In this document: positions 1 through 64,000 of the stretch, one piece after another
Layout of the letters: each line of letters starts with the position of its first letter
Numbering within the stretch: the first letter of the stretch is position 1
From: a virus
Reading direction: 5' to 3' (one strand)
Virus record (IMG/VR): IMGVR_UViG_3300020438_000001
Span: 1-64,000 of that record
DNA length: 64,000 nucleotides
Translations under genes and position numbers: made by a program
Notes under the pieces: generated by a model
What the model was told of the DNA's origin: nothing
Databases searched by the model: none
Seen by the model: the letters and a program-made list of their open reading frames with translations, nothing else

Positions 1-705
1 TCAGGTCAAGAGTTAGGAATTATAGCTTCGGGGTCTAAAGACCCTGTATGGATGAAAGCACGTAAAGAGGAGGCAGACCTCCACAGTATATGTGCTGACA
101 TGGTATTTAAAGATAAATGGCGTCAAGCTGACGCTGATGAGAAGAAAAAGCTTAGAACTATGATTAAGACTATTAACTTTGGTCTTGCTTATGGTATGAG
201 TAAATTCAAATTATCAGATACTCTACAAATATCAGTCGATGAAGCTGAAGCATTAATTAAACAGTATTTTACAGAGTTTCCTAAAATTGGAGGCTTTTTA
301 AATATACTAGGTGATTATGGTAAGCAACATGGACATATCAGAACATTTAAACCTTATAGAAGGATTAGATGGTTTGAGAACTGGCGCAATAACATGAGTC
401 CTAAGAAAGATTTTAAGGAACTTGGTGCTATTGAGCGTGCAAGTAAAAATACACCAATACAAGGTACGGGAGCTGATATGATTAAACTAGCAATGGTTAA
501 GATAAGAGATCATATCAATGAAACTCAGTTTCCTGCACACATAGTTACACAAGTTCACGATGAAATAGGCGTGGAAGTGCGTGATGATGTAGCGGAAGAG
601 TGGGCAAGTATACAATGTAAACTAATGAGAGAAGCAGGTGAAACCATTATACCTGATTTTCCAATGGGTGTAGATTATACAATAACAAAAGAATGGAGTA
701 AATAA
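1..705 (+). CDS. Family A DNA polymerase, C-terminal part (5' end lies upstream of the window)
   Basis: Frame 1 is open from nt 1 (SGQELGIIASGSKDPVW precedes the first Met at 52). Contains KTINFGLAYGMS (Pol I motif B, NFGxxYG) and VTQVHDEIGVEV (motif C, QVHDE). Confidence 0.9.
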   Translation, partial: SGQELGIIASGSKDPVWMKARKEEADLHSICADMVFKDKWRQADADEKKKLRTMIKTINFGLAYGMSKFKLSDTLQISVDEAEALIKQYFTEFPKIGGFLNILGDYGKQHGHIRTFKPYRRIRWFENWRNNMSPKKDFKELGAIERASKNTPIQGTGADMIKLAMVKIRDHINETQFPAHIVTQVHDEIGVEVRDDVAEEWASIQCKLMREAGETIIPDFPMGVDYTITKEWSK

Positions 706-715
706 ACTATTAAAG

Positions 716-1924
716 ATGAAAGCTAACGATGTTAAAGACAAAGTCCAACGGGATGGTCTAAACAAGTGGTGGTCTCGCTTTAAAGGTAAAGGGACCCTCC
801 AATATGCTACAGGTGTAGGTAAAACTAGATGTGGTGTATTAGCGGCTGCTTTAATAGCTAAACGAGTAGGTATGGATTGTAAAATCTTAGTCTTAACTCC
901 AACACAAACTATTAGAGACAGGTCGTGGAAAGAAGAATTTAAAAAATGGGATGAAGAGTTATTATTTGAATCATGTGTAAAAACTGTATGTATACAGACA
1001 GCATATAAATATGTTGGACAACATTATGATTTAGTAATAGCTGATGAGATACATAATTATATATCTCCTGAATATTTTAACTTCTTTGCAAACAACCATA
1101 GTCCAAGAGTATTAGGACTAAGTGCTTATATAGATCCGGTTAAACTTAGATTACTAACCGCTGTAGCACCCATCTGTGCAAGGGTGAGTACTGCAGAGGC
1201 TAGTGAGTTAGGATTAATCAGTGAATATAAGATTTACAACGTACCACTAAAATTATCAGGAGCTGAAAAGAAATCATATACTCATGCAAACAACAACTTT
1301 AATCGGTTGTTTACTTTGTTTGATAAAGATTTAAAGCTTATGTATGCATGCATGAAACCAGCTACATACAATAAGTTCCTGCAACAGAAGGGTATGACCA
1401 TTGATGATGAGAATAAAACATTTCCTTATCAATGTAACGCTGCAATGGCTAAACGTAAGAAGTTATTATATAATGCTTCTGCTAAAGTTAGTGCAGTTCA
1501 ACAACTATGTGATATGTATCCTAAACGGAAAACAATCATTTTTTCTCAAACAATAGATTTTGCTGACAAAGTTACAGAAGAGTTAGGTGATACTTGTGTG
1601 AGTTTTCATAGTAAGATTGGTAAGAAAGCAAGAACTGCTAACTTAGACAAACTTATAGATAACAGAACTAAAGTAACACGGATCTCTACTGCTAAAGCTT
1701 TGAACGAGGGCATGAATGTCCCGGATATTTCAATGGCTATTATAGCCAGTGGAACCAGTAAAGTTAAAGACTTAATTCAACGAATCGGTAGAACCGTTAG
1801 ATGGGAAGAAGGTAAGCAGGCGCTTATTTTTCATCTATATATTGAAGGTAGTCAAGAAGAGAAGTGGGTGAATTCCGCGCAAGATGGTCATAGTGTTGAG
1901 TTAATGAGACTGGAGCAAAGCTGA
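716..1924 (+). CDS. Superfamily 2 DEAD/DEAH-box helicase
   Basis: Walker A ATGVGKTR, DEAH-like box VIADEIHNY, motif V STAKALNEGMNVPD and motif VI QRIGRTVR, all in the canonical order. Confidence 0.85.
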   Translation: MKANDVKDKVQRDGLNKWWSRFKGKGTLQYATGVGKTRCGVLAAALIAKRVGMDCKILVLTPTQTIRDRSWKEEFKKWDEELLFESCVKTVCIQTAYKYVGQHYDLVIADEIHNYISPEYFNFFANNHSPRVLGLSAYIDPVKLRLLTAVAPICARVSTAEASELGLISEYKIYNVPLKLSGAEKKSYTHANNNFNRLFTLFDKDLKLMYACMKPATYNKFLQQKGMTIDDENKTFPYQCNAAMAKRKKLLYNASAKVSAVQQLCDMYPKRKTIIFSQTIDFADKVTEELGDTCVSFHSKIGKKARTANLDKLIDNRTKVTRISTAKALNEGMNVPDISMAIIASGTSKVKDLIQRIGRTVRWEEGKQALIFHLYIEGSQEEKWVNSAQDGHSVELMRLEQS

Positions 1925-1950
1925 ACGTATTAAATTTCAGATAACATTGC

Positions 1951-2094
1951 AGCGCTGAATTGCTCCAGTGCTCATTATATAAGATATTTGCAACCAGTTC
2001 AGTTGCAGAGCGGGGACACATAAAATTGTGCGCTATAGTGTCCAGAGCAGTCTCGTAGCAAGTTAGTGGTTTTTCATGCTACGCAGGCAGTCTC
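1951..2094. other. Structured GC-enriched intergenic island: four consecutive hairpins plus an 8-nt direct repeat
   Basis: Hairpin stems: AGCGCTG/CAGTGCT (1951-1972, one G-T pair), TTTGCAAC/GTTGCAGA (1987-2009), GGACAC/GTGTCC (2014-2043) and CGTAGCA/TGCTACG (2054-2083). GCAGTCTC occurs at 2047-2054 and 2087-2094, flanking the last hairpin. This is the only gap over 100 nt between + strand genes. Confidence 0.6.
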
Positions 2095-2127
2095 CTTTAA
2101 CTTAATTATTAACCTAAATCAAATGCT

Positions 2128-2364
2128 ATGTCATACGATAACTGGAAACTCATGTCACCTGACGATGAGGGACCCTATTTAGTAAGTCCATGCTGTGGGG
2201 CAGAATACACAGAAAAAGATTTTATCACAGAGATGGGAGAAAAATATTATTGTAATGAATGTGATCATTTGTTTAAATATCCTGAAGAAGATTATGAAGT
2301 AGCTGCGCGTAGAGCGGAAGATGCTGCAGAAGATCGGATGGATGAAGAACGACTTGGAATATGA
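2128..2364 (+). CDS. Small acidic zinc-ribbon protein (hypothetical)
   Basis: 78-aa ORF with two Cys pairs (SPCCGAEY and YCNECDHLF) and an acidic C-terminus. Its stop overlaps the next start. Confidence 0.65.
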   Translation: MSYDNWKLMSPDDEGPYLVSPCCGAEYTEKDFITEMGEKYYCNECDHLFKYPEEDYEVAARRAEDAAEDRMDEERLGI

Positions 2365-2816
2365 AGACAATACTAGAAGCAAAACAATATCTAAGAGATA
2401 ACTTTAAAACCGGAGCTACGTGCCCGTGTTGTAATAAATATGTAAAAGCATATAAACGTAAATTAAATTCAGGTATAGCTCGAGCATTGATTATTATGTA
2501 TAAACTTGGAGCAGTTAACAAGAAATATATACATGTACAAAATGAATTTGCTAAACTTAAACTAAGAGCAACAACTATGGATTATGCATATGCAGAAAAA
2601 TGGTCGTTAATTGAAGACGGTGATGAATTAGGTACTTGGACTTTAACAGATAAAGGTGTTGATTTTGTTAACAATAGAACTGTTTTACCTGATTATTGTT
2701 TAGTATATAATGGTAATGTTTATGGCTGGAGTAAAAAGCTAATAAATATTGATACTGCTTTAACTATTAAATATGATTATGATGAAATGATGGATATAGG
2801 AATATTCCCACTATGA
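2361..2816 (+). CDS. Hypothetical protein with an N-terminal CPCC motif (possible DNA-binding protein)
   Basis: 151-aa ORF with 4-nt overlaps to both neighbours. Contains the motif TGATCPCCNKYVKAYKRKL. Confidence 0.65.
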   Translation: MKTILEAKQYLRDNFKTGATCPCCNKYVKAYKRKLNSGIARALIIMYKLGAVNKKYIHVQNEFAKLKLRATTMDYAYAEKWSLIEDGDELGTWTLTDKGVDFVNNRTVLPDYCLVYNGNVYGWSKKLINIDTALTIKYDYDEMMDIGIFPL

Positions 2817-3670
2817 AAGTAAAGAAAGTTAAGCGAAAGTCTATGATAATAAGACCTTCGGGAAGATCAACAGATTTTATTAGCCCTTCATTTGGTTATG
2901 GTTGTTTATATAACTGTTCTTATTGTTATATGAAACGTCATCAACCTGAAGGATTATCTATTGCTGTAAATGAGCATGATATATTAACTGCTGTTAACAA
3001 TCATGCATTCTTTACACCAGTAGAAAAACCTAATCAAACTCATCCTACTCTGACTAGTTATGATATTAGTTGTAACGAAGATTTTGCTCTTCATGCTAAA
3101 CATCATAACTGGAAAAGAATATTTGAGTTCTTCAGAGATCATCCTGTGGCTATGGGTAGCTTTGCTACTAAATATGTAAACCCTATGTTGTTAGAGTTTA
3201 ATCCTCTAAACAAAATACGGATTAGATTTAGTTTAATGCCACAGCATATGTCTGACTTACACGAACCTCATACTACTAAAATAATTGATAGAATAAAAGC
3301 TATTAATACATTTATAGATGCGGGGTACGATGTGCATGTTAATTTTAGTCCAGTTATATTATATAAAAACTGGAAACAAGATTATACAGATTTATTCAAT
3401 ATGCTTAATGATTATGTAGAACATAAAGATTGCGTCCTTGCGGAAGTTATCTTTCTAACTCATAATGAATCTAAGCATATAAAGAATATGGAGAATCATC
3501 CTGAGACTGAGAAACATCTATGGGTACCTAAATTACAAGAAGCTAAAACTTCACAGTATGGTGGTACAAACTATAGATATAAATTAGGACTTAAGAGAAA
3601 TTATATTAACCAATTTGTAGAACTCCACAATAGTATAGTACCGTGGAATACAATTAGATACATATTTTAA
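2813..3670 (+). CDS. Radical SAM enzyme, spore-photoproduct-lyase (SPL) family
   Basis: CxxxCxxC cluster GCLYNCSYCY near the N-terminus. Also collinear SPL-like motifs: SFATKYVNPMLL, IRIRFSLMP, HEPHTTKIIDRIKAINTFIDAGYDVHVNFSPVI and the C-terminal IRYIF. Compared by memory with B. subtilis SplB. Confidence 0.7.
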   Translation: MKVKKVKRKSMIIRPSGRSTDFISPSFGYGCLYNCSYCYMKRHQPEGLSIAVNEHDILTAVNNHAFFTPVEKPNQTHPTLTSYDISCNEDFALHAKHHNWKRIFEFFRDHPVAMGSFATKYVNPMLLEFNPLNKIRIRFSLMPQHMSDLHEPHTTKIIDRIKAINTFIDAGYDVHVNFSPVILYKNWKQDYTDLFNMLNDYVEHKDCVLAEVIFLTHNESKHIKNMENHPETEKHLWVPKLQEAKTSQYGGTNYRYKLGLKRNYINQFVELHNSIVPWNTIRYIF

Positions 3671-3672
3671 TT

Positions 3673-3867
3673 ATGGCATATAAAGAAGATTCATATGAAA
3701 AAGCTTTGAGAATATACGGCTCACAAGCTGAAAAACAAGTCATTGAAGATGTATTCTTTGATGATGATGGGTATGGTTATGTAACGACGCAAGTCATTGG
3801 TAATCATACAATTACAACGTATAAAAAGAAGAAAAAACCCGAGAAAAAAGTAGTCTATAAGCTATAA
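3673..3867 (+). CDS. Hypothetical small protein with a Lys-rich C-terminus
   Basis: 64-aa ORF, tightly packed on the same strand. No recognisable motif. Confidence 0.5.
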   Translation: MAYKEDSYEKALRIYGSQAEKQVIEDVFFDDDGYGYVTTQVIGNHTITTYKKKKKPEKKVVYKL

Positions 3868-3873
3868 TTTTCT

Positions 3874-3881
3874 TATATTTG
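3874..3881 (+). promoter_or_regulatory. Candidate Bacteroidota-type -7 promoter box (TAnnTTTG)
   Basis: TATATTTG lies 21 nt upstream of the ATG at 3903. The TTG 'start' at 3879 in the ORF track falls inside this box. Confidence 0.35.
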
Positions 3882-3902
3882 TTAACTTTTAAAAGCCTGC
3901 CT

Positions 3903-4490
3903 ATGAATGTAGAAATTAACGTTCCTGGACTCATAAATAATAAATTAACCGCATCTCAGTATGTTATGCTAGTTTTATTATTTGAAGATAACACGGAACT
4001 ATTTGTAAATTACGTAAATCTGTATGGATTTGCACAAAAGGAAATACAAGGCTTAGTAGATCAAGGATATATATTATCTTGTGACCCTGAGAATCCTTTA
4101 ACTTGTATAACAATAGCAAGAGATAAAGTAAGAGAACTCATAGGTATAGAGGAGTCTTACTTTACTGAGCTATTTAATACGTACCCATTAAAAGTATCTA
4201 ATGGTAGTTCGTTAAGAGTATTGCGCCCGTCTAGTTTATCTGCAAAAGCAGCTGTTGTTTGTAAAGAAAAGTATGATAGATTTGTTAAAGGTAATCTTAT
4301 TAAACATAAACATGTTTTAGATTGTCTTAATAAAGAATTACAAATAAGAAAACGAGGTGGTAATATGCAATATATGCATGCATTGGAAACTTATATAAAT
4401 AAGAATGCCTGGGATGCATATGAAGGCTTGTTAGATACACACACAACTATCAAACAAGCAGAATCTAAGTACGGACAAGATTTAATTTAA
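3903..4490 (+). CDS. Hypothetical protein (a helicase-loader role is only a positional guess)
   Basis: The ORF track starts at TTG 3879. The in-frame ATG at 3903 (MNVEINVPG...) is the more plausible start. Lies immediately upstream of the DnaB-like helicase. Confidence 0.6.
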   Translation: MNVEINVPGLINNKLTASQYVMLVLLFEDNTELFVNYVNLYGFAQKEIQGLVDQGYILSCDPENPLTCITIARDKVRELIGIEESYFTELFNTYPLKVSNGSSLRVLRPSSLSAKAAVVCKEKYDRFVKGNLIKHKHVLDCLNKELQIRKRGGNMQYMHALETYINKNAWDAYEGLLDTHTTIKQAESKYGQDLI

Positions 4491-4493
4491 ATT

Positions 4494-5471
4494 ATGGAAA
4501 ATAAGAAAATAAGTCTATACTATAAAAGTATAGCAAAAGCAACACATGATGCTGTTCAATATATCGATCAGCGTCGTCAAGGACTTATAAAGTCTTTAAG
4601 AACTCCATGGTCTAAGTATAATCATGTGAGTATGGACGGAATAGAGTGGAACACTATACATACTATAGCGGGTATGTCTGGTAGTGGTAAAACTGCTATT
4701 ATAAATCAATTAGAAACAGAATTATTTAAATTAAATCCTGATGAAAACTTTGCTGTACTTTCATTTAACTTCGAGATGTTAGCGCGTCAGTTAGTTAGTA
4801 GAAAGCTATCAAATGAGTTAAACATGACCACAAGACAATTACATAGTGGTATTGATGGATTTAGTTTATATGATAATGAATTCTATAAAGTTTTAGCTGC
4901 TCAAAAAGAGTTTAATAAATTACCTATTTACTATGTAGAAATGCCTGGTACTGTGGAAATGATTAAAAATACTATTGAGAAGTTTATAAGTGAGGACTTT
5001 AATAAAGATAGAGGTATAATGATTATGTTAGATCATACTATATTAGTCCGTGGTAAGCAAGGTGAGATGGAACGTTTAGTTCTTGTCGAGCTTATGATTA
5101 TGGCTAATGCATTAAAGAAGCAACATAAAATCTCATTTGTATTCTTAAGTCAGTTAAATAGAGAAATCGAATCTGCTGATAGAGTAACAGAACCATCTCA
5201 ACAATTTCCTAAGAAAAAAGATCTTTTTGGTGGTGATTCTGTGTTTATGTTTTCGGATTTAGTGATGGTCTCTATGAACCCTGAGCAGTTAGGTATGGAT
5301 ACATATGGAGCTAAAGCGTGGCCTACAGCTGGTGCTTTATTCTGGCACTTTATTAAAGTAAGAGAAGGTCAGCCTTGTATTGCTAAAATGAAAAATGAAC
5401 TTAAGTATAACCGTGTAATTGATTTCCCAAAAGAAGTTAATTACCAATTAAAAATAGAAGATGGCAAATAA
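4494..5471 (+). CDS. DnaB-family replicative helicase (RecA-like C-terminal domain only)
   Basis: Walker A GMSGSGKTA, Walker B-like IMIMLDHT and the DnaB H4 motif FLSQLNRE. At 325 aa it lacks the DnaB N-terminal domain. Confidence 0.75.
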   Translation: MENKKISLYYKSIAKATHDAVQYIDQRRQGLIKSLRTPWSKYNHVSMDGIEWNTIHTIAGMSGSGKTAIINQLETELFKLNPDENFAVLSFNFEMLARQLVSRKLSNELNMTTRQLHSGIDGFSLYDNEFYKVLAAQKEFNKLPIYYVEMPGTVEMIKNTIEKFISEDFNKDRGIMIMLDHTILVRGKQGEMERLVLVELMIMANALKKQHKISFVFLSQLNREIESADRVTEPSQQFPKKKDLFGGDSVFMFSDLVMVSMNPEQLGMDTYGAKAWPTAGALFWHFIKVREGQPCIAKMKNELKYNRVIDFPKEVNYQLKIEDGK

Positions 5472-5871
5472 AATATATAATACGACGACATCAACCTATG
5501 ATTTAAAACTTGAGACAGAGTTTCCTGAACCGGATGCATATGAAACATCTGTTACGGAACTGTTAGATCTAGCTAGAAGTATAGAAGAGGCTAAAAGGCC
5601 TGGATATACTTTAGATAGTCCTGATGTATTAGCTAACTTTAAAAAAGCAGGTGAAATGACTGGATGTACTCCTATGCAAGCATGGGGAGCGTACTTCTAT
5701 AAGCATGTAGCAGCTATTTTAAGTTATGCTAAAGATGAGGATATAGAACAAGCAGAACCATTGTCAGGTAGATTTGCAGATGCAATAAACTATCTTAAGT
5801 TAGGCTATCATATGGTAAAAGAAAGTAAAATAGAACAAGAAATTAATAACCAACAAAAATTACCTTTTTAA
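5461..5871 (+). CDS. Hypothetical protein ending in ...KLPF
   Basis: 136-aa ORF with an 11-nt overlap upstream. The C-terminal KLPF resembles the SSB tail tip. Confidence 0.6.
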   Translation: MANKIYNTTTSTYDLKLETEFPEPDAYETSVTELLDLARSIEEAKRPGYTLDSPDVLANFKKAGEMTGCTPMQAWGAYFYKHVAAILSYAKDEDIEQAEPLSGRFADAINYLKLGYHMVKESKIEQEINNQQKLPF

Positions 5872-5872
5872 T

Positions 5873-6544
5873 ATGGCAAATTTAGTAATTATTTGTGGAA
5901 AGTCTGGATCAGGCAAGTCCACAAGCGGGAGCAATCTCGACCCAAAATCAACCTTATGGTTAAACTGTGACCAAAAATCACTACCTATTAAAGGATGGAA
6001 AAAGAACTATAGTAAAGAAAATAAAAACTATGCGACTGCTTCTAGCCTTGTAGATATTGTAAATACGTTAAAAGTTATACCAGAAAAGGCCAAGCACATT
6101 AAAACTATTGTGATAGATACCATTAATCGCGTTATGACCGATAAAGTAATGGGAGAACGTCACATTAAAGGTTTTGAAAAATGGGCTAGTTTATCAGGTG
6201 GTATATATGACATTTTCACAGTCATAAACCAAACTATACCTGATGATGTTGATGTATTTGTATTAGCACATTCCGATGAGGGATATACTGATATGGGTGC
6301 TCAATATCGAAAAGTGATGACAGCTGGAAAACAGTTAGACAAGATAGTTTTAGAATCTATGTCGAGTGTGGTTTTGTTTACCCACATTGAATCAGATGGT
6401 AAAGGTAAGAATGAATATTTCTTCCAAACACAAACAGATGGTGTGTCGACGGCAAAGTCACCTGCTGGGATGTTTGAAGATTACCAAATCCCAAATGATT
6501 TACAAATGGTGAAGGACACCATGGACAAGTATTATAATGAGTAA
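5873..6544 (+). CDS. Sak4-like / AAA_24-type RecA-fold ATPase (recombination)
   Basis: N-terminal Walker A ICGKSGSGKSTSG and a Walker B-like strand VFVLAHSDE. Its size and its position next to the SSB-like gene also fit. Confidence 0.6.
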   Translation: MANLVIICGKSGSGKSTSGSNLDPKSTLWLNCDQKSLPIKGWKKNYSKENKNYATASSLVDIVNTLKVIPEKAKHIKTIVIDTINRVMTDKVMGERHIKGFEKWASLSGGIYDIFTVINQTIPDDVDVFVLAHSDEGYTDMGAQYRKVMTAGKQLDKIVLESMSSVVLFTHIESDGKGKNEYFFQTQTDGVSTAKSPAGMFEDYQIPNDLQMVKDTMDKYYNE

Positions 6545-6556
6545 TTAATTAATTAA
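6540..6556 (+). repeat. 17-nt AGTAATTAATTAATTAA motif, copy 1 (identical copy at 10671-10687)
   Basis: Exact 17-mer shared by two gene ends. It puts stops in several frames and sits 14-15 nt upstream of the next start. Confidence 0.8.
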
Positions 6557-6570
6557 AAAAATCGAAAATT

Positions 6571-7149
6571 ATGAGTATGTATCAAATTAACCAGAAGGTT
6601 AAATCGGAAGGGTCGTCAACCAAAGTATTTCCATTAGGAATTAGTGAAAATGCTGAAATGACAAATGTAAGTATGGAAACTGCTTCTAACGGAAATAGTT
6701 TCTTAAAGTTTTCTTTCACAGCACCAGACGGTTCTGCATTAAGTCATTTAGAATGGCCTATCGATGTAAACAATGAAGGGTGGGAAAAGAAAGCACAGTC
6801 TCAAATGAAAAGAGTTAAGCATATTATGACTAAATTCTTAACAGAAGACAAGGCTGTTGTAAATGCACAAGACTTTGAAGGCTTTTGCCAGCAAGTAATT
6901 GCATTACTAGGAAATACATATGTAGGTAAGAAATTAAGAGTTAAGACTGTTTACAGTTACAACAATTATGTTTCTATTCCTAAGTATGTTCCATTCTTAG
7001 AAGATATGAGTGTTGAGAAAACTAAGCTTAATATCACAAACTTTGATAAAATGGAAAAGGATGAAGCTGAAAATCCTTCTTCTTTAACATCTACTGCGCC
7101 ATCTAATGGTGCTGTAACGGAGCCTGCTAGTTCTGATTTACCTTTCTAG
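6571..7149 (+). CDS. Single-stranded DNA-binding protein (non-canonical) with an SSB-type C-terminal tip
   Basis: The C-terminus ...ASSDLPF matches the acidic D-[IL]-P-F tip of bacterial SSB. It is preceded by a Ser/Thr/Pro-rich linker and followed by a terminator. The genomic context is recombination/replication. Confidence 0.55.
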   Translation: MSMYQINQKVKSEGSSTKVFPLGISENAEMTNVSMETASNGNSFLKFSFTAPDGSALSHLEWPIDVNNEGWEKKAQSQMKRVKHIMTKFLTEDKAVVNAQDFEGFCQQVIALLGNTYVGKKLRVKTVYSYNNYVSIPKYVPFLEDMSVEKTKLNITNFDKMEKDEAENPSSLTSTAPSNGAVTEPASSDLPF

Positions 7150-7170
7150 GTAAGTTAAACTGTTAGATAT

Positions 7171-7200
7171 AGGGGAGTGTAATGCTCCCCTTATCTATTT
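7171..7200 (+). terminator. Rho-independent terminator candidate
   Basis: AGGGGAG-tgtaatg-CTCCCCT hairpin (7171-7191) followed by the T-rich tract TATCTATTT. Confidence 0.55.
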
Positions 7201-7203
7201 ACA

Positions 7204-8220
7204 ATGGAATCCCCTTACAAGATAACACTTTCTTTAACTAAGGATCATATTTTAGATAAGATTAGCCAATATCAATTATTTAGCTATTATTTAGGATGTG
7301 ACTTTAAGTCTGGAGTTGTAATGAATAGTCCGCTCCGACAAGATGATAAACCAAGTTTTTCCATCTTTACTGATCGTAAAGGTACTCTGAGATTTAAAGA
7401 TTTCGGTAATGGAGATACTGGTGATGCATTTACATTTATTCAAACACTATTTGGATGTGATTTTTATTCTGCGTTAGTTAGAATAAATGAAGATTTCAAA
7501 TTAGACTTAATGTATAATAAGAAAAATGTTACAATAAAGCCGTATGATGGATTTGTTACGGCAATCAAAGAATTAAAGTTTGATGCAAAAAAGACTATAG
7601 GTGTAAAAACTCAGTCTTTAAATTTTATAGATAAACATTACTGGGAACAATATGGTATAACAGAAAAAGTACTTAAATATTATAATGTATTTTCATGTAA
7701 ATGTGTATTTATAGGAGAGAATGTAGTAGGCTATTATAAAAATAATGATCCAATATATGGATATTTATTCTATAAAGATAGTGTATATACATGGAAAATT
7801 TACCGTCCATTGTCCCTTACGGGTCATAAATGGATGAGTAACACTAATCGAACTATCTTCCAAGGCTGGGATCAACTGCCTGAACGAGGAGAGTTCATTA
7901 TTATAACGAAGTCACTAAAAGATGTAATGGTTTTAAGAACCCTTGGATTTATTAGTGCTGCGTTGCAGAATGAGATTACTAGTATCAAAGATACTGTAGC
8001 CCGAGAGTTATATGAAAGATTTAATAAAGTATATATATTAAATGATTTCGATTTAACCGGTGTTAAAGGCGCTAATAATTTAAGAAAGAAATATGGATTT
8101 ACTCCTATTTTCTTACAAACTTTTAGTACTAGAAACAATGGCTTTAAAGATATTTCTGATTATAGGAAAGATCATACTGCTGAACAAAGTAAAAACAAAA
8201 TAAATAAATTAATAATATGA
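7204..8220 (+). CDS. Primase-like protein (degenerate zinc-finger region plus Toprim-like domain)
   Basis: NSPLRQDDKPSFSIF...RFKDFGNGDTGDAFTF aligns by eye to the CHC2 primase finger (CPFHxExTPSF...CFGCGxxGD), but with all four ligands replaced. It has a Toprim-like segment IIITKSLKDVMVL...LNDFDLTG (DxD retained). Confidence 0.5.
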   Translation: MESPYKITLSLTKDHILDKISQYQLFSYYLGCDFKSGVVMNSPLRQDDKPSFSIFTDRKGTLRFKDFGNGDTGDAFTFIQTLFGCDFYSALVRINEDFKLDLMYNKKNVTIKPYDGFVTAIKELKFDAKKTIGVKTQSLNFIDKHYWEQYGITEKVLKYYNVFSCKCVFIGENVVGYYKNNDPIYGYLFYKDSVYTWKIYRPLSLTGHKWMSNTNRTIFQGWDQLPERGEFIIITKSLKDVMVLRTLGFISAALQNEITSIKDTVARELYERFNKVYILNDFDLTGVKGANNLRKKYGFTPIFLQTFSTRNNGFKDISDYRKDHTAEQSKNKINKLII

Positions 8221-10679
8221 AATTAGAACGCGAACATGTAGTCGATGAGTTAATCGGCGATGTTAAAACCAATAAATTTAAAATTGGTGAAGATTCGATG
8301 GGTATCATAATAGACTCATTGATTAATCTATATTCTGATCCTATTGGTTCTATTGTTAGAGAGGTAACATCTAATTGTTATGACGCACATCGAGAGAAAG
8401 ATCTTAAGATAGAAAAAGTCATACCGTTAGGGGATGAAGATGATCCTAAATGGTTTCATCCAGCTTCCAAAAAACCACAAATAGAATTTCAGGAAGAGAA
8501 TATATTGTTAGGCGTAGGTAATGCCTTCTTATTCCGTGACTTCGGTGTCGGGTTAAGTAAAAAACGTGTAGAAGAGATTTATACTTTATTTGGTAATTCA
8601 ACCAAAAGAGATAATAATCATCAAATTGGTGGTTTCGGTATTGGTGCTAAATCACCTTTCTCGTACACTGACACTTTTTATATAATAAGTAACCATAACG
8701 GTAAAAAGTTTAGTTATATGTTATATAGAGGTAATGATGCATTTCACATGGATCTTCTTAAAGAAGGAGAAACAACTGAATTGAATTCTACTGAAGTGAT
8801 TATACCCTTAGATGATGTTATGTCTTATAGAGACATTAAGAGATTTACAAAAGCAATTAACAATCAATTAATGTACTTTACAGGCTTAGAATTTATCAAT
8901 ATATCAGAAGGGACTGGTAGAGAGGTGCAACTAGCAGCTCTAGACTATGAAGATGATGATATAGCTATTGAATTAAAGCAACAACATGATAGTGATTTAA
9001 ATGATATTCATTTAATGGTTGGTAGAGTTCGTTATCCTCTTAATACGTCACAAATTGAGAGTCAGGTTTTATGGGAGTCTGAAAGAATTCCTTGTGCTAT
9101 TAAATTTAATGTAGGTGAATTAGATTTAGTTCCCAGTAGAGAAGCAATTCGATACACGGATAAAACTAAAAATGCTATAAAAGACAAGGTTTTAAAGATA
9201 CAGAGAAACTTAAAAGCTGATTGTGAACATGAATTATCAACTTCTGATAATATGATTACCTGGTTAAAACAGGCTTCTGCGTTAAAAGCTAATGCAGGAT
9301 ATTCATATAGAAGAGATTATGGTTCTATTTTCGCTGTAAAGTCTTATATGGCAAAACTTAGTAATAAAAATCTAGAATGTACATTACATGATGTTAAGCT
9401 TTCTGGCTCATTATTAAATGATGATCATAGAAACCATTGTCTATTTACAGGTTTTACTGTAAATAAAGTAACAAGACAGTCTAATGGTAATTATGTAGGT
9501 GGTTATAAACTTAGTAAAACTAGCCCAAACATACAGGATTTTATAGATCTTCCTATTTTATTTCAACAACAGATAGATACTACAGATACTGAATCGGAAG
9601 AAACTCGTAAAGTGTTTTTAAAGAGTAAGGATCTATATCTAACAAGTAAAGAAGATTTTTCTAGAGGTTTTATACAAATTAGAAGACTTCATGCTTTAAC
9701 TAAAAAAGAAATTACTAAAGCTAGTAATTTATTTCAAGTTGAACATCGTGAAGACGAAACAATTTTACAGGACTTTGAAGGTATGTCGACATTATTTAGT
9801 CATGTTCAAATGATAGATTATGATAATATTGATATGTCTGAAGCTACTGATTTTGATGAAGAAACTGTAGGTAACTATGAGTCAGAAGCGCAGAGACGTA
9901 AAAGATTGGGTAAAGCTTTTATGAGACGTGTTTACTTTAAAGATAGATGGGGTAAACGTGATAAAATTGCATTTAGTAATAGTGAATATTTTATTTCTGA
10001 TTTAGAAGAATATGTTAAGAATGGTGGTATATGTATATGGGGTAATTCAGCAGACGAAAGTCTATTGAAAAACGTCGCCGCTGTATGTGCGCAGGCAAAA
10101 CTGTATCCAGATATGTCTGGTTATGGAAAAAGCTCTTTAGATATAGAAAGCTTTCCTGTTGTAATACTTAAGGTAGCTGCTACTCTTAATAAAAAACTAA
10201 CTAATCTTATAAATATTAAAGACCTATTCAAAATGAAACATAGAATTCTAGTTAACTGGCATACAGCTAAACTAACCAGAGAGTCTACAGATGATTTATA
10301 TTTCTTTTCATGCTTTGAAAAACTTAATGCTGACTTATACTACAAGTGGAAAAAGTTAAAAGAAAATCATGAAAATAACTATGAACATTTTCAATATTTA
10401 AATGGACAAGATCAGAATGAAATGGTTAAAATTTGTGTTGAGCATGATTGTACTAATCATTCAATGATGCAAGACATGGCAGAGTTAAAATTATATGCTA
10501 AAGATTTAGATTTACTTAAGCATTTAGAATTTGCTCAAAATGATGCCACATCTGAATCATCTATTCCTAATAAAGAAGTGTTTTTAGCTGTTAGAGAATA
10601 TCTTAGATTTAAAGGTAAAGCTGTTGTGAAATTCAAAAAACAAAAAAAGAAAGAGGTGGAAGAGCCTCAAAGTAATTAA
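8217..10679 (+). CDS. rIIA: rIIA-like GHKL (Bergerat-fold) ATPase
   Basis: N box VREVTSNCYDAH, G1 box FRDFGVGLS and G2 box GGFGIGAKSPFS. At 820 aa and followed by an rIIB-like gene, it resembles T4 rIIA-rIIB. Confidence 0.55.
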   Translation: MKLEREHVVDELIGDVKTNKFKIGEDSMGIIIDSLINLYSDPIGSIVREVTSNCYDAHREKDLKIEKVIPLGDEDDPKWFHPASKKPQIEFQEENILLGVGNAFLFRDFGVGLSKKRVEEIYTLFGNSTKRDNNHQIGGFGIGAKSPFSYTDTFYIISNHNGKKFSYMLYRGNDAFHMDLLKEGETTELNSTEVIIPLDDVMSYRDIKRFTKAINNQLMYFTGLEFINISEGTGREVQLAALDYEDDDIAIELKQQHDSDLNDIHLMVGRVRYPLNTSQIESQVLWESERIPCAIKFNVGELDLVPSREAIRYTDKTKNAIKDKVLKIQRNLKADCEHELSTSDNMITWLKQASALKANAGYSYRRDYGSIFAVKSYMAKLSNKNLECTLHDVKLSGSLLNDDHRNHCLFTGFTVNKVTRQSNGNYVGGYKLSKTSPNIQDFIDLPILFQQQIDTTDTESEETRKVFLKSKDLYLTSKEDFSRGFIQIRRLHALTKKEITKASNLFQVEHREDETILQDFEGMSTLFSHVQMIDYDNIDMSEATDFDEETVGNYESEAQRRKRLGKAFMRRVYFKDRWGKRDKIAFSNSEYFISDLEEYVKNGGICIWGNSADESLLKNVAAVCAQAKLYPDMSGYGKSSLDIESFPVVILKVAATLNKKLTNLINIKDLFKMKHRILVNWHTAKLTRESTDDLYFFSCFEKLNADLYYKWKKLKENHENNYEHFQYLNGQDQNEMVKICVEHDCTNHSMMQDMAELKLYAKDLDLLKHLEFAQNDATSESSIPNKEVFLAVREYLRFKGKAVVKFKKQKKKEVEEPQSN

Positions 10680-10687
10680 TTAATTAA
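10671..10687 (+). repeat. 17-nt AGTAATTAATTAATTAA motif, copy 2
   Basis: Identical to 6540-6556. Confidence 0.8.
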
Positions 10688-10695
10688 TATATTTG
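10688..10695 (+). promoter_or_regulatory. Candidate TAnnTTTG -7 box
   Basis: TATATTTG ends 5 nt before the ATG at 10701. No clear -33 TTG partner was seen. Confidence 0.25.
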
Positions 10696-10700
10696 CAAAT

Positions 10701-11711
10701 ATGACAAATTCGTATTTAGTCTGTAAAATCGGTAAAGATGATGTTCAAGTTATTATCGATGGACTACCAAAAAGTATCTCTAAACAATTTAAAGAAGCTG
10801 ATCAAGTAATAGCGCTTGCTAGAAGCTTTAATGTATCAAGAGATCAAGATGAACGTAACGCTATACTGGAGAAAGTGAAAACCTTACTTACTCCTGCAAA
10901 TCGCATTCAGCACCAAACTGATGGTCGTTTTGAGTTTGATGGAGGGAACAAAATGTATCTTAGAGGTACAACTGATCCTATTCCTAACTTCCTTGCGAAG
11001 AAACTTATGAAATGGCTTGAAGAAGGAGTGCCGTTAGACGGTTTGGTAAATTTCTGGAAGCATCTATTGTTAAATCCTGATAAGACTGTTAGAAAGCAGT
11101 TATATGGTTTCTTAGAGCATAATGGACATCCCATTACAGATAAAGGTTATTTCTTAGCTTATAAAGCTTGTAAAGTTAAAAGTACTTATGACACTGAAAC
11201 CGGTGAGGAAAAGGTTCAGTTTAAGTATGACGCTGATACAGGTGAACAAGAGCAGAAATATACACAATCATTAACTTTTGCTCCATATCATAGTGGTGCG
11301 CACGGCATGGTAATTAAATGCGGTACGCCTATCACAATGCCGAGAGAAGATTGTGATTCAAATCCTGAACGTACTTGTTCTGCTGGCCTACATGTAGGTT
11401 CAATGGAATATGTTCATGACTTTGGATACAATGATGGTGTAATCTTAGAAGTTCTTGTAAGTCCGCGTAATGTTGTAGCAGTTCCGACTGATTACAATAA
11501 TACAAAGATGAGAACATGTGAGTATTTCCCTATTGCTATTAGTAATGGTGAAAACGAAAACATTTTCTTAGAATCTGACTATACTGCATTTGATCACAAA
11601 CAAATGAAAGTAGATTTACAAGAATATGAATCTGCCAAAAAGCAACAAATTAGTGATTTAGAAACTGAGTTAGCTCAGAATTCTGAAATCGCTGAAAGCT
11701 TGATGGCGTAA
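10701..11711 (+). CDS. rIIB: rIIB-like protein
   Basis: Follows the rIIA-like gene. The C-terminal motifs TCSAGLHVGS and PRNVVAVPTDYNNTKMRTCEY match my recollection of T4 rIIB (CSRGLHV..., DYNxxKMRTC). The size (336 aa) is also similar. Confidence 0.5.
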   Translation: MTNSYLVCKIGKDDVQVIIDGLPKSISKQFKEADQVIALARSFNVSRDQDERNAILEKVKTLLTPANRIQHQTDGRFEFDGGNKMYLRGTTDPIPNFLAKKLMKWLEEGVPLDGLVNFWKHLLLNPDKTVRKQLYGFLEHNGHPITDKGYFLAYKACKVKSTYDTETGEEKVQFKYDADTGEQEQKYTQSLTFAPYHSGAHGMVIKCGTPITMPREDCDSNPERTCSAGLHVGSMEYVHDFGYNDGVILEVLVSPRNVVAVPTDYNNTKMRTCEYFPIAISNGENENIFLESDYTAFDHKQMKVDLQEYESAKKQQISDLETELAQNSEIAESLMA

Positions 11712-11743
11712 TTATAATTAGTAAGAACGGGCCTCTTTGGCTT

Positions 11744-11763
11744 CCTCCATTGTGCCTTGGAGG
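11744..11763 (+). terminator. GC-rich hairpin; possible terminator or attenuator
   Basis: CCTCCA-ttgtgcct-TGGAGG, followed by a C/T-rich stretch rather than a pure T tract. The TTG start at 11757 in the ORF track lies inside the stem. Confidence 0.35.
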
Positions 11764-11789
11764 CTCGTCTCCTTACGCTTAATTCGCTT

Positions 11790-12287
11790 ATGAAACAATT
11801 AAAAATAGAAATTCCAAATTTTATTACACATGTTGCGAAAACGAACACAAAATATGTGAAAATAAACGGACAGAGATTATACACCGGTATGAATCATCAT
11901 TTAAGAGCTTTGATTGTAAGAAGAATGCATAGATATATCCAACAATGGATTCCAAACGGATTAGATATTCGAAAAATGGGACCATTAAAGATAAAGTTAG
12001 AATTGCATACTGTTATAAATCATGGAGACATTAGGATGTATAAAGGAGACTTGAGATGGCGTCCACCTAAAAAAGGATACACCCCTAAATGGGATGTAGA
12101 TAATTTATGGATATGGATAAAAAGCTTCCAAGACACTATAGTTGAAATGGGTTTAATAGACGACGATAATTGTGCTACGATACCACAAACAGGAGAGATA
12201 GAGTTTATTCCTGTTCCTACTATAGATGATAGAAAATTAGTATTTATTATAACACCTTATAAAAGGAAAAAAACGAAGAAAAAATGA
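11790..12287 (+). CDS. rusA: RusA-family Holliday junction resolvase
   Basis: DVDNLWIWIKSFQDTIVEMGLIDDDN matches the RusA catalytic D-x-DN...K...D...DD pattern. The start is moved from TTG 11757 to the in-frame ATG at 11790. Confidence 0.65.
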   Translation: MKQLKIEIPNFITHVAKTNTKYVKINGQRLYTGMNHHLRALIVRRMHRYIQQWIPNGLDIRKMGPLKIKLELHTVINHGDIRMYKGDLRWRPPKKGYTPKWDVDNLWIWIKSFQDTIVEMGLIDDDNCATIPQTGEIEFIPVPTIDDRKLVFIITPYKRKKTKKK

Positions 12288-13315
12288 AAATAGATCATTT
12301 AAGTCACTCTTCCCTTAGCGCTTTAAAAGTAAGCCCACAATATTTTATAAAATATAAAAACAAAGAACTAAACAAATCTAGTAAAGGATTTGAATTAGGA
12401 TCTGCTATTCACTGCTATATATTAGAACATGATAAGTTCGATAGTAGATATGTGGTAGCAGACATACCAGTTATTGGTGGTATGATGGGAACTTTTATTG
12501 AGACTATGGTTGAAAATGAGGCTTTTGTTGCATCTACATTATATGACAGTACAGAAGACACACCTTCTGAATTTGTTATACATAGTGTAGACGAATTGTA
12601 TGAGACTTGCTACTCAAAAGCAGGTTTTAAAACACCACTAGCTGGTGTCATAAAAAAGCTAGAAAAAGAAGAAAATAAAAATTACTTAGAGTTCTTAAGA
12701 AAATCTAAAGGCAAAGAAGTTTTATCGTCAGAAGATTATGTAATAATAGAACAATGCGCTGCTAGTGTCGCGGGACATGCTGTAGCAAGTAATATTTGTA
12801 ATACCTCAGAGTTAAATAATGCTGAGGCTGAGAAGGAACTTTCTTGGACTTATAAGGATTATCCTTATTTAATTAAATCCATTATTGATAATTTAATACT
12901 TAACAAAGAAAATAAGTTAATTACAATAGTAGATCTTAAAACCACCGCTAAATCTGTATATAACTTTATGGGAGCTTATAGTTCTTATGGATATTATAGA
13001 CAGATGGCAATTTATAAAGAAGCTGTTAATTGGTATCTTAGTGAATTGGGTGAAGATCCGCTAGAATATGATATAAAGTCATATATTGTAGTTGTTCAAA
13101 CGACTGGACTTTGTGAGTGTGTGGTATATGAACCAGATAGCTTCGATTTATCTATAGCCATTGATGAATTCGAAAATTTGCTAGAAAGGTTTAAATGGCA
13201 TCAAGACCACAACCGTTGGGATTACCCAATGGAGTATTATAGTAATAATGGTGTAATTAAAATCAAATTGTCAGATGATAAAATCTCTCGAATCAGAGAA
13301 AATTTTGAAGACTAA
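12284..13315 (+). CDS. RecB/Cas4-family PD-(D/E)XK exonuclease
   Basis: GSAIHCYILE (motif I), ITIVDLKTT (D-x-K motif) and RQMAIYKEA (QxxxY). Confidence 0.7.
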   Translation: MKIDHLSHSSLSALKVSPQYFIKYKNKELNKSSKGFELGSAIHCYILEHDKFDSRYVVADIPVIGGMMGTFIETMVENEAFVASTLYDSTEDTPSEFVIHSVDELYETCYSKAGFKTPLAGVIKKLEKEENKNYLEFLRKSKGKEVLSSEDYVIIEQCAASVAGHAVASNICNTSELNNAEAEKELSWTYKDYPYLIKSIIDNLILNKENKLITIVDLKTTAKSVYNFMGAYSSYGYYRQMAIYKEAVNWYLSELGEDPLEYDIKSYIVVVQTTGLCECVVYEPDSFDLSIAIDEFENLLERFKWHQDHNRWDYPMEYYSNNGVIKIKLSDDKISRIRENFED

Positions 13316-13859
13316 ATCTTATGATTTTTTATTACCTTTAACAGGTTATTCTAGTATAGATTTAAATCCTTATTTAGTAAATGTATATCTTGGCGATACA
13401 AGTTTACTAGATTGGGATTTAAATTCTCCTGATATTTTTGTATTAACAAAATATAATGGGAATATGCGATATTATAATCTAGAGAAGCAAATAGAGAAAC
13501 ATGAAGATTTTAAAACCTCCTATTCTTTATTTAGAGGTAGATACATAATGTTTGTATTTACTATAAATAAGGAATTTAAGAAAGATTATGAACGATTCTT
13601 ACGAGGTAAATATTCAGAATTTTCTCACCCCGCTAAAATTCGATTAATGAAAGATCGTAGTATTAAAAGTGCCATTCCGTTTGTCCTCGATAAAGGACAG
13701 TCACTGCGTACGTACTGGGAAGAAAAACTAGACGCGCAGCTACCAGACAATTCAGAAGTATGGCCTATTGTAAATTACAATCAAGAGTTATTTGATAGGG
13801 TTAAGTTTAAGAAACAGATGGGAATAAACACAGATTTACCGGCTAATTTAGTCCGGTAA
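13275..13859 (+). CDS. Hypothetical protein
   Basis: 194-aa ORF and the last gene of the + arm. The 41-nt overlap with the upstream gene makes the start uncertain. Confidence 0.5.
   Translation: MIKSLESEKILKTKSYDFLLPLTGYSSIDLNPYLVNVYLGDTSLLDWDLNSPDIFVLTKYNGNMRYYNLEKQIEKHEDFKTSYSLFRGRYIMFVFTINKEFKKDYERFLRGKYSEFSHPAKIRLMKDRSIKSAIPFVLDKGQSLRTYWEEKLDAQLPDNSEVWPIVNYNQELFDRVKFKKQMGINTDLPANLVR
13836..13859. terminator. Hairpin at the convergence point of the two arms (possible bidirectional terminator)
   Basis: TTACCGG-ctaatttagt-CCGGTAA. It overlaps the 3' ends of both convergent ORFs, which themselves overlap by 12 nt. Confidence 0.4.
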
Positions 13860-14210
13860 GTCTGTCTCATCGTCCATAGGTATCTTATAAGTAAACTTTC
13901 CTTGTTTTTTTTTATTCTCACTGCTTAACTGTATTTCCCTCTCTTTACAGATCTTAAGGACATTACATTTTTCGTACTCCTCTGTTTCTATATAGTAGTC
14001 TATAAGGACATCAAAAATAGTTAGACTATCAAAATCAGTTAAGAGCCAGAATAGCTTTTCAGGAAAAATATCAAAATCGTAATTATTTATAACTAATGTA
14101 TACGTATTTTCCATGGACTGTCTCTTAATAGATTCTTTTTGTTTATCTGTTAATAAATCCAAGTCAGAGTCTTCTGGATCATAAAAAAAATTCTCTAAAT
14201 TATCAGGCAT
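13848..14210 (-). CDS. Hypothetical acidic protein
   Basis: 120-aa ORF directly downstream of the 5520-aa gene. Very acidic (many D/E). Confidence 0.55.
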   Translation of the reverse strand: MPDNLENFFYDPEDSDLDLLTDKQKESIKRQSMENTYTLVINNYDFDIFPEKLFWLLTDFDSLTIFDVLIDYYIETEEYEKCNVLKICKEREIQLSSENKKKQGKFTYKIPMDDETDLPD

Positions 14211-14217
14211 TATTTAT

Positions 14218-17200
14218 CTATTTTAAATCAAACCAGCTAAGCTTATCTTCAGGTTTCGTGTACCATTCCTTACCTGGTAAGATGTTATGGAATCGTTTTA
14301 ATATTTTTGGATCATCTTTCTTATACCTTCCTGCATCTCTTTTATATCTTTCGTAGTCTCCTCCAGTCATTAATGATGATCCGTCACTCATTAACTGACT
14401 AATAAATTTCCAATATGCTTCAATAGTAGTCATGTTTGCTGCAGGTGTTCTTAATATCTCAAAGAATGATGAGGTAGTATAGAAGCCCATTTCAGCTTGT
14501 ACTCTTTTAACGTTGTAGAGCATCTGCCAATCAAGCGCGGTCATATTTGCCGATCCGTCTTCGTCGTCTGGGTCATATCCAAATCCTAGTGAACTTCCTA
14601 ATAGTGTTAGCATAAAGTATCCTACACTTTCACCTAAAGCTCTTCTAATATTCTGTTGCTCAAACTCTTCTAATTTTTTCCACTGCTGTGGTAGAGTTTG
14701 GAATCGCATAGCCATCACTTCTTTCTTTATTCTATTCATAAACTTAAGCGCCGTAACATAATTACCTTCAGTAAATGATTGTAGTCTTTCATTATATTCA
14801 GGCCCTCTAAACTTAGAGTCTTTATTATAAAATAATTTCTCTGCGCCTTGGAATCTACGAAGCATTCCTGGACGTAACCACTTACGGAACTGCATTGCCC
14901 ATCTACCCACTGCATATTGTTGTAAAGCATTTCTGTCTTTAGTATTATATATACCATGGATACGTTGATAAGCCGCAGCTGCTCTTTCAGCAAATAATAT
15001 TCTATCTGTATCACTAAACTGCTCTGCCACTTCAGAATCTAATTCAAGACGACCATCTACTACTGAATATGCATCATATAAATTTACTTCACCTTTAGAT
15101 GTTTTAAATTTAGTATTCAACATCTGAGCAACAGCCATTTGGCTTTGTATTGCATGCTCTCCTAATGACATCATAAAGAATAATGCTGAAGCATTAGTTC
15201 TTAAGCCTAGTTTTCTATGCTCTAATCTATTTCCATATTCATCAAAATGTTGTTGGAAATCAAATAATTCATTTATCATTCCTAATTTCGAACTAGGTTG
15301 TCTAGACATTACATCTTTAGTTAACCCTCCAATACTTGCTGCATAAATCCCAGTAGCTTTTAAGTAATTTCCTACACCGTAGTGCTGATTAGCATACCCT
15401 TCAATAAAACTCATCATTTCACCGAACGTTGCATTAGATAAACCGGCGTGTTTATTCAGTGCCAAGACACGGAAACTTCCTGCCTGTAAGAATGCATCTA
15501 GAGATTGTGCTATATCTATCTCTTTACCCATAATAGTTACTGCTCCCATATCTTTTTTACGTTTACCGTATACTTGCATATCAAAGTAGTCACTTAATCT
15601 AGCATAAGCTCTTGAGTCTTCTCCGGCTACAGTAATATCTTTTCCTATCTGATCTTTCTTAGCTATACCAGATGATAGCTTAGTAACTCTTCTTGTTTTT
15701 ATTAGCTCTTTACCTACTTCAAGTACATCAAGTATCTCTGACATTTCTTTAAAGTTGTTTGCCATAGTAAAGAACATTTTTAAACCAGAACCTAGATCAT
15801 ATGATAAGTCTTCTGGACTTAATTGTCCTTCTTGATTACCAATAGCTCGTGAATAATGTACAGGTACAAAATCTAATGGGTTACCCGCAGCATCTACATA
15901 CTCTCCATAAGAAACATTATCTTCATGTTTTGTAAATGTTTCAGTCCACATTTCTTTAGCTGCATCCTTTAACCTTGTAGGGAACTTTCCTTTTTTCTCT
16001 AAAACTTTCTCCGCAGCTGTAGCTCTTAATGATGGTAATTGAGCTCCTTTTCTATATTGAGTTGGTAAGAGTTTTTGAGCATACATGTAATTTTCTACAT
16101 AGAATTCATAAAACACCCTTCTCGGATCTTCCTTACTCATGTTTGCTATATCTTTAAACTTCTGACTCTGATAATCTTTTGCTTGATTTTCTCTGTAAAA
16201 CTCTTGCCATTCTTCTTTGCTATTACTAAAGTTTTCACTATCCATAAACTCTTGCTTTAACTCTCTCCATCTAACTTCTTGCGCTGTAACAACGTTTCCT
16301 GTATAATTTCCATCAGTGTCTTGTTCTAACATAAAGTCATAAACTTCTCTGTTATTATATAAGTTTACACCATTATCAAACTGATACTTTTCAAGATCCT
16401 TCATAATTTTCATAAGACTTTTCGTAGTCTTAGTACCATACATTAATTCCTGAGTGGCCTGATTTACTTTACCTCTTTGTAATACAATAAGTTTATCCAT
16501 TGTAGCTAGCTCAGTTTGCGTTGAATCTCCTAAAGAGTCTAACCATCTAGCCATAAATGTTATATCTCGACCTGCAGTTAATAATTCTGCTTCTAATTTC
16601 TCTACAGTTACATTAGGATTAGTACTTAATTTAGCTAAAGCTTCTGCTATTAAAGGTCTTCCAAGGGCTTTATACTCTTCATATACTAAATTTTTCTTTG
16701 CAATAGCAGGCATTACATATTTCTCGATCATATTTTCGAAACCAGACTCTACTAACATAGGAGCCATCAATGTAATTTCTTCTAGACTATCATAAGATTT
16801 TACAAACTGATATATTTGATTTAAATTCTTTGGAGTAACTGCATTGTTTCTTACTAGCTCTTTTAATCTACCATGTGCAGCATTTATATCTCTTATTGCA
16901 CGTTTAGTAAATGTAATCAATCCTTCCTTTTCCCCTATTTCATCTAATTCATTATATAACTCTTGTAATTTATCTGAATATTCTTTATTATTAGATTTTT
17001 TATAGAAATCAATCTTTCTTAATATTTGATTTTTAGCGTTTTCAAATACACGGGCTACTGCGTCTTGTTCTTTTTCTATCTTTTTATTTGCCGCATCAAA
17101 CTCAGGGGATATATAACTAATAGCGCTTTTAATTACTTTCTTGCTAATAGGTTTCATATTGTTTAACTTATTTATCACCGGAGTGTTAGAAGTTGCAAGC

Positions 17201-20200
17201 CCAATATTATCAAATGTTATATTTCCATCTATATCCATAGTTACATCTGCTTCTAATGGTACTATATTTATTTCATCTATTGTAATTCCTTTTTCTTCTA
17301 TTATATGTTTATAGAAAGAGAGTTGTAATCTATATTTATTAAGTAAAGTATTAGGTATAGATGCAAGAGCTCCTTTAAATGCAGGTAAAGATTGTTCTAT
17401 ATTTCCAAATTTACCTCTCATTTTTGTTTTAAAGTCATGTATAATTTTTCTACCAGTAGGAGTAATCTCAATAATATCTACTGAACCTGCTAATAGATCT
17501 GATTTATCTGCTACTTTAACTTCTGAGTATAATGTACTTCCATCATTTATCTTAGCTTCTACCCATGCTTTTAAATTAGGTAACGCTTTTTTAAATGCTC
17601 CTCGGTGCTCTTCAGGAACCGCAGCTAAAGCAACTTCATCTGTTTGTTGTTGTACAAGCTGTTCCATTACGTTATGCAAACCAGTTCCCATGTCATCTCT
17701 TAAGAAATCCCACAACTTCTGTACTTTATTTGCCGTGTTAAACACATTACCTTCTTTTCTATTATTAGCTGCTACTTTCTCTGCCATTTCTTGTTGATTA
17801 AATGGATCCTGGAATATCTCAAGTAATCTACTTACTCTGTTCATTTTTACACCGTCTTGAACATAATAGTTATCCTGCTCAGTAGGCGCCATAATCATGT
17901 TACTTTCCCCAATAAGCTGATTCATAGCATCTTTTTGTGAGTAGTTTTTTAAATAAGGTATTTTAGAAGCAGCTAATGCCGTACCTCTTTTAAGTAACTG
18001 CGCTGCTAATCCTGTAATGTTCTGAGTTTGTAATGCATAGTATTTATTTATACCGATGTTTTCTATGCTAAGTCCTCCCGGATTTACACCAGATGTTATT
18101 GCTACTGCTGCAGGTCCTAATACTTCAGATAATTGTGCAGATAAATCATTAGCAGCTGTATTGCCTCCTCTAAAGAAACGTTTAATAGATTCCCATAAGT
18201 TTCTAAGTGTATTCATTAATCCAGATCCACGTACAAACTCAGGTTCTATTCCTAACTCTTGTCCTACAATATATCTACTAAGAACTTTCCCGGCGGCTTC
18301 TTTAATGAACTGCTCGTCTGTAGTATACACTCCCTCATATTCTTTTAGTACATCTTGATAAAGTTTTGTTTGGCTAACTAAATCAAATAGCCTCGTCTTA
18401 AGCGGGCTCTGATCCATCATCTCTATGTAGAAATGGCCTGCTTCTTCTGGTAATGTATACCTATCTCTGCTATTTTGTATTTGTACAACTTTATTTGCCA
18501 TGTCTGCAACACCTATAGCATCAAGGCCTAATTTTTCTTTAAGATTATCATATTTTTCTACTGGTATATTAAAGTGTTCTAATAACCAAGTTTCTAATCT
18601 AGCATCTAAATCTGCTAATATACTTTCTTTAACCACTGGAGATAGTTGCGGCATAATATCATTAATACTTGAAGTACTTCCAGGGTTCTCTTCTTCTGTA
18701 ATATCAGTAATTGTAGGATTAAGTTGTTTCGATGGAGCTGGGTTAAGTACTTTATTTCTTGGATGTACACTCTCTAACATTAAAGTCTCTCCTGCCATTT
18801 CTACATATTTAAACCTTTCACCTAAAGGTTGTATCTCTTCATATATAGCTCCTGTTTTAGAATCTCTTACATGCTTATATAATCTAAACTTTCCTTCATT
18901 AAAAGATTTAAAGTATGATACATATTCATCTACTAGAGGATCCACTGAAGGAACTACTAGATTATTATTAGCATCTTCATGTACAAAGTATTCATTTTGA
19001 GTCATATTTAATGACTTTCTCATATTATCACTAGTTGATAAATTTTTACTGTCTACAGTTTTTAATAAATTACGGTCTGTAAACATGTTTCTTATAATCT
19101 GTTCCGCGGCACCTTCATCAAAATAATTAGCATACCCCATACCTCTTTCTTCTTTTCTAAAGAAGTCTGTTAGTCCTGAAGCACTCCAGTATGACATAGG
19201 TACTAAATCTACAAATGAGTTAGGTCCTAACATAAATCCTGATGTAAGTACAGAGTATCGAACTAAGTCTTGAGCTAAGTTTCTTACTTCTGCTCTTGGG
19301 TCCATAAGTAATTCAGCCCATCTATCTGTTATTTTATTCTTTTGGGCTGGGCTTAATTTTGTTGTATTATTAAATGCTATAGTTTGTAAAAATTGAGCTC
19401 TTCCAGTATTCTCTGCAGAGTTATATAACATACCTAAGAATGGATCATTCTGTAGATTGTACTTCTTTTTGATTCTAATTACATCATTAAGAAGAGATGT
19501 AGGTTTGTTAAACAACTTCTTCTGCAATGCATCTCTTTTATTATATAATAAATCTCCAAATGGTGATGTACGTTTAGTTAATGAATAAAATAATCCAAAA
19601 CTATTTATCACATCAGACAAGTCTGGCGTCATTATACCATCTCTTTGCCCTGTTAATTGTGCAATATTTGTTTTTAATAAGCTAAACCCGGGCCCATTGA
19701 ATGGTACAAACTGTCCTGTAAATTGTTCAGCTGCTTTTATTCCATAATTTATGTATGCATCTATCCTATCAGTAGAGTTTCCAATATTAATAGCTGAAGA
19801 TTCACTGTTTAAATATGTTACAGTATTATTAAACTGTTCTAAAAAGCTAAGCCTACTAAAGTTTTTCAGTGTTTCTGGACTCACAATCATGTTAAACTTC
19901 GATAAATCTCTACCCGCTTGTAAGTATCTTAACATGTCATATAGAATCTGTGTCTGTCTTTTAGCTAATTCTTTATCTGCTAACGTTCCTCCTAAATCCT
20001 TTTTCAAAGAAGCTGCGCTAGGTGTATGTATTGTTTGCTCTCTAAGTAATTCAAATGTATCCAACATCTCATACTTCTTAGCTATATCTTTTGCAATAGC
20101 ATAGTCTGTCTTTTCTTCTTGTAAATTTCTTTCTGCAAAAAATTCTCTTAGTATAGGCTGATTAATAAAATCTAACGCTACACCTTCATTACTAAATCCT

Positions 20201-23200
20201 ATTCTATTTAATAAAGATACAACTCCATTATTATAAACAGTTACTCCGGCTCTACCAATTCTTTGATACTTAGCATTATCTAATGCTTCGTTTTGGTTTT
20301 CAGAAATATAACTTGATATAAATTGTCCATTAAATCCTAGTACTCTACTTAAATTTGTGTGTGACCTCGACCCCTCAGCCTGAATATTAACAGCAAAATC
20401 ATCTTTTAATTTTACATCCATGTCTTGTGCTACTGCGTGACCTGTAGAATGTAATGAAAATAATCCAATCAGTAAAGCCGCATCTTTGTTAATCTTTTCT
20501 AAGTACATGTCAGCAGCTGTAGAGTTGATATTAAGATCAGATAAGTTAGGTACAATTCCTAATTTCTCATACTCTGCTAGTTTTAATGTATATGTATTAC
20601 TATCTAGTGGATCCATTAACTCCTTAACGTGATGCTTAGATGTAATAATAGATTGTCTTATATCGAACAATGCATTTGTTAATGCTTTATCAGATACTCC
20701 AGTAAAATCTTTTTTCGTTTCATATATATCTGCATTAAATGCACTAATCTTTGTTTTAGCTTTAGATATTTCTGGGAACATAAGATACATTTTATCAATA
20801 TCAAAGTCACTACCCATCATTGTAGTTATTTCAGCCGGTAATATAATTACACCTCCCATGTTTTCTGGTAAAACTTTAGTAATCTTAAGAGATAACATAG
20901 AGTTTTTACCCTGTGTAGGAATACGGTAGCCCATAATCTCAAATAATTGCTGGTCTACATTAGAGTCTACAGTATCTCCTGGCTTTAATCCAAGCTTAGC
21001 TGCTAACTCATAAGGTAATGCTACTTCAGCATACACTCCTCCATTAGCATGTTGTCGTATTTCAAGTTGAGAATCTAGTTCGTATCCAAATTCAGCTACC
21101 TGAACCACACTCATACCATTAAATCTTTGCTTAAGAACTCTATTCTTAAATAGGGATAGTAAAATACTTTCAAACCTTTTTGCAAATGGCGGGAAAGATA
21201 GTGGCGCTTCAAATCCATAAGCGTTAACATCGTCTACTAGCTTTTCTATTTTCATAGCTAAGTAATAGTTGTCTGGTAAATCTCTTTCTTCTAGGCTATT
21301 AATAGCTACATCTTTAACTTTTAATAAGAAATCTAATTGAGCTTTATTTCTAGTTTCTAGGTCTGTTGATTGTATAGCCTGCTGATAAGAATCCCATCCA
21401 AGTTCATTGGTTAATGCATCATGAGACCTTTTTATACGCTCTGCATATATTTCATTATATAGATCTTTTATTTGCTTACCATTATACTTACCTCCAAATA
21501 CATTATAATTATAACTATCTAAAATATTTGATAGTATTAGTTTTGCCATCTGTGTTCCGTCTAATGGTGCTTTTGTTTTTGTTTCTATTACTTGAGGAGA
21601 TCTTAAATTTTTAGTTTCTAATATCTCTACATTTAATCCTTCTAGATTAGAAATATTTTCTATACCTGATGCTCCTACTTTAAGGGCAGACTCAAAGTTT
21701 GCCATATCAATAGGTTGTAACCCTTTATATTTACCGACTGCTTCCATACGTTGTCTTAGATTATTTAAGGATACTTGTTCTTCAGTACCTTTAAACATTT
21801 CAGTAAACTCTCTTATTAAAGGAATCGTCGAATGCTTTATTTGTTCAAACGTTATAGTTTGATTGCCCTGAGAATCTGTTATAAGTCTTTCTCCAAAGTA
21901 ATATGTCTTTCTAGGATTTAATAATAATTTTTTAGATGCTGGGTCTCCCATTAATCCTTTTACCCAATATTTATTATACGCATCAGTATGCTCATCAGTC
22001 CAGGTTCCATCTGACTCCATTAAATTTTTATGGAATTCTAAAGTAGTAAACCCTTGTGCATCAGTCTTGTTAATTTTTGTATATGCATTAGCAATTCTTT
22101 TTGCTTCCTTTGTTTCTGTGCCTGCATTTTCTAATATTTTTTGGAACCTTGCTGTATCACCATCTTTAAATATATCTTCTAAAATAGTGTGAGTGAATTT
22201 AGGCTTAAGTCCATACTGCTTCTGCTCATTCCATACCGGCTCAAGTCCAGGAGTAATTGATTGATAAGCTCTTTTTCCTGCTTCTATAATTGGATTACCT
22301 GTGTCATCAGTTTTATAGTATGCTAAATCAGGACCAAATGTAGTTTGCATATAAGTTTTATATACTAAATCATTAACCGCAAATCTAGTTATAGCTGTAG
22401 TTATATCATTGTTTATTATATCTCCACGTAATGCAGACATAGGCAAAGACTCATTAGTTATAGAAGATCCAGTTACATTAATTGCTCCTGCTTCTGCAAA
22501 TGCTGTTATAGTTTGCTGAACATTATCTTGTAAGTACTTTAATAACCCTTCTTTTAATCCAACTCTAAGCTCTTCAATCTGAGCCATACTAGAAGCATTA
22601 ACACCTTTTCTTATAAGCCCTCCTTGATTAAATATTTTATACTTAGGGTCATTTAGTTGTGGGAATTGTATAAATCTAGTTCCATTACCTTGTTGGTCTC
22701 CTGGTTTATTTTTATAGTGTACATTCTGTCTTTGTTCTGATAATGCAATAGGATTAAATCCTGATAATTGATCATTAGTCTTAGCTATTCTAGCCATTTC
22801 ACCAAGGGCTGCAGGCATTAATAGTTCAACTCCAGTTTCATACCAACCATCTAGTCCAGTCTTACCGGATTTCCATAAACCTAATGCAGCATTTTCAGGC
22901 CCTATCTTTGGTAAGCTTAAGAATTTCCATTGTGTTTTATCTCCTTTAGTACCTGTATTAAATTCTCCATACTTAAATCCATTATTATAGAACATTGCAA
23001 ATCTAGATATTGCAGATAGTTTCTGATTCATAGTATCATATGCATTAGATCTACTAGCTGCATTCTTTTCTTTAACAACATCAAATGTACTTAAGGCAAA
23101 ATTAGCTCTTACTTCAGGATTATTAAATAATAAATCTAAGATTAAATGTCTGTATTTTTCTGTAGGACTATAGAACACATCATTATATCTCGATAAAATA

Positions 23201-26200
23201 GCAGCTTCATAAGTTTCTTCCGAGCTTAGTTCTAATGTAGTCTTAGAATCATATGTATTTAAATTAATTGCATAGATAGGTTTTTTGTTACCGCTCATAA
23301 ATGATGCGATGTAATTGTCTATAGTATAATCTACAGCAAGTTCTGCTAGATTTTTAAGCGCTGCAGACTCCATATTACCAGCCATATATGGGCTTATCCC
23401 ACTTTCTAATGCTCTTAGTATTCCGGCTCCGAATGAATTAGTACCTCTCATGTACTGTTCTAGGTCTATTGCTCTTACCGTTTCATCATTATAAATACCT
23501 TCCCATACTACATTATCGAATTTAATACCTACCATATCTAGGGTATCCTTCATGATTCTTAAGTACTGCCCTTTATGTTCTTGGTTTGTAAGATCTCCCT
23601 GGTTTTTTAATAAAGGTAATAGTTTATCATAAGATTGTCTTATTTTTTCTACTTCAGTTAAATCTATTAAATCATTTTCTCCATTTTCTTCTTGGAATAC
23701 TGGACTTTCTAATCTATTAGAATTCCATATATTAATAATTTGATTCTTTAATCCATTTCTATTTGTAAGGATTGTTCTAGTTTCTCCGTTCTCATCTAGT
23801 AATAGAGTTTTAAACTGGATATTTTGTTTATTGAAATGCGCAACAAATTTATTCTGCCATTGTGGAGATGATGCTGCGTATACTGTTAATACTTCACTAG
23901 CCATAGGGTGGCCTTTTTCTGCTAGCTTTTCTAATCTATTTAATACATTACCGCCAGGTGTATTAGCTAACGCTACAGACAGATATGCATACACCTCATC
24001 AAATGGTAAATATCTATTAGACCCTAAAAACTTTCCTTTTTCGGATTTAATAAAACCTAATTCAATTTTAATATCTTTAGATAATGTAGGCTTAGTTGAG
24101 CTATGATAATAATTAACTCCATGTATACGCTCTTTACTTTGCTCTTCATTTAAAGCTACTTGTTCATCTAAAGATACATCATCATTAGCTTCAATCTCAG
24201 TAGTTGTTTCTTCTACAAACGGAACAGTCTCTGTATCAATTTTACCATCTCGCTTTATTTTATACTTTATACCAAATTGATTGTCTAATGCTTTAACTGC
24301 TAAGCTTTCAAACCCGGGGCTAACTAAATTATCTAAATCATCTGTTCTATCTTTCCAGTTATTTTCTTGGGCTACTAACATAAAGTTATTACCTATTTTT
24401 CTAAGTGTCTCATTCTCAGATTGTTGTAATCTTTCTCCTGTTTCTATAAAACCTTGTTGTAACTTAGAGTAAGTAGATTTCATAAGTTTAGGGTCTTTCA
24501 TTACCTCTAACCACTTATCTCCATACTCTTCTTGTAATTTATTTTTTAGATTATAGTTCATAACCCCTACAATTTCATCAACTTGTTCTACTGTAAATCC
24601 AGTTTTCTCACGGAGTAAAGGTGCTTGTACTTGAGACTGTAATGCTGCATCTTCTTGAGGTAATATAAAATCTCTGTTAGTAATATCTCTAAACAAAGTT
24701 TCTATTGCAGAACTCATTCCTAACATATTCTTTATGTAATAAAGTAGTTCTTTAAAGAATTTTTTAATTGTAGAACCTAATCCTGACTCGTCTTCTGTAA
24801 GCCTATAGTTCATAAACTCTTCAGCTAAACGAGTTTCAATATCCGCTTCTTGTCCGTATTTATTTATAGCCTCCATCTCTATAGAAGTTTTTTCTTCAGG
24901 TGTTAGATGTAGATCATATATACGACGGAAAGCTTCCCAATACATAGTTCCTGTAGGAGCATTCTCTGCAACAGTAACCATGCCTCTATGATAATAACCA
25001 AAAGCTTGTCTACCATCTTTTAATGTTATATATTTTAATCTGTTTAGAACAGTAAGACCCTCTTCTCCAAATCTAGATAGAAACCACTGCTTTTCTATAT
25101 CGCTTATTAAATCAACAGCTCCTTCTAAATCTTCATATTTTCTAAACTTTATATCTATATCTTCATCAAGTTTATTTGGATCAATCTCTTCTATTGTATC
25201 AGTTGTAGTATCAGTAATCTCTGTACTACTTTCGTCTCCAAACACATCAGTAACTCTTTGTACTTCAGGCTCGTCTACAAGTATATCAACATTTTGACCT
25301 AACACTTCTCGAGCTTCTTCTTGCTCTGCTTCTATAATAATTTCCGGTGTACCTATAACTTCTACACCTTCATTTATAAAGTCTGGCATTTGATTTTTAA
25401 CTGGAGTTCCTTCTTCTATATATATCTTAGCATGATGAAACTTCTGAGAACTTCCTCCTGGAACATCAGTTGTAACAATACCCATTTCAGATAAATAAGT
25501 ATTATAATCTTTAAAAGATTCATTTTGTAGTGGACTAAAATATTCTTGCTTAGAATTAATTAAATGTTTTTGAACATTAAATACTTTTGTTGCTAAGTAA
25601 TCTCTAATGATTGTTGGGATCTGACCGAACTGAGAAATGTCTTCGCTTCTTCTAAGCTCATGAGATATTACATTTCCTTGAGAATCATATTCTTTAAATA
25701 AGAAAGGCTTACCATCCATAGCATCTTGGAAATTATTTCTCATCTTATCTCCAAGACCCTCCATATTATACTGTATACCAATTACTCTATTTGTTCCTGG
25801 AATAGGTATTTTAACTACTAGATTATCCATAGCTAATATACGTTTACTATTGGCCTGTTTAAATGTTTGATCTTGTCTAGCTCCTACTGGAGTATATACA
25901 ATTTTATTTACTAACTCTCTTTTCTCTTTAGGAGCTACTCCTTGCATTTTAATAATCTCTATTACTTTATCTATAGCTTTTTCTGTAAGTAATGAAGTCT
26001 CTGCTCTTACTGGAACCATTTGTCCGTTAGCAGACTCTAACGCTATATAGACTCTTCCTTGCTCAATATAAGATGTAGGAGAAACACTTACATCACTGTT
26101 ATTATATCTAACAGTTTGATCTTGCCCTACACCTATAATCATGTCACCGCTAATAGGACGTTGTATAGATTTACCATCTTTTTTAATATTAATTACATAC

Positions 26201-29200
26201 CCAGAAGTCTTTCCTGCTATCGTAGCTGTAACATCTTTAGTTCCCATTGCAGCAATCCTTGTTCTAAATGCACGGCTTTGTGCAGTTTTTTTACTTAGAA
26301 CAGATAAAACTTTACTCGGGTCAGATGCTAATCTTACAGTAACTACCACATCGCCTGATTGGCTAGATGGATAGTATTTATATTCTGGTTCAATTCGTAA
26401 GATGACTTTTGTACCTACTCCTAAATCTGGACTATTTAATAGTTTAAAATCAAATAAATCTTTTTCTTTTACGGCATCAGGAACTACTATTAATACTTGT
26501 TGCTCTCCTTTAACTTGTTTCTTTTGGTAATCCCATCCTTGCCAAGGTGCCATTTTACTTTCTTCTACTATTCTTCCTCCTTCGTAAATAGGTTTATCGT
26601 TTACTAATAATGGCGGATTATAATATACAAGTTGTACTCTATCATTACTTTCATCTTCTAATTGCTGCAACTCAGTTGGAGTAAGTTCTGTAATATCTTT
26701 AAAATAAAAACCTCCTTTCTTTCCCGGTGCAGTCCACATTGGTATAAGCATACCATCTTTATCTTTAGCCTGAGTAAATTTACCATTAGGCCCTACTACA
26801 CTTATTACTTGTGGTTGAAAGAATTCAAGGTAAGCTTTTTGTAAAGCAGGTTGAGTCTGTGTAGTAGCTCCAGGTACAGTAACTATAGATCCCTCTTCTT
26901 CTTTGACTGTTTTTCCTGATTGCGGATCCTCAGTAGCTTCGATAATAGCATTTTGCTCTTCGATAGCAGAGACCGCATCTGGGTTTTCGACTGTTGGTAT
27001 TTCTCCTTCATTAGTTATTTCTTCGATTTGACCCTGATTAACTTCTATTGATTCTCCGAGGACATCAATAAGCTCTCCTTGTTCTGTTATTTCTAACTTT
27101 GATTGGGAGGCGTTTGGCCCGGCTTCGCTCGTTCTATTTTCTGCATTGAGTTCAGCGGTAATCCTTTCCTCAGTTTTCGCAGGGTCTTCACTCTGCTCCA
27201 CTTGTCCTTCGCTAAAAGCGTTTTCTGTAAGTCTAGGGGCAGCAGCCGGTTTAGTTGAGTTAGCTTCATTGTATTTATTTTTAATATTATTAATTGTTTC
27301 TTGTATAGCATTTGATAACTGTATATTAGCTTGTCTTCTTACAGCTACAGACTCCGTCCCTTCTACAAGGGCTCCATCAATATCTTTAACAACTAAAGAG
27401 CCATCAAACAGATCTGTCTCATAAGTGACTATATATTCGTTACCGTTTTGTTCTATTATTAAGAAATCATTATTAACTAGATTTCTAAACGCAGTTCTTT
27501 TAACCGCTTCTAAGGTTTCAATAACATCTGCAATCTCATAAGTAACCAAAGGATTTGTAAATGTAACTTTTTTACCATTCCATTTAGTTAATGTAACTGA
27601 TACAACACTACCACTTGCGTCATATTCAATAGCATCTACTGGATTATCTGATAGATTATTAAAGTATTCATTATTAATGTTGAATGTTTTACCATCTGCA
27701 TTTATTTCTATGCCTAGTAAATCATCTCTTCTAAGTAACATATCTAGAGACCCTAATGTAGGCCCCTGTGTAAATTGCCCTAAAGCATTTCTATATCTTG
27801 AATCATGAGCTGATGGACTTTCATCTACAATATATTCTGTAAGAGTAGTTCCATCTCGGAATATTAGTTCATTTGTTTCAGCATCTCTATAAATAGATCC
27901 AACTTTATTCCCCCAAACAACTCCTACAGTTTGTATTACTTCATCAAACAATTCAGAGATAGGCATGTTAATACTCTCAGCATCACCATAAAGATAAGCA
28001 GTACTTCTTCCTTGAGTCTCTCTCCACTCCTGTTCCATCTTAGCACGCTTTGCCGCATCTCTTCTGCTAAGTTTTGGATTAAAAAGTTCTTTCTTAAGCT
28101 CTTCTATTTTACGGCCTATCTCATCATTAATCTCTTTTCTAGCTTGCTCTGCTAAGTTTTTTAAATTAGTTTTATTTTCTTCATAGGATTTTTGAATTGA
28201 TTGTTCTTCTTTAGCGTTTCTAAAAGCCTCTATAAATTCATTATAAAATTCTTGTATTTTTATATTGTCTGGATACTGAGCAAAAAATTCTGTAACTTGC
28301 TCTTCAGTCATTTCAGGATTCTTTTTTACAGCCTCCTTAAAATCCTCTATAATACCATTGTTTTCAGCTTCTTCTTTAATACGTTCTTTACCTACTACTG
28401 CTATATCGCCTAATGCTTCTGCTTCTGAACTATTAGAATAATAAGGATTCTCCTCTTTTAATAAATCTTGTAATCTATTCCAAGCTGCATCTCTATTCCA
28501 AGTAAATAATTGCTTTTTATTTTGCAGTGTAACAAGACTACCTTTATCAACTTTACTTAAGAAGTCATTCTCTGCTCTTAGGTCTTTATCTTCATATGTC
28601 TCTTCAGAAGCTTTCTTTAATACATTTTCTTCTGTTTCATTTCTAGCAATTAGATCCTGTAAGTTATTTATATATTGATTAAAGTTTTCTGCTAATGCTT
28701 TAGACTTTTCTTTCTCTTCTTTTGTTGCGGTTGTATCGTTTGCTACATCTTCTGCTCTTTCTTTTGCAAGCTCAAATTTACTAAGCTGATCTTGTAATGA
28801 TCTTTTCTTTAATTGCAGTTCATGTCTTTGTTTTGTATTAGGCCCAATATTATATTGCTCAACATTATAAATATCATCATTAATATTTTGTTCTATCTGT
28901 TGATCTATTTCTTTAATGAGCTTATCATACATAGTAACACTCATATCTAACTCTGTAAGAGCTCCCGCAACACCTGCTCCCCATTTAGAACTTGTTGCTC
29001 TATTTCTATAATTATTAAATTTCTTTTCAGTAGTTCTTAAGATGTTTATTAAATCTGCTTTTCTTGTAGCTAATTCAGACTCAGATTGTCCTGTTTCTTT
29101 TAGCATATCAGTAAATGCGGGATCATTCATCATCTCTTCTAGCTGATCCATATTTCCGGCTTGTGCTGAATTAAGCGCTAGCTGTAATGCCATAAGCTCA

Positions 29201-30780
29201 TCTTGCTCTCTTGCTCCTTGTACGTCACCATTTTCTATAGCCTTTCTTCTTTTTTCTAAAGATTTTTGTATAAGATCGGCTCTTCCTCCTATCTCTTTCA
29301 GTCTAGCCTGATCTAAAGCTGCTTGAGCTTTTCTATTTTTTATTGTTGCTACACCACTAAAAATACCCCCTCCTATAGTACCCATTGTAGTAGCCGCCCA
29401 AAAATCTCCTCTAGATGCATAATCATTCATACGATTAACCCAGCTTGACCCAGACATAAACTCTCTGTTTTCATAGCCAGTATTACCCATCATTATATCT
29501 CCAAGGCGTATACCTTCTTGCATACTCATAAAGTTAATCTGCTCTTCTATACCTTCTGAGTAAGCCCATAATGCTGGAGGTATAACAGGTTTAATATAAT
29601 TGTAAGCTTTGCCTATTCTTGTCTTAGGAACTTTAGGCGCTTTAAGTGTAGCATTTTGAGCTTTTTGTACTTTAGTTGAATGTCTACCAAATATGTTTGC
29701 TCCTGGACGAGTACTAAATTTCATTGGACCAAACCATAATCCTGCTTGAAGTATATCAAATCCAACATTACTCCAGTTTAGACTATAAGAATTAGATGCA
29801 GCCTGTCCTGCAACATGATTTGCTATTTTATCTTTTGCATAAGGATCGCCAGCTTTAATACCTAACTCTTTTAAAATAGCTTCACCATTTGAAGAGTTTA
29901 TAAAATTATCAAAATTCTTAGGATCTTGTAAGTAGTCCAAATTCTTTTGGAATGAATGATCCCATGTTTCTCCAGCCTCTCTAAAGTTTTCCATATGCCT
30001 CATAGAAATACCCATAGCCATAGAGTTTCTTACGAAGTTAGTAGCTCTACCAGCAGTCAATGCTCCTTGTAGTTTACGTGAAGCATTTGCTACCATCGCA
30101 CTTCTAGAACCTTTACCCGCTCCTGCTAAATATCTCATCCCTCTACCCATATAAGCAGCTCCTCTAGCTGCAACCATACCCGGAATAAGTAAGGATAGTG
30201 TAGATGCAACAGACACTCCATTTGATGCCCACCATCCTGAATCATAAGGGTCCCATCCTCTACCTGGATTTTCCTGGTATATAGGTGTAAACTCTTTTGT
30301 AGCTTCTCTTATATCTCCACCTAAATCAGTTAACCAATTTTGAAAGTCACTTTCCCAAGGCATTTTACCCATAAACATACCACCAATAGCATCTCCTAAT
30401 GCGCCAAAACCTTCTAATGTTCCACCTCCAACCTCACCTATAATAGCTTGATTTAAAAATCCTCCAAGCTGTTGCATACCTGATTGTTCGCTGGCTCTTC
30501 TACTATTTATATTATGTATATTTTCTATATCCCAATTAACATCAGGCATAGCATTATAGTCCGCCTCAAATACAGTAGGTGTTTGAAACCTTTGATTTGA
30601 GTTTGCTTGCGTATATCTAATAACATCTAATGAGTTTTCAATATCTAAAGGATACTGTACAGCATCTTCATTGCTTGGTAATTGTGGACCGCTTTCATCT
30701 TGTGGTAAAGCAGTAATTGGATTTAATGTAGTATTCATCTTTGCTATATCCAAAGATGAGCCTTTTTTAGGTTCTCCCAT
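14218..30780 (-). CDS. Giant (5520 aa) putative virion-delivered polyvalent protein containing a beta-prime-like RNAP barrel and a RecB-like nuclease
   Basis: Uninterrupted 16.5-kb ORF. It has a Gly-rich hydrophobic N-terminal region, a long charged helical region, acidic linkers, the RNAP DPBB motifs (aa 3211-3337) and PD-(D/E)XK motifs (aa 4303-4495). Confidence 0.85.
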   Translation of the reverse strand: MGEPKKGSSLDIAKMNTTLNPITALPQDESGPQLPSNEDAVQYPLDIENSLDVIRYTQANSNQRFQTPTVFEADYNAMPDVNWDIENIHNINSRRASEQSGMQQLGGFLNQAIIGEVGGGTLEGFGALGDAIGGMFMGKMPWESDFQNWLTDLGGDIREATKEFTPIYQENPGRGWDPYDSGWWASNGVSVASTLSLLIPGMVAARGAAYMGRGMRYLAGAGKGSRSAMVANASRKLQGALTAGRATNFVRNSMAMGISMRHMENFREAGETWDHSFQKNLDYLQDPKNFDNFINSSNGEAILKELGIKAGDPYAKDKIANHVAGQAASNSYSLNWSNVGFDILQAGLWFGPMKFSTRPGANIFGRHSTKVQKAQNATLKAPKVPKTRIGKAYNYIKPVIPPALWAYSEGIEEQINFMSMQEGIRLGDIMMGNTGYENREFMSGSSWVNRMNDYASRGDFWAATTMGTIGGGIFSGVATIKNRKAQAALDQARLKEIGGRADLIQKSLEKRRKAIENGDVQGAREQDELMALQLALNSAQAGNMDQLEEMMNDPAFTDMLKETGQSESELATRKADLINILRTTEKKFNNYRNRATSSKWGAGVAGALTELDMSVTMYDKLIKEIDQQIEQNINDDIYNVEQYNIGPNTKQRHELQLKKRSLQDQLSKFELAKERAEDVANDTTATKEEKEKSKALAENFNQYINNLQDLIARNETEENVLKKASEETYEDKDLRAENDFLSKVDKGSLVTLQNKKQLFTWNRDAAWNRLQDLLKEENPYYSNSSEAEALGDIAVVGKERIKEEAENNGIIEDFKEAVKKNPEMTEEQVTEFFAQYPDNIKIQEFYNEFIEAFRNAKEEQSIQKSYEENKTNLKNLAEQARKEINDEIGRKIEELKKELFNPKLSRRDAAKRAKMEQEWRETQGRSTAYLYGDAESINMPISELFDEVIQTVGVVWGNKVGSIYRDAETNELIFRDGTTLTEYIVDESPSAHDSRYRNALGQFTQGPTLGSLDMLLRRDDLLGIEINADGKTFNINNEYFNNLSDNPVDAIEYDASGSVVSVTLTKWNGKKVTFTNPLVTYEIADVIETLEAVKRTAFRNLVNNDFLIIEQNGNEYIVTYETDLFDGSLVVKDIDGALVEGTESVAVRRQANIQLSNAIQETINNIKNKYNEANSTKPAAAPRLTENAFSEGQVEQSEDPAKTEERITAELNAENRTSEAGPNASQSKLEITEQGELIDVLGESIEVNQGQIEEITNEGEIPTVENPDAVSAIEEQNAIIEATEDPQSGKTVKEEEGSIVTVPGATTQTQPALQKAYLEFFQPQVISVVGPNGKFTQAKDKDGMLIPMWTAPGKKGGFYFKDITELTPTELQQLEDESNDRVQLVYYNPPLLVNDKPIYEGGRIVEESKMAPWQGWDYQKKQVKGEQQVLIVVPDAVKEKDLFDFKLLNSPDLGVGTKVILRIEPEYKYYPSSQSGDVVVTVRLASDPSKVLSVLSKKTAQSRAFRTRIAAMGTKDVTATIAGKTSGYVINIKKDGKSIQRPISGDMIIGVGQDQTVRYNNSDVSVSPTSYIEQGRVYIALESANGQMVPVRAETSLLTEKAIDKVIEIIKMQGVAPKEKRELVNKIVYTPVGARQDQTFKQANSKRILAMDNLVVKIPIPGTNRVIGIQYNMEGLGDKMRNNFQDAMDGKPFLFKEYDSQGNVISHELRRSEDISQFGQIPTIIRDYLATKVFNVQKHLINSKQEYFSPLQNESFKDYNTYLSEMGIVTTDVPGGSSQKFHHAKIYIEEGTPVKNQMPDFINEGVEVIGTPEIIIEAEQEEAREVLGQNVDILVDEPEVQRVTDVFGDESSTEITDTTTDTIEEIDPNKLDEDIDIKFRKYEDLEGAVDLISDIEKQWFLSRFGEEGLTVLNRLKYITLKDGRQAFGYYHRGMVTVAENAPTGTMYWEAFRRIYDLHLTPEEKTSIEMEAINKYGQEADIETRLAEEFMNYRLTEDESGLGSTIKKFFKELLYYIKNMLGMSSAIETLFRDITNRDFILPQEDAALQSQVQAPLLREKTGFTVEQVDEIVGVMNYNLKNKLQEEYGDKWLEVMKDPKLMKSTYSKLQQGFIETGERLQQSENETLRKIGNNFMLVAQENNWKDRTDDLDNLVSPGFESLAVKALDNQFGIKYKIKRDGKIDTETVPFVEETTTEIEANDDVSLDEQVALNEEQSKERIHGVNYYHSSTKPTLSKDIKIELGFIKSEKGKFLGSNRYLPFDEVYAYLSVALANTPGGNVLNRLEKLAEKGHPMASEVLTVYAASSPQWQNKFVAHFNKQNIQFKTLLLDENGETRTILTNRNGLKNQIINIWNSNRLESPVFQEENGENDLIDLTEVEKIRQSYDKLLPLLKNQGDLTNQEHKGQYLRIMKDTLDMVGIKFDNVVWEGIYNDETVRAIDLEQYMRGTNSFGAGILRALESGISPYMAGNMESAALKNLAELAVDYTIDNYIASFMSGNKKPIYAINLNTYDSKTTLELSSEETYEAAILSRYNDVFYSPTEKYRHLILDLLFNNPEVRANFALSTFDVVKEKNAASRSNAYDTMNQKLSAISRFAMFYNNGFKYGEFNTGTKGDKTQWKFLSLPKIGPENAALGLWKSGKTGLDGWYETGVELLMPAALGEMARIAKTNDQLSGFNPIALSEQRQNVHYKNKPGDQQGNGTRFIQFPQLNDPKYKIFNQGGLIRKGVNASSMAQIEELRVGLKEGLLKYLQDNVQQTITAFAEAGAINVTGSSITNESLPMSALRGDIINNDITTAITRFAVNDLVYKTYMQTTFGPDLAYYKTDDTGNPIIEAGKRAYQSITPGLEPVWNEQKQYGLKPKFTHTILEDIFKDGDTARFQKILENAGTETKEAKRIANAYTKINKTDAQGFTTLEFHKNLMESDGTWTDEHTDAYNKYWVKGLMGDPASKKLLLNPRKTYYFGERLITDSQGNQTITFEQIKHSTIPLIREFTEMFKGTEEQVSLNNLRQRMEAVGKYKGLQPIDMANFESALKVGASGIENISNLEGLNVEILETKNLRSPQVIETKTKAPLDGTQMAKLILSNILDSYNYNVFGGKYNGKQIKDLYNEIYAERIKRSHDALTNELGWDSYQQAIQSTDLETRNKAQLDFLLKVKDVAINSLEERDLPDNYYLAMKIEKLVDDVNAYGFEAPLSFPPFAKRFESILLSLFKNRVLKQRFNGMSVVQVAEFGYELDSQLEIRQHANGGVYAEVALPYELAAKLGLKPGDTVDSNVDQQLFEIMGYRIPTQGKNSMLSLKITKVLPENMGGVIILPAEITTMMGSDFDIDKMYLMFPEISKAKTKISAFNADIYETKKDFTGVSDKALTNALFDIRQSIITSKHHVKELMDPLDSNTYTLKLAEYEKLGIVPNLSDLNINSTAADMYLEKINKDAALLIGLFSLHSTGHAVAQDMDVKLKDDFAVNIQAEGSRSHTNLSRVLGFNGQFISSYISENQNEALDNAKYQRIGRAGVTVYNNGVVSLLNRIGFSNEGVALDFINQPILREFFAERNLQEEKTDYAIAKDIAKKYEMLDTFELLREQTIHTPSAASLKKDLGGTLADKELAKRQTQILYDMLRYLQAGRDLSKFNMIVSPETLKNFSRLSFLEQFNNTVTYLNSESSAINIGNSTDRIDAYINYGIKAAEQFTGQFVPFNGPGFSLLKTNIAQLTGQRDGIMTPDLSDVINSFGLFYSLTKRTSPFGDLLYNKRDALQKKLFNKPTSLLNDVIRIKKKYNLQNDPFLGMLYNSAENTGRAQFLQTIAFNNTTKLSPAQKNKITDRWAELLMDPRAEVRNLAQDLVRYSVLTSGFMLGPNSFVDLVPMSYWSASGLTDFFRKEERGMGYANYFDEGAAEQIIRNMFTDRNLLKTVDSKNLSTSDNMRKSLNMTQNEYFVHEDANNNLVVPSVDPLVDEYVSYFKSFNEGKFRLYKHVRDSKTGAIYEEIQPLGERFKYVEMAGETLMLESVHPRNKVLNPAPSKQLNPTITDITEEENPGSTSSINDIMPQLSPVVKESILADLDARLETWLLEHFNIPVEKYDNLKEKLGLDAIGVADMANKVVQIQNSRDRYTLPEEAGHFYIEMMDQSPLKTRLFDLVSQTKLYQDVLKEYEGVYTTDEQFIKEAAGKVLSRYIVGQELGIEPEFVRGSGLMNTLRNLWESIKRFFRGGNTAANDLSAQLSEVLGPAAVAITSGVNPGGLSIENIGINKYYALQTQNITGLAAQLLKRGTALAASKIPYLKNYSQKDAMNQLIGESNMIMAPTEQDNYYVQDGVKMNRVSRLLEIFQDPFNQQEMAEKVAANNRKEGNVFNTANKVQKLWDFLRDDMGTGLHNVMEQLVQQQTDEVALAAVPEEHRGAFKKALPNLKAWVEAKINDGSTLYSEVKVADKSDLLAGSVDIIEITPTGRKIIHDFKTKMRGKFGNIEQSLPAFKGALASIPNTLLNKYRLQLSFYKHIIEEKGITIDEINIVPLEADVTMDIDGNITFDNIGLATSNTPVINKLNNMKPISKKVIKSAISYISPEFDAANKKIEKEQDAVARVFENAKNQILRKIDFYKKSNNKEYSDKLQELYNELDEIGEKEGLITFTKRAIRDINAAHGRLKELVRNNAVTPKNLNQIYQFVKSYDSLEEITLMAPMLVESGFENMIEKYVMPAIAKKNLVYEEYKALGRPLIAEALAKLSTNPNVTVEKLEAELLTAGRDITFMARWLDSLGDSTQTELATMDKLIVLQRGKVNQATQELMYGTKTTKSLMKIMKDLEKYQFDNGVNLYNNREVYDFMLEQDTDGNYTGNVVTAQEVRWRELKQEFMDSENFSNSKEEWQEFYRENQAKDYQSQKFKDIANMSKEDPRRVFYEFYVENYMYAQKLLPTQYRKGAQLPSLRATAAEKVLEKKGKFPTRLKDAAKEMWTETFTKHEDNVSYGEYVDAAGNPLDFVPVHYSRAIGNQEGQLSPEDLSYDLGSGLKMFFTMANNFKEMSEILDVLEVGKELIKTRRVTKLSSGIAKKDQIGKDITVAGEDSRAYARLSDYFDMQVYGKRKKDMGAVTIMGKEIDIAQSLDAFLQAGSFRVLALNKHAGLSNATFGEMMSFIEGYANQHYGVGNYLKATGIYAASIGGLTKDVMSRQPSSKLGMINELFDFQQHFDEYGNRLEHRKLGLRTNASALFFMMSLGEHAIQSQMAVAQMLNTKFKTSKGEVNLYDAYSVVDGRLELDSEVAEQFSDTDRILFAERAAAAYQRIHGIYNTKDRNALQQYAVGRWAMQFRKWLRPGMLRRFQGAEKLFYNKDSKFRGPEYNERLQSFTEGNYVTALKFMNRIKKEVMAMRFQTLPQQWKKLEEFEQQNIRRALGESVGYFMLTLLGSSLGFGYDPDDEDGSANMTALDWQMLYNVKRVQAEMGFYTTSSFFEILRTPAANMTTIEAYWKFISQLMSDGSSLMTGGDYERYKRDAGRYKKDDPKILKRFHNILPGKEWYTKPEDKLSWFDLK
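17290..17875 (-). other. RecB-family PD-(D/E)XK nuclease domain inside the 5520-aa ORF (aa about 4303-4495)
   Basis: MGTGLHNVMEQL, AGSVDIIEI (Asp 4435, nt 17476-17478), IIHDFKTK (D-x-K at aa 4449-4451, nt 17428-17436) and RLQLSFYKH (QxxxY). Confidence 0.7.
20770..21150 (-). other. Beta-prime-type double-psi beta-barrel (RNAP catalytic) segment inside the 5520-aa ORF (aa 3211-3337)
   Basis: FKNRVLKQRFNGMSVVQV, then VALPYELAAKLGL, then YRIPTQGKNSML, then MMGSDFDIDKMYLMFPE. These are collinear with E. coli beta-prime GKRVDYSGRSVI, GLPKKMALELF, NRAPTLHRLG and NADFDGDQMAVHVPL. DFDID is encoded at nt 20794-20808. Confidence 0.75.
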
Positions 30781-30808
30781 TTAAACTAATTTTAGTTTAT
30801 TAATATGT

Positions 30809-33800
30809 TTACCATGACGGATAAACCGCTGGCGTTTCTGTTCTAAATTCTCCTGCTGACCAATGCCACCATTCTTCATCGAATTGTCTTATTGGTTGTA
30901 AGTCTTCACCTCTAATACCAGTATTACGTGGCGAAGATAGTGAATTATATACAGACGTTAATTGGTTCTTTAAGAAATTTTCAAATAGTAACGAACCATT
31001 AGATTTTAATTCTGATATTCTTACACCTCTTTGAGTTCCGGTTTTACCTTCACCTGTATTTTTTGTTCCTATAGTAGTAACTGAATTAGATCCTACGGAC
31101 GCAATATTCTCTGATGTAGTTAATATTAAGTCATAGTCACCTTTAGTTTGGCTAAGATCGATAGCTTGACCCATAACATGGAATCCTCCTACATTCGGAT
31201 TTGCTATAGGATCGCCTTTTCTGCCTCCATCTACCCAAGCAGTATATTTATTCAACTGTTCTTGATAAGTTCTGTTAGAATTATTAATAGGAATAGCTGC
31301 GCCATTATACATACCGTTTCCATTTACCCAATTTAGTGTAATGTCTCCACTTACTATTGCAGCCTGTACTGTAGTCTCTGTTCCATCAGAAAGAATTACC
31401 GGAGTATCTTTATACTCTTCTCCTAATTTATCAGCAACCATCTCAAGTGTGTCTCTTGACTTACTACTATAATCCAGTTCAGCAGTCATTACTTGATTTG
31501 CAAACTTAATATTTGTTCCTAATAATCCATGATTAGTCGTACCAAATAACATGTTCTTTTCTATTCTGTCTCCTGAATAAGATGTTTGTCCGGGGCTTAA
31601 TTTAGTTGAATATGGCATTCCGGTTATATCTATTTCTCTAGCTTCTGAAGTCTCAGTAACTGGAGCGTTTTGTACAGCTATAGGATAGTTTCCTGTAGGC
31701 TTGTTCTCTGACATATGGTTCTTCCAGAACTCTAATGAACCAGAGAATTGAGGAGAATTTAATGCAATTAATTGCGATAACTGACTAGCTTCTATATCTG
31801 TTGGGAATAGTTCCTGTCCAGTAGTGTATTCATAAGATCCGTCTGGATTTATAGCTGCTACTAAACCTGCTTGCGGTCTAAATAAAAACTCACTATTAAC
31901 TATAGGAGTTCCTTCAGGAGTTTGGTTAAAGTAATACATACCTAACATTCTTCCATCACCGTCTCTATACATACTTGGAGCAACGTTTCCATTAATTGTT
32001 GCCGCTGATTGTATATCCATTTGAGCTGCAAAATTATTATTAAATACCATCTTCTCTGTAGGAGTAGTTGCTCTTGTATACTTTAAACCCTCCTCATCAT
32101 AATCTTCAGTTAAACTTAACCAAGACTGTTTTAATTCAGTAGGAGCATCAAAGTATAATGTCATTGTTGTATTTTCAGCGTCAGCACCATCTGTTGGTAT
32201 ACTAATCATACCTTTATAGTTACCTGTACTTGGATCAGGTACAGTAGTCCAAACAATAGGTAATTCATCATCTATAATATATTCTTCTACTACCTCATCT
32301 TTAATTATCTCATTCTCCATTAATGTATTAAGACTTACTTCTTGGCCTTCACTATTAGTAAATAAGAAGTCATCTTTAATAAAATTAGACTGCATTGCTT
32401 TAGTTACATCTGCATCTAGGCTCTTACTTAAAGTTGTATTCCAAGTAGGTAGCTTAGCGCTTCTACCTCCATACCATCCCTCCGTACCAAAGTTTTCTAC
32501 ATTCGACTTCATAGCATTAAATAGATCTCCTTCCGGATTATTAAGATATGATATAAATCCTTCGCTATAATCATATCCTAGATGTTGTGTAGTTAAAGAC
32601 TTTTGGCCATCCCAATCTCCCATATTTACAGGAAATCCTTTGTCATCAAACTCAACAAGATTATATCCTCTATTAGTATATCTTGGTGATCCTATTTGAA
32701 CTGTTTTCTTTTGACCGTTTCCATCAACATACTCAATTAAATCAGGGAATCCAGGAGGTCCTCCTATTCTTCTCATCTGCATACCATTTGCAGTTTCTTG
32801 TATTAGATTCTTCTGTGAGAATGCAGCTGCCTCATATTGATATTTAGCTCTTGCTATTTCATCTTGTTTAGCTCGATGCATTTCCTCATCCATAGTTCCC
32901 TGCTCTTTCAATAACTCATATTCATTTAATGTTGCTTCATAAGTTTTCTTTCTATCAACAACTAATGAATTAAAGTCTTGTATAGGCTGTCCTCCAGTCT
33001 GTATTGGAGTACTAGGATCATCTACTTTATGAGGTTTAGCATATGACACTACCGGTGTACTTCCTACTATTACAGGAACCCAGTCTGTCTTAGGAGCTCT
33101 TCCTTTATTTTTATTCTTTTCTAGCACCGACTGATCCCAGGTTAAGCTATCAAATACATCTGACATTAGGAATTTCTCACCCATAGCTCCTACATAATTT
33201 GTTTTAGCAAGGTCATAAGCACTTCCAGTTAAACCATTATCATCATTTAATGATGATATAGCCTCATTTCTTTGAGCTAGTCTAGAATTAATAGCTTCTT
33301 GTTGGTCTTCATTAGGGTTATTTCCATACATCCCTCGTATATCCTCTTCACTACCAAACATATTATCTATAGCATTAGTAGCTGCTCCTAATACCATTTC
33401 GTCATCCATTCTATATTTAACAACATAATCTAATTCATTCTTGAATCCATCACTTAAGTATTGTTTATTTTGATGGGCTGCTTGATATAATTTAGATAAC
33501 GTTATACTCTTCTGCTCTTTAGTAACTTTAGCTCCAGTTCGTGCATTTTCTTGAATAATTTTATCTATATCTGGTTTAACATATTTAAAGATATTTTCAT
33601 TAGCTTCTGCTAACTCGTCTACTTTTGGATGTAATCCAGTATATTTAAATGGTTTTAATCTACCCTCAGTTCCATAAATACCTCTAGAATCGTCAGTAAG
33701 ATTCCATGATAAGTCTTCATTTTGACCATCTGTACCAGTTCTGTACCACCCTTGCCAGTTACCTTCAGTAGCTAATACAGGATTAAAATCATCATCATAA

Positions 33801-34204
33801 TCACCGGTTTCTTTAGCTTTAGCAATTTTTTTCTGCAACCTTTCAGTCTCCTTAGTAGAAGATTTAATAATACCTAAGTTGCCTTGTAATATTTCTAGCT
33901 CAGTTCTATTCTTGATTTTCTTTAATACTGGTGTCATATCAGCATATCTACCTTCATGTTTATCGTATAGATCACTAAGCTCAGTTGTTAATCCCTGTCT
34001 GTACTGAGTTAAATATTCCGCATGCTCAGGACTAGACGCCTTAATCTTTAAGATCTCATCATCCAATGACTCGGCTAATGCCTCTGCATCATTATGTTCT
34101 TTTTGTTTAGTAGCATAAGCTAAAGACATCTCCTTAAACGGGAGAGGTACATGGGTATTTATTAGTGGCTGTTCAGCCGGTTTCATGAATCTATTTACTG
34201 CCAT
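30809..34204 (-). CDS. Large (1131 aa) virion/ejection protein with a C-terminal LAS-type (M15/VanY-like) peptidoglycan peptidase
   Basis: GGFHVMGQAIDLS matches HxxGxAxD (His1009, Asp1016) and DEEWWHWS (His1114) matches the ExxH-type second motif of LAS metallopeptidases. The N-terminal two thirds have no recognisable motif. Confidence 0.75.
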   Translation of the reverse strand: MAVNRFMKPAEQPLINTHVPLPFKEMSLAYATKQKEHNDAEALAESLDDEILKIKASSPEHAEYLTQYRQGLTTELSDLYDKHEGRYADMTPVLKKIKNRTELEILQGNLGIIKSSTKETERLQKKIAKAKETGDYDDDFNPVLATEGNWQGWYRTGTDGQNEDLSWNLTDDSRGIYGTEGRLKPFKYTGLHPKVDELAEANENIFKYVKPDIDKIIQENARTGAKVTKEQKSITLSKLYQAAHQNKQYLSDGFKNELDYVVKYRMDDEMVLGAATNAIDNMFGSEEDIRGMYGNNPNEDQQEAINSRLAQRNEAISSLNDDNGLTGSAYDLAKTNYVGAMGEKFLMSDVFDSLTWDQSVLEKNKNKGRAPKTDWVPVIVGSTPVVSYAKPHKVDDPSTPIQTGGQPIQDFNSLVVDRKKTYEATLNEYELLKEQGTMDEEMHRAKQDEIARAKYQYEAAAFSQKNLIQETANGMQMRRIGGPPGFPDLIEYVDGNGQKKTVQIGSPRYTNRGYNLVEFDDKGFPVNMGDWDGQKSLTTQHLGYDYSEGFISYLNNPEGDLFNAMKSNVENFGTEGWYGGRSAKLPTWNTTLSKSLDADVTKAMQSNFIKDDFLFTNSEGQEVSLNTLMENEIIKDEVVEEYIIDDELPIVWTTVPDPSTGNYKGMISIPTDGADAENTTMTLYFDAPTELKQSWLSLTEDYDEEGLKYTRATTPTEKMVFNNNFAAQMDIQSAATINGNVAPSMYRDGDGRMLGMYYFNQTPEGTPIVNSEFLFRPQAGLVAAINPDGSYEYTTGQELFPTDIEASQLSQLIALNSPQFSGSLEFWKNHMSENKPTGNYPIAVQNAPVTETSEAREIDITGMPYSTKLSPGQTSYSGDRIEKNMLFGTTNHGLLGTNIKFANQVMTAELDYSSKSRDTLEMVADKLGEEYKDTPVILSDGTETTVQAAIVSGDITLNWVNGNGMYNGAAIPINNSNRTYQEQLNKYTAWVDGGRKGDPIANPNVGGFHVMGQAIDLSQTKGDYDLILTTSENIASVGSNSVTTIGTKNTGEGKTGTQRGVRISELKSNGSLLFENFLKNQLTSVYNSLSSPRNTGIRGEDLQPIRQFDEEWWHWSAGEFRTETPAVYPSW
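30812..31327 (-). other. LAS/M15 zinc peptidase domain (aa about 960-1131 of the 1131-aa ORF)
   Basis: H-x6-D at nt 31157-31180 and WHW at nt 30860-30868. Confidence 0.65.
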
Positions 34205-34215
34205 TTTTTATTTTT

Positions 34216-37200
34216 TTATTTAGCTGCCTTAAAGTAATTCTTTAGCTGTTCTTCTAATTCTGGGTGAGCTTTGATTAAAGCTTCTAAATCAATTCCTCCA
34301 GTTTCAGTTTTATATTTCTGTACATCTGGATATATATCATCTAACAAACCTTTTAATTGCTCATCTCTATTTATCATTCCTTCCATTTGTTGTCTTAACT
34401 GATTTGCTCCAGATAAACCTTCCCACCCTTTAGCTGTAAAGGCTTCTACTGCTGCTTTGTTTTGAGAGTTAATACCTGTTCTTCTAATTCTTTCAGCTCT
34501 ATCATTCTCTCCAGCTTTATTTAAATAGTCTGCTAATACCATTACATTAGCTTGGTTAGACTCTGCGGCAGCTTCATATGCAGCAGCGTCAGCGTCTTGT
34601 TTAAATATCTGCCCTCGAAGTAATGTATTCATAGCATTTGCGCTACTACCATCTGACATATCACTAGCTAAATATTTAAGATTATTAAACGTTTCTTCGT
34701 TTGTTGTTAGTTCTTGACTAATATCTTTTTTAGTAAGGCCTCTTAATAATTGTTCAACTTCTTCATCATTTCGATTAGCTTGGAATTCCTCTACTTCTGG
34801 AGACTCATTTCCTTTAGCAAAATTATACATAGTAGGAGCTAGATTTAACATAGTATTTCCTATATCTCCTAATATCTTTTTATTCTTCATATAATTTTGT
34901 TGCTCTTCTATTAATGCTGCTGCCTTGTCTTCAGGAGTCATTTCTTTCTTTTCTGCTTCTACTTCTAAATTAGCTGCATCTATTTTAGCTTTCTTCATCT
35001 TTTCTTTTTCTGTCAGTGTAGCAGCTAATTCTGGATCAGTACCTTTTGCTATTAAATCATTATAAAAAGTTTTAAAGTATTTTCTTGCACTCATATTCGA
35101 CTCTGCGCCAAAGTTTTCTGACCAATCACCAGACAGTCCGCTATTATACATAGTCCATGCAGCTTTATCTTGTTGTAACTTAAGCTTACCTTCATCAGTC
35201 ATTGATGTTGATGAGGTTGTTGTACCATCTTCATTTTCTACTTCAGTAGTTGTTAGGTAATTTTTTCTTTTAGGTTTTCCATCTAAACCTGTAGCGTCTT
35301 TTATATGAGCACTTCTCTTCGTTTCGTAATCACTGAGTATAGCAGATCTTAAATTTTTAGGATTTAAATAAGTTTCGTCATTAAATGTTACACCTTCTTC
35401 ATTAAAGTTTTCTGTTAATACATTTAATAAATCTCTATTATTAGGAGTATAATTTCTACCTAAATCAAATGTCGTCTCTTCTACTTCTCCAAATAATCCA
35501 GACTCTGTTAAATCAGAAGCATAAGTATTAAAATTAAATGGATCAAATTCATCATGAGAACCTCCATGGTTGTAATGAGGTAATCCATATTTAGCTCCTA
35601 TAAGTTGTTGATCTTCAGGGCTTAACTGAGACATATCAATATTACCCATTGGATTATCTTGCTCCATAGGCATATCAGGTTGTTGTTGTTGTAGCGCCTG
35701 CTCTGCTAACATCTGCTCAGTTAAGTCGGGAAAGTTTTGCATTAGTGTTTCTTGATCCGCTCCACTATTAACCATTTCCATAAACTTACCTTTTCTCGCA
35801 GTTTCTTGTTCTTGTTTTAAATCAGATAGTTTTTGTGTCCAAGCTTGAATCATAGACTCAGCGGTAGACTTTGTTATATCATCCCCTTCTTTTGAAGCTT
35901 CTGTATACTTCTCTATATTCTTTGCAATCTTTTCAGCGGCATCAGAAAAACTAATATTACCCCACTTCTCTGATTTTAATTCATTAGAGAATACATATTG
36001 GTCTCCTTCTCCCTCTACGACTTCACCCCCATTATCATGACTAGATCCTTCTAGTTTAGAAACCATTTCATTAGCTCCTAAAGATTCCATATTACCAGTC
36101 GTACTAGGTTGATTACCAGGCTCATGCATAATAACTTCACCGCCTTCAGCTTCATACTGTGCTGGTGCTTGTCCTCCTTGAGCCATAGCTTGTTCTCCAG
36201 CCATTCCAGTTGATTGCATTAAAGCCGTTGTTCCATAAGGGCTTCTTACTCCCATTGCTTCAGATCTCATATTAGGTAAAGCCATTCCAGGTCCTAAAGT
36301 CATAGCTCCTCCACCACCAAAAGCCATTTTAGTTTTATTTCGTAAATCCATTCCTGACTCTATTTCTGTAGGTCCGGTCATCATATCTTTCATACTATCC
36401 ATTCTCCCACCCATGTTAGCTTTAGGTAATCCTTTATAAGCTACAGGTAAATCTTTCATGTTACCTCCATAGTTAGCTAGAGCGTCTCCAGCTGGTATCT
36501 CTATCGGCATTACAGAGTCTCCTACTTCTCCAGCACCTCCACCCATACCTCCTGCAAGTTTACCCATTTCACCCGCAGCATATTTACTAACACCAGAGGC
36601 TGCAGTTTGTATCATTCTAGGTGCTAGATAATTTCCAAAGGTTGGCTTTACTTGAGTAAAACCAACTAATGAGTTTAATGCGTCTGTACGTGTCGATAGA
36701 TTTAAAGTTCCTTTATTTGCATTCGGGTCTGTAATAACATCTAGTGTTCCAGCTGCTTCTGAACCGTCTCTTCTGTTATCTATATATTGGTCTTGTTCTC
36801 CTTTGAATCCCCAAAGATCTGCTAAAAAATCTAAGCCTGAACCTAAACCTGGAAGTACGTAATCTAAGTTTTGTAGTAGATTACTATCTCCTATAGTTTG
36901 CCCAGCTTTAGTTCCCATATTTTCATTTCTATCATTTACTCCACTATAATCAGATCTGTTACCCCCACCTGCATAAGTATGTCCACCTTTATTATACATA
37001 GGTAAAACTTCTCCGCCATTACCATATTGAATTTTCTTTCCTCCATACATTGCAAATCCATTCTGCATATTTTTATAAGCTTCTGGGCTTATAGTGCTAT
37101 TCTTTTTAGATCTAGAAGTACCTGCTTTTTTTCTAGCATTCATATTAGCATAAAGACCACCACCATGTTTCATTTCAGGTCCTCCAATCATTTGCATACT

Positions 37201-37533
37201 AAGGCCTAAGTCTCTATTACTTTTATCTATATTCCCAAAACCATCTACTTCTCCTGAGAATAATGGCATTTCATTTCCTGGAAACTTAATATCGGATAAG
37301 AATAAACTTTTAAGTTGTTCTGGGTTACCAGAAGATTGCATAACATCTGATCGTTTAGCGTTCTTTGCAAACCACGCTTTAAATGTAGGGTCACTTATTG
37401 TATCTTGAGTATTATCTTTAGATGGGTCTCCTCCATTCTCATATCGTCTATATGCAGGAAGATTCGAAGAATTTGATCCTCCGAATTTCATCCAGTACGA
37501 GTTGCTTGCTTTCTTCTTTTTTTTATTTGCCAT
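34216..37533 (-). CDS. Large (1105 aa) Gly/Met-rich putative internal virion (ejection) protein
   Basis: Poly-Lys N-terminus (MANKKKKKAS). Repeated GGEV motifs (YGNGGEVLPM, EAEGGEVIMHE, HDNGGEVVEGE). A Gly/Met-rich low-complexity core and a charged helical C-terminal third. Confidence 0.7.
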   Translation of the reverse strand: MANKKKKKASNSYWMKFGGSNSSNLPAYRRYENGGDPSKDNTQDTISDPTFKAWFAKNAKRSDVMQSSGNPEQLKSLFLSDIKFPGNEMPLFSGEVDGFGNIDKSNRDLGLSMQMIGGPEMKHGGGLYANMNARKKAGTSRSKKNSTISPEAYKNMQNGFAMYGGKKIQYGNGGEVLPMYNKGGHTYAGGGNRSDYSGVNDRNENMGTKAGQTIGDSNLLQNLDYVLPGLGSGLDFLADLWGFKGEQDQYIDNRRDGSEAAGTLDVITDPNANKGTLNLSTRTDALNSLVGFTQVKPTFGNYLAPRMIQTAASGVSKYAAGEMGKLAGGMGGGAGEVGDSVMPIEIPAGDALANYGGNMKDLPVAYKGLPKANMGGRMDSMKDMMTGPTEIESGMDLRNKTKMAFGGGGAMTLGPGMALPNMRSEAMGVRSPYGTTALMQSTGMAGEQAMAQGGQAPAQYEAEGGEVIMHEPGNQPSTTGNMESLGANEMVSKLEGSSHDNGGEVVEGEGDQYVFSNELKSEKWGNISFSDAAEKIAKNIEKYTEASKEGDDITKSTAESMIQAWTQKLSDLKQEQETARKGKFMEMVNSGADQETLMQNFPDLTEQMLAEQALQQQQPDMPMEQDNPMGNIDMSQLSPEDQQLIGAKYGLPHYNHGGSHDEFDPFNFNTYASDLTESGLFGEVEETTFDLGRNYTPNNRDLLNVLTENFNEEGVTFNDETYLNPKNLRSAILSDYETKRSAHIKDATGLDGKPKRKNYLTTTEVENEDGTTTSSTSMTDEGKLKLQQDKAAWTMYNSGLSGDWSENFGAESNMSARKYFKTFYNDLIAKGTDPELAATLTEKEKMKKAKIDAANLEVEAEKKEMTPEDKAAALIEEQQNYMKNKKILGDIGNTMLNLAPTMYNFAKGNESPEVEEFQANRNDEEVEQLLRGLTKKDISQELTTNEETFNNLKYLASDMSDGSSANAMNTLLRGQIFKQDADAAAYEAAAESNQANVMVLADYLNKAGENDRAERIRRTGINSQNKAAVEAFTAKGWEGLSGANQLRQQMEGMINRDEQLKGLLDDIYPDVQKYKTETGGIDLEALIKAHPELEEQLKNYFKAAK

Positions 37534-37554
37534 TAGCGTCTATTCTAAAACCTA

Positions 37555-37585
37555 CAAAACTATTAAAAATATTTTATATATACAA
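37555..37585 (-). promoter_or_regulatory. Candidate Bacteroidota-type promoter (-33 TTG, 20-nt spacer, -7 TAGTTTTG)
   Basis: On the minus strand, TTG (37585-37583) is followed by 20 nt and then TAGTTTTG (37562-37555). The box ends 21 nt upstream of the ATG at 37533. It lies in the only 54-nt gap inside the giant-gene run. Confidence 0.35.
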
Positions 37586-37587
37586 CT

Positions 37588-40500
37588 TTATCTGAAAGAT
37601 TGTCTAAAAAATGTTTTAAAGTAATGTAGAATAAATTTTATATTTCTTGTATCTCCAAAGTCTGAATCAAAATTATTATAAATTAAGTCAACGAAAAGAT
37701 ACTTATCTCTCATTCTATCTTTAAATCTTCGTGTAGGATCATAATTGTAAACATTAAATATATCTGCATCTACTAAATTTTCATCCATTACGTTTCTTGG
37801 AATAGTCATTTGCCATTCTCTTTCTTTTTTTCTTATATTATCTCCTGGAACTAATGTAACATAATCAGACATTTGATAGTCTGTATAAAATCTTATTGTA
37901 TCAAAAGTGTCGTTACTTACATCAATAAGGTCTACAGTATTAGCATGGTTCCGTCCTATTCTTGGCATCATATCACCAGTTTGCCCTAGGCCTCCTTGCT
38001 GCGGCTCTTTTACCCATAAGCTCTCCATGTGGAAAGATATATTATCAAATGTTTTAGTTATAGGAGATTGCATATTAGAAATTAATGTTACCTTACTCTG
38101 GAAGATATTATTATAAAATTCTCCATATCTACCTACATTATGTAAATACATTTGATCACGGGTAAACTCTGTACTACCTTTTACACAATCATCTTCTGCA
38201 TTACCTGTAATAAAGAATGAACCACTATTAATATATATAGTAGGATTAAAATCATATAGAGATGTGTACCCACCAATCAATTCGCTATATCCTACTGTAA
38301 ATGATTTCTTTTCAACAGGACAACCTATCGTTATAGTTTGTGGATCAGTTAATGTTGTTAACACATTCCAATCATTACCAAAAGGATTTAAATTCCAGTT
38401 TTGAGGTATGAATATCATTACATCTCCTAATTGAAAATTATTTGGATTTGGGTTAGGTAATGGAAAATTAGGACATCCAAACCTTGAAATTATTATTCCA
38501 CGGTACGGCCCATAGTTTTCAATTATTATATTATCTAAAATTGGCCAATATTGTGGATCAGTACCAAAAGGATATTCATTACAACTTCTATTCATGCATT
38601 CACTGCACCCTTGGTTTTGTTCATATACCCCAAGAACAATACTACCTGGATTTGGATCGTAAGATCTAATAGGTAAAGTTTCTTTTTTATTATATCCTTT
38701 ATCATGGAATGTGTATAAAACTTCATTATTTTGTGAATCGTATGTACAAGTAACTCCCTCATTTAATATTGGGTTATCTCTTTTCATAATAGATCCAGAA
38801 AGATTATCTAAGAAATAAGAATGCATTCCTGTTATATCGGATAAAGGAGCTGTTCCTTCTGATCCATATCTAAATGCTTTTCTTTGTTTTATATCAAAAA
38901 AGTAAATATTAGAATCACTATTAGTTACTGCCCATTGTTGAGAAGCTCCATATCTTGTAGATATATATTGATAGTCTTGTATAAATGCACCTGCTCCTGA
39001 ACTTACTGTTCCTAACTGTAAAGCTGATCCATCTGAGGCTTGTACAACTGCAGTAGGATTTACTGCTAATGATCCAAAACCTACATCTTGGAAAAAATAC
39101 ATTGTATCATGTAATCTAGATAACTTGTTTATAGGGCCATATACTCCTTCTACATCTTTGTAATTATTATTTAAAAATGTAGCCCATGAATCAGCAGGCT
39201 CCCCATTAATTTTTGTTTCTGAATAATAAACTCGAGTATCAAACTCATCTCCTAAAGAAACATTAAATGGTTTAGGGAAATATGTTCTAATATCATTCTC
39301 ACATGTGTACCCTCCATTTAATTTATATTCATCATGTAGTCCTGTACCATTGTTAGGATAAGCATTAGATCCAGCCCCTTTGTTTGAAAAATGATAACCC
39401 ATTCTCCACATAATATTTTTATGATGTACCTCAGCTGGAAACATAACATTTCTTTGCATTCCATATTCTGCATCATCTGGTAAGTCTGTAAATCCAGCGG
39501 CATCTAAACTATCATAATTATCAAAATCAGTCTGACCCCAATTCTTTTCCATTAAAGTCAGATCGTATATCTGAGTAGTTGTATCTCCTCCCCATACATC
39601 ATGTACTAAAGGTAATCCAAGCGGAGTAGCATTAAGCCCTGAAGTTATAAGAGGCATAAAGTGTCCTGTAGACATGTAAGAGCTATTAGCTCTTGTAGAA
39701 TAAGTATTACCCCCATAAGGAGTTATATACCTTTCATAACTCATTGTTGCTTGAAAAGGTACAGCTTGATATTGTATAGGACTCGAACCAGCTGGCCATG
39801 ATCCGCAACCTTGTGTTAAACTTGATCCCATAAGATAGTGACTACTTATAAAATCTGTTTTTAAATTTAACAAAAACCCTTCACTACCAATACTACGAGG
39901 TCTCGAAGCTGGCCATGTAATCATACCCGCACCAGAACTATAACTAATAACATCATCTTGACTTCCTGGATTTGTAACATTAACAAAATCATACCCCATT
40001 GTAGGAACTGATGTTCCATCTATTCTTCCTCCATCAGAAACCCATGTACCCCAACTAATTTGTACTCTATCATTTAGTGGGTCTTGAGAATAAGCATTAG
40101 CAGGCATACCATTAAAATAAGAATAAAGTGCAGCATTTGCACCAGATCCAGGGATTCCCCCAATCTGTGTTACAGGATAATAATACTTATAATAATGATT
40201 TGCATACGTTCTCCAAATTGCCCCTGCTCCATTCATAGTTGAATTTAATCCCATAGTAGAATTAACCATAGGAAGAAAGATACTTTCTGTTTTAATATAA
40301 TCACCATCGGCAAGTGGAGTGTCTACACCTAGTCCTCCAGAATAATTAAGAGGGCTAGTTGGATCACTGTTCTGCCATCCTAATGGACCATATAATAATA
40401 CTTCTCTTTTTTGTGATTGGCATACTCTTGATCCAGACTGATACGAAGTTCCCCAGTATGGATAAAAATCACAGCAATCATCATTAGTTGCTCCTCCTCT

Positions 40501-43095
40501 ATTTAATAAACCTCCACCTCCACATGTTGCACCCCATACTGTAACTGCTGGAATTAGTACTGAACCATTATTACCAACTCCCCAATAGTTACTAACAGCT
40601 CCTGCTATACCATCCCAGTCGTTTTGAACCATTCGTAACCTATCAACATTCCTAACAAACCCCGTACCAAAACGAGACATATCTTTAATTGTTCTTTCTG
40701 ATCTTACAATAGAGTATCCTGTAATACCTAATGCAGCCACATTTATTCCAGATGTAGCCGGATCTAAATTAACAGTAAATTCAATACCAATATTATTAGT
40801 AGCTATTGTGCCTACCCACGGCATATTATTAGTACCATAATAACTAAAAGTAGGAGATCCAAATCCTGGTTGCCAATCTTCAATTTTAAAAAACCCAAAA
40901 GGAGTACCCGAACCAGAGCTATAAGAATAAGGAAACTTAATGTCACCAATCCAGTTAACAAAACTAGCCTGTCCTTTATTATTATAAAATACAATACCAA
41001 ATCTATAAGTCTCTCCTCTAGCATAACCCCCATATAAACTCCATTTATAAGGAGACTTATAATTATTAAATGTATTATTCATGGGATAATTTTGAACTGG
41101 TATACCTAAATTATCTATAGTATTAATACGTACTCCACCTGTAGCAAAACATCCTGATTGTGGTTGCGGATTATATCCTGTACAGCTTCCAATATTACTA
41201 TATAACCAATTACCAGCAATATCCGCAGAAACCCAATCACCATATTCAGTTATTTCATCTTGTAAGTGTTGATCTCTTATAAACTTATAGCTAATGTTTA
41301 CTCCTGTTCCACCTAAAACTTGACCATTACTTTGAAACATATACTGATCATTAGTTATCCAATTTGGGTTAGTTCCAGGATTCTCATCATTATAAAGGTT
41401 TATACAATCATGTTGTTCTGGAACTTCATCTACAGGAATAAAAGGGGCAACTGGATTAATTAAGTTAGTACCATCTAGTTGAACAGGTGCATCAGAACTA
41501 GAATCTAATATACATGTTTGTGGAGCAATAGGATTAGTAAAACCAGTAAATCTATATGCTCTAGCATCATACTCAACATTAAACGAAGTATTAGTTATAT
41601 TACCAAAAAATAATTTATTATCTTTTGATTCTAATGTTTTAACCCTTTCAAATGTTGTACCAATACCAGTTAAAAAATCTTCCATAGTTATTGGTATCCT
41701 ATCTTCTGATCCTGAAAGCGTTACCTCTAATACAGGTAATCCATTTGTTAATTGCGCAAATGAATATACAATAGCATTTGCTGGTATAGCATCTTTTCTA
41801 TAAACAGCTGCTAATTCTAAAAGCTCGTATGTTGTATCTAATCCATTTAATGTCCATGTTATAGCTTTTGATGTAACCTCTCCAGTTAGTGTATCTGGGT
41901 CTATACCACTTCCTTCTATTGTACAAAATGGGTTTTGATCATCACTTGCATATATAGGAACTAAATTAGAAAGAGGAGACCAATCTGTTACTAAACCTTC
42001 TGAATTTTTATATCTATAAGACAGTTGATATACTCCTGATTCTAGAGATCCTCCAATAGTTATTCTTGTTAGTATAGGAATCTGTAATCCTGTTTTAGGA
42101 GCTAAATCTAAAAATGCACAAGGCGTTGCCATCGCATCTGGATTAGCTACATTTAGTTTTCTAGGGGGATTAAAATTATCTGTCCAGTATATACCTTGAA
42201 TGTCTTTTTTCTCATACCTACCAATAGCTTCTATTGGATGTTGTTTACTAAAGTTTATACAAGCTTTTGCAGCATAAATACATTCTAAATAGATTTGATA
42301 CCCATTAAGATTTTGTATAGCGGTGTCTACATGAAGCTTCCAAATTTGTCCATTATCTCCAATAGCTGCTAAAGAATCTTCAGTAACATCGCCACTACCT
42401 GGATCCCAGTTTGTGGTGAATAAATATATATTATCTCTTAATGTTGTATATCCTATTATATCAAGATCACATTGTGGAAAAGCTAATGAATCTGTAAATG
42501 TATATCCACCGGTCATACTAACATTACTTACCTGATTTATAACAGGACTACCCTGTACAATAGGGCCTCCTAAATTTAATTCGGGGTCTACTAAATCTGG
42601 TTTTCCCCAGATAACAATTCTTTTAGAAGATTCATCAAAGACCCATAAAAATCCTGGCAGTCTATCTCTCAAATTACTAGGTGTAAAAGGAACACCATTT
42701 AAGAACCAAGGAGAACCTGCCGCATCTTTTAATTTTTCTGCTAATGTATTTATAGGATTACCCCCAGTACCACTAATAGTTATAGTCCATGTATCTACTC
42801 CTGCAGGCATCTGCACTACAATAGTAACAGTTGATACCCAAGGAACACCTGCTAATAAGGCAGCTGGATCTAAAGTAAATTCAAATACTGATGGGCTACA
42901 TGGTATTTTAAAAGCGAAATCATTTCCCTCTATATTAACTAATGCTGCTCCTTCCATCTCTGAACTAGCAACTACTCTAACATTCTTCGCATCATAATAC
43001 TGATCCGGTGAAAGAGCATACTTTGATATATCTTTGTTCATACCTTTTATAAAGGTATTTAAACTAATAGGGGGTTGGTTTCCTTGTTCTGCCAT
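37588..43095 (-). CDS. Large (1835 aa) virion structural protein (tail/nozzle-type; function not resolved)
   Basis: Uninterrupted ORF rich in Gly, Asn, Tyr and Trp, typical of beta-rich tail proteins. Its start overlaps the upstream stop by 1 nt (TAATG). Confidence 0.7.
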   Translation of the reverse strand: MAEQGNQPPISLNTFIKGMNKDISKYALSPDQYYDAKNVRVVASSEMEGAALVNIEGNDFAFKIPCSPSVFEFTLDPAALLAGVPWVSTVTIVVQMPAGVDTWTITISGTGGNPINTLAEKLKDAAGSPWFLNGVPFTPSNLRDRLPGFLWVFDESSKRIVIWGKPDLVDPELNLGGPIVQGSPVINQVSNVSMTGGYTFTDSLAFPQCDLDIIGYTTLRDNIYLFTTNWDPGSGDVTEDSLAAIGDNGQIWKLHVDTAIQNLNGYQIYLECIYAAKACINFSKQHPIEAIGRYEKKDIQGIYWTDNFNPPRKLNVANPDAMATPCAFLDLAPKTGLQIPILTRITIGGSLESGVYQLSYRYKNSEGLVTDWSPLSNLVPIYASDDQNPFCTIEGSGIDPDTLTGEVTSKAITWTLNGLDTTYELLELAAVYRKDAIPANAIVYSFAQLTNGLPVLEVTLSGSEDRIPITMEDFLTGIGTTFERVKTLESKDNKLFFGNITNTSFNVEYDARAYRFTGFTNPIAPQTCILDSSSDAPVQLDGTNLINPVAPFIPVDEVPEQHDCINLYNDENPGTNPNWITNDQYMFQSNGQVLGGTGVNISYKFIRDQHLQDEITEYGDWVSADIAGNWLYSNIGSCTGYNPQPQSGCFATGGVRINTIDNLGIPVQNYPMNNTFNNYKSPYKWSLYGGYARGETYRFGIVFYNNKGQASFVNWIGDIKFPYSYSSGSGTPFGFFKIEDWQPGFGSPTFSYYGTNNMPWVGTIATNNIGIEFTVNLDPATSGINVAALGITGYSIVRSERTIKDMSRFGTGFVRNVDRLRMVQNDWDGIAGAVSNYWGVGNNGSVLIPAVTVWGATCGGGGLLNRGGATNDDCCDFYPYWGTSYQSGSRVCQSQKREVLLYGPLGWQNSDPTSPLNYSGGLGVDTPLADGDYIKTESIFLPMVNSTMGLNSTMNGAGAIWRTYANHYYKYYYPVTQIGGIPGSGANAALYSYFNGMPANAYSQDPLNDRVQISWGTWVSDGGRIDGTSVPTMGYDFVNVTNPGSQDDVISYSSGAGMITWPASRPRSIGSEGFLLNLKTDFISSHYLMGSSLTQGCGSWPAGSSPIQYQAVPFQATMSYERYITPYGGNTYSTRANSSYMSTGHFMPLITSGLNATPLGLPLVHDVWGGDTTTQIYDLTLMEKNWGQTDFDNYDSLDAAGFTDLPDDAEYGMQRNVMFPAEVHHKNIMWRMGYHFSNKGAGSNAYPNNGTGLHDEYKLNGGYTCENDIRTYFPKPFNVSLGDEFDTRVYYSETKINGEPADSWATFLNNNYKDVEGVYGPINKLSRLHDTMYFFQDVGFGSLAVNPTAVVQASDGSALQLGTVSSGAGAFIQDYQYISTRYGASQQWAVTNSDSNIYFFDIKQRKAFRYGSEGTAPLSDITGMHSYFLDNLSGSIMKRDNPILNEGVTCTYDSQNNEVLYTFHDKGYNKKETLPIRSYDPNPGSIVLGVYEQNQGCSECMNRSCNEYPFGTDPQYWPILDNIIIENYGPYRGIIISRFGCPNFPLPNPNPNNFQLGDVMIFIPQNWNLNPFGNDWNVLTTLTDPQTITIGCPVEKKSFTVGYSELIGGYTSLYDFNPTIYINSGSFFITGNAEDDCVKGSTEFTRDQMYLHNVGRYGEFYNNIFQSKVTLISNMQSPITKTFDNISFHMESLWVKEPQQGGLGQTGDMMPRIGRNHANTVDLIDVSNDTFDTIRFYTDYQMSDYVTLVPGDNIRKKEREWQMTIPRNVMDENLVDADIFNVYNYDPTRRFKDRMRDKYLFVDLIYNNFDSDFGDTRNIKFILHYFKTFFRQSFR

Positions 43096-43850
43096 TATCC
43101 GATTAATCTTCTTTCTGAATTACCTAAATCTGTATAAAAAGTCTGATGTGCTGTTTGAGAAGGTTTTAGTTTAAGCCATTGTAATCTAATGTTATCCATC
43201 ATATCTAAGTTAGGCATATTAGCTGCACCTCTAGCTTGTTTAACATACCACTCCCAATCTCTCTGACTATCTCTGTAATGTGCTTCCGGGGATGCTCCTT
43301 TTCTCCAGTTAATTCTATCAAGCATCATAGTGATATAAGATTTAATAGCTCTTTTATAACTAACATGATCTGGTATCATTGGGAAACCTTCATGATCTAC
43401 TTTGATTCCTCTAAATGCTAATAAGATACATCCGGACTTAAAAGATGTAATAATAAAATTATCATTCATGTAATAACAATCTCCTCCTCCACCCAAGCTT
43501 CCTCCCATCTGCGGAAAGTTATCTTTATCTACTTCTTTACCATCAATAACATTTGTAGCTGTACTTGTAGGAGATGTAGAGATTGCACCAAAAGTACCAG
43601 TACATTGATGTAAAGGATGCCCCTTATATGAAACAGAGTCAGATAAATGTAGGTTGCAAGGAAGTGGGGCTCTGTGATCTTTAACACAAATTTCAGCTAC
43701 TAGCTCTTCATATTGCAAGCCTGCTCCAATAAGCTCTAAAGCTTCTCCTCCCCATTCTATTACATCCCAAATATCTAACTCTTCATAGATAGCGTTATCT
43801 CTATATACTCCTTCTATTATTTCATTTATTGATATAAATTTGTAAATCAT
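43095..43850 (-). CDS. Hypothetical virion-module protein
   Basis: 251-aa ORF, translationally coupled to the 1835-aa gene. Confidence 0.65.
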   Translation of the reverse strand: MIYKFISINEIIEGVYRDNAIYEELDIWDVIEWGGEALELIGAGLQYEELVAEICVKDHRAPLPCNLHLSDSVSYKGHPLHQCTGTFGAISTSPTSTATNVIDGKEVDKDNFPQMGGSLGGGGDCYYMNDNFIITSFKSGCILLAFRGIKVDHEGFPMIPDHVSYKRAIKSYITMMLDRINWRKGASPEAHYRDSQRDWEWYVKQARGAANMPNLDMMDNIRLQWLKLKPSQTAHQTFYTDLGNSERRLIG

Positions 43851-43859
43851 TAGCGTTAT

Positions 43860-44336
43860 TTATTCATAGTAATCAACTTTCTTTTCTTTTAATAACGAGG
43901 CTAATCGTCTCTTATTAGTTCTCGTTGCTTGGAAACTGTACACACTTTTGTTTTTAACTATTGCATTTTTCTTAGACCATAACCATCTGTAATTAAATCC
44001 ATCAGTATGATCATTTAAATGATATATTACTTTTTTATGTTTATTAGTTTCTTTCCAATTTATTTTTAATTTATTCTTATTTACAGAATAATTCATTTCT
44101 TTTTTTAAAATTCTTAAACTCCCTAATCTATAAGGAATTTTAAACTCTTTAGCTTTTAGAAGTATGTCATTGATAACTAGTTTATTAAACTCTTCACATA
44201 TACTTCTATATTTTTTATAACCAACCTTATAAAAATCATCATACTCTTTATAAGCTTGAACTAATGTACAACTAGTTGCCGGCTTGTTGTCTAGTAGGTC
44301 CTGGCAATCTGTCTCCATTTGCATTATTTGTTTCAT
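43860..44336 (-). CDS. Hypothetical basic (Lys-rich) protein
   Basis: 158-aa ORF that overlaps the upstream gene by 65 nt, so the start is uncertain. Its composition differs from the neighbouring structural genes. Confidence 0.5.
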   Translation of the reverse strand: MKQIMQMETDCQDLLDNKPATSCTLVQAYKEYDDFYKVGYKKYRSICEEFNKLVINDILLKAKEFKIPYRLGSLRILKKEMNYSVNKNKLKINWKETNKHKKVIYHLNDHTDGFNYRWLWSKKNAIVKNKSVYSFQATRTNKRRLASLLKEKKVDYYE

Positions 44337-44997
44337 CTCCTGGTGTTGATAATATTATATTAATTCTTTTTTGTAAAATTTGATTAGTTACTGAATTCGC
44401 CATAGATAATGAAATCGGAAAAGGGAATTCCCAGTCATACTCGCAAGCTGAAATAATTGGATTTTTTGCGCTCGTACAGTAGTTCATCTTCCATACTTCA
44501 GTAGGATCTTCGAATACTCCTGTTACCTTGACTGCTTCAATCAACATATCGCAACTTATGTATAAGTAACCATTCTTAAGATACCATCTCGCATTTGAAC
44601 TTGTGTATTTGTTATATTTGTTCCACTTGCGTCTTGTATCAGTAGTCTCTGAGAATGCTCTCGCACCATCTAAAGACTCAACAGCTAATATACTATCTCT
44701 ATTATTTCTTTGCACTGTAGTCGGGATTGGGCTAATAGACTTAAGGACATGTACCCCCATGTCTACCTCACAGCATTCAGAAGCGTCTACTGGCTCTAAA
44801 TACACGCAGTTTAGATATTCCGTGCATGAGGCCGGTACTCGAACTTTTCTACTCATCATTTGTGTGAGTAGCATTGATCTTTCCTGCATGACCCAAAATG
44901 CACATTGTCTGAAACTAACATCTGCATCGTCAGAGCTTTCTCCTCCGTATGCGATATTAATTATATCATAAACTATCTTATTTAAATTTATTGCCAT
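44272..44997 (-). CDS. Hypothetical virion-module protein
   Basis: 241-aa ORF in the operon context. Confidence 0.65.
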   Translation of the reverse strand: MAINLNKIVYDIINIAYGGESSDDADVSFRQCAFWVMQERSMLLTQMMSRKVRVPASCTEYLNCVYLEPVDASECCEVDMGVHVLKSISPIPTTVQRNNRDSILAVESLDGARAFSETTDTRRKWNKYNKYTSSNARWYLKNGYLYISCDMLIEAVKVTGVFEDPTEVWKMNYCTSAKNPIISACEYDWEFPFPISLSMANSVTNQILQKRINIILSTPGDETNNANGDRLPGPTRQQAGN

Positions 44998-45001
44998 TCG
45001 C

Positions 45002-46144
45002 TTAAATATTTACCTGTAAATAACCTTCACATCCCTTTTCCTTATTCCATATATATGCTTGAGCACATCTCGATGCGGAATAACCCATCAGTTTGTGCCA
45101 AGAATCGTTAGCGCATATTGAAGGAATAAATCTTACTTTAATTCCTCTATACTCGTTAACCATTTCTTTATGAAGATGTCCACAATGAACTTCTCTAAAT
45201 GTAGTTCGTGCAAACATCATCGGCTGCTCTGTAGCCATTATAAGTGGCATATTCGCAGCTTTCTCTTTATCTCCATGAGTAAACATAATCATGTTAGTTC
45301 CATATTCATAATACTTTCTTCCTTCTGTATTATTGTCTACACTAACATTATCATCTTTCATATACCACGCAGATAAAACTTCACCTGCATAGAACATACG
45401 CTCATGATCATGATTCCCCTGAATAACAACAACATCTACTGGAGCATACTGACTTAAATAATTTATAGCTTTTATCATTAGTTTCGTATACCCAACAAAA
45501 GATTGCTGCCAATCCATTGTATCATCTTGAGGAGTTCCCTTTGTTGTAGCTCTACTAGCACCTTCAGAATTCATTCCGTCGTTACCTATAGGCAGTAAGA
45601 ATCTTTCTATATTTAATCCTTTTGCTCGCTGATGTAACTCTTGAATTGAATTCATATAATTAACTTCAGCCTGCTCTGGACTAATACCCGTTCTCTTACC
45701 ATAATGAATATCCGGTAAAGATATTTCATATACAACAGGGTTTTCCTTTCTTATATCATACGACTTTTTTAATGTCGTAGGAGATATAGATTTTAAACTT
45801 TCAAAGAACTCATCTTTAACTTCTCTTATAGCTTGGTCTCCCTCTTTAGTCACTATTGAATAACGAGTTTCACCTTGCATTGTTTGCCATATCTTCACAG
45901 ACTTGACATTGGATCGGTCCCATCCTTGCGCTGTTAGTAGGGCATCAAAATCAGAATCATTAATATTTATATTATCATTAACTTCTTCTTCTTCCCTTTC
46001 CCATTTAAATCCTCCAGCACTTTTACGCTGACCTTTTAATACTCTACAGATACTTCCTTTATCAATATCTGTTTTATCTGACGCCTCTGTTATGCTCTGG
46101 TAACGTCCCACCAGTTGACCTTCGTACGTGATCTGTAATATCAT
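45002..46144 (-). CDS. Calcineurin-like metallophosphoesterase with an N-terminal NUMOD1-like helix-turn-helix
   Basis: MPP motifs in order: LPDIHYG (DxH), PIGNDGM (GD/GND), IQGNHDHE (GNHD/E), FTHGDK and HCGHLH (GHxH). The N-terminus YQSITEASDKTDIDKGSICRVLKGQRKSAGGFKWE resembles the HTH modules of phage homing endonucleases. Confidence 0.8.
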   Translation of the reverse strand: MILQITYEGQLVGRYQSITEASDKTDIDKGSICRVLKGQRKSAGGFKWEREEEEVNDNININDSDFDALLTAQGWDRSNVKSVKIWQTMQGETRYSIVTKEGDQAIREVKDEFFESLKSISPTTLKKSYDIRKENPVVYEISLPDIHYGKRTGISPEQAEVNYMNSIQELHQRAKGLNIERFLLPIGNDGMNSEGASRATTKGTPQDDTMDWQQSFVGYTKLMIKAINYLSQYAPVDVVVIQGNHDHERMFYAGEVLSAWYMKDDNVSVDNNTEGRKYYEYGTNMIMFTHGDKEKAANMPLIMATEQPMMFARTTFREVHCGHLHKEMVNEYRGIKVRFIPSICANDSWHKLMGYSASRCAQAYIWNKEKGCEGYLQVNI

Positions 46145-46157
46145 AATTCATTAATTT

Positions 46158-46505
46158 TTATTTTTTCTCACAAGCAGGACAATCCCAACCTTCTACTTTA
46201 GAAGCTAAACATGCACACAACTGTACAAACTTTGCATTCAAAGCTGCAATCTCAACTTCCTGTACATTGTTCTTTTCTAAGTTAGATACAATAGCTGTAG
46301 CATTAGTTGAAATAGTTGTTTTGTTAGTTTGAACTTGAGCTTCTAAACTCTCTAAATCAAAGTCTAATTCAAAGTTTGCTTCAATAGTAGTTAATAGTTC
46401 ATTCCAATCCCAGCTAGCATTTCTACCTGGATTAAAACCAGATTTTACGATTCTTTGCCCGCTTGCTTGCTTTACTCTAAATTTATCTAAAGGTCTTTTT
46501 GCCAT
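46158..46505 (-). CDS. Hypothetical protein (helical, C-terminal CxxC)
   Basis: 115-aa ORF whose C-terminus reads WDCPACEKK. Confidence 0.55.
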   Translation of the reverse strand: MAKRPLDKFRVKQASGQRIVKSGFNPGRNASWDWNELLTTIEANFELDFDLESLEAQVQTNKTTISTNATAIVSNLEKNNVQEVEIAALNAKFVQLCACLASKVEGWDCPACEKK

Positions 46506-47062
46506 TATTTTTTTATTTTAAAATTATACATTACTCCTATATTATGTGTCTTGTCTAGAACCCCATACCTATAAGAATAAGAGGTGCCTCTTTTATCTGT
46601 TAAGCCAAGCATAGGAGAAAAATTGAATTTATCAGTATTCCCTCCTACCTCAAGACCTAAATTCAAACTAAAACTAGACGGTTGTCTAATAGTAGTTTGA
46701 TTAGTATTAATAATTACTGTATCAGTTTGTATAATATACTGAGGAAACCTCGGAGTATAATTTATTTTCTGATCAAGCAACTTACCATTAACTGATGTCC
46801 AAACTGATCCTGTTAGCAAACTATCAGAGAAATCATTTAAGTACTCGCTAGTACTATCATTGATTACTACTGGAGTGTTTATTTTTATATACAACTTATG
46901 AACAACAGTATCAATAAATTTTATTGTATCAATAAATGTTATTCTAGTAGTATCAGTTTCAGTTATTACAATATCATCAGTATTAGTTCTACATCCTTCT
47001 GAATTAATAATATATAGAAAAAGCCCTATTAAAACTATTATCCATATGTTATTCTTATTCAT
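46505..47062 (-). CDS. Hypothetical membrane-anchored or secreted protein
   Basis: The start is moved to the ATG at 47062 (MNKNNIWIIVLIGLFLYIINSEGC...), which overlaps the upstream TGA by 1 nt. It has an N-terminal hydrophobic segment. Confidence 0.55.
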   Translation of the reverse strand: MNKNNIWIIVLIGLFLYIINSEGCRTNTDDIVITETDTTRITFIDTIKFIDTVVHKLYIKINTPVVINDSTSEYLNDFSDSLLTGSVWTSVNGKLLDQKINYTPRFPQYIIQTDTVIINTNQTTIRQPSSFSLNLGLEVGGNTDKFNFSPMLGLTDKRGTSYSYRYGVLDKTHNIGVMYNFKIKK

Positions 47063-47277
47063 CAGTTCCAAAATATTAACTTGGTTAACACTCCCGCAAG
47101 TGCTACCCAAATTGACCATAAGACTTTTGTAGTTGATTTACGAAAAGACGTATTCTTATTTACTCTTGCTGTAACTCCTACATCTGGATCTAAAAGTTTC
47201 GTTTTAATAAATCTAACATCTTCTTTTATATCTGCGAGTTTCTCGTCGAGCTCTAAGTTTGTTATACGTCTTCCCAT
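47062..47277 (-). CDS. Hypothetical small protein with a C-terminal transmembrane segment
   Basis: 71-aa ORF whose C-terminus VLWSIWVALAGVLTKLIFW is hydrophobic. Confidence 0.5.
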   Translation of the reverse strand: MGRRITNLELDEKLADIKEDVRFIKTKLLDPDVGVTARVNKNTSFRKSTTKVLWSIWVALAGVLTKLIFWN

Positions 47278-47288
47278 TACTTCATAGT

Positions 47289-47705
47289 TTATTCAATTAT
47301 TAAAAGTCCCATTAGAGGTTTCATGATATTTGCATCCATTCCATAATCTTTTAAATCTTCAAGTTTAATTGGAATTAAATCAAATGTAACTTCTTCTTCT
47401 AAAACTGCGCTCCATCTTTCATTAGCTGTCTCAAGATTATCACCAAAATCAATTTGGTTTTGTTCGCTTCTAATAGCATTTCCATGCTCGTCTTTAGTAG
47501 CAAGATCTTCAACTAACTGTTTATGTGCTTCATTAGTTTGGAAAACTAAAGTAGCAATATTATCTAAATTTTGAGAGATAGTATGCCATACTCTTGTTTC
47601 TTTACTATTGATGTATGCAAGCCCTTGACTTACAGTTAACAGTTCTTTTTTCTTCATTGTTTTACTTAGTGAAGAAGTTTTCATCTCTTTTACTTTTGTA
47701 CTCAT
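47289..47705 (-). CDS. Hypothetical protein
   Basis: 138-aa ORF in the operon context. Confidence 0.6.
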   Translation of the reverse strand: MSTKVKEMKTSSLSKTMKKKELLTVSQGLAYINSKETRVWHTISQNLDNIATLVFQTNEAHKQLVEDLATKDEHGNAIRSEQNQIDFGDNLETANERWSAVLEEEVTFDLIPIKLEDLKDYGMDANIMKPLMGLLIIE

Positions 47706-47737
47706 GTTATTGTTTTTAAATTAATACTAATTACCTA

Positions 47738-48055
47738 TTACATACTAGGTGTTAATACGATATATAATTGACCTGGTACTGCTGCTACTCCTAAATCACC
47801 AGCTGTTGAGATGCTTTTATATTCAGCTTCTCCTGCTGCTGGTTTTATAATAACAACTAAATCACCTACCTTAAGACTTCCAAAGTCTGTAGTTTGTGAT
47901 ACTGCAGTAGCAATAATTAAATCGCGTAACCCTATATTATTCATTTCTGTTATCTTCTTGTTCATATCTTTAGTAGTTGTGTATCTTTGGAAAAAAGACG
48001 CACCTAAAGATTTTACTTTAGCATATAACGAAATATCTGTTTTTTGTACTCCCAT
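47738..48055 (-). CDS. Hypothetical protein
   Basis: 105-aa ORF in the operon context. Confidence 0.6.
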   Translation of the reverse strand: MGVQKTDISLYAKVKSLGASFFQRYTTTKDMNKKITEMNNIGLRDLIIATAVSQTTDFGSLKVGDLVVIIKPAAGEAEYKSISTAGDLGVAAVPGQLYIVLTPSM

Positions 48056-48210
48056 TATCTTGTATTTTTTATTTTATTAATAATTCTTTTTACTTTATTT
48101 TCTAACTTCATATACTCTTTCCCTTCTTCATACCCCATATTTCTAGTTAGGTCCCAATAGTATTTGGATTTATTTTTAAACATTCTGCAAATATATGAAA
48201 AATAATTCAT
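48055..48210 (-). CDS. Hypothetical small basic protein (doubtful)
   Basis: The ORF track gives 48055-48240. The internal ATG at 48210 overlaps the stop of the 3677-aa gene by 1 nt (TAATG), which would give 51 aa. Confidence 0.35.
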   Translation of the reverse strand: MNYFSYICRMFKNKSKYYWDLTRNMGYEEGKEYMKLENKVKRIINKIKNTR

Positions 48211-51200
48211 TACACACAGTCGGATAAATATTCTTTCCATAATTCAAATAATCTATTAGCGTCCATCTGATCAATAGGAATGTCTGGTATATAAAAGTCC
48301 ATACCATAATTACTTAATGATCCTCCTTTGTATCCTGTTGTATGAGTAGGATCTCCTCCTCCCGACGCTCCCATATACATATTTGGAATTGTTGGGTCTG
48401 TTACACAATAAGCCTGCATTCCAAAAGCTGCTGGCACATCATAATAATCTGAACAACTTACATGTCCTGTTAAATTTACTGTTCCGGGTTTACCTCCAAT
48501 AGCTTGATAGATATGATAGAACATATCTCTAATAGAGTCACTGAATTGTGGAGACGGTACATTGTCTGATCCTAAATATAACATTACTCTATTTGTAGCT
48601 TCATTAAGTTGAGCAGCTCCTACATTTACATTACCATTAAGATCAATACCATATCTATAAGCATCCATATAATTATCATAATGTAATTTCCAAGTTGTTG
48701 TTAAATTACCTCCTGCGTCTAATCCATAATTATTCCAATCCGTAGCAGGCACTCCATTATCTAATGGATTACCACACGTACCTATTGGATTAGTAAATAC
48801 ATTATTTGTAACTACACCATTATTATTTGCTGTGTAATAACCAATAGTAGCTTCATCACATATAATCATTGTAATAGCACTTCTATCTCCACCTTCAAAT
48901 TCATGATAAGGATCACTAAATCCTTCATAGCCTGTTGCGTCTTGCCAAGGATTAAGTTGCGTAAACCCATCAGTTGCATAACTACCTGGTAATATTAGTA
49001 TATCTTTAACTAGACTATCCATAGTTATAAGGTAATTACCACAAGCTAGTGGCGCACCTCCCACACCATTAATTATTGTTGATTGGAATGGAATTTTATT
49101 AGCATTAGGTAATGTACTTCCAGTAAATGGATTTGGCATAGGTCCGTTAGCTCCTGCATTACCAGTTATCGGATATGTAGCCCAAGCTAACCAATCTTCA
49201 TATGGAGTACCACTACTTGAAGGAACTGTTTGTCCTGTTCCATTATAGTTAGTACAACTATGAGATACATTAGGACCAGGTATTATATATAAATGTCCTC
49301 CATATTGCGGATACTCTGCTTTTAATTGATTAAATGCTGGAATAACTACATTAGTTTTAAACTGAGATATTTTTGTTAATTTATCAAATGCGTTTCCACT
49401 GAATGTTGAAGACATATCAAATATTACATAGAGATTTGAATTACCAAAACAATCATCACATATTACTTCATTCGCCTCTAAACCAAATGGAGGATTACAA
49501 TCATCACACATGTCTGCAACCTTTTCCATTAATATTTGCATATCAGGATCTTCAATGCAGTTCACACAATCTCCTTCATATACTCCTCCGTCAGGATCAT
49601 AACTAGCACAGTTTATAGCACAATCTGCTAGTGAGCTATACTGTCCCGTTCCACCTATTACTGTAACACATCCAGCTGTAGGATCACAATCCCATGTAGT
49701 TAAGGCTCCTGTACAGAATGGATTTAGAACACAACCATTACAAGCTGCACATGCTGCTAAACCTCCGTTACCATTATTCCATGTTCCAGATCCATCTCCT
49801 GGGTCTATACATGTACTTACACCTGATGCATCAATTATACAATTCCACGATTCAACATAACATGGTTGAGTATTACTTGCTATTGCAGCATTACAATCAA
49901 CAAGAGATGCAAAAAGTCCAGAACCATTTCCAGGGTCTTGGCACGTAAGTGTTGTTGAGCCTGGCGTAAATTGTCCACAATCAAATGAAACAGGTGTATT
50001 AACACAACAGTTTGCTCCTCCGTTTGGATTATTTACAGCAGTCTGGCAATCAGTTAAAGTTGCAAAAGCTCCTGATGATCCTTGAGCTGGTACACAATTA
50101 CAAGATGTATCACAATCCCAAGAGGTTGAAGGGCAACAATCTACTCCTGTATTAGGATTTATATTAGCTAAACATTGTGCTTCACTTGGCCATCCTGCTG
50201 CCGGACCTAACTGACAATCACATGGGCCCACACACGACCATTGCTGACCTCCATTACTACAAGTTGCACATGATGCATAAGTAGTATCTACTGTAACTAT
50301 TATACATGTTAGTGGATCACAGTTTTGGCTTATATCAATATAATAACATTCTGTAGTACCATTAACTTGTACAATCTCTCCTGCTAAAAATGCATTATCT
50401 ATATCTACATTTGGACATACATTATCTATTATATCATTAGGGTCAGTACAATTTATAAGTTTATAGCAATCTAAAGGATTACCACTATCACAATCAAGGC
50501 AATCAACATATACATTATTTATTGTTACAGTTCCTGCTGGTACACACGCAGCTCCTGGAGTTGAAGAACATGGTCCACATACTCCTGGTAAATAACATGT
50601 TGAATCATCTAAACCTGGAACAGTTACTGGACCTACTAAATCTACAACTGATCCTACAACACCTGATAAATCATTTGTTACTGTTATACATGATGTACTT
50701 GATATACAATCACACCTAGAACTAGCAATAGCAAAAGATACACCTGGACCTACAATTCCGTAATGAGCATTTATAAGTGTATTAGTACCAAAGTATGGTG
50801 TACCAGGATTTGTAACTCCGGCTACTCCTAACAGTATAAGATTATCTAATAAGTCAGACCATGTAGCAAAACCAGCAGACATTCCTGCAGGAGGAGTCGT
50901 TGTACCCGGCATATAAACAGCAATAGTTCCGTTATTAGGAAATGGAGCATAGAACTCTCTATAATGTCCTCCTCCTGGAGCTGGACAGAAATCTGTACCA
51001 TTTGGCTGAATATTATTACCATATTTATGACCAACCATTACTGTATTATTCAAACCATTAGCAGGAATAGAAATAAATTGCAGAGCGTCTCCTGCGCCCC
51101 CACTTGTTCCTACCATAATTTCTGTAAGAGCAGAACAACTATCACTGCTAGGAGTACTTCCAGCACATGGGCATAATTCATAGCATAATTGATTAACTGC

Positions 51201-54200
51201 ACAACAATCTGTACAATCTAAATGATCTTGTGTTACTACTACTGCCACTGCTCCCGTTGGTGGGCATGGTTGTGGTGTACAGTCTATTTCATAACATGCT
51301 CCTGGATATAAATCTATTTCTACAACAGTACCATTACCTACAGTTCCATTACAGTACCCACTTAAATCTGTCGTCGTAACCACTGTTTGTGGTACTCCTA
51401 GTATTGTATTACATGCACATAAGTTAAGAGTATAACATTGATTAGCTTGAGTTGTACAGTCTAAACAATCTGCACCTTGTGTTGAACTAACTGGTACAAC
51501 AGGTGTTGTATCTACATAGCCACTTGGTAATGAAGGTAGATATTGTACATCCCAACATCTTAATCCTGCTGGAGTACCATCATCCCAATCCATTATTCCT
51601 GGTGCAACAGGAGTTAAATTTGGAAAGTCTGTAGAATGATATACTAAAGGAGTACATCCTGTTAAACAGTATTCATCCTCACATGCATAATTTGCACTTG
51701 GATTTCCATAAATACCACAAAAAGCTCTTTGCTCATATATACCACTTGCTCCTGCAAGACCTGTTGGGAATACTGATGAGAACTGAGCTGTTGTAGCCCA
51801 CGGTCCCATTAAAGCATCTGAATTAGCAGTTCCACATACTACATTTCCACAGGTAGAATTACCTGCTCCTTGATAACAAGGACATCCACAAGGAGCTCCT
51901 GTTAACGCAGTACATAATGCTTGATCCCAAAATATATCATGACCTAATCCAAATGCATGCCCAAGCTCGTGAGTTACAACTAATTGTAAATCAAAACTAT
52001 CAGCAACTACTGGATCTGGAACACCCATACCTTTTCTCCAATCCTCATTGGCATCAATCATCATAAAGCTATTCCAACTAGTATTTCTTACTCCGGCTCC
52101 TCCATTACCTGGAACCATATTTGGGTCTGGGCTATAAGCATAAGCAAGAACGCCTAACTTACTTCCTAAACTAGAACAACTAGTATTACATGGCCCATAA
52201 CCAAATCTAAAATCTCCTATATTACTAACTCCATTCATATCTGTATAAGTACCATTAGCTTGAGCGGTTGCTATTCCTATTGCTGGTGTTATACCTGCTG
52301 CAGCACTTTCTACGCCTACATCTGTAAAGGTTACTGTAAGGTCCGCTCCATAACCACAAGTTGTATTAAATCTACCTTCAATTACTTCTTTCATTTTTTG
52401 GAAACATCCTGCAATTTCAGCTTTAAACTGAGCAATATCTATTGTATATGTTTTTGCATAAACTGCACATCCCGGAGTTCTTCCGTTTGGATTTGCTGTT
52501 GTTGGACCTTGTTCAAAACTTAAAGTAACTCCTGCCCCACTTTGTCCTGGAACTTGTGTGCCTGGTGCACAGAAACTATAAGTAAAATCTAATTGTTGTG
52601 CTACACCTGGTACTAATTGAGTTCCTAAATTCTGAACTGCATCTACTAAGCATTGCATTCTTTGAGGTCCTGGAGCTTGACATGTAGGAGACCAAGACTT
52701 ACCGTTAGCAACCATTGCTGCTGGTTGATTAGCCGGATCTGATATATCGCATAAATTAGTTACAGCTCCCCCTCCTGTGCAATCACATTCTGTAATTTCA
52801 AATCCATCTTGTCCTCCTGGGCTACCAACACAATTTGCATCTGAACAATCTGGATAATTATTAGTTATTAGAATTGCTTGTATATTAGCTGGATCACAGT
52901 CACAAGGTCCCCATAAATATGTAGGGAATTTTGTTCCCATTACTCTACCTCCTATATTATAGATAGTAGCACTCATACCAAGTGGGCCCATTCCTCCATT
53001 ACCATCTATTTGGCTTGCAATATTTGCTCCAATAGGATCTTCTGGATCTGCAATAACTCCAATACATGCACTTATATTTCCTGCAGGTCCAGGAGCAGTA
53101 CCTACTTTTCCTGGATATAGATCGTCAGTATTTACATTTTGCATAGCGAAACCAATCATACCATTAGGCATTAAAGCTATATCACCTATACTCGGTCCAT
53201 CTTCACCTGGCCAGTATGGATATTTCCATCCATTTACTTGTGTATCATCTGGAGCTCCTCTTGTAGTCCAATTATCATAAACTGGGTCAGGAAGTAAATC
53301 TGACCAACTATCAACGGTCATTCTTTTAATTGTACCTGCTGATTGTAAAGAACTTGGTACAGCATCATTTGCCCAATACACATGTGTTGAGTTTTGTGTA
53401 ATAGCAATCTGACCAGCGCTATCACCCCAGTTTCCACCAGAGCCTCCAAATTGTCCAGTACCTATAGCTCCTAGCATTTGATAAACACCATTCCAAGCTC
53501 CTCCATTCCAAGCATTTGTCTGTGTTAAAACAGGATCTCCTGGTCCTGTCATTGTTCCATTAGACATATTTAGTGACCAAGCTACAACCATACAACCATC
53601 ATTAGCTCCGGCTGTATTATCTACCCAGATACCACAATGAGCAAATACTTTATTATTAGGACCTACTAACATTTCTCCTGAACACTGTTGCTTTAATGTG
53701 AATGTTTGAAGACCGTTATTTAGTGCAAAATCTAAAGCTGTAAACTCTACTCCCCAAACTCCGTTTACAATAGGAATACCGAATACAGCTTGATTCACAT
53801 AATCAAATGAACTACTCATTTTCTTTCTAAAGTAAAAATAGAAATTACCTGTATTATCTGTGTTTGTTACACACATATGTTCAGTAGAAATTCCATTTGC
53901 AATAAGTACTGTATTTTTAGTTGCTGATACTACTCGTCCTTTACCGCCATTGAGAGTCATATCTACAATAGACCAATATATTGGACCATCCTTAACTGTA
54001 TTACATACAACATACCATTGATGGTATAATCCACCTGTACTTCCTCCGTCTGTTTTAGGGAAATATAATGCTCCCTGTTGTGGGAATACTCTACCTTCAT
54101 AACCTCCAGTTCCAAGAGGGTCTCCTCCTGATAGTCCTGCTGCAGCTCCTGTATCATCAAGCATAAGAGTATGCGTTGAATCATATATTAAATGTCCATC

Positions 54201-57200
54201 TGTATAGAACATTATATCACCTTTAGCATAAGCAGTACCATTAATAGTAGCATTCTGGTTAGAACAACAAGTTGCTCCTCCCATTGTACTATAATCAGTA
54301 GCACCAACACTGTTATAATCAGCCATTAATGATGCCCCTGAAAGATTTGGAAGCGGCATTCCAGTACTATAATCTATTCCTAATTGATCTCCAAAGAACA
54401 TCTGTGTTCCATGTAGAGAGTTTCCGCTTGGACATATTTGATAACAAAGAGGACTTCCAATTAAAGTAACAGCGTCTGTACCCACAATAGCTGCATCTCC
54501 TGGAGATATAGTTATATCTGGACCTGCTCCCGGTACACATGTAACTAATAAGTCACAATCAGTTGGGCATGGGTTTGGAGTAGTTGGACAATCCGCACAA
54601 TTAGTTCCTATAGGCGAACCTATAGTTGTTGAGTTTAATACTGTTACATCTATATTTGGAAGTGCTTGTGAACAATCTAATCCTCCCGGTTGTGATACCG
54701 TCCAACATCCTGGGTAAACAATACCATTTACTGTTACCTCTGCTTCAATTACTTGTCCTATATCTCCCGCTACTACACCTGATCCTAATCCTACAATCTG
54801 AGTTGTTATATAACCTTGTCCGCAACAGTGTGTTAATGCAAAACAAGTACCACTAGAATTACAAGTTGTACAATCAGCATATGTAGTAACAATAGCTCCT
54901 GTAGGATATGCTATTGCGCTTGGACCTCCAATAGAAATAGCTTTCCAACAACCTGCCTGAGCGACCCCTCCTAATGTAACATCATGGGCATCAGCTGTTC
55001 CTAAGAAAGGAATAAACGCTAAACTAGTTGCATAATCTACTAGCAGATTAGCTCCAGTGTCACAATGTTCTAATATAATATGAAAATTACATTCACCACA
55101 ATTTGTAGGTGTACTAGCTATAGTTACAGCTACTTGAGGAACATTACAACTAGGATCTATCGCAACTTCTCTACAGAAGTTTTCTCCAGATAACTGGACA
55201 GTCTGTCCTACCAAACCTGGAATTAAAGGAGATAGTATAGCTGTTGTATATATTACATCAGTTGGATCACCACATTTTGTTAGTTTATAACAAACTATAG
55301 GTGTTGTACAAGCAGTACAATCATTAAAAGGTCCGGCAGCTACAGTAAAAGGAGCTGGACTAACACAAGCTATACTATTATCTACCGTCCAACATTCTCC
55401 TGCAGCGTCTTCTACTACACTACCTACATAGGCAGTTAAATTAGATTGGCTATAAACTACTGCACCTGAAGTACAATTAGTTAGAACAAAACAACAATTT
55501 GCAGTAGAAACATTACTAAGACAATCAGCACAATCTGTATATTGAACAATAGCAGGATTTACATTATCTGGTGATTGTAACCACTTTTCACATAAATCAT
55601 TTACAGTCATTCCGTTTGGATGTTGATTCCAAACAGTTGTATTAGTAATAGGATTTAATAAAGTTATTTGATTTACCTCAGCTGTTCCACTTGAATTTAA
55701 TTCTCTTAATTTTAATGTATAAGTAGTAGTAGGACCTACATCAGCTAAAGCAGATATTACAAATAATCTAGTTGTAGAACCTCCCGCTCTTACTGACTCA
55801 ATACCACAAGTAAACTCTCCAGCTGTATAAGCACATATTACTTCTAAGTCTGCTACTAAAACAGCAGCTCCAGTAGCATCATCAATAGTCATTAAATCAT
55901 TTAAACCTCCTGAATTAGTACTATCTCCTATTAACCAATAATCTCCTGAGTTAAAATCAACCGATATATCATGTCCTACAGAGATACCACCATTTTGATT
56001 AGCCGCTCCTGCAAGAGTTATACTTGTTAAAGTTTGAACATATTTAGCAAAATAAGCTACACCTGCAAACTGATAAGCAACAACAAGATGTCCTGTAGCA
56101 GTATAATCATAATCAGCACATGTCCATTCTACAAAACCAGTATTGAATGTTACTGGAGGACTTTCATATCCGTTTATTGCAGAGAACCAAATGTTATTAT
56201 TTGTTTGAGTTACAGTAAGATTATTATGTTTATCAAAAGCAATATCATTTAAATTACCTTGACTATATACTACACCTGAATTAGCTGTAAGTGCTGGAAT
56301 AGATGTTGTATTATTATTCCAGTTATCTATTTCTATAACATTATTATTACCACCATCCATAGCAATATTAAACGACATAAGTATTTGCTGATTAGGAGTA
56401 AAGGCAACAGAGCATTCTGGAGTACTTCCATTAGAACTAACAGAATAATACCCTCCATTTACTACAGCATCTGTAGTTACTGCTGGTAAATTTAATGGTC
56501 CTTGCGCATAACCGTTAGAACCTATAGCACAGCATGGTAAGAAACCAGCACAATCATTATCGACATCATCTAGACAATTTCTACAGCTACTGTATGTAGA
56601 AGCTAAAGCAGAATATATATCACAAGAAGTAAGATTTGTATGATATGTTTTTGTTCCTGGAGGAACACAGCTAAAACATCCTGCTATATTTAGATTATCC
56701 CATGTCCATATTATTGTATTACCACCTGAACCAGCATTACAATAATTTTCAACTTGAGTATAGTTAACGTCACCACTTGATAGTTTTAAAGGGAATTGGC
56801 TCCAATTACGATAAGAACTATCAAATGCCGTTCCTTGAGATTCTTCCGGCCACTGAAAAGCTCCTGGAGTAGTATTATTATTTCCTATAAGAGTAGTTGC
56901 TCCAGTACCCTGATCTATTTCATAAGTTTTTTGTGAGCCTGCTGCACCACATGTACCTCTTAAAGTATAACCATTTACACCCGCACCGGTATATTGTAAG
57001 AATATATCGTTATAATCAAATGGGGCTGAATTAGCTAATAATGTATATGTAGCTCCATTTATATCATATGCAACAATTCTTGGACCTATTGCAATATACA
57101 TATACCCATTTGTTCCTGCAACCGCTGGATCTATATCTCCAGGTAAAGCACCCGCAATAGAAACTGGTGTCATGCCTGTAAGGGCACTTCCTGAGAAAGT

Positions 57201-59243
57201 AGCAAGATCTATTTCTATTCCTGGTGAATAGTTAGTTACTGTATTAGTACTAGTATTTATTAAACCAAAACTATATTTTTCATTTACCCCTGGCGCTTTA
57301 CCTAAGAACCAATGATATTTACAAAGATGAGTTACATCAATTTCAGTACTACCTACAGGCACAAGTCCCACAGTATTTGTAATTGCAGTATAACTGTCGT
57401 AAGTTGCATTAGCTGCAATATTAGTTGAAGTTGATACTGTGTTGTAATCAGGGTGAAATACTTGATAAGCTAATGTATTTGATGTAGGAGAATCCCATAT
57501 GTATGCCATTGCTGTATACATGTTGAAAGATATTCCTCTAACATTAGTAACTTGTAAGCCAGTAATTAAGTTCATACGAACTTCAGATACCCTTACATCA
57601 GTTTTCCATAATTGTTTATTATTATCTACGGTGTATGTACCTACAGAATCACATCTATCAACCAATATAAATGGTGTAGAAGCGACGCCAGTACATATGT
57701 GTTGCGCTGGGGCACCGTATCTTATCATAGTAGCTCCTGGTGTAGGAGTACCTTCAAAATCAAAAGTTGCTGTTTGAGGAGCACTAGCACCATTAATTAC
57801 TCCTATATTGAGTGTAGAAGGTCCAGATGTAGGATCTCCATAAATTTCCCAGTAATCAGTTGACCAAGCTACAGCAGCTGGTACAACTGCTAAGTTCATT
57901 ATATCTATTTGTTGTGGACACAAGAATAAAATACGATCATTGACGTGATCCATCCACATACCTGCAATTATTCTTGATGGACCATTTTGTCCATTCCATA
58001 TATTAGCCCCAGCTCCATCTTCTATATGTCCATAATTAACCGGAGATGCATTAGTCATAATATTTGCAGCGTCTACTACTACATACCTCATCTTTAATTC
58101 ACCTGCAGGAACTGAACTTCCATCAAACCAACCATGATAAATTGTAGCATTATCATAAGTAGAGTCTGGAGAAAAACAACTATGCATACTAAAATATCTA
58201 CTTGGAGTTCCAGGTATTTGTGGCCATGCAATAGGCCCTCTATCTAGTTGTGGGACTGCCGCAAGAGCAGCACCAAAAGCAGAAGCATCCAATATGGTAC
58301 CAGTACTAGCATCTAGATTAAAAACTTGTATAGCAGCCACATCATTAGGCATACCTGGATCACCTACATACTCTTGTATAATAGTAGCAAATTTAAATTT
58401 ATTATGTCCAGCACTAGTAAGATCCATATCTGCTTTAGTAATACTAAATACACCCATCCTACCAGCATCATTATTTGCAGTAATTGCTCCTATTACTGTA
58501 GTTACTGGACTTCCAGTAACTGATGTACCACCATATAGTTCAGGAGCTCCCATAGAACTAATAGTTGAAAATCTATAAACACTGTACTTATTGTTAGCAG
58601 TTACACCGCCCCAATTATTATTTTTAATAAGAAGTCCAGCAGCGTCCTTACCATCTACAGTACAGCAAAATGAAACCATACGTCCATCACATATCGAATC
58701 TTGTAACTCACCGGTTAATGGCCCGAATGATTGGCTAATATTTAAATGGTTGAAAAATTTACCTAAACCACCATTACCATTCATATCAATAACACCAGCT
58801 CTAATACCATTATACATACCATTAAAGAAAGCCCAATATATTGCTCCTGTTGAATTACCTGCACCACTAGCAATACCGCCAGTTACAGAAGCAGATAAGG
58901 TGTCAGAAACTTTTATAAATGTAACTGCTTGAGGGGCAGCTCTATGAGCTCCGGTTTTATTATTTGAAGTAGTAGCTTCAGCACCTAACATAAGGCCTCC
59001 GGTAGAGTCCCATATTTGATAACCGTCTGAATAGAATAGTATATCTCCATCAGCATATACAGTTGTTGATCCTCCTGTTCCATATGTTACATTTGTGTCA
59101 GCTACTATGGTGCAACTACTATAAGGAGCATCAGCAAACCCAATAGTTCCTGGAACAAAATCCATTGCTACTGGGGTTTGAGTTGTATCTACTTTAACAC
59201 TTCTTCCTGTGAATTGTTTTTCAAAATTATCTGCTGTACTCAT
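48210..59243 (-). CDS. Giant (3677 aa) Cys-rich multidomain fibre/adhesin-like virion protein with an embedded metzincin protease domain
   Basis: Uninterrupted 11-kb ORF. Its repeat families, metzincin motif and internal duplication are listed as separate features and findings. Confidence 0.85.
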   Translation of the reverse strand: MSTADNFEKQFTGRSVKVDTTQTPVAMDFVPGTIGFADAPYSSCTIVADTNVTYGTGGSTTVYADGDILFYSDGYQIWDSTGGLMLGAEATTSNNKTGAHRAAPQAVTFIKVSDTLSASVTGGIASGAGNSTGAIYWAFFNGMYNGIRAGVIDMNGNGGLGKFFNHLNISQSFGPLTGELQDSICDGRMVSFCCTVDGKDAAGLLIKNNNWGGVTANNKYSVYRFSTISSMGAPELYGGTSVTGSPVTTVIGAITANNDAGRMGVFSITKADMDLTSAGHNKFKFATIIQEYVGDPGMPNDVAAIQVFNLDASTGTILDASAFGAALAAVPQLDRGPIAWPQIPGTPSRYFSMHSCFSPDSTYDNATIYHGWFDGSSVPAGELKMRYVVVDAANIMTNASPVNYGHIEDGAGANIWNGQNGPSRIIAGMWMDHVNDRILFLCPQQIDIMNLAVVPAAVAWSTDYWEIYGDPTSGPSTLNIGVINGASAPQTATFDFEGTPTPGATMIRYGAPAQHICTGVASTPFILVDRCDSVGTYTVDNNKQLWKTDVRVSEVRMNLITGLQVTNVRGISFNMYTAMAYIWDSPTSNTLAYQVFHPDYNTVSTSTNIAANATYDSYTAITNTVGLVPVGSTEIDVTHLCKYHWFLGKAPGVNEKYSFGLINTSTNTVTNYSPGIEIDLATFSGSALTGMTPVSIAGALPGDIDPAVAGTNGYMYIAIGPRIVAYDINGATYTLLANSAPFDYNDIFLQYTGAGVNGYTLRGTCGAAGSQKTYEIDQGTGATTLIGNNNTTPGAFQWPEESQGTAFDSSYRNWSQFPLKLSSGDVNYTQVENYCNAGSGGNTIIWTWDNLNIAGCFSCVPPGTKTYHTNLTSCDIYSALASTYSSCRNCLDDVDNDCAGFLPCCAIGSNGYAQGPLNLPAVTTDAVVNGGYYSVSSNGSTPECSVAFTPNQQILMSFNIAMDGGNNNVIEIDNWNNNTTSIPALTANSGVVYSQGNLNDIAFDKHNNLTVTQTNNNIWFSAINGYESPPVTFNTGFVEWTCADYDYTATGHLVVAYQFAGVAYFAKYVQTLTSITLAGAANQNGGISVGHDISVDFNSGDYWLIGDSTNSGGLNDLMTIDDATGAAVLVADLEVICAYTAGEFTCGIESVRAGGSTTRLFVISALADVGPTTTYTLKLRELNSSGTAEVNQITLLNPITNTTVWNQHPNGMTVNDLCEKWLQSPDNVNPAIVQYTDCADCLSNVSTANCCFVLTNCTSGAVVYSQSNLTAYVGSVVEDAAGECWTVDNSIACVSPAPFTVAAGPFNDCTACTTPIVCYKLTKCGDPTDVIYTTAILSPLIPGLVGQTVQLSGENFCREVAIDPSCNVPQVAVTIASTPTNCGECNFHIILEHCDTGANLLVDYATSLAFIPFLGTADAHDVTLGGVAQAGCWKAISIGGPSAIAYPTGAIVTTYADCTTCNSSGTCFALTHCCGQGYITTQIVGLGSGVVAGDIGQVIEAEVTVNGIVYPGCWTVSQPGGLDCSQALPNIDVTVLNSTTIGSPIGTNCADCPTTPNPCPTDCDLLVTCVPGAGPDITISPGDAAIVGTDAVTLIGSPLCYQICPSGNSLHGTQMFFGDQLGIDYSTGMPLPNLSGASLMADYNSVGATDYSTMGGATCCSNQNATINGTAYAKGDIMFYTDGHLIYDSTHTLMLDDTGAAAGLSGGDPLGTGGYEGRVFPQQGALYFPKTDGGSTGGLYHQWYVVCNTVKDGPIYWSIVDMTLNGGKGRVVSATKNTVLIANGISTEHMCVTNTDNTGNFYFYFRKKMSSSFDYVNQAVFGIPIVNGVWGVEFTALDFALNNGLQTFTLKQQCSGEMLVGPNNKVFAHCGIWVDNTAGANDGCMVVAWSLNMSNGTMTGPGDPVLTQTNAWNGGAWNGVYQMLGAIGTGQFGGSGGNWGDSAGQIAITQNSTHVYWANDAVPSSLQSAGTIKRMTVDSWSDLLPDPVYDNWTTRGAPDDTQVNGWKYPYWPGEDGPSIGDIALMPNGMIGFAMQNVNTDDLYPGKVGTAPGPAGNISACIGVIADPEDPIGANIASQIDGNGGMGPLGMSATIYNIGGRVMGTKFPTYLWGPCDCDPANIQAILITNNYPDCSDANCVGSPGGQDGFEITECDCTGGGAVTNLCDISDPANQPAAMVANGKSWSPTCQAPGPQRMQCLVDAVQNLGTQLVPGVAQQLDFTYSFCAPGTQVPGQSGAGVTLSFEQGPTTANPNGRTPGCAVYAKTYTIDIAQFKAEIAGCFQKMKEVIEGRFNTTCGYGADLTVTFTDVGVESAAAGITPAIGIATAQANGTYTDMNGVSNIGDFRFGYGPCNTSCSSLGSKLGVLAYAYSPDPNMVPGNGGAGVRNTSWNSFMMIDANEDWRKGMGVPDPVVADSFDLQLVVTHELGHAFGLGHDIFWDQALCTALTGAPCGCPCYQGAGNSTCGNVVCGTANSDALMGPWATTAQFSSVFPTGLAGASGIYEQRAFCGIYGNPSANYACEDEYCLTGCTPLVYHSTDFPNLTPVAPGIMDWDDGTPAGLRCWDVQYLPSLPSGYVDTTPVVPVSSTQGADCLDCTTQANQCYTLNLCACNTILGVPQTVVTTTDLSGYCNGTVGNGTVVEIDLYPGACYEIDCTPQPCPPTGAVAVVVTQDHLDCTDCCAVNQLCYELCPCAGSTPSSDSCSALTEIMVGTSGGAGDALQFISIPANGLNNTVMVGHKYGNNIQPNGTDFCPAPGGGHYREFYAPFPNNGTIAVYMPGTTTPPAGMSAGFATWSDLLDNLILLGVAGVTNPGTPYFGTNTLINAHYGIVGPGVSFAIASSRCDCISSTSCITVTNDLSGVVGSVVDLVGPVTVPGLDDSTCYLPGVCGPCSSTPGAACVPAGTVTINNVYVDCLDCDSGNPLDCYKLINCTDPNDIIDNVCPNVDIDNAFLAGEIVQVNGTTECYYIDISQNCDPLTCIIVTVDTTYASCATCSNGGQQWSCVGPCDCQLGPAAGWPSEAQCLANINPNTGVDCCPSTSWDCDTSCNCVPAQGSSGAFATLTDCQTAVNNPNGGANCCVNTPVSFDCGQFTPGSTTLTCQDPGNGSGLFASLVDCNAAIASNTQPCYVESWNCIIDASGVSTCIDPGDGSGTWNNGNGGLAACAACNGCVLNPFCTGALTTWDCDPTAGCVTVIGGTGQYSSLADCAINCASYDPDGGVYEGDCVNCIEDPDMQILMEKVADMCDDCNPPFGLEANEVICDDCFGNSNLYVIFDMSSTFSGNAFDKLTKISQFKTNVVIPAFNQLKAEYPQYGGHLYIIPGPNVSHSCTNYNGTGQTVPSSSGTPYEDWLAWATYPITGNAGANGPMPNPFTGSTLPNANKIPFQSTIINGVGGAPLACGNYLITMDSLVKDILILPGSYATDGFTQLNPWQDATGYEGFSDPYHEFEGGDRSAITMIICDEATIGYYTANNNGVVTNNVFTNPIGTCGNPLDNGVPATDWNNYGLDAGGNLTTTWKLHYDNYMDAYRYGIDLNGNVNVGAAQLNEATNRVMLYLGSDNVPSPQFSDSIRDMFYHIYQAIGGKPGTVNLTGHVSCSDYYDVPAAFGMQAYCVTDPTIPNMYMGASGGGDPTHTTGYKGGSLSNYGMDFYIPDIPIDQMDANRLFELWKEYLSDCV
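49602..50240 (-). repeat. Five tandem ~40-aa W-x-C / SL-x-DC Cys repeats (aa about 3002-3214)
   Basis: The five repeats begin WSCVGPCDC..., SWDCDTSCNCVPAQGSSGAFATLTDCQTAV, SFDCGQF...GNGSGLFASLVDCNAAI, SWNCIIDASGVSTC... and TWDCDPTAGCVTVIGGTGQYSSLADCAINC. Confidence 0.75.
50255..51690 (-). repeat. Second array of ~65-80-aa C[YF]xLxxC...C[WY]x[VI]...CxxC modules (aa about 2520-2995)
   Basis: Module starts: EYCLTGC, QCYTLNLC, LCYELCPC and DCYKLINC. Mid motifs: LRCWDVQ, GACYEID, STCYLPG and TECYYID. Module ends: DCLDCT, DCTDCC, DCLDCD and SCATCS. Confidence 0.7.
51793..52256 (-). other. Metzincin (matrixin/M10-like) zinc protease domain (aa about 2330-2484)
   Basis: IGDFRFGYG, GVLAYAYSP, FMMIDANEDW, VVTHELGHAFGLGHD (HExxHxxGxxH, nt 51936-51980) and the Met-turn SDALMGPW. 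Confidence 0.75.
54420..55496 (-). repeat. First array of C[YF]xLxxC...C[WY]x[VI]...CxxC modules (aa about 1250-1608)
   Basis: Module starts: CCFVLTNC, VCYKLTKC, FHIILEHC and TCFALTHC. Mid motifs: GECWTVD, NFCREVA, AGCWKAI and PGCWTVS. Module ends: DCTACT, NCGECN, DCTTCN and NCADCP. Confidence 0.7.
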
Positions 59244-59255
59244 TTATTATATTTT

Positions 59256-59915
59256 TTATCCTGGTTCGTTAAAACATTGAAGTTCTACCCAATGCCCACT
59301 TTCAAAAAATCCAGCTCCCGCTGCATTTGAGTTAAAAGCGGAAATGTAATATTTACCTCTTCCTGTTTGTATTGCTCCTGGGCCTCCTCCCATGAATTTT
59401 ACTATATCTCCTCTATCATATGTAAGAACTGGGTCCCATTCTAAACTTCCTCTAGCTTCCCATGCTACTTTTAAATTACCACAAACACTCCATCCTCCTG
59501 GAGTTATTCCGTATATACCTGACCAACATGGAGCCCAACCATCTATAGCATCAAAACAATTTGAACCTCCAGGTTGTGGAAGAGCGTTTTGCCATCTTAA
59601 GTATAAGAATTCTCCGATATTAGCATTTGGTCTTGGGAATATTTTAACAACTTGTCCTGTAGTATAGGCTGTAGTTTCATCCCAGTATATTTTTCCATCT
59701 GTTACCCACTCATCATAACAGTCACATGGAAGAGGTGCATAACATTCTATCATCTCAATGTATGCACCTAAAAGTTTTAAATTACACATTTCGTCTTTGC
59801 ATAATTTGCCTAGACGCTGTTTATCAGTTACTTCTGCTGCTTTGGTTGCAAAACAGCATTTTAATTTATTTAACCTATATATTAGGTCCTCTTGTGTAAT
59901 TGGTTTAAATCCCAT
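59256..59915 (-). CDS. Cys/Trp-rich protein with two CBM5/12-like (chitin-binding-type) repeats
   Basis: WDETTAYTTGQVVKIF...EFLYLRWQN and WDPVLTYDRGDIVKF...GKYYISAFNSN fit the W..x..Y..GD.V...G..Y pattern. The N-terminal helical region is Cys-rich (KCCFATK...). Confidence 0.5.
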   Translation of the reverse strand: MGFKPITQEDLIYRLNKLKCCFATKAAEVTDKQRLGKLCKDEMCNLKLLGAYIEMIECYAPLPCDCYDEWVTDGKIYWDETTAYTTGQVVKIFPRPNANIGEFLYLRWQNALPQPGGSNCFDAIDGWAPCWSGIYGITPGGWSVCGNLKVAWEARGSLEWDPVLTYDRGDIVKFMGGGPGAIQTGRGKYYISAFNSNAAGAGFFESGHWVELQCFNEPG

Positions 59916-60817
59916 TAATCTTTAATTATATATGCTAAGGTTACAAACTGTGGTAATATATTGAAAGGGACTCCTTGTGGAAAATTAAGACTATCTGCTG
60001 TACCATCTCCTGAATTACCAATCAAAGTAACATTATGAGAGTGAGCTCCACAATTAGTATCTGTATCTCCAGTACAATCATTAGTACCATCAAAAGGTCT
60101 AGCTGTAGTCCATTCAAGAGGGTCACCACCAATTCTATTTCTACTCTGAGGTCTATCTACAGATCCCCACCCTGGTGAACCATCTACTTCAAAAAATCCT
60201 CTCCATCTATGAGCGTGTGCACCACTAGTAGCCATTAGAGCAGTATATGATCCTATATTATGAACGTGTGCAGGTATATTACTTTTAGAAAGTGAAACTG
60301 TAGTGCTACCCCCTGCAGCTAAAATTGCACCAAAGTTTGGATCTCCAGCTCCATAAGACGCTATAAATTTTCCTGATAAATTTGGTACTCCTGGAGCACC
60401 ACCATCACAAAGTGTCCACCCAAGAGGAATAGAACCTAAAGGGCCAGACCACATTACAATTATACCAGAAGGTAAGAGTGCACCTTGCTGAATTACAGAT
60501 TGGATTATATTTCCGGCATTAATAACTTGATTACAAGGCGTAGGTGTAGGACCAGTAGTGACTATTACATCACCCTGTACATTTCCATCAGTACCATCTG
60601 AAATATAAACATCCATAAGGGTACAACCATCTGTACCATCTGCTCCGTTTATACCATCAGTACCATTTACTCCTGGAGGCCCCTGTGGACCTTGGGGACC
60701 CTGGGGGCCCGTATCTCCTACAGGAATATCACATGAGTTTGCTTCTGCACAGGTTGTACAGTCACAAGCACAAGATTGTGGATTAACACATCCATTGTTA
60801 CAATTATTACATGCCAT
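59915..60817 (-). CDS. Tail fibre protein: Cys-knot-like N-terminus, collagen-like triplets, phage tail-collar domain
   Basis: There are 9 Cys in the first 30 aa. G-X-Y triplets span aa 34-64. GIIVMWSGPLGSIPLGWTLCDGG...PNLSGKF matches the tail-collar signature (W/F-x-G...P-x-GW-x-x-CDG...P-[DN]-L-x-G). Confidence 0.75.
   Translation of the reverse strand: MACNNCNNGCVNPQSCACDCTTCAEANSCDIPVGDTGPQGPQGPQGPPGVNGTDGINGADGTDGCTLMDVYISDGTDGNVQGDVIVTTGPTPTPCNQVINAGNIIQSVIQQGALLPSGIIVMWSGPLGSIPLGWTLCDGGAPGVPNLSGKFIASYGAGDPNFGAILAAGGSTTVSLSKSNIPAHVHNIGSYTALMATSGAHAHRWRGFFEVDGSPGWGSVDRPQSRNRIGGDPLEWTTARPFDGTNDCTGDTDTNCGAHSHNVTLIGNSGDGTADSLNFPQGVPFNILPQFVTLAYIIKD
60626..60718 (-). repeat. Collagen-like G-X-Y repeat (10 triplets) forming a local GC-rich island
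   Basis: GDTGPQGPQGPQGPPGVNGTDGINGADGTDG. The DNA reads ggaggcccctgtggaccttggggaccctgggggccc. Confidence 0.9.
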
Positions 60818-60832
60818 TATTTACTCTTTTTT

Positions 60833-61432
60833 TTATGAAGTACAAGACGCGCAAGTACCTCTATAGTTACACAACTTATTTACTTGAACAGCCATCTTTC
60901 CTGCTTTGACGGTACTGCCACATCTATAAGCATATAACATGGCTTTATAAAGAGTATAAGCTTCTAATGCATTTGACTTATCTTCACCACAAGGACAGTC
61001 ATCACACATATCTAAATTTGCTAACATTTTATGGACACAACATTTAATTACACTGGTTGCAAGTGTATATTTTCTTAATGAGACTAATTTTCCCGTAGCG
61101 GTTCCATCATCGTATATAATACGATATTCTATATTATAGACACCCTGTTGTATTGTTTGTCCTGATGATCCACCTAAAAATCCCATATGTATATTAAAGG
61201 TTCCATTAGTAGCATTCGGAAGATCTCCGCCTATATCAGCCATAGAAATAACATATGTATTTCCATCTGGAGCTAAAATAATTATTTCTACATCTATTAC
61301 AGATCCTAAGATAGGATTTGGGTTTCCCCATCCTGTATTATTAGCAGAAGAATATGCACCAGTTGTATCGGTAAATAAAAGACTTTTACTATCACATGCT
61401 TCAGCAACTTTGAAGTTTAACTTTATAGCCAT
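60833..61432 (-). CDS. Hypothetical fibre/baseplate-associated protein with a Cys-rich helical C-terminus
   Basis: 199-aa ORF. Its C-terminus KCCVHKMLANLDMCDDCPCGEDK...LCNYRGTCASCTS resembles the N-terminus of the 219-aa protein. Confidence 0.6.
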   Translation of the reverse strand: MAIKLNFKVAEACDSKSLLFTDTTGAYSSANNTGWGNPNPILGSVIDVEIIILAPDGNTYVISMADIGGDLPNATNGTFNIHMGFLGGSSGQTIQQGVYNIEYRIIYDDGTATGKLVSLRKYTLATSVIKCCVHKMLANLDMCDDCPCGEDKSNALEAYTLYKAMLYAYRCGSTVKAGKMAVQVNKLCNYRGTCASCTS

Positions 61433-61440
61433 TCATATAT

Positions 61441-61484
61441 ACTTTTTTAAATACATAGATACAGAAGGGATTTCTCCCTCCTGT
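61441..61484 (-). terminator. Rho-independent terminator candidate downstream of the capsid gene pair
   Basis: On the minus-strand RNA, ACAGGAGGGA-GAAA-TCCCTTCTGT forms a 10-bp stem with one G-U pair and a GNRA loop, followed by an A/T-rich tail. On the plus strand the same stem has an A-C mismatch, which favours minus-strand function. Confidence 0.5.
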
Positions 61485-61506
61485 ATTATGTAAAATTATT
61501 AAACTG

Positions 61507-61890
61507 TTACGCGTTACCTCTAACGAAAGCTACTGAGATGTAGTGTACACCATTTGCAGCACTAACTGTACCACCAGCAGTTACATGGATTGCTCCAGTA
61601 AAACTACCAGCTACAAGGTTACCCCCACCAGCTTTAACATTACCTGCCGCTATTGCTCCAGTAACCCACTGAGCTGCGCCTCCTACTGCTACTCTTATAG
61701 TACCAGTACCTGCTAAAACCGCACCATTCGTAGAAGAAGTATTTAAATAAACACCTACTACTACTGCGTCAGCTGGAATCATTGCAGTCGATACCATAGC
61801 ACCACCTGCTGTTGATCCGTCATATACTATAGCCACAGATGCTAACTCGATGTTTGCATTCATAGCTCTATTTTCTATTGCATTTGCCAT
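61507..61890 (-). CDS. Ala/Gly/Val-rich small protein, possible capsid decoration protein
   Basis: 127-aa ORF immediately after the putative major capsid gene and before a terminator. The call rests on composition and position only. Confidence 0.4.
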   Translation of the reverse strand: MANAIENRAMNANIELASVAIVYDGSTAGGAMVSTAMIPADAVVVGVYLNTSSTNGAVLAGTGTIRVAVGGAAQWVTGAIAAGNVKAGGGNLVAGSFTGAIHVTAGGTVSAANGVHYISVAFVRGNA

Positions 61891-61924
61891 TATTATATAT
61901 TTTTAAAATTATTGATTTAGTTTA

Positions 61925-62911
61925 TTACAGTGCTACGTTAGCAAAATTACCTGGGCATGAAGCCATCCAAGGATTAATTTCTGCTTCGAAAGCTGCCTGA
62001 TCTCCTGCTGCTACTGGCATAGCTACTAATGTCATCTCTGGACTTAAACCATCTTTGTTAAGATTAGCTGTTGCATGTCTGTCAGAGTGTTGTATAGCAT
62101 ATATGTCATAAGTAGTCGCTGATACAGCATATACAGGGTAAGAAGGTACTGGGAACTTCATTAAGTTGTTCACACCATCATATCCTAAAGCTGCTCTTTC
62201 TAAATCAGAAACGTGAGCGTATGTACCAGATCCGTAACCTGGAAGAGCTACTGATGTAAAAGTAGTAACACCACCATCAGAGAATCCACCGTCCATTACA
62301 GTTTTAAATGATACTTGCTCATAACCATCAATAACTTTGTAAGCTTGAGCTAAAGCTGTAATAGTTACACCATAAGATGTACCTAAACCTAACGCAGCCG
62401 TTGCAGTTACTAATGTACTAGCTACATCATCAGCATTAATTGCTGCAGCAAAAGCCGTTGCAATTTCTAGCTCAGTAGCTGTAGCATCTGAAGTATAGTA
62501 GAAACGTCTTACTAATTGTCTTTCTGAACCTATAACTTTATCATATGTAAATATTAATGATAATCTGTATTCTGTTGAATTTACTAAGTTGATGTTACCT
62601 GCTCCACCTGGAGTAGCTCCTACTTCAACTGACTGTTGTACAGCAGCTGCAAAAGAAGTTCCGCCCCACTTAGTTACTTGTGCTCCTTGGATTTTAGCTG
62701 AGAAACGTGGAGCTACTCTCACACCATTCTCAAATACTCCTTGAACAACATAGCAGTATTCACTATTCGCGATAGTATCACCTGCATTCATGATAGTCAT
62801 GTCGTTTTTTACAACAGCTATCTCCCCATCAGCTAATGTAGCTACAGTTAACGCTGCAGTTCTTGCTACATCTTTTCCGATTAGGATTTTATAATTTTCA
62901 TGTCTTGCCAT
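61925..62911 (-). CDS. Putative major capsid protein
   Basis: 328 aa and rich in Ala, Gly, Thr and Val. It is placed at the head of the structural operon and followed by a small partner gene and a terminator. No diagnostic motif can be read by eye. Confidence 0.5.
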   Translation of the reverse strand: MARHENYKILIGKDVARTAALTVATLADGEIAVVKNDMTIMNAGDTIANSEYCYVVQGVFENGVRVAPRFSAKIQGAQVTKWGGTSFAAAVQQSVEVGATPGGAGNINLVNSTEYRLSLIFTYDKVIGSERQLVRRFYYTSDATATELEIATAFAAAINADDVASTLVTATAALGLGTSYGVTITALAQAYKVIDGYEQVSFKTVMDGGFSDGGVTTFTSVALPGYGSGTYAHVSDLERAALGYDGVNNLMKFPVPSYPVYAVSATTYDIYAIQHSDRHATANLNKDGLSPEMTLVAMPVAAGDQAAFEAEINPWMASCPGNFANVAL

Positions 62912-62945
62912 TACTTTATTATTTTATAATTAATTATTTATTTTA

Positions 62946-63647
62946 CTATTCTTGTGACATTTCTGAAACAATATGAGTCTGGAACCTTGGGCTAGCTATA
63001 TTCTCTAAAGCCATTGTTACAGCGCCCGCCACTATCTCGGCATGCGTGTGTTCGGCTAATTCGCAGGAAACACCTGGTGTATTTAATATATCTAACCTAA
63101 CTGGTTGTCTCACATATCTCAAAAAGTATCGGTTTATTGTAAAATTTCCGTCAGTAAGTAACTCAGCAAATCGACCATGCATTAATCTTAAAACCACATC
63201 CTTAGTAGGCTGGTTAAAAGGATCATCTACAAGTTTATTATAGTCGTCGTGCTGTATAGCATAGACCCCATTTCTCTCATCTACCCAACTGCCATTGCAG
63301 TTTTCATAACGAATTTCGCATTCTTCGTTAATGGCGAACCAATAAATGTCCGTACCCAATGTGCCATCAGGTAATTCAAAAAGAATACCATTAGGTTTAG
63401 TTGGGGTTTGCGTTGCAGATGGAATTAATGTTACCTCTGTTACTACTTTTCTCAAATCATCCGTTCTCTTCTGAGTTAACTCAAAAGTTTCATTTTTCGG
63501 ATCATGTGAATAACGTTGTTTCACAAAACGATCCTGTGACCTATTAAGCCACAAATCGATTTCTTCAGGTTCAAAATTGGGGTAGTTAAGACTATCAGTC
63601 TTATCTAACCCCACTTTGAATTCTATATGCATTTCTGCTAATGTCAT
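62946..63647 (-). CDS. Hypothetical head-module protein
   Basis: 233-aa ORF with a 1-nt overlap to the upstream gene. Confidence 0.6.
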   Translation of the reverse strand: MTLAEMHIEFKVGLDKTDSLNYPNFEPEEIDLWLNRSQDRFVKQRYSHDPKNETFELTQKRTDDLRKVVTEVTLIPSATQTPTKPNGILFELPDGTLGTDIYWFAINEECEIRYENCNGSWVDERNGVYAIQHDDYNKLVDDPFNQPTKDVVLRLMHGRFAELLTDGNFTINRYFLRYVRQPVRLDILNTPGVSCELAEHTHAEIVAGAVTMALENIASPRFQTHIVSEMSQE

Positions 63648-63979
63648 TATTTTTTACTTGCTTTAAGTTTAGACTTTAACGATAATACAATGTCCTGATT
63701 TTTTGGATCTTTTAGGTATAAACACGCAGCCTCTAAGTCGTGGCCTATCGCACTATCACCAAACATATAATGTCCGCCTCTAATACGTAATGCATTTATA
63801 GCTACTAGATCTTCAATTAGTACTCTTATTTTAAAGTCAGGCATAGCCATAGTCTCATTAAATAGTGCTGGATCCTTATCTAAAATATCTGCAAGTGTAT
63901 TTTCAATTAATGTATCAGAAGCATTAGCTGCTTTTTTACCCATTAATTTTAATACATTTCGCATTTCAGCTGAGGTCAT
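63647..63979 (-). CDS. Hypothetical head-module protein
   Basis: 110-aa ORF in the operon context. Confidence 0.55.
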   Translation of the reverse strand: MTSAEMRNVLKLMGKKAANASDTLIENTLADILDKDPALFNETMAMPDFKIRVLIEDLVAINALRIRGGHYMFGDSAIGHDLEAACLYLKDPKNQDIVLSLKSKLKASKK

Positions 63980-64000
63980 ACTATTAAATTGTTTATATGC

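Follow-up and report, generated by a model that had tools for sequence, protein, structure and literature searches.

The giant ORF on the minus strand of the viral DNA analyzed here (a stretch of 64 kb, hereafter the window) raises the question of whether a single gene of this size is real and, if so, what kind of protein it encodes. The ORF (14218..30780, minus strand) spans 5520 codons, and its predicted product of 623.4 kDa (pI 5.2) contains no cysteine. An earlier note had regarded this product as a polyvalent protein, that is, a multi-domain protein packaged in the virion and injected into the host. The analyses presented here make it very probable that the ORF encodes the RNA polymerase polyprotein carried in the virion of a crAss-like phage (Crassvirales) from a divergent and probably marine lineage, in which, judging from sequence homology, three cargo proteins that are separate elsewhere are joined in one 623-kDa chain.

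The 16,563-nt ORF is uninterrupted, as had been claimed. It opens with an ATG, immediately 5' of which lies a TAA, and with the base composition of the coding strand a stop-free run of 5520 codons would occur by chance with a probability of ~10^-212. Full-length relatives (n = 18; 5520-5935 aa, 38-99% identity) were drawn from assemblies held by ENA, JGI, MGnify, NCBI, Tara and Logan and lie on contigs no longer than 90 kb. They align end to end with the giant ORF, conservation extends along its whole length, and the fusion of N-module, RNA polymerase and C-module is conserved across all 18. The Tara and JGI relatives indicate that the lineage is apparently marine, and Flavobacteriia of the sea are its likely hosts. 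One JGI contig is syntenic with the window and carries the same single giant gene. The earlier note had itself pointed out that the ORF might be an assembly artefact of several genes, and homologous modules are indeed separate genes in cultured crassviruses. This explanation, in which an assembly or sequencing error has joined several genes, is refuted by the relatives: six sources contribute 18 independent assemblies with the same unbroken architecture, the most distant at 38% identity, and the layout of the syntenic JGI contig is identical, so that the chance of an artefact is negligible.

Megablast of the giant ORF against 50,697 phage records gave no match. Six tiles of the protein, scanned with Pfam, PHROGs and NCBIfam, gave only sub-threshold or single matches (RNA_pol_Rpb1_2, PDDEXK_1, phrog_16227, phrog_298 and a weak Tim17 match at aa 458-503), and a PDB sequence search with the N-terminal half retrieved nothing.

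The N-module starts with a conserved domain (aa 73-650; 28831..30564, minus strand), which an AF2 model (mean pLDDT 74) predicts to be all-helical. It contains Gly-rich hydrophobic helices at aa 118-138, 183-205 and 465-480, of which the first and the last had been pinpointed exactly in the earlier note, and a SMRHMEN motif at aa 259-265. The three helices are kept across distant crAss-like relatives in an alignment of ~38 sequences; their hydrophobicity is no more than moderate (Kyte-Doolittle maximum 1.41). A profile HMM of the N-domain matches residues 62-642 of p-crAssphage gp45 (E 8e-83), tblastn likewise matched the gp45 N-terminus as well as crAss002, and Foldseek against BFVD matched crAss-like proteins and a structural protein of phi14:2. 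Against the PDB, the best Foldseek E-value was no better than 0.5, with only non-specific helical or membrane proteins among the matches, and the N-domain alignment profile gave nothing meaningful.

The N-domain overlaps a highly charged region (aa 480-940; 27961..29343, minus strand), defined by its D/E/K/R content, which is at least 40% in windows covering aa 481-530, 641-760, 771-820 and 841-940. The earlier note had described a charged helical stretch of about 450 aa here. Its charge is borne out; the AF2 model, which stops at aa 660, predicts long helices to that point, and helicity is presumed further on. Two acidic linkers follow at the positions previously assigned to them. Linker 1 (aa 1191-1300; 26881..27210, minus strand) has 26% D/E and is poorly conserved in sequence, and linker 2 (aa 1791-1910; 25051..25410, minus strand) varies in length from 84 to 449 aa among orthologs. 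A third stretch rich in D/E (aa 2181-2230; 24091..24240, minus strand) probably marks where the N-module meets the RNA polymerase. Most orthologs retain 21-30% D/E in these stretches even though the sequence itself changes; in orthologs with long insertions in linker 2, the value drops to 15-20% over the extended stretch. In some orthologs, a GNAT domain sits in linker 2.

The RNA polymerase module has approximate boundaries at aa ~2231-4050 (18631..24090, minus strand) and was delimited by homology to gp66 of phi14:2, a virion RNA polymerase shown to transcribe early genes even when rifampicin is present. In a phmmer comparison with PDB entry 6VR4, aa 2703-3354 align with gp66 residues 774-1404 (E 2e-22), with weaker stretches beyond. 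The stretch GSDFDIDKMY is identical in both proteins and includes the catalytic DFDID (aa 3325-3329; nt 20794-20808). DFDxD is kept in 17 of the 18 orthologs, and the remaining one has DYDID. The aligned span of gp66 contains both of its barrels and the published connector (residues 1095-1238), and the alignment suggests that the giant protein has two double-psi beta-barrels. The RNA polymerase region of the earlier note is confirmed. The module also matches crAss001 gp50 and p-crAssphage gp44, and Pfam RNA_pol_Rpb1_2 matches it below threshold. Early transcription is the main demonstrated role of this polymerase family, and the disarming of the host raised in the earlier note is a speculative role.

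The polymerase is flanked by two zincin-like domains. Z1 (aa 1866-2068; 24577..25185, minus strand) was defined by alignment with 29 relatives bearing HExxH and is homologous to residues 2076-2220 of crAss001 gp47 (E 9e-38). In the giant protein, WEAFR (aa 1948-1952) takes the place of HExxH, and the downstream LAEEF is kept; the site reads W-E-x-x-R in 18/18 orthologs and WEAFR in 15/18. Z2 (aa 4051-4225; 18106..18630, minus strand) was recognized by homology to C-module proteins and has EEAGH (aa 4112-4116) at the corresponding site, where crAss001 gp49 has EEFAH and phi14:2 gp65 keeps HExxH. HExxH, the metal-binding and catalytic site of zincin metallopeptidases, is absent from the entire giant protein and from its 18 orthologs. 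A search of the giant for HxxEH and CxxC motifs found none.

Z2 is followed by an inserted PD-(D/E)XK nuclease of the RecB/MGME1/EXO5/Cas4 type (aa 4255-4558; 17107..18018, minus strand), in agreement with the RecB-like nuclease of the earlier note. The region matches phrog_298 (E 1e-15), and the motifs GxxxH, E, D, (D/E)xK and QxxxY are intact and invariant in the 18 orthologs; in the giant they correspond to GTGLH (aa 4365), E4420, D4435, DFK (aa 4450-4452) and QLSFY (aa 4486-4490). The AF2 model (pLDDT 80-94) was matched by Foldseek to EXO5, AdnAB, MGME1 (probability 1.0, target TM-score ~0.5) and Cas4 SSO0001; the E-values are weak (3.5e-3 to 5e-2) and the matches are consistent in family. 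Alignment profiles of the nuclease and of Z2 plus nuclease gave nothing meaningful against the PDB. Cas4 proper was rejected, as a protein devoid of cysteine cannot have its four-cysteine Fe-S cluster; because of this lack of cysteine, the nuclease resembles cluster-free members such as MGME1. In crAss001 gp49, the insert is missing and the flanking residues are contiguous. Related inserts are present in stand-alone C-modules, and these were found in an exhaustive search, which was needed because a word-based search that took just the nuclease as query had retrieved only four fragments.

The remainder of the C-module is the C-terminal domain (aa 4559-5520; 14221..17106, minus strand), homologous to residues 367-1300 of gp49 and 790-1371 of gp65. 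BLASTP aligns aa 4558-5479 with crAss001 gp49 at 26% identity (E 2e-80), with a second gp49 match at E 1e-12, and the match to phi14:2 gp65 has an E-value of 2e-31. The long C-terminal region of the earlier note is hereby given homologues, and all the elements it had named were found where it had placed them. Its remark that most residues contain no nameable motif applies now to a smaller part of the protein: much has been assigned to modules, and aa ~650-1860 are without an assigned function. A possible homology of the C-module to the C-terminal domain of N4 gp50, the virion RNA polymerase of that phage, was dropped, having no sequence support.

The genes next to the giant ORF tell where its product may be found. 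A muzzle protein of 1835 aa is encoded at 37588..43095 (minus strand; Pfam crAss_MUZ, E 1e-145, crAss_MUZ_C and phrog_28748), with BLAST matches to phi14:2 gp71 and crAss001 gp44. Between it and the giant lie two minus-strand ORFs without cysteine, of 1105 aa (34216..37533; Gly-rich N-terminus) and 1131 aa (30809..34204). The order is thus muzzle, cargo-like, cargo-like, giant, which puts the giant ORF at the place of the transcription block. By position, the two upstream ORFs correspond to crassvirus cargo proteins. BLAST comparison with crAss001 gp45/gp46, phi14:2 gp68-70 and p-crAssphage gp46/gp47 gave no match, so that their cargo role is based on position and cysteine avoidance. No tRNA genes were found in the window. 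Cysteine avoidance is pronounced: not one cysteine occurs in the 7756 aa of the giant plus the two upstream ORFs, compared with 1.35% in neighbouring genes (P ~10^-46). T7 gp15 and gp16 and N4 gp50-52, which are ejected proteins, are likewise cysteine-free. A literature search of limited reach found no paper on cysteine avoidance in ejection proteins, and one may have been published. If the rule were general, ejected proteins would be recognizable in uncultured phage genomes from sequence alone.

Homologous proteins are known from virions: mass spectrometry identified crAss001 gp45, gp46, gp47, gp49 and gp50 as virion proteins and, as annotated in the record, detected the products of phi14:2 g065-g067 in virions. 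The homology of the modules to virion proteins, together with the gene context, supports the view that the giant is packaged and injected, and its relatives and the avoidance of cysteine suggest delivery into the host with the DNA. By the same analogy, virion presence, ejection, membrane insertion and the polymerase and nuclease activities are presumed for the whole clade. Polymerase and nuclease activities could also serve in the cytoplasm, and the giant might then be an intracellular factory for transcription and DNA processing that is not packaged. We consider this highly improbable, given that the gene is located in the late structural block beside the muzzle gene, that homologues occur in virions, and that the complete cysteine avoidance matches that of proteins proven to be ejected and contrasts with the 0.3-2.7% Cys of the window's replication genes. 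It is also very unlikely that the giant is a tail-internal, tape-measure-like protein fused to a polymerase. There is a published precedent in Thermus phage P23-45, where a tape-measure protein is fused to a two-barrel virion RNA polymerase, and part of one crAss001 cargo protein is located in the tail; the polymerase-associated proteins of crAss001 have, however, been assigned to the capsid cargo zone. The weak fold similarity of the N-domain to tape-measure proteins (E 0.02-0.4) is sub-threshold and not significant, and the window encodes a muzzle protein, which is typical of the short crassvirus tail.

Whether the packaged chain is cut is a closer call. In other crassviruses the modules are separate proteins, and Drobysheva et al. 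judged cleavage likely. A true polyprotein, processed within or close to the acidic linkers and junctions to yield at least three mature virion proteins with roles like those in crAss001 or phi14:2, is a serious possibility, if a somewhat less than even one. The junctions do coincide with poorly conserved, acidic and length-variable stretches; nevertheless, fusions of N-module and polymerase, of polymerase and C-module, and of all three exist, and with every combination represented, covalent linkage appears to be tolerated. The polymerase is flanked by zincin-like domains, but HExxH is present in neither of them (0/18 orthologs). Of the virion genes on the minus strand of the window, just one contains an HExxH (HELGH), namely a Cys-rich ORF of 3677 aa, and hence no cargo ORF carries the motif. 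A protease might be encoded elsewhere in the genome, as the window comprises 64 kb of ~87-90 kb. Finally, in N4 the virion RNA polymerase is packaged unprocessed despite its zincin domain. Because no zincin catalytic site is left in the giant and the N4 polymerase is packaged uncleaved, we lean slightly towards a chain that does not undergo self-proteolysis in this clade. The loss of both sites weakens the idea that zincin self-proteolysis is a universal activation step for crassvirus polymerases.

Judging from work on relatives and from analogy, infection would proceed as follows. The giant would be made late and then packed into the capsid. At infection, it would go through the tail N-terminus first, partly unfolded, ahead of or with the DNA, and having no cysteine, it would form no disulfides either in the virion or in the periplasm. 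In the N-domain, the Gly-rich hydrophobic helices would engage the cell envelope, and the polymerase module would then transcribe early genes without the host RNA polymerase. The nuclease would act on DNA ends, whether those of the host or those of the entering phage genome. In the most specific version, which we regard as unlikely, the uncut, cysteine-free 623-kDa chain would be a tethered machine, threaded N-terminus first through the tail and anchored in the envelope by its N-domain. Its RecB/MGME1-like exonuclease would resect or nick the entering genome end and expose a single-stranded template, on which the polymerase would start early transcription, in line with the in vitro preference of the crAss-type polymerase. 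If this were true, a complete lack of cysteine would in general mark tail-ejected phage proteins, and they could be recognized from sequence alone.

Triple fusions of crAss-like polymerase cargo proteins and crAss-like genes of up to ~6000 aa have already been published, and there is a prior report of a PDDEXK domain in proteins of the polymerase block; the giant is therefore less novel than first judged. What is added is a divergent, apparently marine lineage with all three polymerase-associated cargo proteins in one gene and both zincin sites lost, and the published basic picture of crassviruses is unchanged. The polyvalent reading of the earlier note holds, while the identity of the protein as a known type of Crassvirales virion RNA polymerase polyprotein had been missed.

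Like the polyvalent proteins described by Iyer et al. (2017), in which many unrelated domains, including zincin (MPTase)-type domains, are delivered from the virion in one chain, the giant combines a polymerase, a nuclease and two zincin-like domains beside structural genes. Its relatives share ART-PolyVal and other conflict-type domains with them; the accessory domains of these relatives, located at junctions or termini, are ART-PolyVal, NADAR, RNase H, cpYpsA, PIF1/UvrD helicase and GNAT. The giant differs in that its zincin sites are degenerate and transcription is dominant. The virion RNA polymerase of N4, zincin domain included, is among the proteins listed by Iyer et al., who do not mention crAssphage. 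This N4 protein, gp50, is also a giant ejected polymerase of similar layout, with an N-terminal domain, polymerase, zincin-type domain and large helical domain, and the genes of two more ejection proteins lie immediately upstream of it, much as the two cargo-like ORFs do here; gp50-52 are all cysteine-free. However, gp50 has 3500 aa, a T7-like single-subunit core and an HExxH, whereas the giant is of the two-barrel type, and no sequence similarity between the two was detectable.

All three modules are homologous to crAss001 proteins (gp47, gp50 and gp49), which according to the structural atlas are thought to be ejected partly unfolded. In crAss001, they are encoded by separate genes, with gp47 on the opposite strand, instead of by one gene; gp47 keeps HExxH, and gp49 is without the ~300-aa nuclease insert. 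In p-crAssphage (Carjivirus communis), gp45 has a homologous N-domain and, at its C-terminus, a zincin region, and gp44 (4070 aa) already fuses the catalytic subunit and the C-module. There, the modules are distributed over two ORFs (1957 and 4070 aa) with 22-25% identity to the giant, gp45 unlike the giant keeps HExxH, and no PD-(D/E)XK match was seen in the comparison with gp44. In phi14:2, three separate genes with ~25% identity correspond to the single ORF, their products have 1-2 Cys each in contrast to none in the giant, and gp65 has the Z2 HExxH and no nuclease insert, the reverse of the situation in the giant. Nonetheless, gp67, gp66 and gp65 show the same order of N-module, polymerase and C-module, the polymerase block follows the muzzle and cargo genes as in the window, the context is of the marine Bacteroidota type, and gp66 (6VR4) shares with the giant the two-barrel type of polymerase, the DFDID motif and the surrounding GSDFDIDKMY.

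The giant ORF begins with an ATG that is immediately preceded by a stop codon, and it runs as a single frame of 5520 aa on the minus strand (14218-30780). Given the coding-strand composition (33% G+C), 5520 stop-free codons would occur by chance with a probability of ~10^-212. Homologue searches using the first 5000 residues as query identified 18 full-length relatives (5520-5935 aa; 38%-99% identity) in ENA, JGI, MGnify, NCBI, Tara and Logan assemblies, several of them on contigs of 86-90 kb. These 18 orthologs align with the giant from end to end, with a mean identity to it of 0.3-0.8 in each 50-residue block. Moreover, in a syntenic JGI contig the giant is also one single gene with the same neighbours on both sides. 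Because of these relatives, their alignment over the whole length and the syntenic contig, an assembly artefact was ruled out as the source of the ORF, and the uninterrupted frame described in the earlier note was borne out.

When three tiles of the giant were compared with phage genomes by tblastn, only crAss-like phages were matched (22-30% identity). The ORF at 37588-43095 encodes the muzzle protein of crassviruses (Pfam crAss_MUZ, E 1e-145); it is followed by ORFs of 1105 and 1131 aa and then by the giant, and a tail-collar-type protein is encoded farther upstream. The replication genes (DnaB, rIIA, rIIB and exonuclease) are on the opposite strand, with rIIA-like (820 aa) and rIIB-like (336 aa) genes at 8217-11711 (+) and, 3' of these, an exonuclease VIII/DUF3799-type gene at 12284-13315. 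These neighbours place the giant in the structural and transcription block of crassviruses, and the same gene order is found in phi14:2 (g072 to g065), crAss001 (gp43 to gp50) and p-crAssphage (gp50 to gp44). The giant itself is a fusion of gp47-like, gp50-like and gp49-like proteins in one chain. It belongs to a published, well-recognised class, a hallmark gene of crAss-like phages for which a review gives sizes up to ~6000 aa.

Directly after the giant, a conserved 120-aa ORF (13848-14210, minus strand), also present in the JGI contig, overlaps by 12 nt the end of a converging plus-strand gene (13275-13859), and therefore no intergenic space is left to hold a terminator. Where the two genes converge, the cumulative GC skew changes direction. 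Within the structural block, a 380-aa ORF (45002-46144, minus strand) matches phrog_704 ‘DNA repair exonuclease’ (E 2e-58) and has a weak HTH/HNH-like match at its N-terminus; phi14:2 encodes a metallophosphatase at a comparable place.

The N-terminal module contains a domain (aa 73-650) that also occurs at the N-terminus of p-crAssphage gp45 (HMM, E 8e-83), annotated as ‘RNAP associated protein fused to zincin protease’, and that was found in nearly all distant giant relatives. An AlphaFold2 model of this domain, based on a 21-sequence alignment, is all-helical, with helices of 35-60 residues and a mean pLDDT of 74. A structure search with the model gave no match among solved structures; its matches in BFVD were crAss-like proteins together with structural proteins from two Cellulophaga phages, phi14:2 and phi4:1 (E 6e-4 to 9e-25). 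Three Gly-rich hydrophobic stretches fall within the long predicted helices and are among the best-conserved parts of the domain. Two of them had been noticed before, exactly at aa 118-138 and 465-480, and the highly charged stretch reported to start at about aa 480 extends over aa 480-940. Farther on, within aa 650-1860, the blocks aa 947-1100 and 1556-1773 are common to distant relatives.

The RNA polymerase barrel and the RecB-like nuclease proposed in the earlier note were both found. For the polymerase, aa 2703-3354 align with residues 774-1404 of phi14:2 gp66 (PDB 6VR4; E 2e-22), an alignment that takes in the connector and the barrel with an intact DFDID motif; weaker collinear stretches run on to gp66 residue 2043. 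Proteins gp50 of crAss001 and gp44 of p-crAssphage align to this same region.

The C-terminal module corresponds to crAss001 gp49 in two parts, aa 4088-4255 (gp49 residues 213-377, E 1e-12) and aa 4558-5479 (residues 367-1300, E 2e-80), and phi14:2 gp65 matches aa 4914-5464. Between the two parts, where gp49 residues 377 and 367 are contiguous, the giant has ~300 extra residues (aa 4255-4558) that match phrog_298 ‘exonuclease’ (E 1e-15). Judged from these alignments, the nuclease is an insertion in the C-module. Its motifs are intact: GTGLH, E4420, D4435, D4450-x-K4452 and Q4486-xxx-Y4490 are invariant in the 18 orthologs. The AlphaFold2 model of the insert has a pLDDT of 80-94, and the structures in the PDB that it matches best are EXO5, the nuclease domains of AdnAB, MGME1 (probability 1.0, target TM-score ~0.5), Cas4 SSO0001 and ACE1. 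The E-values are only 3.5e-3 to 5e-2, yet all matches come from one clade. An Fe-S cluster like that of Cas4 is ruled out for the insert, which has no cysteine. By exhaustive profile search, the nuclease domain was found not only in the window's own clade but also in three further settings: C-modules that stand alone (1460-1760 aa), other giant proteins at different positions, and many small proteins of 215-300 aa. Several stand-alone C-modules (1618-1763 aa) have an intact HExxH followed by the nuclease and then the C-domain.

Two zincin-like domains flank the polymerase. The first, Z1 (aa 1866-2068, nt 24577-25185, minus strand), is homologous to the C-terminal zincin region of crAss001 gp47 (E 9e-38) and aligns as well with the HExxH region in 29 distant relatives. 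A profile of Z1 gives a weak hit to the region of the second, Z2 (aa 4051-4225, nt 18106-18630, minus strand; independent E-value 0.0014), and hence Z1 and Z2 may, on sequence grounds, be distant, ancient paralogues. Antisense to the giant, across the point where the polymerase module meets Z2, lies a 166-aa ORF (18500-19000, plus strand) that has most likely arisen by chance.

In distant relatives, one HExxH precedes DFDxD by ~1430-1590 residues, and often another follows it by ~700-830 residues. No HExxH is present anywhere in the giant or its 18 orthologs. By alignment, the Z1 site reads WEAFR (aa 1948-1952), of which W, E and R are kept in all orthologs and the complete motif in 15 of the 18, and the downstream LAEEF is retained. 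The Z2 site reads EEAGH (aa 4112-4116); it is similarly degenerate in crAss001 gp49 (EEFAH), unlike in phi14:2 gp65, which has HExxH. Both sites of the giant are degenerate by these alignments. Each reference phage retains at least one HExxH (crAss001 gp47, p-crAssphage gp45 and phi14:2 gp65), whereas the giant's clade has none, and loss of both sites across this clade goes beyond the published work that we found. Any cutting of the giant would therefore not be by a classical zincin of its own. On balance, we slightly favour a chain that does not cleave itself in this clade.

The two acidic linkers of the earlier note were located at aa 1191-1300 (nt 26881-27210) and aa 1791-1910 (nt 25051-25410). 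In all, three acidic stretches keep 21-30% D/E in most orthologs though their sequences are poorly conserved; where linker 2, which varies from 84 to 449 aa, carries long insertions, D/E drops to 15-20%. In linker 2 of orthologs P0004 and P0016, a domain of the GNAT acetyltransferase type scores above the Pfam cut-offs, with a weaker match in that of P0013. The site corresponds to aa 1791-1890 (nt ~25111-25410) of the giant, which has no GNAT insert; this insertion hot-spot is likewise an addition to the published work found. Distant relatives contain ART-PolyVal immediately after Z1, PIF1/UvrD helicase shortly downstream of the catalytic motif, and cpYpsA-SLOG plus RNase H, or NADAR, at the C-terminal end. 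The sole accessory enzyme in the giant is the nuclease. Because accessory domains occur at such varied junctions and ends, the family behaves as a cargo scaffold into which enzymes are plugged.

In three consecutive genes (14218-37533, minus strand), the giant and the 1131-aa and 1105-aa ORFs, not one of the 7756 encoded residues is a cysteine; in neighbouring ORFs cysteine makes up 0.3-5%. At the 1.35% of the other non-fibre ORFs, the chance of this is ~10^-46, and that of a cysteine-free giant from nucleotide composition alone is ~10^-60; its two off-frames contain 74 and 268 TGY codons. A 194-aa ORF (13275-13859) also lacks cysteine, which is unremarkable at such length. All 18 orthologs are cysteine-free, and 0-4 cysteines occur in the distant relatives (3100-6065 aa). 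In phi14:2, crAss001 and p-crAssphage, muzzle-type proteins contain 10-22 cysteines, against 0-3 in each cargo or polymerase protein; the one exception is the 3857-aa part of p-crAssphage gp44, which has eight (0.2%). As a control, the count was extended to phages whose ejected proteins have been defined by experiment. Cysteine is absent from T7 gp15 (747 aa) and gp16 (1318 aa) and from N4 gp50 (3500 aa), gp51 and gp52, and most other counted T7 and N4 proteins, polymerases included, have 0.3-2.2%. We infer that cysteine avoidance reflects staying disulfide-free in virion and periplasm together with unfolded passage of the tail channel, and that it independently marks the giant and the two upstream ORFs as ejected cargo. 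Total absence of cysteine may be a sequence-only marker of tail-ejected phage proteins. We found no mention of such avoidance in the literature on these systems, though it may be published elsewhere; the signature common to the giant and the T7/N4 ejection proteins is the third point beyond the published work found.

A second giant ORF (48210-59243, minus strand; 3677 aa) has the opposite composition, with 162 cysteines (4.4%). It has no match in PHROG. The sequence around HELGH (aa 2425) matches matrixin/reprolysin-type metallopeptidases, and the ORF probably encodes a tail or fibre protein on the outside of the virion that includes a protease domain. Three small ORFs next to it (59256-61432, minus strand; 219, 300 and 199 aa) have 4-5% cysteine, and the 300-aa one matches tail-collar, fibre and collagen-like tail families.

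By comparison with its relatives, the giant would be carried in the cargo zone of the capsid and leave through the tail in a partly unfolded state, after which the polymerase would transcribe early genes. If N4 and T7 are a guide, the Gly-rich N-domain would exit first and may engage the envelope. In vitro, phi14:2 gp66 uses single-stranded or denatured DNA as template; the nuclease might therefore, speculatively, prepare a single-stranded template for the polymerase, or it might attack host DNA. The earlier interpretation of the giant as a polyvalent protein was right in kind. Polyvalent proteins follow the same logic of adding accessory enzymes to a scaffold, and the N4 virion RNA polymerase, which has a zincin domain, is expressly counted among them.

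Follow-up and report, generated by a model that had tools for sequence, protein, structure and literature searches.

A RecB/MGME1-type nuclease domain in the predicted virion RNA polymerase polyprotein of a divergent crassvirus

A 5520-amino-acid protein encoded by a divergent member of the Crassvirales carries a nuclease domain of the RecB type in the same polypeptide as an RNA polymerase (RNAP) module, about 1000 residues downstream of the polymerase motif DxDxD. This was the central claim of a preliminary description of the DNA, and profile searches, fold prediction, residue conservation and selection all bear it out. With a probability of roughly 55%, the segment is a metal-dependent DNA nuclease from the RecB/MGME1 branch, competent for catalysis, that lies within a virion RNAP polyprotein, is most likely ejected together with the RNAP and serves in end processing. 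No other phages are as abundant in the human gut as the crassviruses, which are common in other habitats too. The window analysed here is the whole stretch of 64,000 nucleotides formed by positions 1 to 64,000 of IMG/VR record IMGVR_UViG_3300020438_000001, and all nucleotide positions refer to it.

Architecture of the giant protein

The giant open reading frame (ORF) occupies positions 14218-30780 of the minus strand without interruption and, according to a BLASTP module map, fuses a gp47-like, an RNAP and a gp49-like module. The N-terminal gp47-like module (24661-30531, minus strand, residues ~84-2040) is related to crAss001 gp47 and to the N-terminal half of cr108_1 gp054: BLASTP pairs residues 1810-1992 with gp47 2021-2203 (E 1e-7), and residues 84-260 and 1876-2039 with cr108_1 gp054. 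The RNAP module (18799-23094, minus strand, residues ~2563-3994) is homologous to the phi14:2 virion RNAP and to crAss001 gp50, with BLASTP E values of 5e-35 and 2e-34. It has tblastn matches in 144 crAss-like records, and its match to Pfam Rpb1 domain 2 is below threshold. The RNAP catalytic motif DFDID lies at 20794-20808 (minus strand, residues 3325-3329), in a context, MGSDFD(I/V)DKMYLMFPE, that is also found in the orthologue P0003. The C-terminal gp49-like module (14344-18654, minus strand, residues ~4043-5479) has homologues in crAss001 gp49 (BLASTP E 5e-78), phi14:2 gp076, cr118_1 gp15, cr108_1 gp052 and cr4_1 gp27. The three modules follow the order that the RNAP and its flanking proteins have in the known cargo block of the Crassvirales. 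Upstream of the giant ORF, the gene order runs from a muzzle protein (37588-43095; Pfam crAss_MUZ, E 1e-146) through two cargo-sized ORFs of 1105 and 1131 amino acids.

Full-length orthologues of the giant protein are P0003 (5542 amino acids, about 50% identity) and P0004 (5731 amino acids, about 40% identity), and the nuclease and the RNAP share a single ORF in all seven IMG/VR relatives of the clade. Identity to database crassviruses is only 23-27%. No match to the giant ORF was obtained by Megablast among 50,697 phage records; the window phage itself is therefore absent from that collection.

Fusion of the RNAP with both adjacent proteins into one huge polyprotein has been described for some phages (Drobysheva 2020, bioRxiv 10.1101/2020.03.07.982082, citing Yutin 2018). 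The window protein resembles that polyprotein in that its module order is that of phi14:2 gp078-gp077-gp076 (gp65/gp47-like, RNAP, gp67/gp49-like), whose products are virion proteins. It differs at the site of a possible processing enzyme: cleavage of the polyprotein was proposed, possibly by a zincin-like protease of the first module, whereas the window clade has a degenerate motif there. Where crAss001, cr108_1 and cr118_1 have HE[AS]FH, the window protein has WEAFR (24925-24939, minus strand, residues 1948-1952), and all clade relatives (L006-L012, P0003 and P0004) share the W...R replacement. Since HExxH has become WEAFR in this clade, self-processing at the zincin site is unlikely.

The nuclease domain and its motifs

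By profile HMM and structural model, the PD-(D/E)XK domain of RecB/MGME1 type spans positions 17206-17925 of the minus strand (residues 4286-4525). The preliminary description had pointed to the right region with residues ~4303-4495, the real domain being a little wider; it had placed its four motif strings correctly in the single minus-strand ORF of 5520 amino acids, and had numbered D4435, D4449 and K4451 correctly. The motif I helix GTGLHNVME (17662-17688, minus strand, residues 4365-4373) supplies G4365, H4369 and E4373 and belongs to the string GTGLHNVMEQL (residues 4365-4375, 17656-17688). Motif II, AGSVD (17476-17490, minus strand), with G4432 and D4435, lies on core strand beta-2 in the model as part of AGSVDIIEI (residues 4431-4439, 17464-17490), and motif III, DFKT (17425-17436, minus strand), with D4449 and K4451, lies on core strand beta-3 as part of IIHDFKTK (residues 4446-4453, 17422-17445). 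Motif IV, YRLQLSFY (17311-17334, minus strand), contributes Y4483, Q4486 and Y4490 on the QxxxY helix and overlaps the string RLQLSFYKH (residues 4484-4492, 17305-17331). The ordered motif set of the RecB branch, i.e., G-x-x-x-H(-x3-E), G-x-h-D-h-h, h-h-D-x-K-(T/S) and Q-x-x-x-Y, is thus present in full about 1040-1165 residues downstream of DFDID, with a complete catalytic set of H4369, E4420, D4435, D4449-x-K4451 and Q4486-xxx-Y4490. When the domain profile (A1) was run over the giant protein by hmmsearch, the sole match was at residues 4286-4515, with no second copy in the gp47-like part.

Relative to crAss001 gp49, the domain is held in an insert of about 300 residues (17110-18015, minus strand, residues 4256-4557). 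The bounds of the insert are given by the flanking alignments, in which residues 4088-4255 of the giant protein pair with gp49 213-377 and residues 4558-5479 with gp49 367-1300.

Profile, fold and conservation

The preliminary description had suggested a profile search and a structure prediction, and both place the domain among the PD-(D/E)XK nucleases, with a resemblance well above what chance would give. The domain matches phrog_298 'exonuclease' with an E value of 5.6e-16, and an exhaustive phmmer search retrieved 239 relatives at E<=1e-3, a word-indexed protein search having given two fragments only. Stand-alone proteins of 200-300 amino acids, i.e., phrog_298-like exonucleases, account for about 120 of the best 150 relatives. 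Against Pfam PDDEXK_1, whose gathering score is 22, the window domain itself falls short at 17.6-18.7 bits, and 46 of 52 homologues match that family. A profile built from homologues matches MGME1 among PDB sequences (E 1.2e-7) and, more weakly, Cas4, AdnB, RecB and EXO5; phmmer with the domain alone found nothing meaningful among PDB sequences. No NCBIfam model matches the domain, and PADLOC returns weak matches to DruK (E 0.0014) and Cas4 (E 0.04).

The AlphaFold (AF2) model of the domain has a pLDDT of 87.2 and a pTM of 0.84 and sets the motifs on the expected helices and strands of an alpha-beta-beta-beta-alpha-beta topology (H65-91, E131-140, E145-154, E160-166, H194-210, E218-223). In Foldseek searches against the PDB, the best matches are RecB-type PD-(D/E)XK nucleases almost throughout, with a modest best E value of 1.9e-3: MGME1 comes at the top (probability 1.0, TM 0.42-0.51), together with EXO5, AddA, AdnA, Cas4, RecB and Dna2. 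Structure matches in BFVD include PD-(D/E)XK proteins and crAss giant proteins.

The catalytic set is under purifying selection. Across 153 aligned homologues, motif I keeps its G in 148 and its H in 146, motif II its D in 150, motif III its D and its K in 152 each, and motif IV its Q in 148 and its Y in 147; the motif residues are invariant in alignment A1. The dN/dS ratio of the domain is 0.13 in comparison with the 90%-identical relative L006, and the nuclease core is conserved above the protein average in comparisons with orthologues (64% vs 52%, and 48% vs 42%). Near-invariant catalytic residues, core conservation and dN/dS together suggest that nuclease activity is likely to have been retained.

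Relationship to known nucleases

The closest solved relative is human MGME1, a mitochondrial ssDNA exonuclease (PDB 5zyw, 5zyu, 5zyt and 8xa9), which is the best match by both profile and fold, has the same motif order and likewise lacks an Fe-S cluster. The two are distant, with 12-15% identity and an rmsd of 7-9 A, and MGME1 acts as a separate enzyme in the maintenance of mitochondrial DNA, whereas the window nuclease is a domain of a viral cargo protein. By profile and tblastn (about 25% identity), the nearest proteins are the stand-alone phage exonucleases of the RecB-like/Cas4 family (phrog_298; e.g., the 'RecB-like exonuclease' of mycobacteriophages). These are separate replication and recombination genes whose products are made after infection, unlike the window domain, which is embedded in a predicted virion protein.

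The label 'Cas4-type' in the preliminary description does not hold in the strict sense. Cas4 (TIGR00372; PDB 4ic1) shares the RecB motifs, and the Cas4 match that is weak for the window domain is better for its stand-alone homologues (5.8e-6). Cas4 has four Fe-S-binding cysteines, whereas residues 4200-4600 of the giant protein include none, so the domain cannot hold the cluster that defines Cas4. TIGR00372 itself does not match the domain, all Cas4 scores fall far below the family cut-off, and the CRISPR context is missing as well, with no cas genes among the annotated ORFs of the window.

A PD-(D/E)XK nuclease is also carried in the virion within the viral RNA polymerase in the case of influenza PA-N and of the N-terminus of the bunyavirus L protein. 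Those enzymes are RNA endonucleases that serve cap-snatching in eukaryotic hosts, and neither is among the fold or sequence matches of the window domain.

A stand-alone PD-(D/E)XK exonuclease is encoded at 12284-13315 on the plus strand, in the replication-recombination block, where it adjoins a RusA-like gene and has a Sak4-like gene nearby. It had been described as a second member of the same family. The quoted motifs are indeed present (GSAIHCYILE, IVDLKTT and RQMAIY, at residues 39-48, 215-221 and 239-244), and the superfamily and motif logic are common to both proteins, but its family is a different one, DUF3799 (RecE-ExoVIII-like): against the profile of the giant-protein domain, it gives one weak match of 25 residues in the motif II-III region. 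The count of two PD-(D/E)XK members in the window stands. A third candidate gene at 45002-46144, which matches phrog_704 'DNA repair exonuclease', was rejected, being by Pfam a metallophosphatase with a NUMOD-like domain. Because a RecE-like exonuclease and Sak4-like and RusA-like proteins are encoded in the replication block, the cargo nuclease is not needed for ordinary recombination.

Distribution among crassviruses

The presence of a PDDEXK domain in large transcription-block proteins of crAss-like phages has been published (Yutin 2021, PMC7886860). The preliminary description regarded the fusion of an RNAP with a nuclease as unusual, which is true of phages in general but not of crAss-like phages (Yutin 2021; Drobysheva, bioRxiv). 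The window domain agrees with the proteins of Yutin 2021 in domain family and gene block, and its insertion site is that of cr4_1 gp27 and cr108_1 gp052; it differs in that the gp49-like carrier is fused to the RNAP and gp47-like modules in one 5520-residue ORF. The domain profile (A1) matches cr4_1 gp27 'exonuclease' (2e-17), cr108_1 gp052 (2e-12) and crAss001 gp47 (1e-12). The carrier therefore varies: cr108_1 and cr4_1 have the related domain in their gp49-like protein, whereas 48 records besides crAss001 have it in gp47, and crAss001 itself has it in gp47, not gp49. The crAss001 copy also departs from the window domain in having Asp in place of the motif I His. As regards single or separate capture of the gp47-type and gp49-type domains, the crAss001 gp47 domain scores embedded and stand-alone relatives alike. 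No nuclease domain was detected in the cargo proteins of phi14:2 or cr118_1. Because it is absent from these and occupies a different cargo protein in crAss001, the domain is accessory and not part of the core RNAP mechanism.

Packaging and proposed role

In crAss001, gp47, gp49 and gp50 have been detected in virions (PMC10172136), and MS/MS is the basis on which phi14:2 gp076-078 carry the annotation 'structural'. The cargo homologues with such virion evidence are 25-27% identical to the giant protein. Since crAss001 and phi14:2 carry MS-verified orthologues of all three modules as virion cargo, the nuclease is most likely packaged and ejected, its place in the capsid being deduced from homology. 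A literature search found no paper in which a cargo-embedded nuclease domain had been tested biochemically, and the structural atlas of crAss001 does not mention a nuclease.

In the proposed sequence of events, the nuclease would be ejected in a partly unfolded state, with or ahead of the DNA, and would refold once inside the host cytoplasm, prior to all phage gene expression. Most likely, it would then process linear DNA ends at the site of entry early in infection, e.g., by resecting the incoming termini, which is the most tentative part of the proposal. This role is favoured because the solved relatives (MGME1, RecB, AddA, AdnA, Cas4, EXO5 and Dna2) all appear to act on DNA ends or ssDNA, and because the sole free DNA end at time zero would be that of the entering phage genome. 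The genome termini lie outside the window. A close second to end processing would be the cutting of DNA from the host or from competitors.

Alternative explanations

The nuclease could instead act late, in the producing cell and not in the next host, by degrading host DNA or trimming replication or recombination intermediates before packaging, its presence in the capsid then being incidental. The polyprotein would be synthesised along with the late structural proteins, and its nuclease would be active as long as it was free in the cytoplasm. This is unlikely, although several observations fit it: the gene is co-directional and contiguous with the structural and cargo block, cargo genes are late in crAss001 and middle or late in phi14:2 (review PMC10136315), and the packaged RNAP has been proposed to be self-inhibited until ejection (Drobysheva, bioRxiv 10.1101/2020.03.07.982082). 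However, for work of this sort the phage already has an Mre11-like metallophosphatase as well as the RecE-like exonuclease. Moreover, the domain is always part of a cargo protein from the RNAP block, with two different insertion sites, which argues that co-delivery is what selection keeps.

It is quite unlikely, in turn, that the nuclease prepares the template for a tethered RNAP by resecting one strand of the entering genome at its end so as to expose ssDNA. The phi14:2 gp66 polymerase transcribes single-stranded or denatured DNA efficiently, its own native genome weakly and double-stranded M13 not at all (bioRxiv 10.1101/2020.03.07.982082), and the solved relatives of the domain are ssDNA- and end-processing enzymes. 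The single ORF shared by nuclease and RNAP in the seven clade relatives also fits, and the two may stay covalently linked because the zincin protease motif of the clade is destroyed. Yet no nuclease of this kind could be detected in the cargo proteins of phi14:2, the very phage whose RNAP showed the ssDNA preference, so template preparation cannot be a general crassvirus mechanism. A version specific to the clade, in which the covalently tethered nuclease would resect the entering end into an ssDNA template and early transcription would be nuclease-primed, with no promoter melting, is slimmer still in its prospects.

It is highly improbable that the domain lacks catalysis and serves the cargo protein as a structural or DNA-binding module. 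Some drift is evidently tolerated, as the His-to-Asp change in motif I of crAss001 gp47 indicates, and the Pfam score of the domain itself is below threshold; against this, all metal-binding and catalytic residues are kept in the window protein and in nearly all of the 153 homologues, dN/dS is as low as 0.13, and an Asp that replaces His can still bind metal.

The possibility that the insert is a selfish element, i.e., an intein or a homing endonuclease captured in frame, and not a functional part of the protein, can be dismissed as barely credible: inteins and introns do abound in crAss-like genomes (PMC7886860), gp49 of crAss001 lacks the inserted domain and the RNAP ORF of cr108_1 is broken exactly at DxDxD, but residues 4251-4567 match no Hint/intein or LAGLIDADG/HNH/GIY-YIG family in Pfam, PHROG or NCBIfam, the relatives of the insert are RecB/Cas4/MGME1-type exonucleases, and the insert position is common to proteins ~23-30% identical (cr4_1 gp27, cr108_1 gp052 and about 25 metagenomic proteins of 1400-1760 amino acids), so that the insert must be old and have diverged together with its host protein.

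Significance

Since earlier papers already describe both the domain and the fusion, the present finding sharpens an existing question and raises no new one. What is new is a clean example in a divergent lineage, the recognition that the domain is an insert occupying different cargo proteins in different crassviruses, and the loss of the zincin HExxH site in the fully fused clade. If an intact and strongly conserved DNA nuclease is delivered before gene expression, it would count among the few phage nucleases that arrive ready-made, with a possible bearing on genome-end processing, on host takeover and on template preparation for an RNAP that prefers ssDNA.

A predicted nuclease domain in the RNAP polyprotein

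The giant ORF runs uninterrupted for 5520 codons on the minus strand of the window (14218-30780). All four nuclease strings quoted in the preliminary description are found in its translation, in the order and at the residue numbers reported there: GTGLHNVMEQL (aa 4365-4375), AGSVDIIEI (aa 4431-4439), IIHDFKTK (aa 4446-4453) and RLQLSFYKH (aa 4484-4492). The RNAP motif DFDID lies in the same frame at aa 3325-3329, approximately 1040-1165 aa upstream of these motifs, which bears out the claim that the RNAP polypeptide carries the nuclease about 1000 aa past the RNAP motif.

Profile searches and modelling agree that the stretch aa 4251-4567 contains a predicted nuclease domain. These 317 residues match PHROG family 298 ('exonuclease'; phrog_298, E 5.6e-16) and two more exonuclease PHROGs. 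An exhaustive phmmer search of 1.84 billion representatives retrieved 239 relatives of the domain at E<=1e-3; G4365, H4369, G4432, D4435, D4449, K4451, Q4486 and Y4490 are each conserved in 146-152 of the 153 aligned domains, and Y4483 in 128 of 153. Searched against the PDB, the profile derived from the homologue alignment finds human MGME1 (E 1.2e-7) and, weakly, Cas4 SSO0001, AdnB, RecB and EXO5. The sole formal weakness of the assignment is the Pfam PDDEXK_1 score of the giant's own domain, 17.6-18.7 bits for a curated cut-off of 22; PDDEXK_1 is matched independently by 46 of the 52 aligned members.

The AlphaFold2 model of aa 4286-4525, built from the homologue alignment, is confident (pLDDT 87.2, pTM 0.84). 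In this model motif I sits in a long helix, three successive strands carry E4420, D4435 and D4449-x-K4451 in turn, and QxxxY lies on the next helix, a modelled order of elements that is that of the canonical alpha-beta-beta-beta-alpha-beta core. The best Foldseek matches in the PDB are MGME1, EXO5, AddA, AdnA, Cas4, RecB and Dna2; MGME1 is matched with probability 1.0 and TM 0.42-0.51, at Foldseek E-values that are modest throughout (best 1.9e-3). The PD-(D/E)XK assignment initially proposed from motifs is thus upheld by profile search and by structure prediction, RecB-type nucleases heading the PDB list. Among predicted viral structures, the model matches several giant proteins of crAss-like phages as well as PD-(D/E)XK proteins, and the UniProt-derived names in BFVD already call such proteins 'PD-(D/E)XK endonuclease-like domain-containing'. 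The domain lacks cysteines altogether, so it is no Cas4 as strictly defined by the Fe-S cluster; only the RecB half of the earlier label 'RecB/Cas4-type' is therefore retained, and MGME1/RecB type is the better name.

The carrier protein and its cargo modules

Gene content assigns the window to a crassvirus. The product of ORF 37588-43095 matches Pfam crAss_MUZ (E 1e-146) and is the muzzle protein of crassviruses, and the RNAP region of the giant matches 144 crAss-like records at 26-30% identity; no close DNA-level relative of the giant ORF was found among the phage records searched. By BLASTP, the giant maps to three virion proteins that are separate in the crassviruses studied so far: aa ~84-2040 are related to crAss001 gp47 and cr108_1 gp054, aa ~2563-3994 to the RNAP proteins phi14:2 gp077 ('gp66' in Drobysheva et al.) and crAss001 gp50, and aa ~4043-5479 to crAss001 gp49, phi14:2 gp076 and cr118_1 gp15. 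This module order matches the phi14:2 gene order gp078-gp077-gp076, whose products are annotated as 'structural' on the basis of MS/MS. In crAss001, gp47, gp49 and gp50 have been detected in virions and are regarded as ejected cargo (PMC10172136). The muzzle gene is followed by a 1105-aa ORF (34216-37533, minus strand), the position of cargo protein C1; its aa 127-160 give one match that is short but very strong (E 1e-16) to a 42-position PHROG without known function, and the rest matches no family.

Position of the nuclease across crassviruses

Residues 213-377 of crAss001 gp49 align to giant aa 4088-4255 and residues 367-1300 to aa 4558-5479, so that the ~300 intervening giant residues, which hold the nuclease, constitute an insert. 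An 1803-aa protein with the annotation 'exonuclease', cr4_1 gp27, has the insert at the same site, as do cr108_1 gp052 and ~25 metagenomic proteins 1400-1760 aa in length. In crAss001, a related domain is instead found in gp47 (aa 1713-1864, E 1e-12), whereas the window's phage carries it in the gp49-like module; the gp47 domain retains D, DxK and QxxxY but has Asp in place of the motif I His. This gp47-type copy is present in 49 records by tblastn, including the PhiCrAssBcn isolates, DAC15/17 and IAS virus, and when the crAss001 domain is scored against all relatives, embedded and stand-alone proteins score alike. The crAss001 structural-atlas paper does not use the word nuclease (PMC10172136). 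No copy of the giant's type was detected in the cargo block of phi14:2 or cr118_1, and no second copy elsewhere in the giant ORF. Given these varied carriers, sites and absences, the domain is, as judged from sequence, an accessory among RNAP-associated cargo proteins that has been relocated or gained repeatedly.

Within the window's own clade, the fusion is stable. In 7/7 IMG/VR relatives the nuclease (48-87% identical to that of the window) lies in one unbroken frame extending at least 3000 aa upstream, and in six of them the SDFDxD motif shares this frame, L011 being without the exact string. In other metagenomic giants the nuclease follows (P0072) or precedes (P0110) a DxDxD-like motif, on motif-level evidence only.

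Two comparison phages show irregular frames. The cr108_1 RNAP frame is interrupted at precisely the DxDxD motif (L005 16750-17041): gp054 stops at the equivalent of giant aa 3325 and gp053 restarts at aa 3336 after a 290-nt gap, which fits the intron or intein disruptions of Yutin et al. 2021. In-frame stops in cr4_1 gp27 (L001) under the standard code, some within the nuclease domain, are consistent with the stop-codon reassignment reported in some crAss-like phages.

Recombination and other genes of the window

The stand-alone exonuclease (12284-13315, plus strand) does contain the quoted motifs and is a PD-(D/E)XK protein, though of another family than the giant's domain, with which it had been grouped. 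It matches Pfam DUF3799 above cut-off (E 1e-17), phrog_412 'exonuclease VIII' (E 1.5e-32) and the NCBIfam ExoVIII nuclease region (E 4e-14); the giant-domain profile matches it weakly, over ~25 residues across motifs II-III. A RusA-like resolvase (11757-12287) directly precedes it in the plus-strand replication block and a Sak4-like annealing protein (5873-6544) is encoded nearby, which marks it as the ordinary recombination exonuclease; these recombination parts are separate from the cargo nuclease. The same block of this crass-like phage also holds RIIA-like (8217-10679, plus strand, E 4e-65) and RIIB-like (10701-11711, plus strand, E 4e-42) genes.

A third candidate PD-(D/E)XK member in the structural block (45002-46144, minus strand, 380 aa) was rejected: it proved to be a metallophosphatase of the Mre11 type (phrog_704, E 2e-58) with a NUMOD-like DNA-binding domain (Pfam E 6e-7) at its N terminus. 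Another giant ORF (48210-59243, minus strand; 3677 aa), among tail-fibre-like genes, has no family match in PHROG and a G+C of 0.35-0.39, slightly above most of the window.

Possible roles of the cargo nuclease

In the nuclease core, identity to the full-length orthologues P0003 and P0004 is 64% and 48%, against 52% and 42% for the whole protein, so the core is on a par with the RNAP catalytic region. Compared with L006, a close IMG/VR relative (90% amino acid identity across 3685 residues), the domain has a dN/dS of 0.13, and the overall value is 0.10. The predicted RecB/MGME1-type active site, inside the gp49-like module, is intact and under purifying selection.

By analogy with its homologues, the polyprotein carrying this site would be capsid cargo that is ejected into the host cell before or alongside the DNA. 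The enzymology of every solved relative suggests that the nuclease would act on DNA ends or ssDNA with bound Mg or Mn. Since the nearest free DNA end at entry would be the phage genome itself, early end-processing at the entry site is the favoured role; host or competitor DNA as target comes close behind. As rivals to early end-processing, the nuclease could act late, in the virion-producing cell, or prepare the template for an ssDNA-preferring RNAP. A silent structural role and a selfish insert are two further rivals.

The domain type itself is already published: crAss-like phages encode at least one PDDEXK nuclease, often two or three (Yutin et al. 2021, PMC7886860), as restated in a 2023 review that calls the function unclear (PMC10136315). 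Yutin et al. place a PDDEXK domain in the large proteins of the transcription block, and Drobysheva et al. describe some phages whose RNAP and both neighbouring proteins form a single very large polyprotein. The novelty first attributed to the RNAP-nuclease fusion was thus overstated, and the window adds another example. A literature search found no published test of the cargo nuclease's activity or role.

Finally, the first module of studied crassviruses contains a zincin-like HExxH (YHEAFH in crAss001 gp47 and cr118_1, YHESFH in cr108_1), for which Drobysheva et al. (bioRxiv 10.1101/2020.03.07.982082) suggested a role as polyprotein-processing protease. The window has YWEAFR at this site (giant aa 1948-1952; 24925-24939, minus strand), as does every clade relative (L006-L012, P0003 and P0004). 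Both metal-binding histidines are gone in exactly the clade in which three cargo proteins are fused in one ORF. Should the zincin-like site be the processing protease, it is of no use in this clade, and the nuclease may stay tethered to the RNAP.

Follow-up and report, generated by a model that had tools for sequence, protein, structure and literature searches.

A predicted crAss-type RNA polymerase within a triple-fused 5520-aa polyprotein of a marine crassvirus

Homology and predicted fold of the polymerase core

The DNA analysed here, a window of 64,000 nucleotides from the virus record IMGVR_UViG_3300020438_000001, carries on its minus strand a 5520-aa ORF (14218-30780, about 623 kDa by ORF listing and translation). 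From sequence homology and a predicted structure, we hold with high confidence that a stretch of this ORF at aa 3211-3337 (nt 20770-21150) is the catalytic, β′-like double-psi β-barrel (DPBB) of a crAss-type single-chain two-barrel DNA-dependent RNA polymerase (RNAP), an orthologue of phi14:2 gp66 that is embedded in a triple-fused polyprotein. Judging from sequence comparison, the polymerase module covers about aa 1880-4040, in frame with a gp67-like module upstream and a gp65-like module downstream.

Direct sequence homology to gp66 was found by BLASTP, phmmer and profile searches over aa 2563-3557 (20110-23094, minus strand), and it is this homology to a solved polymerase that makes the RNAP identity decisive. 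The sole phmmer match among PDB sequences was gp66 itself (6VR4; E=3e-25, aa 2865-3354 against gp66 933-1404), a family profile built from 18 sequences matched the same entry with E=7e-112, covering gp66 808-2194, and BLASTP aligned g066 612-1382 with aa 2563-3346 (E=1e-35). Identity between the two polymerases is only about 25%, yet the active-site string GSDFDIDKMY is the same in both in the phmmer alignment. For gp66 residues 1-611, which include the cleft-blocking element, neither BLASTP nor phmmer detected similarity in the giant ORF.

The predicted fold points the same way. An AF2 model of aa 2840-3640 (pLDDT 82.4, pTM 0.78) matched 6VR4 in a Foldseek search of the PDB with E=1.5e-29 and TMq 0.71, and the weaker matches listed (E 0.01-0.1) are nearly all RNAP largest subunits (β′, Rpb1), together with the phiKZ and AR9 non-virion RNAPs. 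A structure search of BFVD gave 53 matches with E<=1e-3, all the named ones being crAss-like or related phage proteins. A first-pass annotation made from the letters had proposed both gp66 and QDE-1 for structural comparison; gp66 was recovered, and QDE-1 is absent from the top 50 Foldseek matches of this model against the PDB.

That annotation had singled out aa 3211-3337, which read FKNRVLKQRFNGMSVVQV ... YAEVALPYELAAKLGL ... MGYRIPTQGKNSMLSL ... LPAEITTMMGSDFDIDKMYLMFPE in translation, as a collinear match to the β′ barrel, and its reading is confirmed both by the homology to gp66 and by the profile matches in this region. We take the E. coli β′ residue numbers that it gave for the matching motifs to be correct. 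Pfam RNA_pol_Rpb1_2 (PF00623) covers the stretch with a match at aa ~3261-3346 (profile positions 81-161 of 166, E=0.0015-0.0019), scoring 18.9-19.2 bits, below the gathering threshold of 25.3; the polymerase is predicted to be β′-like in its working, yet is not a member of the PF00623 family. This sub-threshold score is, by itself, what one might expect if a large protein of low complexity had come to resemble β′ in its motifs by chance, a reading to which we give next to no credence: the phmmer, family-profile and Foldseek matches to 6VR4 refute it, and the module has 2494 homologous representatives in which the motif is conserved. These representatives come from an exhaustive representative search; a word-indexed search with aa 2550-3750 gave one protein.

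Two barrels and their active-site residues

The β′-like catalytic barrel (DPBB-2) lies at about aa 3191-3345 (20746-21210, minus strand), as delimited by RNA_pol_Rpb1_2 and by strands 383-495 of the AF2 model, and keeps the family-invariant residues R3286, P3288, K3292, G3323, D3325, F3326, D3327, D3329 and K3330. Its putative catalytic Asp triad, read from the sequence as DFDID at aa 3325-3329 (20794-20808, minus strand), is identical to gp66 1361-1365, in which every Asp is essential (Drobysheva et al., bioRxiv 10.1101/2020.03.07.982082). The spacing of 39 residues that had been counted from the R-x-P-T motif to the first Asp is correct (R3286 to D3325), and the proposal that DFDID is the Mg-binding triad of a single-chain crAss-type RNAP is supported by sequence, profile and predicted structure. 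Cellular β′/Rpb1, QDE-1 and YonO share the two-barrel catalytic architecture and the DxDxD Mg site. In cellular RNAPs, however, the motif reads NADFDGD, with Gly at position 4, and the barrels reside on separate subunits, whereas the giant ORF has both barrels in one chain and, like gp66, Ile at that position, Ile or Val being the criterion for the family.

The partner, β-like barrel (DPBB-1) was placed at about aa 2865-3043 (21652-22188, minus strand) by alignment to gp66 933-1094, ahead of the gp66 Connector, and has the invariant residues D2907 (in TDAQ), K2958, K2982 and K3034. Two short strings had been suggested as candidates for this barrel: INKTDAQGF (aa 2903-2911) does lie inside it and contains the family-invariant Asp, but SGNKKPIYAIN (aa 2496) falls outside. 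When DPBB-1 was modelled alone, 6VR4 was its only Foldseek match (E=7e-10), with cellular β and Rpb2 left unmatched by this standalone model.

Between the barrels, a mostly helical Connector at about aa 3044-3190 (21211-21651, minus strand; AF2 helices 262-336 of the model) corresponds to gp66 1095-1238 and has invariant columns at Q3077 and K3080. A single chain in which a connector links two DPBBs is a feature shared with gp66. Downstream, a 31-residue helix is predicted at aa 3421-3451 (20428-20520, minus strand; AF2 helix 582-612 of the model), which from its equal length and same order we infer to be equivalent to the gp66 bridge helix, and is followed, again as in gp66, by a trigger-loop region at about aa 3452-3510 (20251-20427, minus strand). 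The latter includes a conserved ALDNAK (family consensus AVDAxKxP) and was placed by a phmmer alignment of aa 3486-3557 with gp66 1597-1667. The published gp66 landmarks are the Connector at 1095-1238, the bridge helix at 1529-1559, the trigger loop at 1598-1636 and the cleft-blocking element at 196-233 (Drobysheva et al., bioRxiv 10.1101/2020.03.07.982082).

Divergence from gp66 as extreme as ~25% identity could also be reconciled with an RNAP-derived pseudo-enzyme, an inactive structural or ejection protein serving only as cargo or channel scaffold. We regard this as very improbable, given that the same DFDID is active in gp66, that all family-invariant residues around the active site are retained and that a dead virion RNAP (vRNAP) would force the phage to another route of early transcription.

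A collinear fusion of three cargo proteins

Whereas gp66 is a separate 2180-aa protein, the RNAP forms the middle third of the 5520-aa chain, and matches to g067 and g065 flank it collinearly (14218-30780, minus strand). By these sequence matches, the giant ORF unites all three phi14:2 cargo proteins, gp67, gp66 and gp65, in one collinear fusion. The N-terminal ~600 aa of gp66 are not detectably conserved, and in the giant ORF a degenerate zincin-like module precedes the polymerase core.

The gp67-like N-terminal module, aa 1-560 (29101-30780, minus strand), consists of Gly-rich, hydrophobic and then coiled-coil-like sequence and belongs to a wider N-terminal block that extends to about aa 1880. 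Direct phmmer and BLASTP comparisons of phi14:2 g067 with the N-terminus of the giant ORF were not significant; a jackhmmer search started from aa 1-560 reached g067 aa 27-520 at aa 48-552 (E=1.5e-66) via the N-termini of ~70 giant homologues. At the other end, the gp65-like C-terminal module, aa 4862-5467 (14380-16197, minus strand), is matched directly by g065 748-1374 (phmmer E=3.4e-30, BLASTP E=2.8e-32) and by cr118_1 gp15 (E=9e-20). A putative PD-(D/E)XK (RecB-like) nuclease domain lies at aa ~4360-4520 (17221-17703, minus strand), with a weak match to Pfam PDDEXK_1 (E=0.022) and one to the exonuclease family phrog_1674 (E=0.0033). Its motifs are intact (D4435, D4450-F-K4452 and Q4486xxxY4490) and conserved across 9 homologues, and embedded domains of this type have been noted (Yutin 2021).

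The ORF recurs at this length and so is not an assembly artefact: 6 contigs from public assemblies carry an identical 5520-aa protein, and the 90%-identity cluster of the giant protein has 5 further members that are also 5520 aa long. The same triple fusion is present in 30 of the best 150 representative homologues, and 17 of these 150 are at least 5000 aa long. Fused crassvirus RNAP polyproteins include cr118_1 gp14 (4946 aa, Suoliviridae), cr52_1 gp34 (4464 aa) and the metagenomic proteins P0002 (5542 aa) and P0003 (5731 aa), in all of which a gp67-like N-terminus leads to an HExxH module and then to the RNAP, with DFDID at ~aa 3200-3470. P0002 and P0003 are collinear with the giant ORF from end to end, with the gp65-like end and the PD-(D/E)XK domain both present; in cr118_1 and cr52_1, by contrast, a downstream gene of its own encodes the gp65-like protein, and HExxH is preserved as HEAFH. 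The lineage of the giant ORF differs from these two in being marine rather than from the gut, in having all three modules fused and in its degenerate HExxH.

That some phages fuse the three RNAP-associated cargo proteins has been reported (Drobysheva et al., bioRxiv 10.1101/2020.03.07.982082, section 8, citing Yutin 2018), and the giant fused arrangement is both already described and common in metagenomes. The first-pass annotation had the position of the motif right, some 3300 aa along a giant fused protein, but the unusualness and novelty that it implied do not stand.

Crassvirus genome context

The same annotation had put forward a 328-aa ORF as the putative capsid gene, one that did not obviously look crAss-like to it. 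By Pfam matches to its muzzle protein and to three kinds of ring protein (1, 2 and 3/4), the phage is a crassvirus, and the 328-aa ORF has no family match and sits among tail genes. The muzzle protein (1835 aa; 37588-43095, minus strand) matches crAss_MUZ (E=9.7e-146) and crAss_MUZ_C (1.7e-14) and is homologous to phi14:2 g071; the ring proteins match CrAss_Ring_1 (6e-55), CrAss_Ring_2 (4e-37) and CrAss_Ring_3_4 (7e-22). No major capsid protein, portal or TerL was recognised among the window ORFs searched, and the true capsid gene probably falls beyond the window.

Upstream of the giant ORF are two ORFs of 1131 and 1105 aa (30809-37533, minus strand) at the position of cargo proteins C1 and C2, an assignment suggested by synteny, with no Pfam match for either. 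The order of muzzle, two ORFs and giant ORF is that of L005/L006 and of PhiCrAss001 gp44-gp50, and a Tara Oceans scaffold with a 60%-identical, 5542-aa homologue has the same synteny. As in phi14:2, the RNAP closes the block of structural genes and has gp65-like and gp67-like sequence beside it. In its place behind the muzzle gene and a pair of smaller cargo genes, and in mass, the giant ORF (623 kDa) can be likened to PhiCrAss001 gp47, gp49 and gp50 (~694 kDa in total), which are three separate proteins instead of one fused chain (Bayfield et al. 2023).

A megablast search of phage genomes with 24 kb of the window gave no match, and neither tRNAs nor a terminator at the convergent junction were found. 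In a related contig, L002, the RNAP looked split between its barrels, in the manner of β and β′, but its reading frame contains a TGA and an A-run there is one base short, so a genuine split was rejected.

Zincin-like modules and the processing question

Two zincin-like modules open the gp66-like and gp65-like parts of the giant ORF. Copy 1, aa 1880-2060 (24601-25143, minus strand), was delimited by homologue alignment and has a degenerate site, YWEAFRR (aa 1947-1953), where most homologues conserve GTxYHEAFH; the site reads WEAFR in the giant ORF, P0001, P0002 and P0005, and WEAMR in P0003 and P0093. Copy 2, aa 4040-4230 (18091-18663, minus strand), was found by jackhmmer as a second copy in many homologues and has PEEAGH (aa 4111-4116) in the HExxH columns of its relatives, where phi14:2 gp65 has HEIMH. 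HExxH is absent from the entire 5520-aa ORF, and Pfam scans of both modules gave nothing significant. Loss of the canonical zinc ligands by both HExxH modules in this lineage may be new.

Because neither module has a canonical HExxH, cleavage is the weakest link in the explanation we favour. The RNAP module could be the same and the zincin-like modules dead, with the 623-kDa protein remaining one unprocessed chain or being cut by an unrelated protease. We consider this unlikely. Both His ligands are gone from copy 1 (WEAFR for HEAFH) and the first from copy 2 (EEAGH), most homologues retain HExxH at both modules' columns, and the loss is common to the closest relatives P0002, P0003, P0001 and P0005 and so is not a sequencing error. 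On the other hand, both copies preserve the catalytic Glu, copy 2 shares its EExxH form with several distant lineages, a recurrence that points to retained function, and a 3677-aa ORF holds another metallopeptidase motif; moreover, the role of such modules as a processing protease is for any crassvirus a suggestion from the literature, and Pfam fails to recognise them. Since the modules at the junctions have lost zinc ligands in a lineage in which all three parts are fused, there is a small chance that the RNAP enters the capsid, leaves it and works as a single chain of ~623 kDa that is never cleaved and also carries a live PD-(D/E)XK nuclease, or that another mechanism of maturation operates.

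Discussion

The gp66 protein is packaged in the virion and transcribes early genes (Drobysheva et al., bioRxiv 10.1101/2020.03.07.982082), and the RNAP-associated proteins of PhiCrAss001 are capsid cargo (Bayfield et al. 2023), ejected before the DNA, as would be expected of the giant protein. By analogy with these two phages, the giant protein would be a late product that enters the capsid as cargo, is then threaded, partly unfolded, through tail and muzzle ahead of the DNA, and refolds inside the cell, probably after cleavage into modules. Mg2+ would be bound by D3325, D3327 and D3329, probably assisted by D2907 from DPBB-1, and the invariant Lys residues of that barrel should keep the RNA 3′ end and the NTP in place. 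For packaging, ejection, cleavage and activity alike, we extrapolate by homology at ~25% identity, and the same analogy suggests that the ejected polymerase would transcribe early genes in a rifampicin-insensitive manner.

Our knowledge of two-barrel RNAPs is unchanged by the giant ORF. The mapped active-site residues (D3325, D3327 and D3329; D2907; K2958, K2982 and K3034) and the module borders are what is needed for construct design. If uncleaved, the protein would be among the largest single-chain polymerase-bearing proteins known, and its lineage raises the question of how, or whether, polyproteins with degenerate HExxH modules are processed. For the biology of crassviruses, the analysis gives the largest gene of an uncultured marine member a predicted function and shows that full fusion of gp67, gp66 and gp65 is widespread beyond the gut.

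A gp66-like RNA polymerase

The first-pass annotation had identified a stretch of the minus-strand open reading frame (ORF) at 14218-30780 as the catalytic barrel of an RNA polymerase (RNAP), and this identification proved correct, with homology to gp66, the crAss-like virion RNAP of phage phi14:2 (PDB 6VR4), as the decisive evidence. In a phmmer search of all PDB sequences, 6VR4 was the sole match (E=3e-25, aa 2865-3354 against gp66 933-1404); the two aligned proteins share an identical active-site string, GSDFDIDKMY. BLASTP gave a wider match (gp66 612-1382 to aa 2563-3346), and a profile built from 18 family members matched gp66 at E=7e-112 across residues 808-2194. The Pfam family RNA_pol_Rpb1_2 also covers the region (aa ~3261-3346, profile positions 81-161 of 166, the beta-prime barrel that bears NADFDGD), but its score of 19 bits (E~0.002) falls short of the gathering score, 25.3 bits. 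A tblastn search of 50,697 phage genomes matched 114 records. Most of these are crAss-like, and none reaches 60% identity (24-29% among the matches listed).

Structure comparison agrees. An AlphaFold2 model of aa 2840-3640 (pLDDT 82.4, pTM 0.78) resembles 6VR4 in Foldseek (E=1.5e-29, TMq 0.71). The weaker matches listed (E 0.01-0.1) consist almost entirely of largest subunits of RNAPs, namely bacterial beta-prime, Rpb1, archaeal A', the vaccinia and ASFV enzymes and the non-virion RNAPs of phiKZ and AR9. When the model was searched against BFVD, 53 matches were found at E<=1e-3, all those with a name being giant proteins of crAss-like or related phages.

The ORF itself (5520 aa, ~623 kDa) was reproduced by ORF listing and translation exactly as first described: aa 3211-3337 correspond to nt 20770-21150 and agree with the sequence quoted earlier, DFDID occupies aa 3325-3329 (nt 20794-20808) and 39 residues separate R-x-P-T from the Asp. 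At a G+C content of 34%, an uninterrupted 16.5-kb frame is strong evidence of coding. Six public contigs of up to 93 kb encode an identical protein of 5520 aa, and its 90%-identity cluster holds five further members of the same length from NCBI and ENA assemblies and a sixth that is a 1145-aa Tara Oceans fragment. A 166-aa ORF antisense within the gene (18500-19000, plus strand) is probably spurious. On a related JGI contig (L002), gene calling divides the homologue into three, at one in-frame TGA (3093) and at an A-run that is one base short (~7690-7710), reading AAAAA whereas AAAAAA would preserve the frame. Assembly errors are the probable cause, with recoding or slippage as alternative readings.

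Polymerase anatomy

We mapped the polymerase elements by combining published gp66 landmarks (Connector 1095-1238, DFDID 1361-1365, bridge helix 1529-1559, trigger loop 1598-1636) with the phmmer alignment. This places a beta-like double-psi beta-barrel (DPBB-1) at aa ~2865-3043, the Connector at ~3044-3190, the catalytic barrel (DPBB-2) at ~3191-3345, a predicted bridge helix of 31 residues, as in gp66, at 3421-3451, and the trigger-loop region, which includes ALDNAK, at ~3452-3510. Invariant in the aligned family are D2907, K2958, K2982, K3034, Q3077, K3080, R3286, P3288, K3292, G3323, D3325, F3326, D3327, D3329 and K3330. Because two-barrel polymerases bind two metal ions through one barrel-1 Asp and three barrel-2 Asp, and hold the product with two barrel-1 Lys (PMC9508822), plausible equivalents of these barrel-1 residues are D2907 and, among the three invariant Lys, two. 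Of the two partner-barrel candidates proposed earlier, INKTDAQGF (aa 2903-2911) lies inside barrel 1 and holds the invariant Asp; SGNKKPIYAIN (aa 2496) falls outside it. Modelled alone (pLDDT 76.8), barrel 1 matches only gp66 (E=7e-10) and not cellular beta/Rpb2 in the structure search, so that its DPBB assignment rests on the gp66 crystal structure.

A three-module fusion

In phi14:2, gp66 is encoded by g066 (2180 aa), in tandem with the neighbouring cargo genes g067 (1797 aa) and g065 (1421 aa), and the sum of 5398 aa is near the length of the giant ORF. Residues 748-1374 of g065 match aa 4862-5467 (E=3e-30), and jackhmmer from the N-terminal 560 aa reaches g067 27-520 (E=1.5e-66) through the N-termini of ~70 giant homologues. 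Together, these matches identify the giant ORF as a collinear gp67-gp66-gp65 fusion.

The family has two paralogous HExxH (zincin-like) modules, one just ahead of the RNAP part and the other where the gp65-like part begins, neither recognised by Pfam; gp65 itself reads HEIMH. In most other homologues HExxH is retained at the equivalent alignment positions, but here the motif reads YWEAFRR in the first copy (aa 1947-1953, 24922-24942, minus strand) and PEEAGH in the second (aa 4111-4116, 18433-18450, minus strand). Degeneracy in both copies is common to the closest relatives, with YWEAMRR in the first copy of two homologues (P0003 and P0093). Embedded in the gp65-like part is a PD-(D/E)XK (RecB-like) nuclease domain (aa ~4360-4520, 17221-17703, minus strand) with intact motifs (D4435, D4450-F-K4452 and Q4486xxxY4490); PDDEXK domains have been noted within giant transcription-block proteins (Yutin et al. 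2021). The position of the nuclease domain differs widely among other family members, before or after the RNAP.

The first-pass annotation remarked that the motif sits ~3300 aa into a much larger fusion. Neither this depth nor the size of the protein is unusual: giant multidomain transcription-block proteins are a signature of crAss-like phages (Yutin et al. 2021), and RNAP-containing ORFs occur in the RefSeq crassviruses cr118_1 (4946 aa; DFDID starts at aa 3209) and cr52_1 (4464 aa). An exhaustive representative search returned 2494 homologous clusters at E<=1e-3; among the best 150, 30 join a gp67-like N-terminus, the RNAP and a gp65-like C-terminus in one protein, 43 have the gp67-like N-terminus and RNAP only, and 17 reach at least 5000 aa (longest 6538 aa). 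One short RNAP homologue in the family alignment bears an ADP-ribosyltransferase domain of the ART-PolyVal type (Pfam E=6e-06), and these cargo proteins appear to acquire effector domains of polyvalent proteins.

Genome context

Upstream of the giant ORF, on the same strand, lie genes for crassvirus ring proteins 3/4 (Pfam E=7e-22), 2 (E=4e-37) and 1 (E=6e-55) and the muzzle protein (E=1e-145), and two ORFs of 1105 and 1131 aa without family assignment in the position of cargo proteins. The giant ORF is convergent with a plus-strand replication block (PolA, helicases, Sak4, primase, rIIA, rIIB and exonuclease VIII), and the synteny is shared by a 60%-identical homologue of 5542 aa, which is found both on a Tara Oceans scaffold and in a second assembly, from ENA. 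On the basis of these ring and muzzle genes, the replication block and the Tara Oceans synteny, the window is that of a marine crassvirus. The rIIA-like and rIIB-like genes (8217-11711, plus strand; PHROG E=4e-65 and 4e-42) sit inside the replication block, and the Tara Oceans relative has the pair as well.

Another giant ORF (48210-59243, minus strand; 3677 aa) has no PHROG match, and its first 3000 aa match nothing in the 50,697 phage genomes. A metallopeptidase signature of the matrixin type lies at aa 2388-2435 (Pfam Peptidase_M10; its 27.5 bits exceed the cut-off), and the protein, encoded amid ring and tail genes, may be an enzyme or fibre associated with the tail. The tail-gene block also holds, between this ORF and the ring protein genes, an ORF at 45002-46144 (minus strand) that combines a NUMOD-like DNA-binding domain with a repair exonuclease of the metallophosphatase type (phrog_704, E=2e-58). 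The 328-aa ORF once put forward as the capsid gene (61925-62911, minus strand) lacks support for that role, having no Pfam or PHROG match and being flanked by a ring protein gene on one side and ORFs for collagen-like tail fibres on the other.

Proposed mechanism and implications

The phi14:2 enzyme is packaged in the virion, transcribes early genes and requires each Asp of DFDID (Drobysheva et al.), and three RNAP-associated proteins are capsid cargo in PhiCrAss001 (Bayfield et al. 2023). Most likely, the giant protein would be synthesized late in infection and packaged as capsid cargo, then ejected before the DNA, partly unfolded, by way of the tail and muzzle. It would refold and might be cleaved into modules; given the degenerate HExxH, this step is the weakest. 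The two-barrel active site, shown by homology, would then transcribe early genes in a Mg-dependent manner, independently of the host RNAP. The polymerase is a new and divergent representative of a class that is already well described. The only detail that may be new is that, in this lineage, the modules at both junctions of a fully fused polyprotein have lost zinc ligands.

What the first reader, a model, noticed from the sequence alone, without database searches (positions are those of the whole stretch)
51793..52256. Complete metzincin (matrixin-like) protease signature embedded in the 3677-aa virion protein
Residues about 2330-2484 contain, in matrixin order:
- IGDFRFGYG (compare the DI-x-I-x-F strand)
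- GVLAYAYSP (compare G-x-LAHAF-x-PG)
- FMMIDANEDW (compare HFDxDExW)
- the extended zinc site VVTHELGHAFGLGHD (HExxHxxGxxH, His2425/Glu2426/His2429/His2435, nt 51936-51980)
- a Met-turn, SDALMGPW

A secreted-type metalloprotease fold sitting in the middle of a phage fibre/adhesin is unusual. Possible roles are cleaving host surface proteins, an S-layer or matrix during adsorption, or autoprocessing the giant protein.
Basis: partly seen in the sequence, partly recalled or inferred. Interest (0 to 1): 0.75.

Follow-up and report, generated by a model that had tools for sequence, protein, structure and literature searches.

The report
Zinc protease inside giant phage tail protein
A 3,677-residue tail-module protein of an uncultured marine crAss-like phage carries a conserved, apparently active matrixin-like zinc protease domain, which suggests the virus cuts a protein layer on its host's surface the way other phages cut sugars.

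Summary
This is the only HExxH in a protein with 42 His (chance expectation about 1e-5).

Evidence that it is an M10-type metzincin:
- Pfam Peptidase_M10 scores above its gathering cut-off.
- A 26-sequence family profile hits MMP catalytic domains in the PDB at E=2e-17.
- An AlphaFold model (pLDDT 72) retrieves only MMP catalytic domains as its top 26 Foldseek matches.
- The three zinc His, the catalytic Glu and the Met-turn Met are invariant in all 26 aligned homologues.

The domain is larger than stated (about aa 2185-2515). It is not a strict matrixin: there is no structural-zinc site and no cysteine switch, Asp follows the third His, and a roughly 35-aa Cys-rich insert precedes the Met-turn.

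The window is a Tara Oceans crAss-like phage. The giant gene lies between tail ring-protein genes, in the slot where Cellulophaga phage phi14:2 has its virion pectate lyase. About 14 orthologues keep the domain, which lies within their most conserved block.

The most likely role is a virion-borne protease acting on host surface protein. That role is inferred, not shown. I rate it a new variant of a known kind.

The parts
48210..59243 (-). Giant ORF of 3,677 aa: 160 Cys, net charge about -215, no TM segment. It is the carrier of the protease domain and a presumed tail fibre or appendage protein.
   Evidence: the exact same protein occurs on 12 Tara and other ocean contigs
51699..52691 (-). Full metzincin (Peptidase_M10-like) catalytic unit, aa about 2185-2515: N-terminal helix, strand 1 LDFTYSF, helix A, strands 2-5, active-site helix, Met-turn, C-terminal helix ending in IYG.
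52572..52592 (-). First beta-strand LDFTYSF (aa 2218-2224).
52194..52220 (-). Strand IGDFRFGYG (aa 2342-2350). Its Gly and Arg are invariant and its Asp nearly invariant in the 26-sequence family alignment.
52128..52154 (-). Strand GVLAYAYSP (aa 2364-2372). Y2368 occupies the position of the MMP structural-zinc His.
52038..52070 (-). Strand SFMMIDANEDW (aa 2392-2402). M2395 occupies the position of the second MMP structural-zinc His. The W and the following R are nearly invariant.
51939..51971 (-). Zinc-binding and catalytic motif HELGHAFGLGH (H2425, E2426, H2429, G2432, H2435), followed by D2436.
   Evidence: HExxHxxGxGHD is kept in all 11 related IMG/VR loci
51822..51938 (-). Clade-specific Cys-rich insertion between the third His and the Met-turn (aa 2436-2474). 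It is absent from the small homologues and from MMPs, and has low model confidence.
51798..51815 (-). Met-turn ALMGPW (aa 2477-2482). M2479 is invariant in all 26 aligned sequences.
59205..59231 (-). N-terminal motif DNFEKQFTG (aa 5-13), conserved across the family ahead of a hypervariable region. It may be a virion-docking peptide (inference only).
62946..63647 (-). crAss tail ring protein 3/4 gene, homologue of phi14:2 g089. It forms the upstream border of the fibre cassette.
59915..60817 (-). Collagen-like tail collar fibre gene, separated from the giant ORF only by the 219-aa ORF 59256-59915.
44272..44997 (-). crAss tail ring protein 2 gene, homologue of phi14:2 g074. It forms the downstream border of the cassette.
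43095..43850 (-). crAss tail ring protein 1 gene, homologue of phi14:2 g072.
37588..43095 (-). Crassvirus muzzle protein gene (PF25731, E 1e-145).

Best explanation
The window is part of an uncultured marine crAss-like podovirus (Crassvirales-type tail module) from Tara Oceans. Its 3,677-aa gene sits in the variable tail-fibre cassette and most likely encodes a giant, disulfide-rich, very acidic tail appendage.

A zinc endopeptidase domain of the metzincin clan, Peptidase_M10-like, is embedded in the most conserved central block of that protein. It has a complete active site: three zinc-binding His, a general-base Glu, and a Met-turn.

The most likely mechanism is as follows. The domain is displayed on the virion and hydrolyses a proteinaceous component of the host envelope during adsorption. 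Candidates are a surface-layer or adhesin coat, or the protein receptor itself. Cleavage would let the short tail and muzzle reach the outer membrane. This is the proteolytic counterpart of the polysaccharide-degrading domains carried by tail fibres of other crassviruses. Receptor-destroying activity that frees progeny from cell debris would use the same chemistry.

Shown here: the sequence motifs, family membership, predicted fold, conservation and purifying selection, and tail-module synteny.

Inferred: presence in the virion, catalytic activity, the substrate, and the step of infection at which it acts.
For: Domain identity:
- Pfam Peptidase_M10 scores above its gathering cut-off, and 24 of 26 family members hit it.
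- All 36 database proteins retrieved with the family profile carry PF00413.
- The family profile hits MMP-20, MMP-3, MMP-12 and other MMP catalytic domains in the PDB at E 2e-17 to 2e-14.
- The AF2 model has pLDDT 72.3 and pTM 0.77. Its Foldseek top 26 PDB hits are all MMP catalytic domains, probability 0.95-1.00, target-normalised TM 0.31-0.60.
- In the viral structure library the best hits are an unnamed homologue with 41% identity, then baculovirus, nudivirus and ascovirus MMPs.

Likely active:
- H2425, E2426, H2429, H2435 and M2479 are invariant in 26 sequences that are only 27-50% identical.
- HExxHxxGxGHD is kept in all 11 related viral loci.
- The domain lies in the most conserved block of the protein across 14 orthologues.
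- It is also the most conserved part in comparison with the closest orthologue: 84-93% identity against 71% overall.
- dN/dS is 0.24 for the domain against 0.38 for the whole gene.
- GC3 is the same as in the rest of the gene, so this is not a recent insertion.

Tail location:
- The gene is flanked by crAss ring 3/4, ring 2, ring 1 and muzzle genes, and lies one small ORF away from a collagen-like tail collar fibre gene.
- The flanking genes are homologous to phi14:2 g090/g089 and g074/g073/g072. In phi14:2 the interval between them holds MS-verified virion tail proteins, including a pectate lyase.
- crAss001 tail fibres are annotated with polygalacturonase, hydrolase and CHAP domains and dock on the tail hub (PMC10172136).
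- Synteny is identical in five related contigs.
- The protein has no TM segment, 160 Cys and a strongly acidic composition, which fits an extracellular protein.
Against: - There is no direct evidence that the protein is in the virion, that the domain binds zinc or cleaves anything, or what the host is.
- The rest of the protein matches no Pfam, PHROG or PDB family, so 'fibre' rests on gene position alone.
- The N-terminal likeness to the hub-docking peptide of crAss001 gp22 is not statistically supported.
- The model omits the first strand. It has two low-confidence loops, and its superposition on MMPs is only moderate (query-normalised TM about 0.37, rmsd 6-8 A).
- A central position in a 3,677-aa chain is also what one would expect of an autoprocessing domain.
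- A latency mechanism (prodomain or inhibitor) was not identified.
Confidence: 0.5

Rival explanations
1. The metzincin is a maturation or autoprocessing protease. It cuts the giant precursor, or neighbouring virion proteins, into functional pieces during or after assembly, and has no host substrate.
For: - The domain sits in the middle of a 3,677-aa chain within its most conserved block.
- Protease domains that process the fibre itself are known in phages (Peptidase_S74 intramolecular chaperones; own knowledge).
- In one related contig the gene is split into 3,228 + 474 aa, so the C-terminal part can at least be encoded separately.
Against: - Known fibre-processing domains are C-terminal serine-type chaperones that are removed. 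No metzincin is known to act this way (own knowledge).
- No conserved cleavage motif was identified.
- The closest relatives outside phages are small membrane-anchored or flagellin-embedded proteins, where a trans-acting extracellular protease is the natural reading.
Confidence: 0.17
2. The protease acts on the environment rather than on the host cell. It would digest proteinaceous marine gels, particles or mucus so that virions can move through or detach from organic matrices where particle-attached hosts live.
For: - Marine origin: Tara Oceans scaffolds.
- MMP-like enzymes are matrix-degrading by precedent.
- The protein carries many repeated Cys-rich modules that could be adhesive.
Against: - The gene lies in the host-recognition (fibre) cassette. 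Its hypervariable N-terminal and mid regions look like host-range determinants.
- No mucin-binding or carbohydrate-binding domain was detected.
Confidence: 0.1
3. The domain is a catalytically dead or non-proteolytic scaffold that is retained as a binding or structural module.
For: - The canonical MMP structural-zinc ligands are lost (Y2368, M2395).
- A long Cys-rich insertion lies next to the active-site helix.
- No activity data exist.
Against: - All five catalytic-site residues are invariant across sequences only 27-50% identical and in all 11 viral loci. Pseudoenzymes usually lose such residues.
- dN/dS is lowest in this region.
Confidence: 0.07
4. The protein is an ejected cargo or effector rather than an external fibre. 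The protease would work in the periplasm or cytoplasm after ejection, for example on cell-wall peptides or host defence proteins.
For: - Crassviruses eject large cargo proteins (PMC10172136).
- A prophage-derived metzincin in Listeria affects cell-wall sensitivity (PMC8235301).
Against: - Cargo genes in crassviruses lie downstream of the muzzle gene. Here that block holds the 1,105-, 1,131- and 5,520-aa ORFs, whereas this gene is upstream in the fibre cassette.
- 160 Cys and a 380-kDa multi-domain chain fit poorly with unfolding and passage through the tail.
- No TM segment was found.
Confidence: 0.05

Closest known systems
Matrix metalloproteinase catalytic domains (MEROPS M10A; e.g. MMP-11 1hv5, MMP-3, MMP-20 2jsd)
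   Same: - HExxHxxGxxH zinc site, Met-turn, and the order of strands and helices.
- Best sequence-profile and fold matches.
- Pfam PF00413 scores above its cut-off.
   Different: - No structural-zinc His pair (Y2368, M2395).
- No PRCGxPD cysteine-switch prodomain and no hemopexin domain.
- Asp instead of Ser after the third His.
- 43 residues, including a Cys-rich insert, between the third His and the Met, where MMPs have about 8.
- Extra N-terminal helix, and inserts in the strand 2/3 and S-loop regions.
- Embedded in a 3,677-aa phage protein.
Unnamed family of small metagenomic M10-like proteins (P0008, P0021, P0022 etc.), including two flagellins with the domain in their hypervariable region (P0009, P0011)
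   Same: - Closest non-phage relatives (27-41% identity).
- Shared TYSF first strand, NGYGxNLTVxF, IGDFRIGM, VLAYAY/LAHGY, DWR, HExGHALGxGH, and SxM.
- Part of this family has likewise lost the structural-zinc His residues.
   Different: - These are 250-525-aa proteins with an N-terminal membrane anchor or flagellin arms.
- They have MMP-like short spacing to the Met-turn and no Cys-rich insert.
- None is characterised or named.
Enzyme-bearing tail fibres and tailspikes of crassviruses (crAss001 gp22 polygalacturonase-like, gp25 hydrolase, gp26 CHAP; phi14:2 g086 pectate lyase)
   Same: - Same genomic slot in the tail module (phi14:2).
- Same logic: an enzymatic domain carried on a virion appendage that meets the host surface first.
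   Different: - Those enzymes target polysaccharide or peptidoglycan, whereas this one is a protein-cleaving metzincin.
- No sequence similarity to them.
- This protein is 3-4 times longer.
Virus-encoded MMPs of baculoviruses, nudiviruses, ascoviruses and entomopoxviruses
   Same: Viral genomes encoding M10 catalytic domains. After an unnamed homologue at rank 1, they fill ranks 2-9 and 12 of the viral fold matches.
   Different: - They are insect-virus proteins that act on host tissue (own knowledge).
- They are 281-789-aa proteins, not domains of a giant protein.
- Sequence identity is only 9-19%.
Flagellinolysin (proteolytic flagellin, Eckhard et al. 2017, PMC5595980)
   Same: Same concept: a metalloprotease domain inserted into a polymeric extracellular structural protein, so that the structure becomes enzymatic.
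   Different: Flagellinolysin is a gluzincin related to M9 collagenases, with Glu as the third zinc ligand. It is not a metzincin, and it is bacterial, not viral.
Listeria prophage-remnant metzincin/TIMP-like pair (PMC8235301)
   Same: A metzincin of phage origin that is linked to cell-envelope effects.
   Different: It is a free secreted protein with a cognate inhibitor lipoprotein and is not part of a virion protein. I saw only the abstract.

Membership tests
Metzincin clan (MA(M)) | Extended zinc-binding motif HExxHxxGxxH/D | tested here: met
   HELGHAFGLGH at aa 2425-2435. H, E, H and H are invariant and G nearly invariant in 26 homologues. The motif is kept in all 11 related loci.
Metzincin clan (MA(M)) | Met-turn with conserved Met downstream of the third His | tested here: met
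   ALMGPW; M2479 is invariant in all 26 aligned sequences.
Metzincin clan (MA(M)) | Catalytic-domain fold: mixed beta-sheet, active-site helix, C-terminal helix | tested here: met
   AF2 model with pLDDT 72.3 and pTM 0.77. The Foldseek top 26 PDB hits are all MMP catalytic domains, probability 0.95-1.00, target-normalised TM up to 0.60. This is a prediction, not a solved structure, and the model lacks strand 1.
Metzincin clan (MA(M)) | Zinc-dependent endopeptidase activity | not testable with these tools
   Needs purified protein.
Pfam Peptidase_M10 (PF00413) | Score at or above the curated gathering cut-off (24 bits) | tested here: met
   27.5 bits on the whole protein and 36-36.7 bits on the isolated domain. 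24 of 26 family members match.
Matrixins sensu stricto (M10A, MMPs) | Structural zinc site (His of LAHAF strand, His of HFD strand) | tested here: not met
   Y2368 and M2395 occupy these positions, according to the alignments to MMP-20 and MMP-3 and the residue look-up.
Matrixins sensu stricto (M10A, MMPs) | Cysteine-switch prodomain PRCGxPD | tested here: not met
   There is no PRCG or RCGxPD anywhere in the 3,677 aa. A different latency device cannot be excluded.
Matrixins sensu stricto (M10A, MMPs) | Ser after the third His and short (about 8-residue) spacing to the Met-turn | tested here: not met
   D2436 follows the third His. There are 43 residues with a Cys-rich insert between H2435 and M2479. 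The expected MMP values are from own knowledge.
Serralysins (M10B) | HExxHxxGxxHP, SxMSY Met-turn with Tyr ligand, C-terminal RTX GGxGxD repeats | tested here: not met
   Asp, not Pro, follows the third His. The Met-turn is LMGPW. There is no GGxGxD in the protein. NCBIfam Zn_serralysin gives no hit for the window domain.
Adamalysins/reprolysins (M12B) | HExxHxxGxxHD plus family profile and fold match | tested here: inconclusive
   Asp after the third His is present. Reprolysin_5 scores 25.9-27.7 bits on the isolated domain against a cut-off of 27, and 22.4 bits on the whole protein. ADAMTS fold matches reach only E>0.1. M10 matches are consistently stronger.
Crassvirus tail fibre / appendage protein | Gene located in the tail module among ring, hub and fibre genes | tested here: met
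   Ring 3/4, ring 2, ring 1 and muzzle genes flank it. The synteny is anchored by homology to phi14:2 g090/g089 and g074-g072 and is conserved in five related contigs.
Crassvirus tail fibre / appendage protein | N-terminal peptide that docks on the tail hub (as crAss001 gp22 residues 1-26) | tested here: inconclusive
   The family has a conserved N-terminal motif D[FY]xK..TG. However, an HMM of it does not retrieve gp22 or any phi14:2 fibre protein.
Crassvirus tail fibre / appendage protein | Physical presence in the virion | not testable with these tools
   The phage is uncultured and there is no proteomics or EM.
Flagellinolysin-type gluzincins | HExxH with a distal Glu as third zinc ligand | tested here: not met
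   The third ligand here is His, within HExxHxxGxxH, and there is a Met-turn. Flagellinolysin is described as a gluzincin in PMC5595980.

The most novel reading that the evidence does not exclude
This would be the first tailed-phage virion appendage that carries a matrixin-like protease as its 'depolymerase'. It would define a clade of marine crAss-like phages that breach or destroy a proteinaceous host surface layer or receptor by proteolysis rather than by glycan cleavage. The Cys-rich insert and the flanking conserved blocks would form a new substrate-recognition or latency device.
Probability: 0.4. Interest if true: 0.75.

Novelty: new variant of a known kind. Interest (0 to 1): 0.6.

Why it matters
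Virion-borne enzymes described for phages are almost all glycan depolymerases or peptidoglycan hydrolases. A conserved, apparently active metzincin on the tail of a widespread group of ocean crAss-like phages would add proteolysis to the set of adsorption tools. It would also point to a protein layer or protein receptor on the unknown host, probably a marine Bacteroidota.

The domain is compact and can be expressed, so this is directly testable. It also identifies an unnamed branch of the M10 family. That branch lacks the structural zinc site and is shared by phage giants, small membrane-anchored proteins and two flagellins.

None of the roughly 14 orthologues has any annotation, and none matches any sequenced phage in the reference collection searched.

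Tried and rejected
- **Single-sequence AlphaFold.** The domain gave pLDDT 33 and was useless. Only the alignment-based model was used.
- **Single-sequence PDB search.** phmmer of the domain returned only weak antibody Fab hits (E>=1e-3) over a Gly/Ser/Pro-rich stretch. I judged them spurious.
- **Reference phage collection.** blastn and tblastn of the domain and of aa 1001-3677 against 50,697 GenBank phage records found nothing.
- **Word-indexed protein search.** The search with the single domain found nothing. The exhaustive representative search was needed.
- **Species-representative genomes.** Two scans found no close relative, only short generic zinc-motif matches. One attempt failed because the alignment had no conserved stretch.
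- **Host-range clue from small homologues.** The contig carrying P0021 was uninformative, and cluster look-ups gave no names.
- **Rest of the giant protein.** Pfam on ten overlapping segments, PHROGs, and PDB searches with three single segments and one family profile recognised nothing. A family search with the C-terminal block found nothing beyond fragments of the same family.
- **Likeness to crAss001 gp22.** I noticed by eye that the N-terminus resembles the hub-docking peptide of gp22 (QEDYRK..W..GAATP). An HMM test did not support this, so it is kept only as a lead.
- **Flagellinolysin as the family of the flagellin relatives.** Rejected, because that family is a gluzincin.
- **BLASTP self-comparison.** It found no significant internal repeats. 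phmmer found one weak repeat pair, aa 50-163 against aa 1663-1771.
- **Literature.** Searches for a metzincin or matrixin in crAss-like or other phage tails found no report.
Full report
**Observation**

The minus strand carries one uninterrupted ORF, 48210-59243, of 3,677 aa. The motifs sit at these positions:
- IGDFRFGYG, aa 2342-2350
- GVLAYAYSP, aa 2364-2372
- FMMIDANEDW, aa 2393-2402
- VVTHELGHAFGLGHD, aa 2422-2436 (nt 51936-51980)
- SDALMGPW, aa 2475-2482

This is the only HExxH in the protein. His is rare (42 residues). The expected number of HExxHxxGxxH motifs in a protein of this composition is about 1.3e-5, and none appeared in 5,000 shuffles.

**What the domain is**

Sequence evidence:
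- Pfam Peptidase_M10 (matrixin) is the top hit, at 27.5 bits on the whole protein and 36-36.7 bits on the isolated domain, against a gathering cut-off of 24. Reprolysin-type models score lower, at or below their cut-offs.
- An exhaustive search of 1.84 billion representative proteins gave 29 relatives. Six are giant proteins with the domain at the same relative position (85% identity for the closest, 47-52% for the rest). There is also a set of 250-525-aa metagenomic proteins at 27-41% identity.
- In a 26-sequence alignment the invariant columns are a Gly and an Arg of the third strand, H2425, E2426, H2429, H2435 and M2479. These include the complete metzincin catalytic set.
- A profile of that alignment retrieves only proteins with a precomputed PF00413 hit. 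It matches MMP-20, MMP-3, MMP-12 and other MMP catalytic domains in the PDB at E 2e-17 to 2e-14. 24 of the 26 members hit PF00413 individually.

Fold evidence:
- Single-sequence AlphaFold failed (pLDDT 33).
- With the alignment the model reached pLDDT 72.3 and pTM 0.77. Helices and strands follow the MMP order.
- Foldseek against the PDB returned MMP catalytic domains as all of the top 26 hits, the best being MMP-11 (1hv5) at E 1.7e-4 with target-normalised TM 0.58. ADAMTS domains appeared only at E>0.1.
- Against predicted viral structures, the best hit was an unnamed 41%-identical viral protein. It was followed by baculovirus, nudivirus and ascovirus MMPs.

- The domain starts further upstream. 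A helix (aa 2195-2207) and a first strand LDFTYSF (aa 2218-2224) are conserved between the phage giants and the small homologues. The unit is about aa 2185-2515 (nt 51699-52691).
- It is not a strict matrixin. The two His residues of the MMP structural-zinc site are Tyr2368 and Met2395.
- No PRCGxPD cysteine switch exists anywhere in the protein.
- Asp follows the third His.
- The phage clade has a roughly 35-residue Cys-rich insertion between the third His and the Met-turn. This insertion is absent from the small relatives.
- Serralysin hallmarks are absent: no Pro after the third His, no SxMSY, no RTX repeats.
- No NCBIfam model covers it above threshold.

It is best described as a member of an unnamed branch of Peptidase_M10.

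**Genomic setting**

The window is a crAss-like phage.
- The 1,835-aa ORF at 37588-43095 is a crassvirus muzzle protein (PF25731, E 1e-145).
- Ring proteins 1, 2 and 3/4 are at 43095-43850, 44272-44997 and 62946-63647.
- A collagen-like tail collar fibre gene (59915-60817) lies one small ORF upstream of the giant gene.
- The plus-strand half encodes PolA, helicases, primase and rIIA/rIIB.
- The exact protein occurs on 12 ocean metagenome contigs, including an 87-kb Tara scaffold.
- The muzzle protein is only about 26% identical to those of gut crAss-like phages, Flavobacterium phages and Cellulophaga phage phi14:2, so this is a distant marine lineage. All known hosts of its relatives are Bacteroidota.

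Homology anchors the synteny to phi14:2, for which virion proteomics exists:
- Window ORFs 63647-63979 and 62946-63647 match g090 and g089.
- ORFs 44272-44997, 43860-44336 and 43095-43850 match g074, g073 and g072.
- In phi14:2 the interval between these anchors holds MS-verified virion tail proteins, including the 1,275-aa pectate lyase g086.

The giant gene therefore occupies the tail-fibre and enzyme cassette. In crAss001 the fibre proteins gp22, gp25 and gp26 are annotated as polygalacturonase-like, hydrolase and CHAP, and gp22 docks on the tail hub (PMC10172136). Eleven IMG/VR loci carry orthologues of 3,232-3,843 aa. In the five loci examined, gene order around the giant gene is identical.

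**Evidence for function**

- Every orthologue keeps HExxHxxGxGHD.
- Across 14 orthologues, aa 2100-2750 is the most conserved block. Residues 1-1000 and 1800-2100 are the most variable, as expected if the variable parts determine host range and the central block performs a constant task.
- Against the closest orthologue (71% overall identity) the domain region is 84-93% identical.
- dN/dS is 0.24 for the domain against 0.38 for the whole gene.
- GC3 of the domain equals that of the gene, so the domain is long resident.
- The protein has 160 Cys, net charge about -215 and no TM segment. This fits an extracellular, disulfide-stabilised appendage and does not fit a protein that must be unfolded and ejected.

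**Mechanism and rivals**

My best reading (about 0.5) is a virion-displayed zinc endopeptidase. It would cleave a proteinaceous host surface component or protein receptor during adsorption, and possibly act as a receptor-destroying enzyme at release. That would make it the proteolytic analogue of fibre-borne glycan depolymerases. The domain identity and the tail-module position are shown. Virion presence, catalysis and substrate are inferred.

Rivals:
- Autoprocessing of the giant precursor: 0.17.
- Digestion of environmental protein matrices: 0.10.
- An inactive binding scaffold: 0.07. This is disfavoured by the invariant catalytic residues.
- An ejected effector: 0.05. This is disfavoured because cargo genes lie downstream of the muzzle gene, and by the protein's composition.

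**Comparison and novelty**

Viral M10 enzymes are known in insect viruses. Enzyme-bearing fibres are known in crassviruses. A protease inserted into an extracellular filament is known from flagellinolysin, but that enzyme is a gluzincin (PMC5595980). I found no report of a metzincin in a phage tail protein, and no homologue in 50,697 GenBank phage records. The rest of the giant protein matches nothing known. I rate this a new variant of a known kind, with interest 0.6. The case is solid bioinformatically, genuinely unusual for phage biology, and easy to test, but it has no functional data.

**Limits**

- The structural model omits strand 1 and has two low-confidence loops. Its superposition on MMPs is moderate.
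- 'Fibre' rests on synteny alone.
- The resemblance of the N-terminus to the gp22 docking peptide did not pass an HMM test.
- The host is unknown.

Noticed in passing
window 14218-30780 (-): A 5,520-aa ORF lies downstream of the muzzle gene and two ORFs of about 1,100 aa. It has a weak RNA_pol_Rpb1_2 hit around a DFDID motif at aa 3325. It is probably a fused virion RNA polymerase or cargo polyprotein, much larger than the separate RNAP proteins of phi14:2 and crAss001.
   Followed up: partly
proteins P0009 and P0011 (metagenomic, not in the window): Two flagellins carry an M10-like metzincin domain in their hypervariable region (flagellin N and C arms by NCBIfam). This differs from the published gluzincin flagellinolysins and may be a second, undescribed class of proteolytic flagellin.
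   Followed up: partly
window 48210-59243 (-), aa 1256, 1323, 1472, 2608, 2692, 2931: At least six copies of a roughly 70-aa Cys-rich module begin with C[YF]xLxxC. No Pfam or PDB match was found.
   Followed up: partly
window 48213-49406 (-), aa 3280-3677: The C-terminal 400-residue block is strongly conserved in the family, with about 90 invariant columns (for example DPYHEFEGGD, GGGDPT.TTGY.GGSLS.Y). It has no match in Pfam, the PDB or named proteins.
   Followed up: yes
window 56244-59243 and 52944-53843 (-), aa 1-1000 and 1800-2100: Two hypervariable regions occur across orthologues, and phmmer finds a weak internal repeat (aa 50-163 against aa 1663-1771). They may be duplicated receptor-binding modules.
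   Followed up: partly
window 45002-46144 (-): A 380-aa protein combines an N-terminal NUMOD/I-HmuI-like domain with a calcineurin-like phosphoesterase (PHROG 'DNA repair exonuclease') and sits inside the tail module. It is highly conserved in all related contigs and lies in the same position as phi14:2 g075, so it is a fixed gene rather than a mobile endonuclease.
   Followed up: partly
window 59915-60817 (-) and 59256-59915 (-): A collagen-like (GPQ repeat) tail collar fibre with a Cys-rich N-terminus is followed by a Cys-rich 219-aa protein with a weak CBM_5_12 hit. Both lie directly upstream of the giant gene.
   Followed up: no
locus L009 3173-14261: In one related contig the giant gene is split into 3,228-aa and 474-aa ORFs that overlap by about 20 nt. 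This could be a frameshift, an assembly error or a genuine split.
   Followed up: no
window 8217-11711 (+): rIIA and rIIB homologues are present in this crAss-like phage. The best GenBank phage match for rIIA is the gut crAss-like IAS virus at 28% identity.
   Followed up: no
window 43860-44336 and 44272-44997 (-): The ring-2 gene and the downstream IHF-like gene (homologue of phi14:2 g073) overlap by 65 nt. The same overlap is conserved in the related contigs.
   Followed up: no
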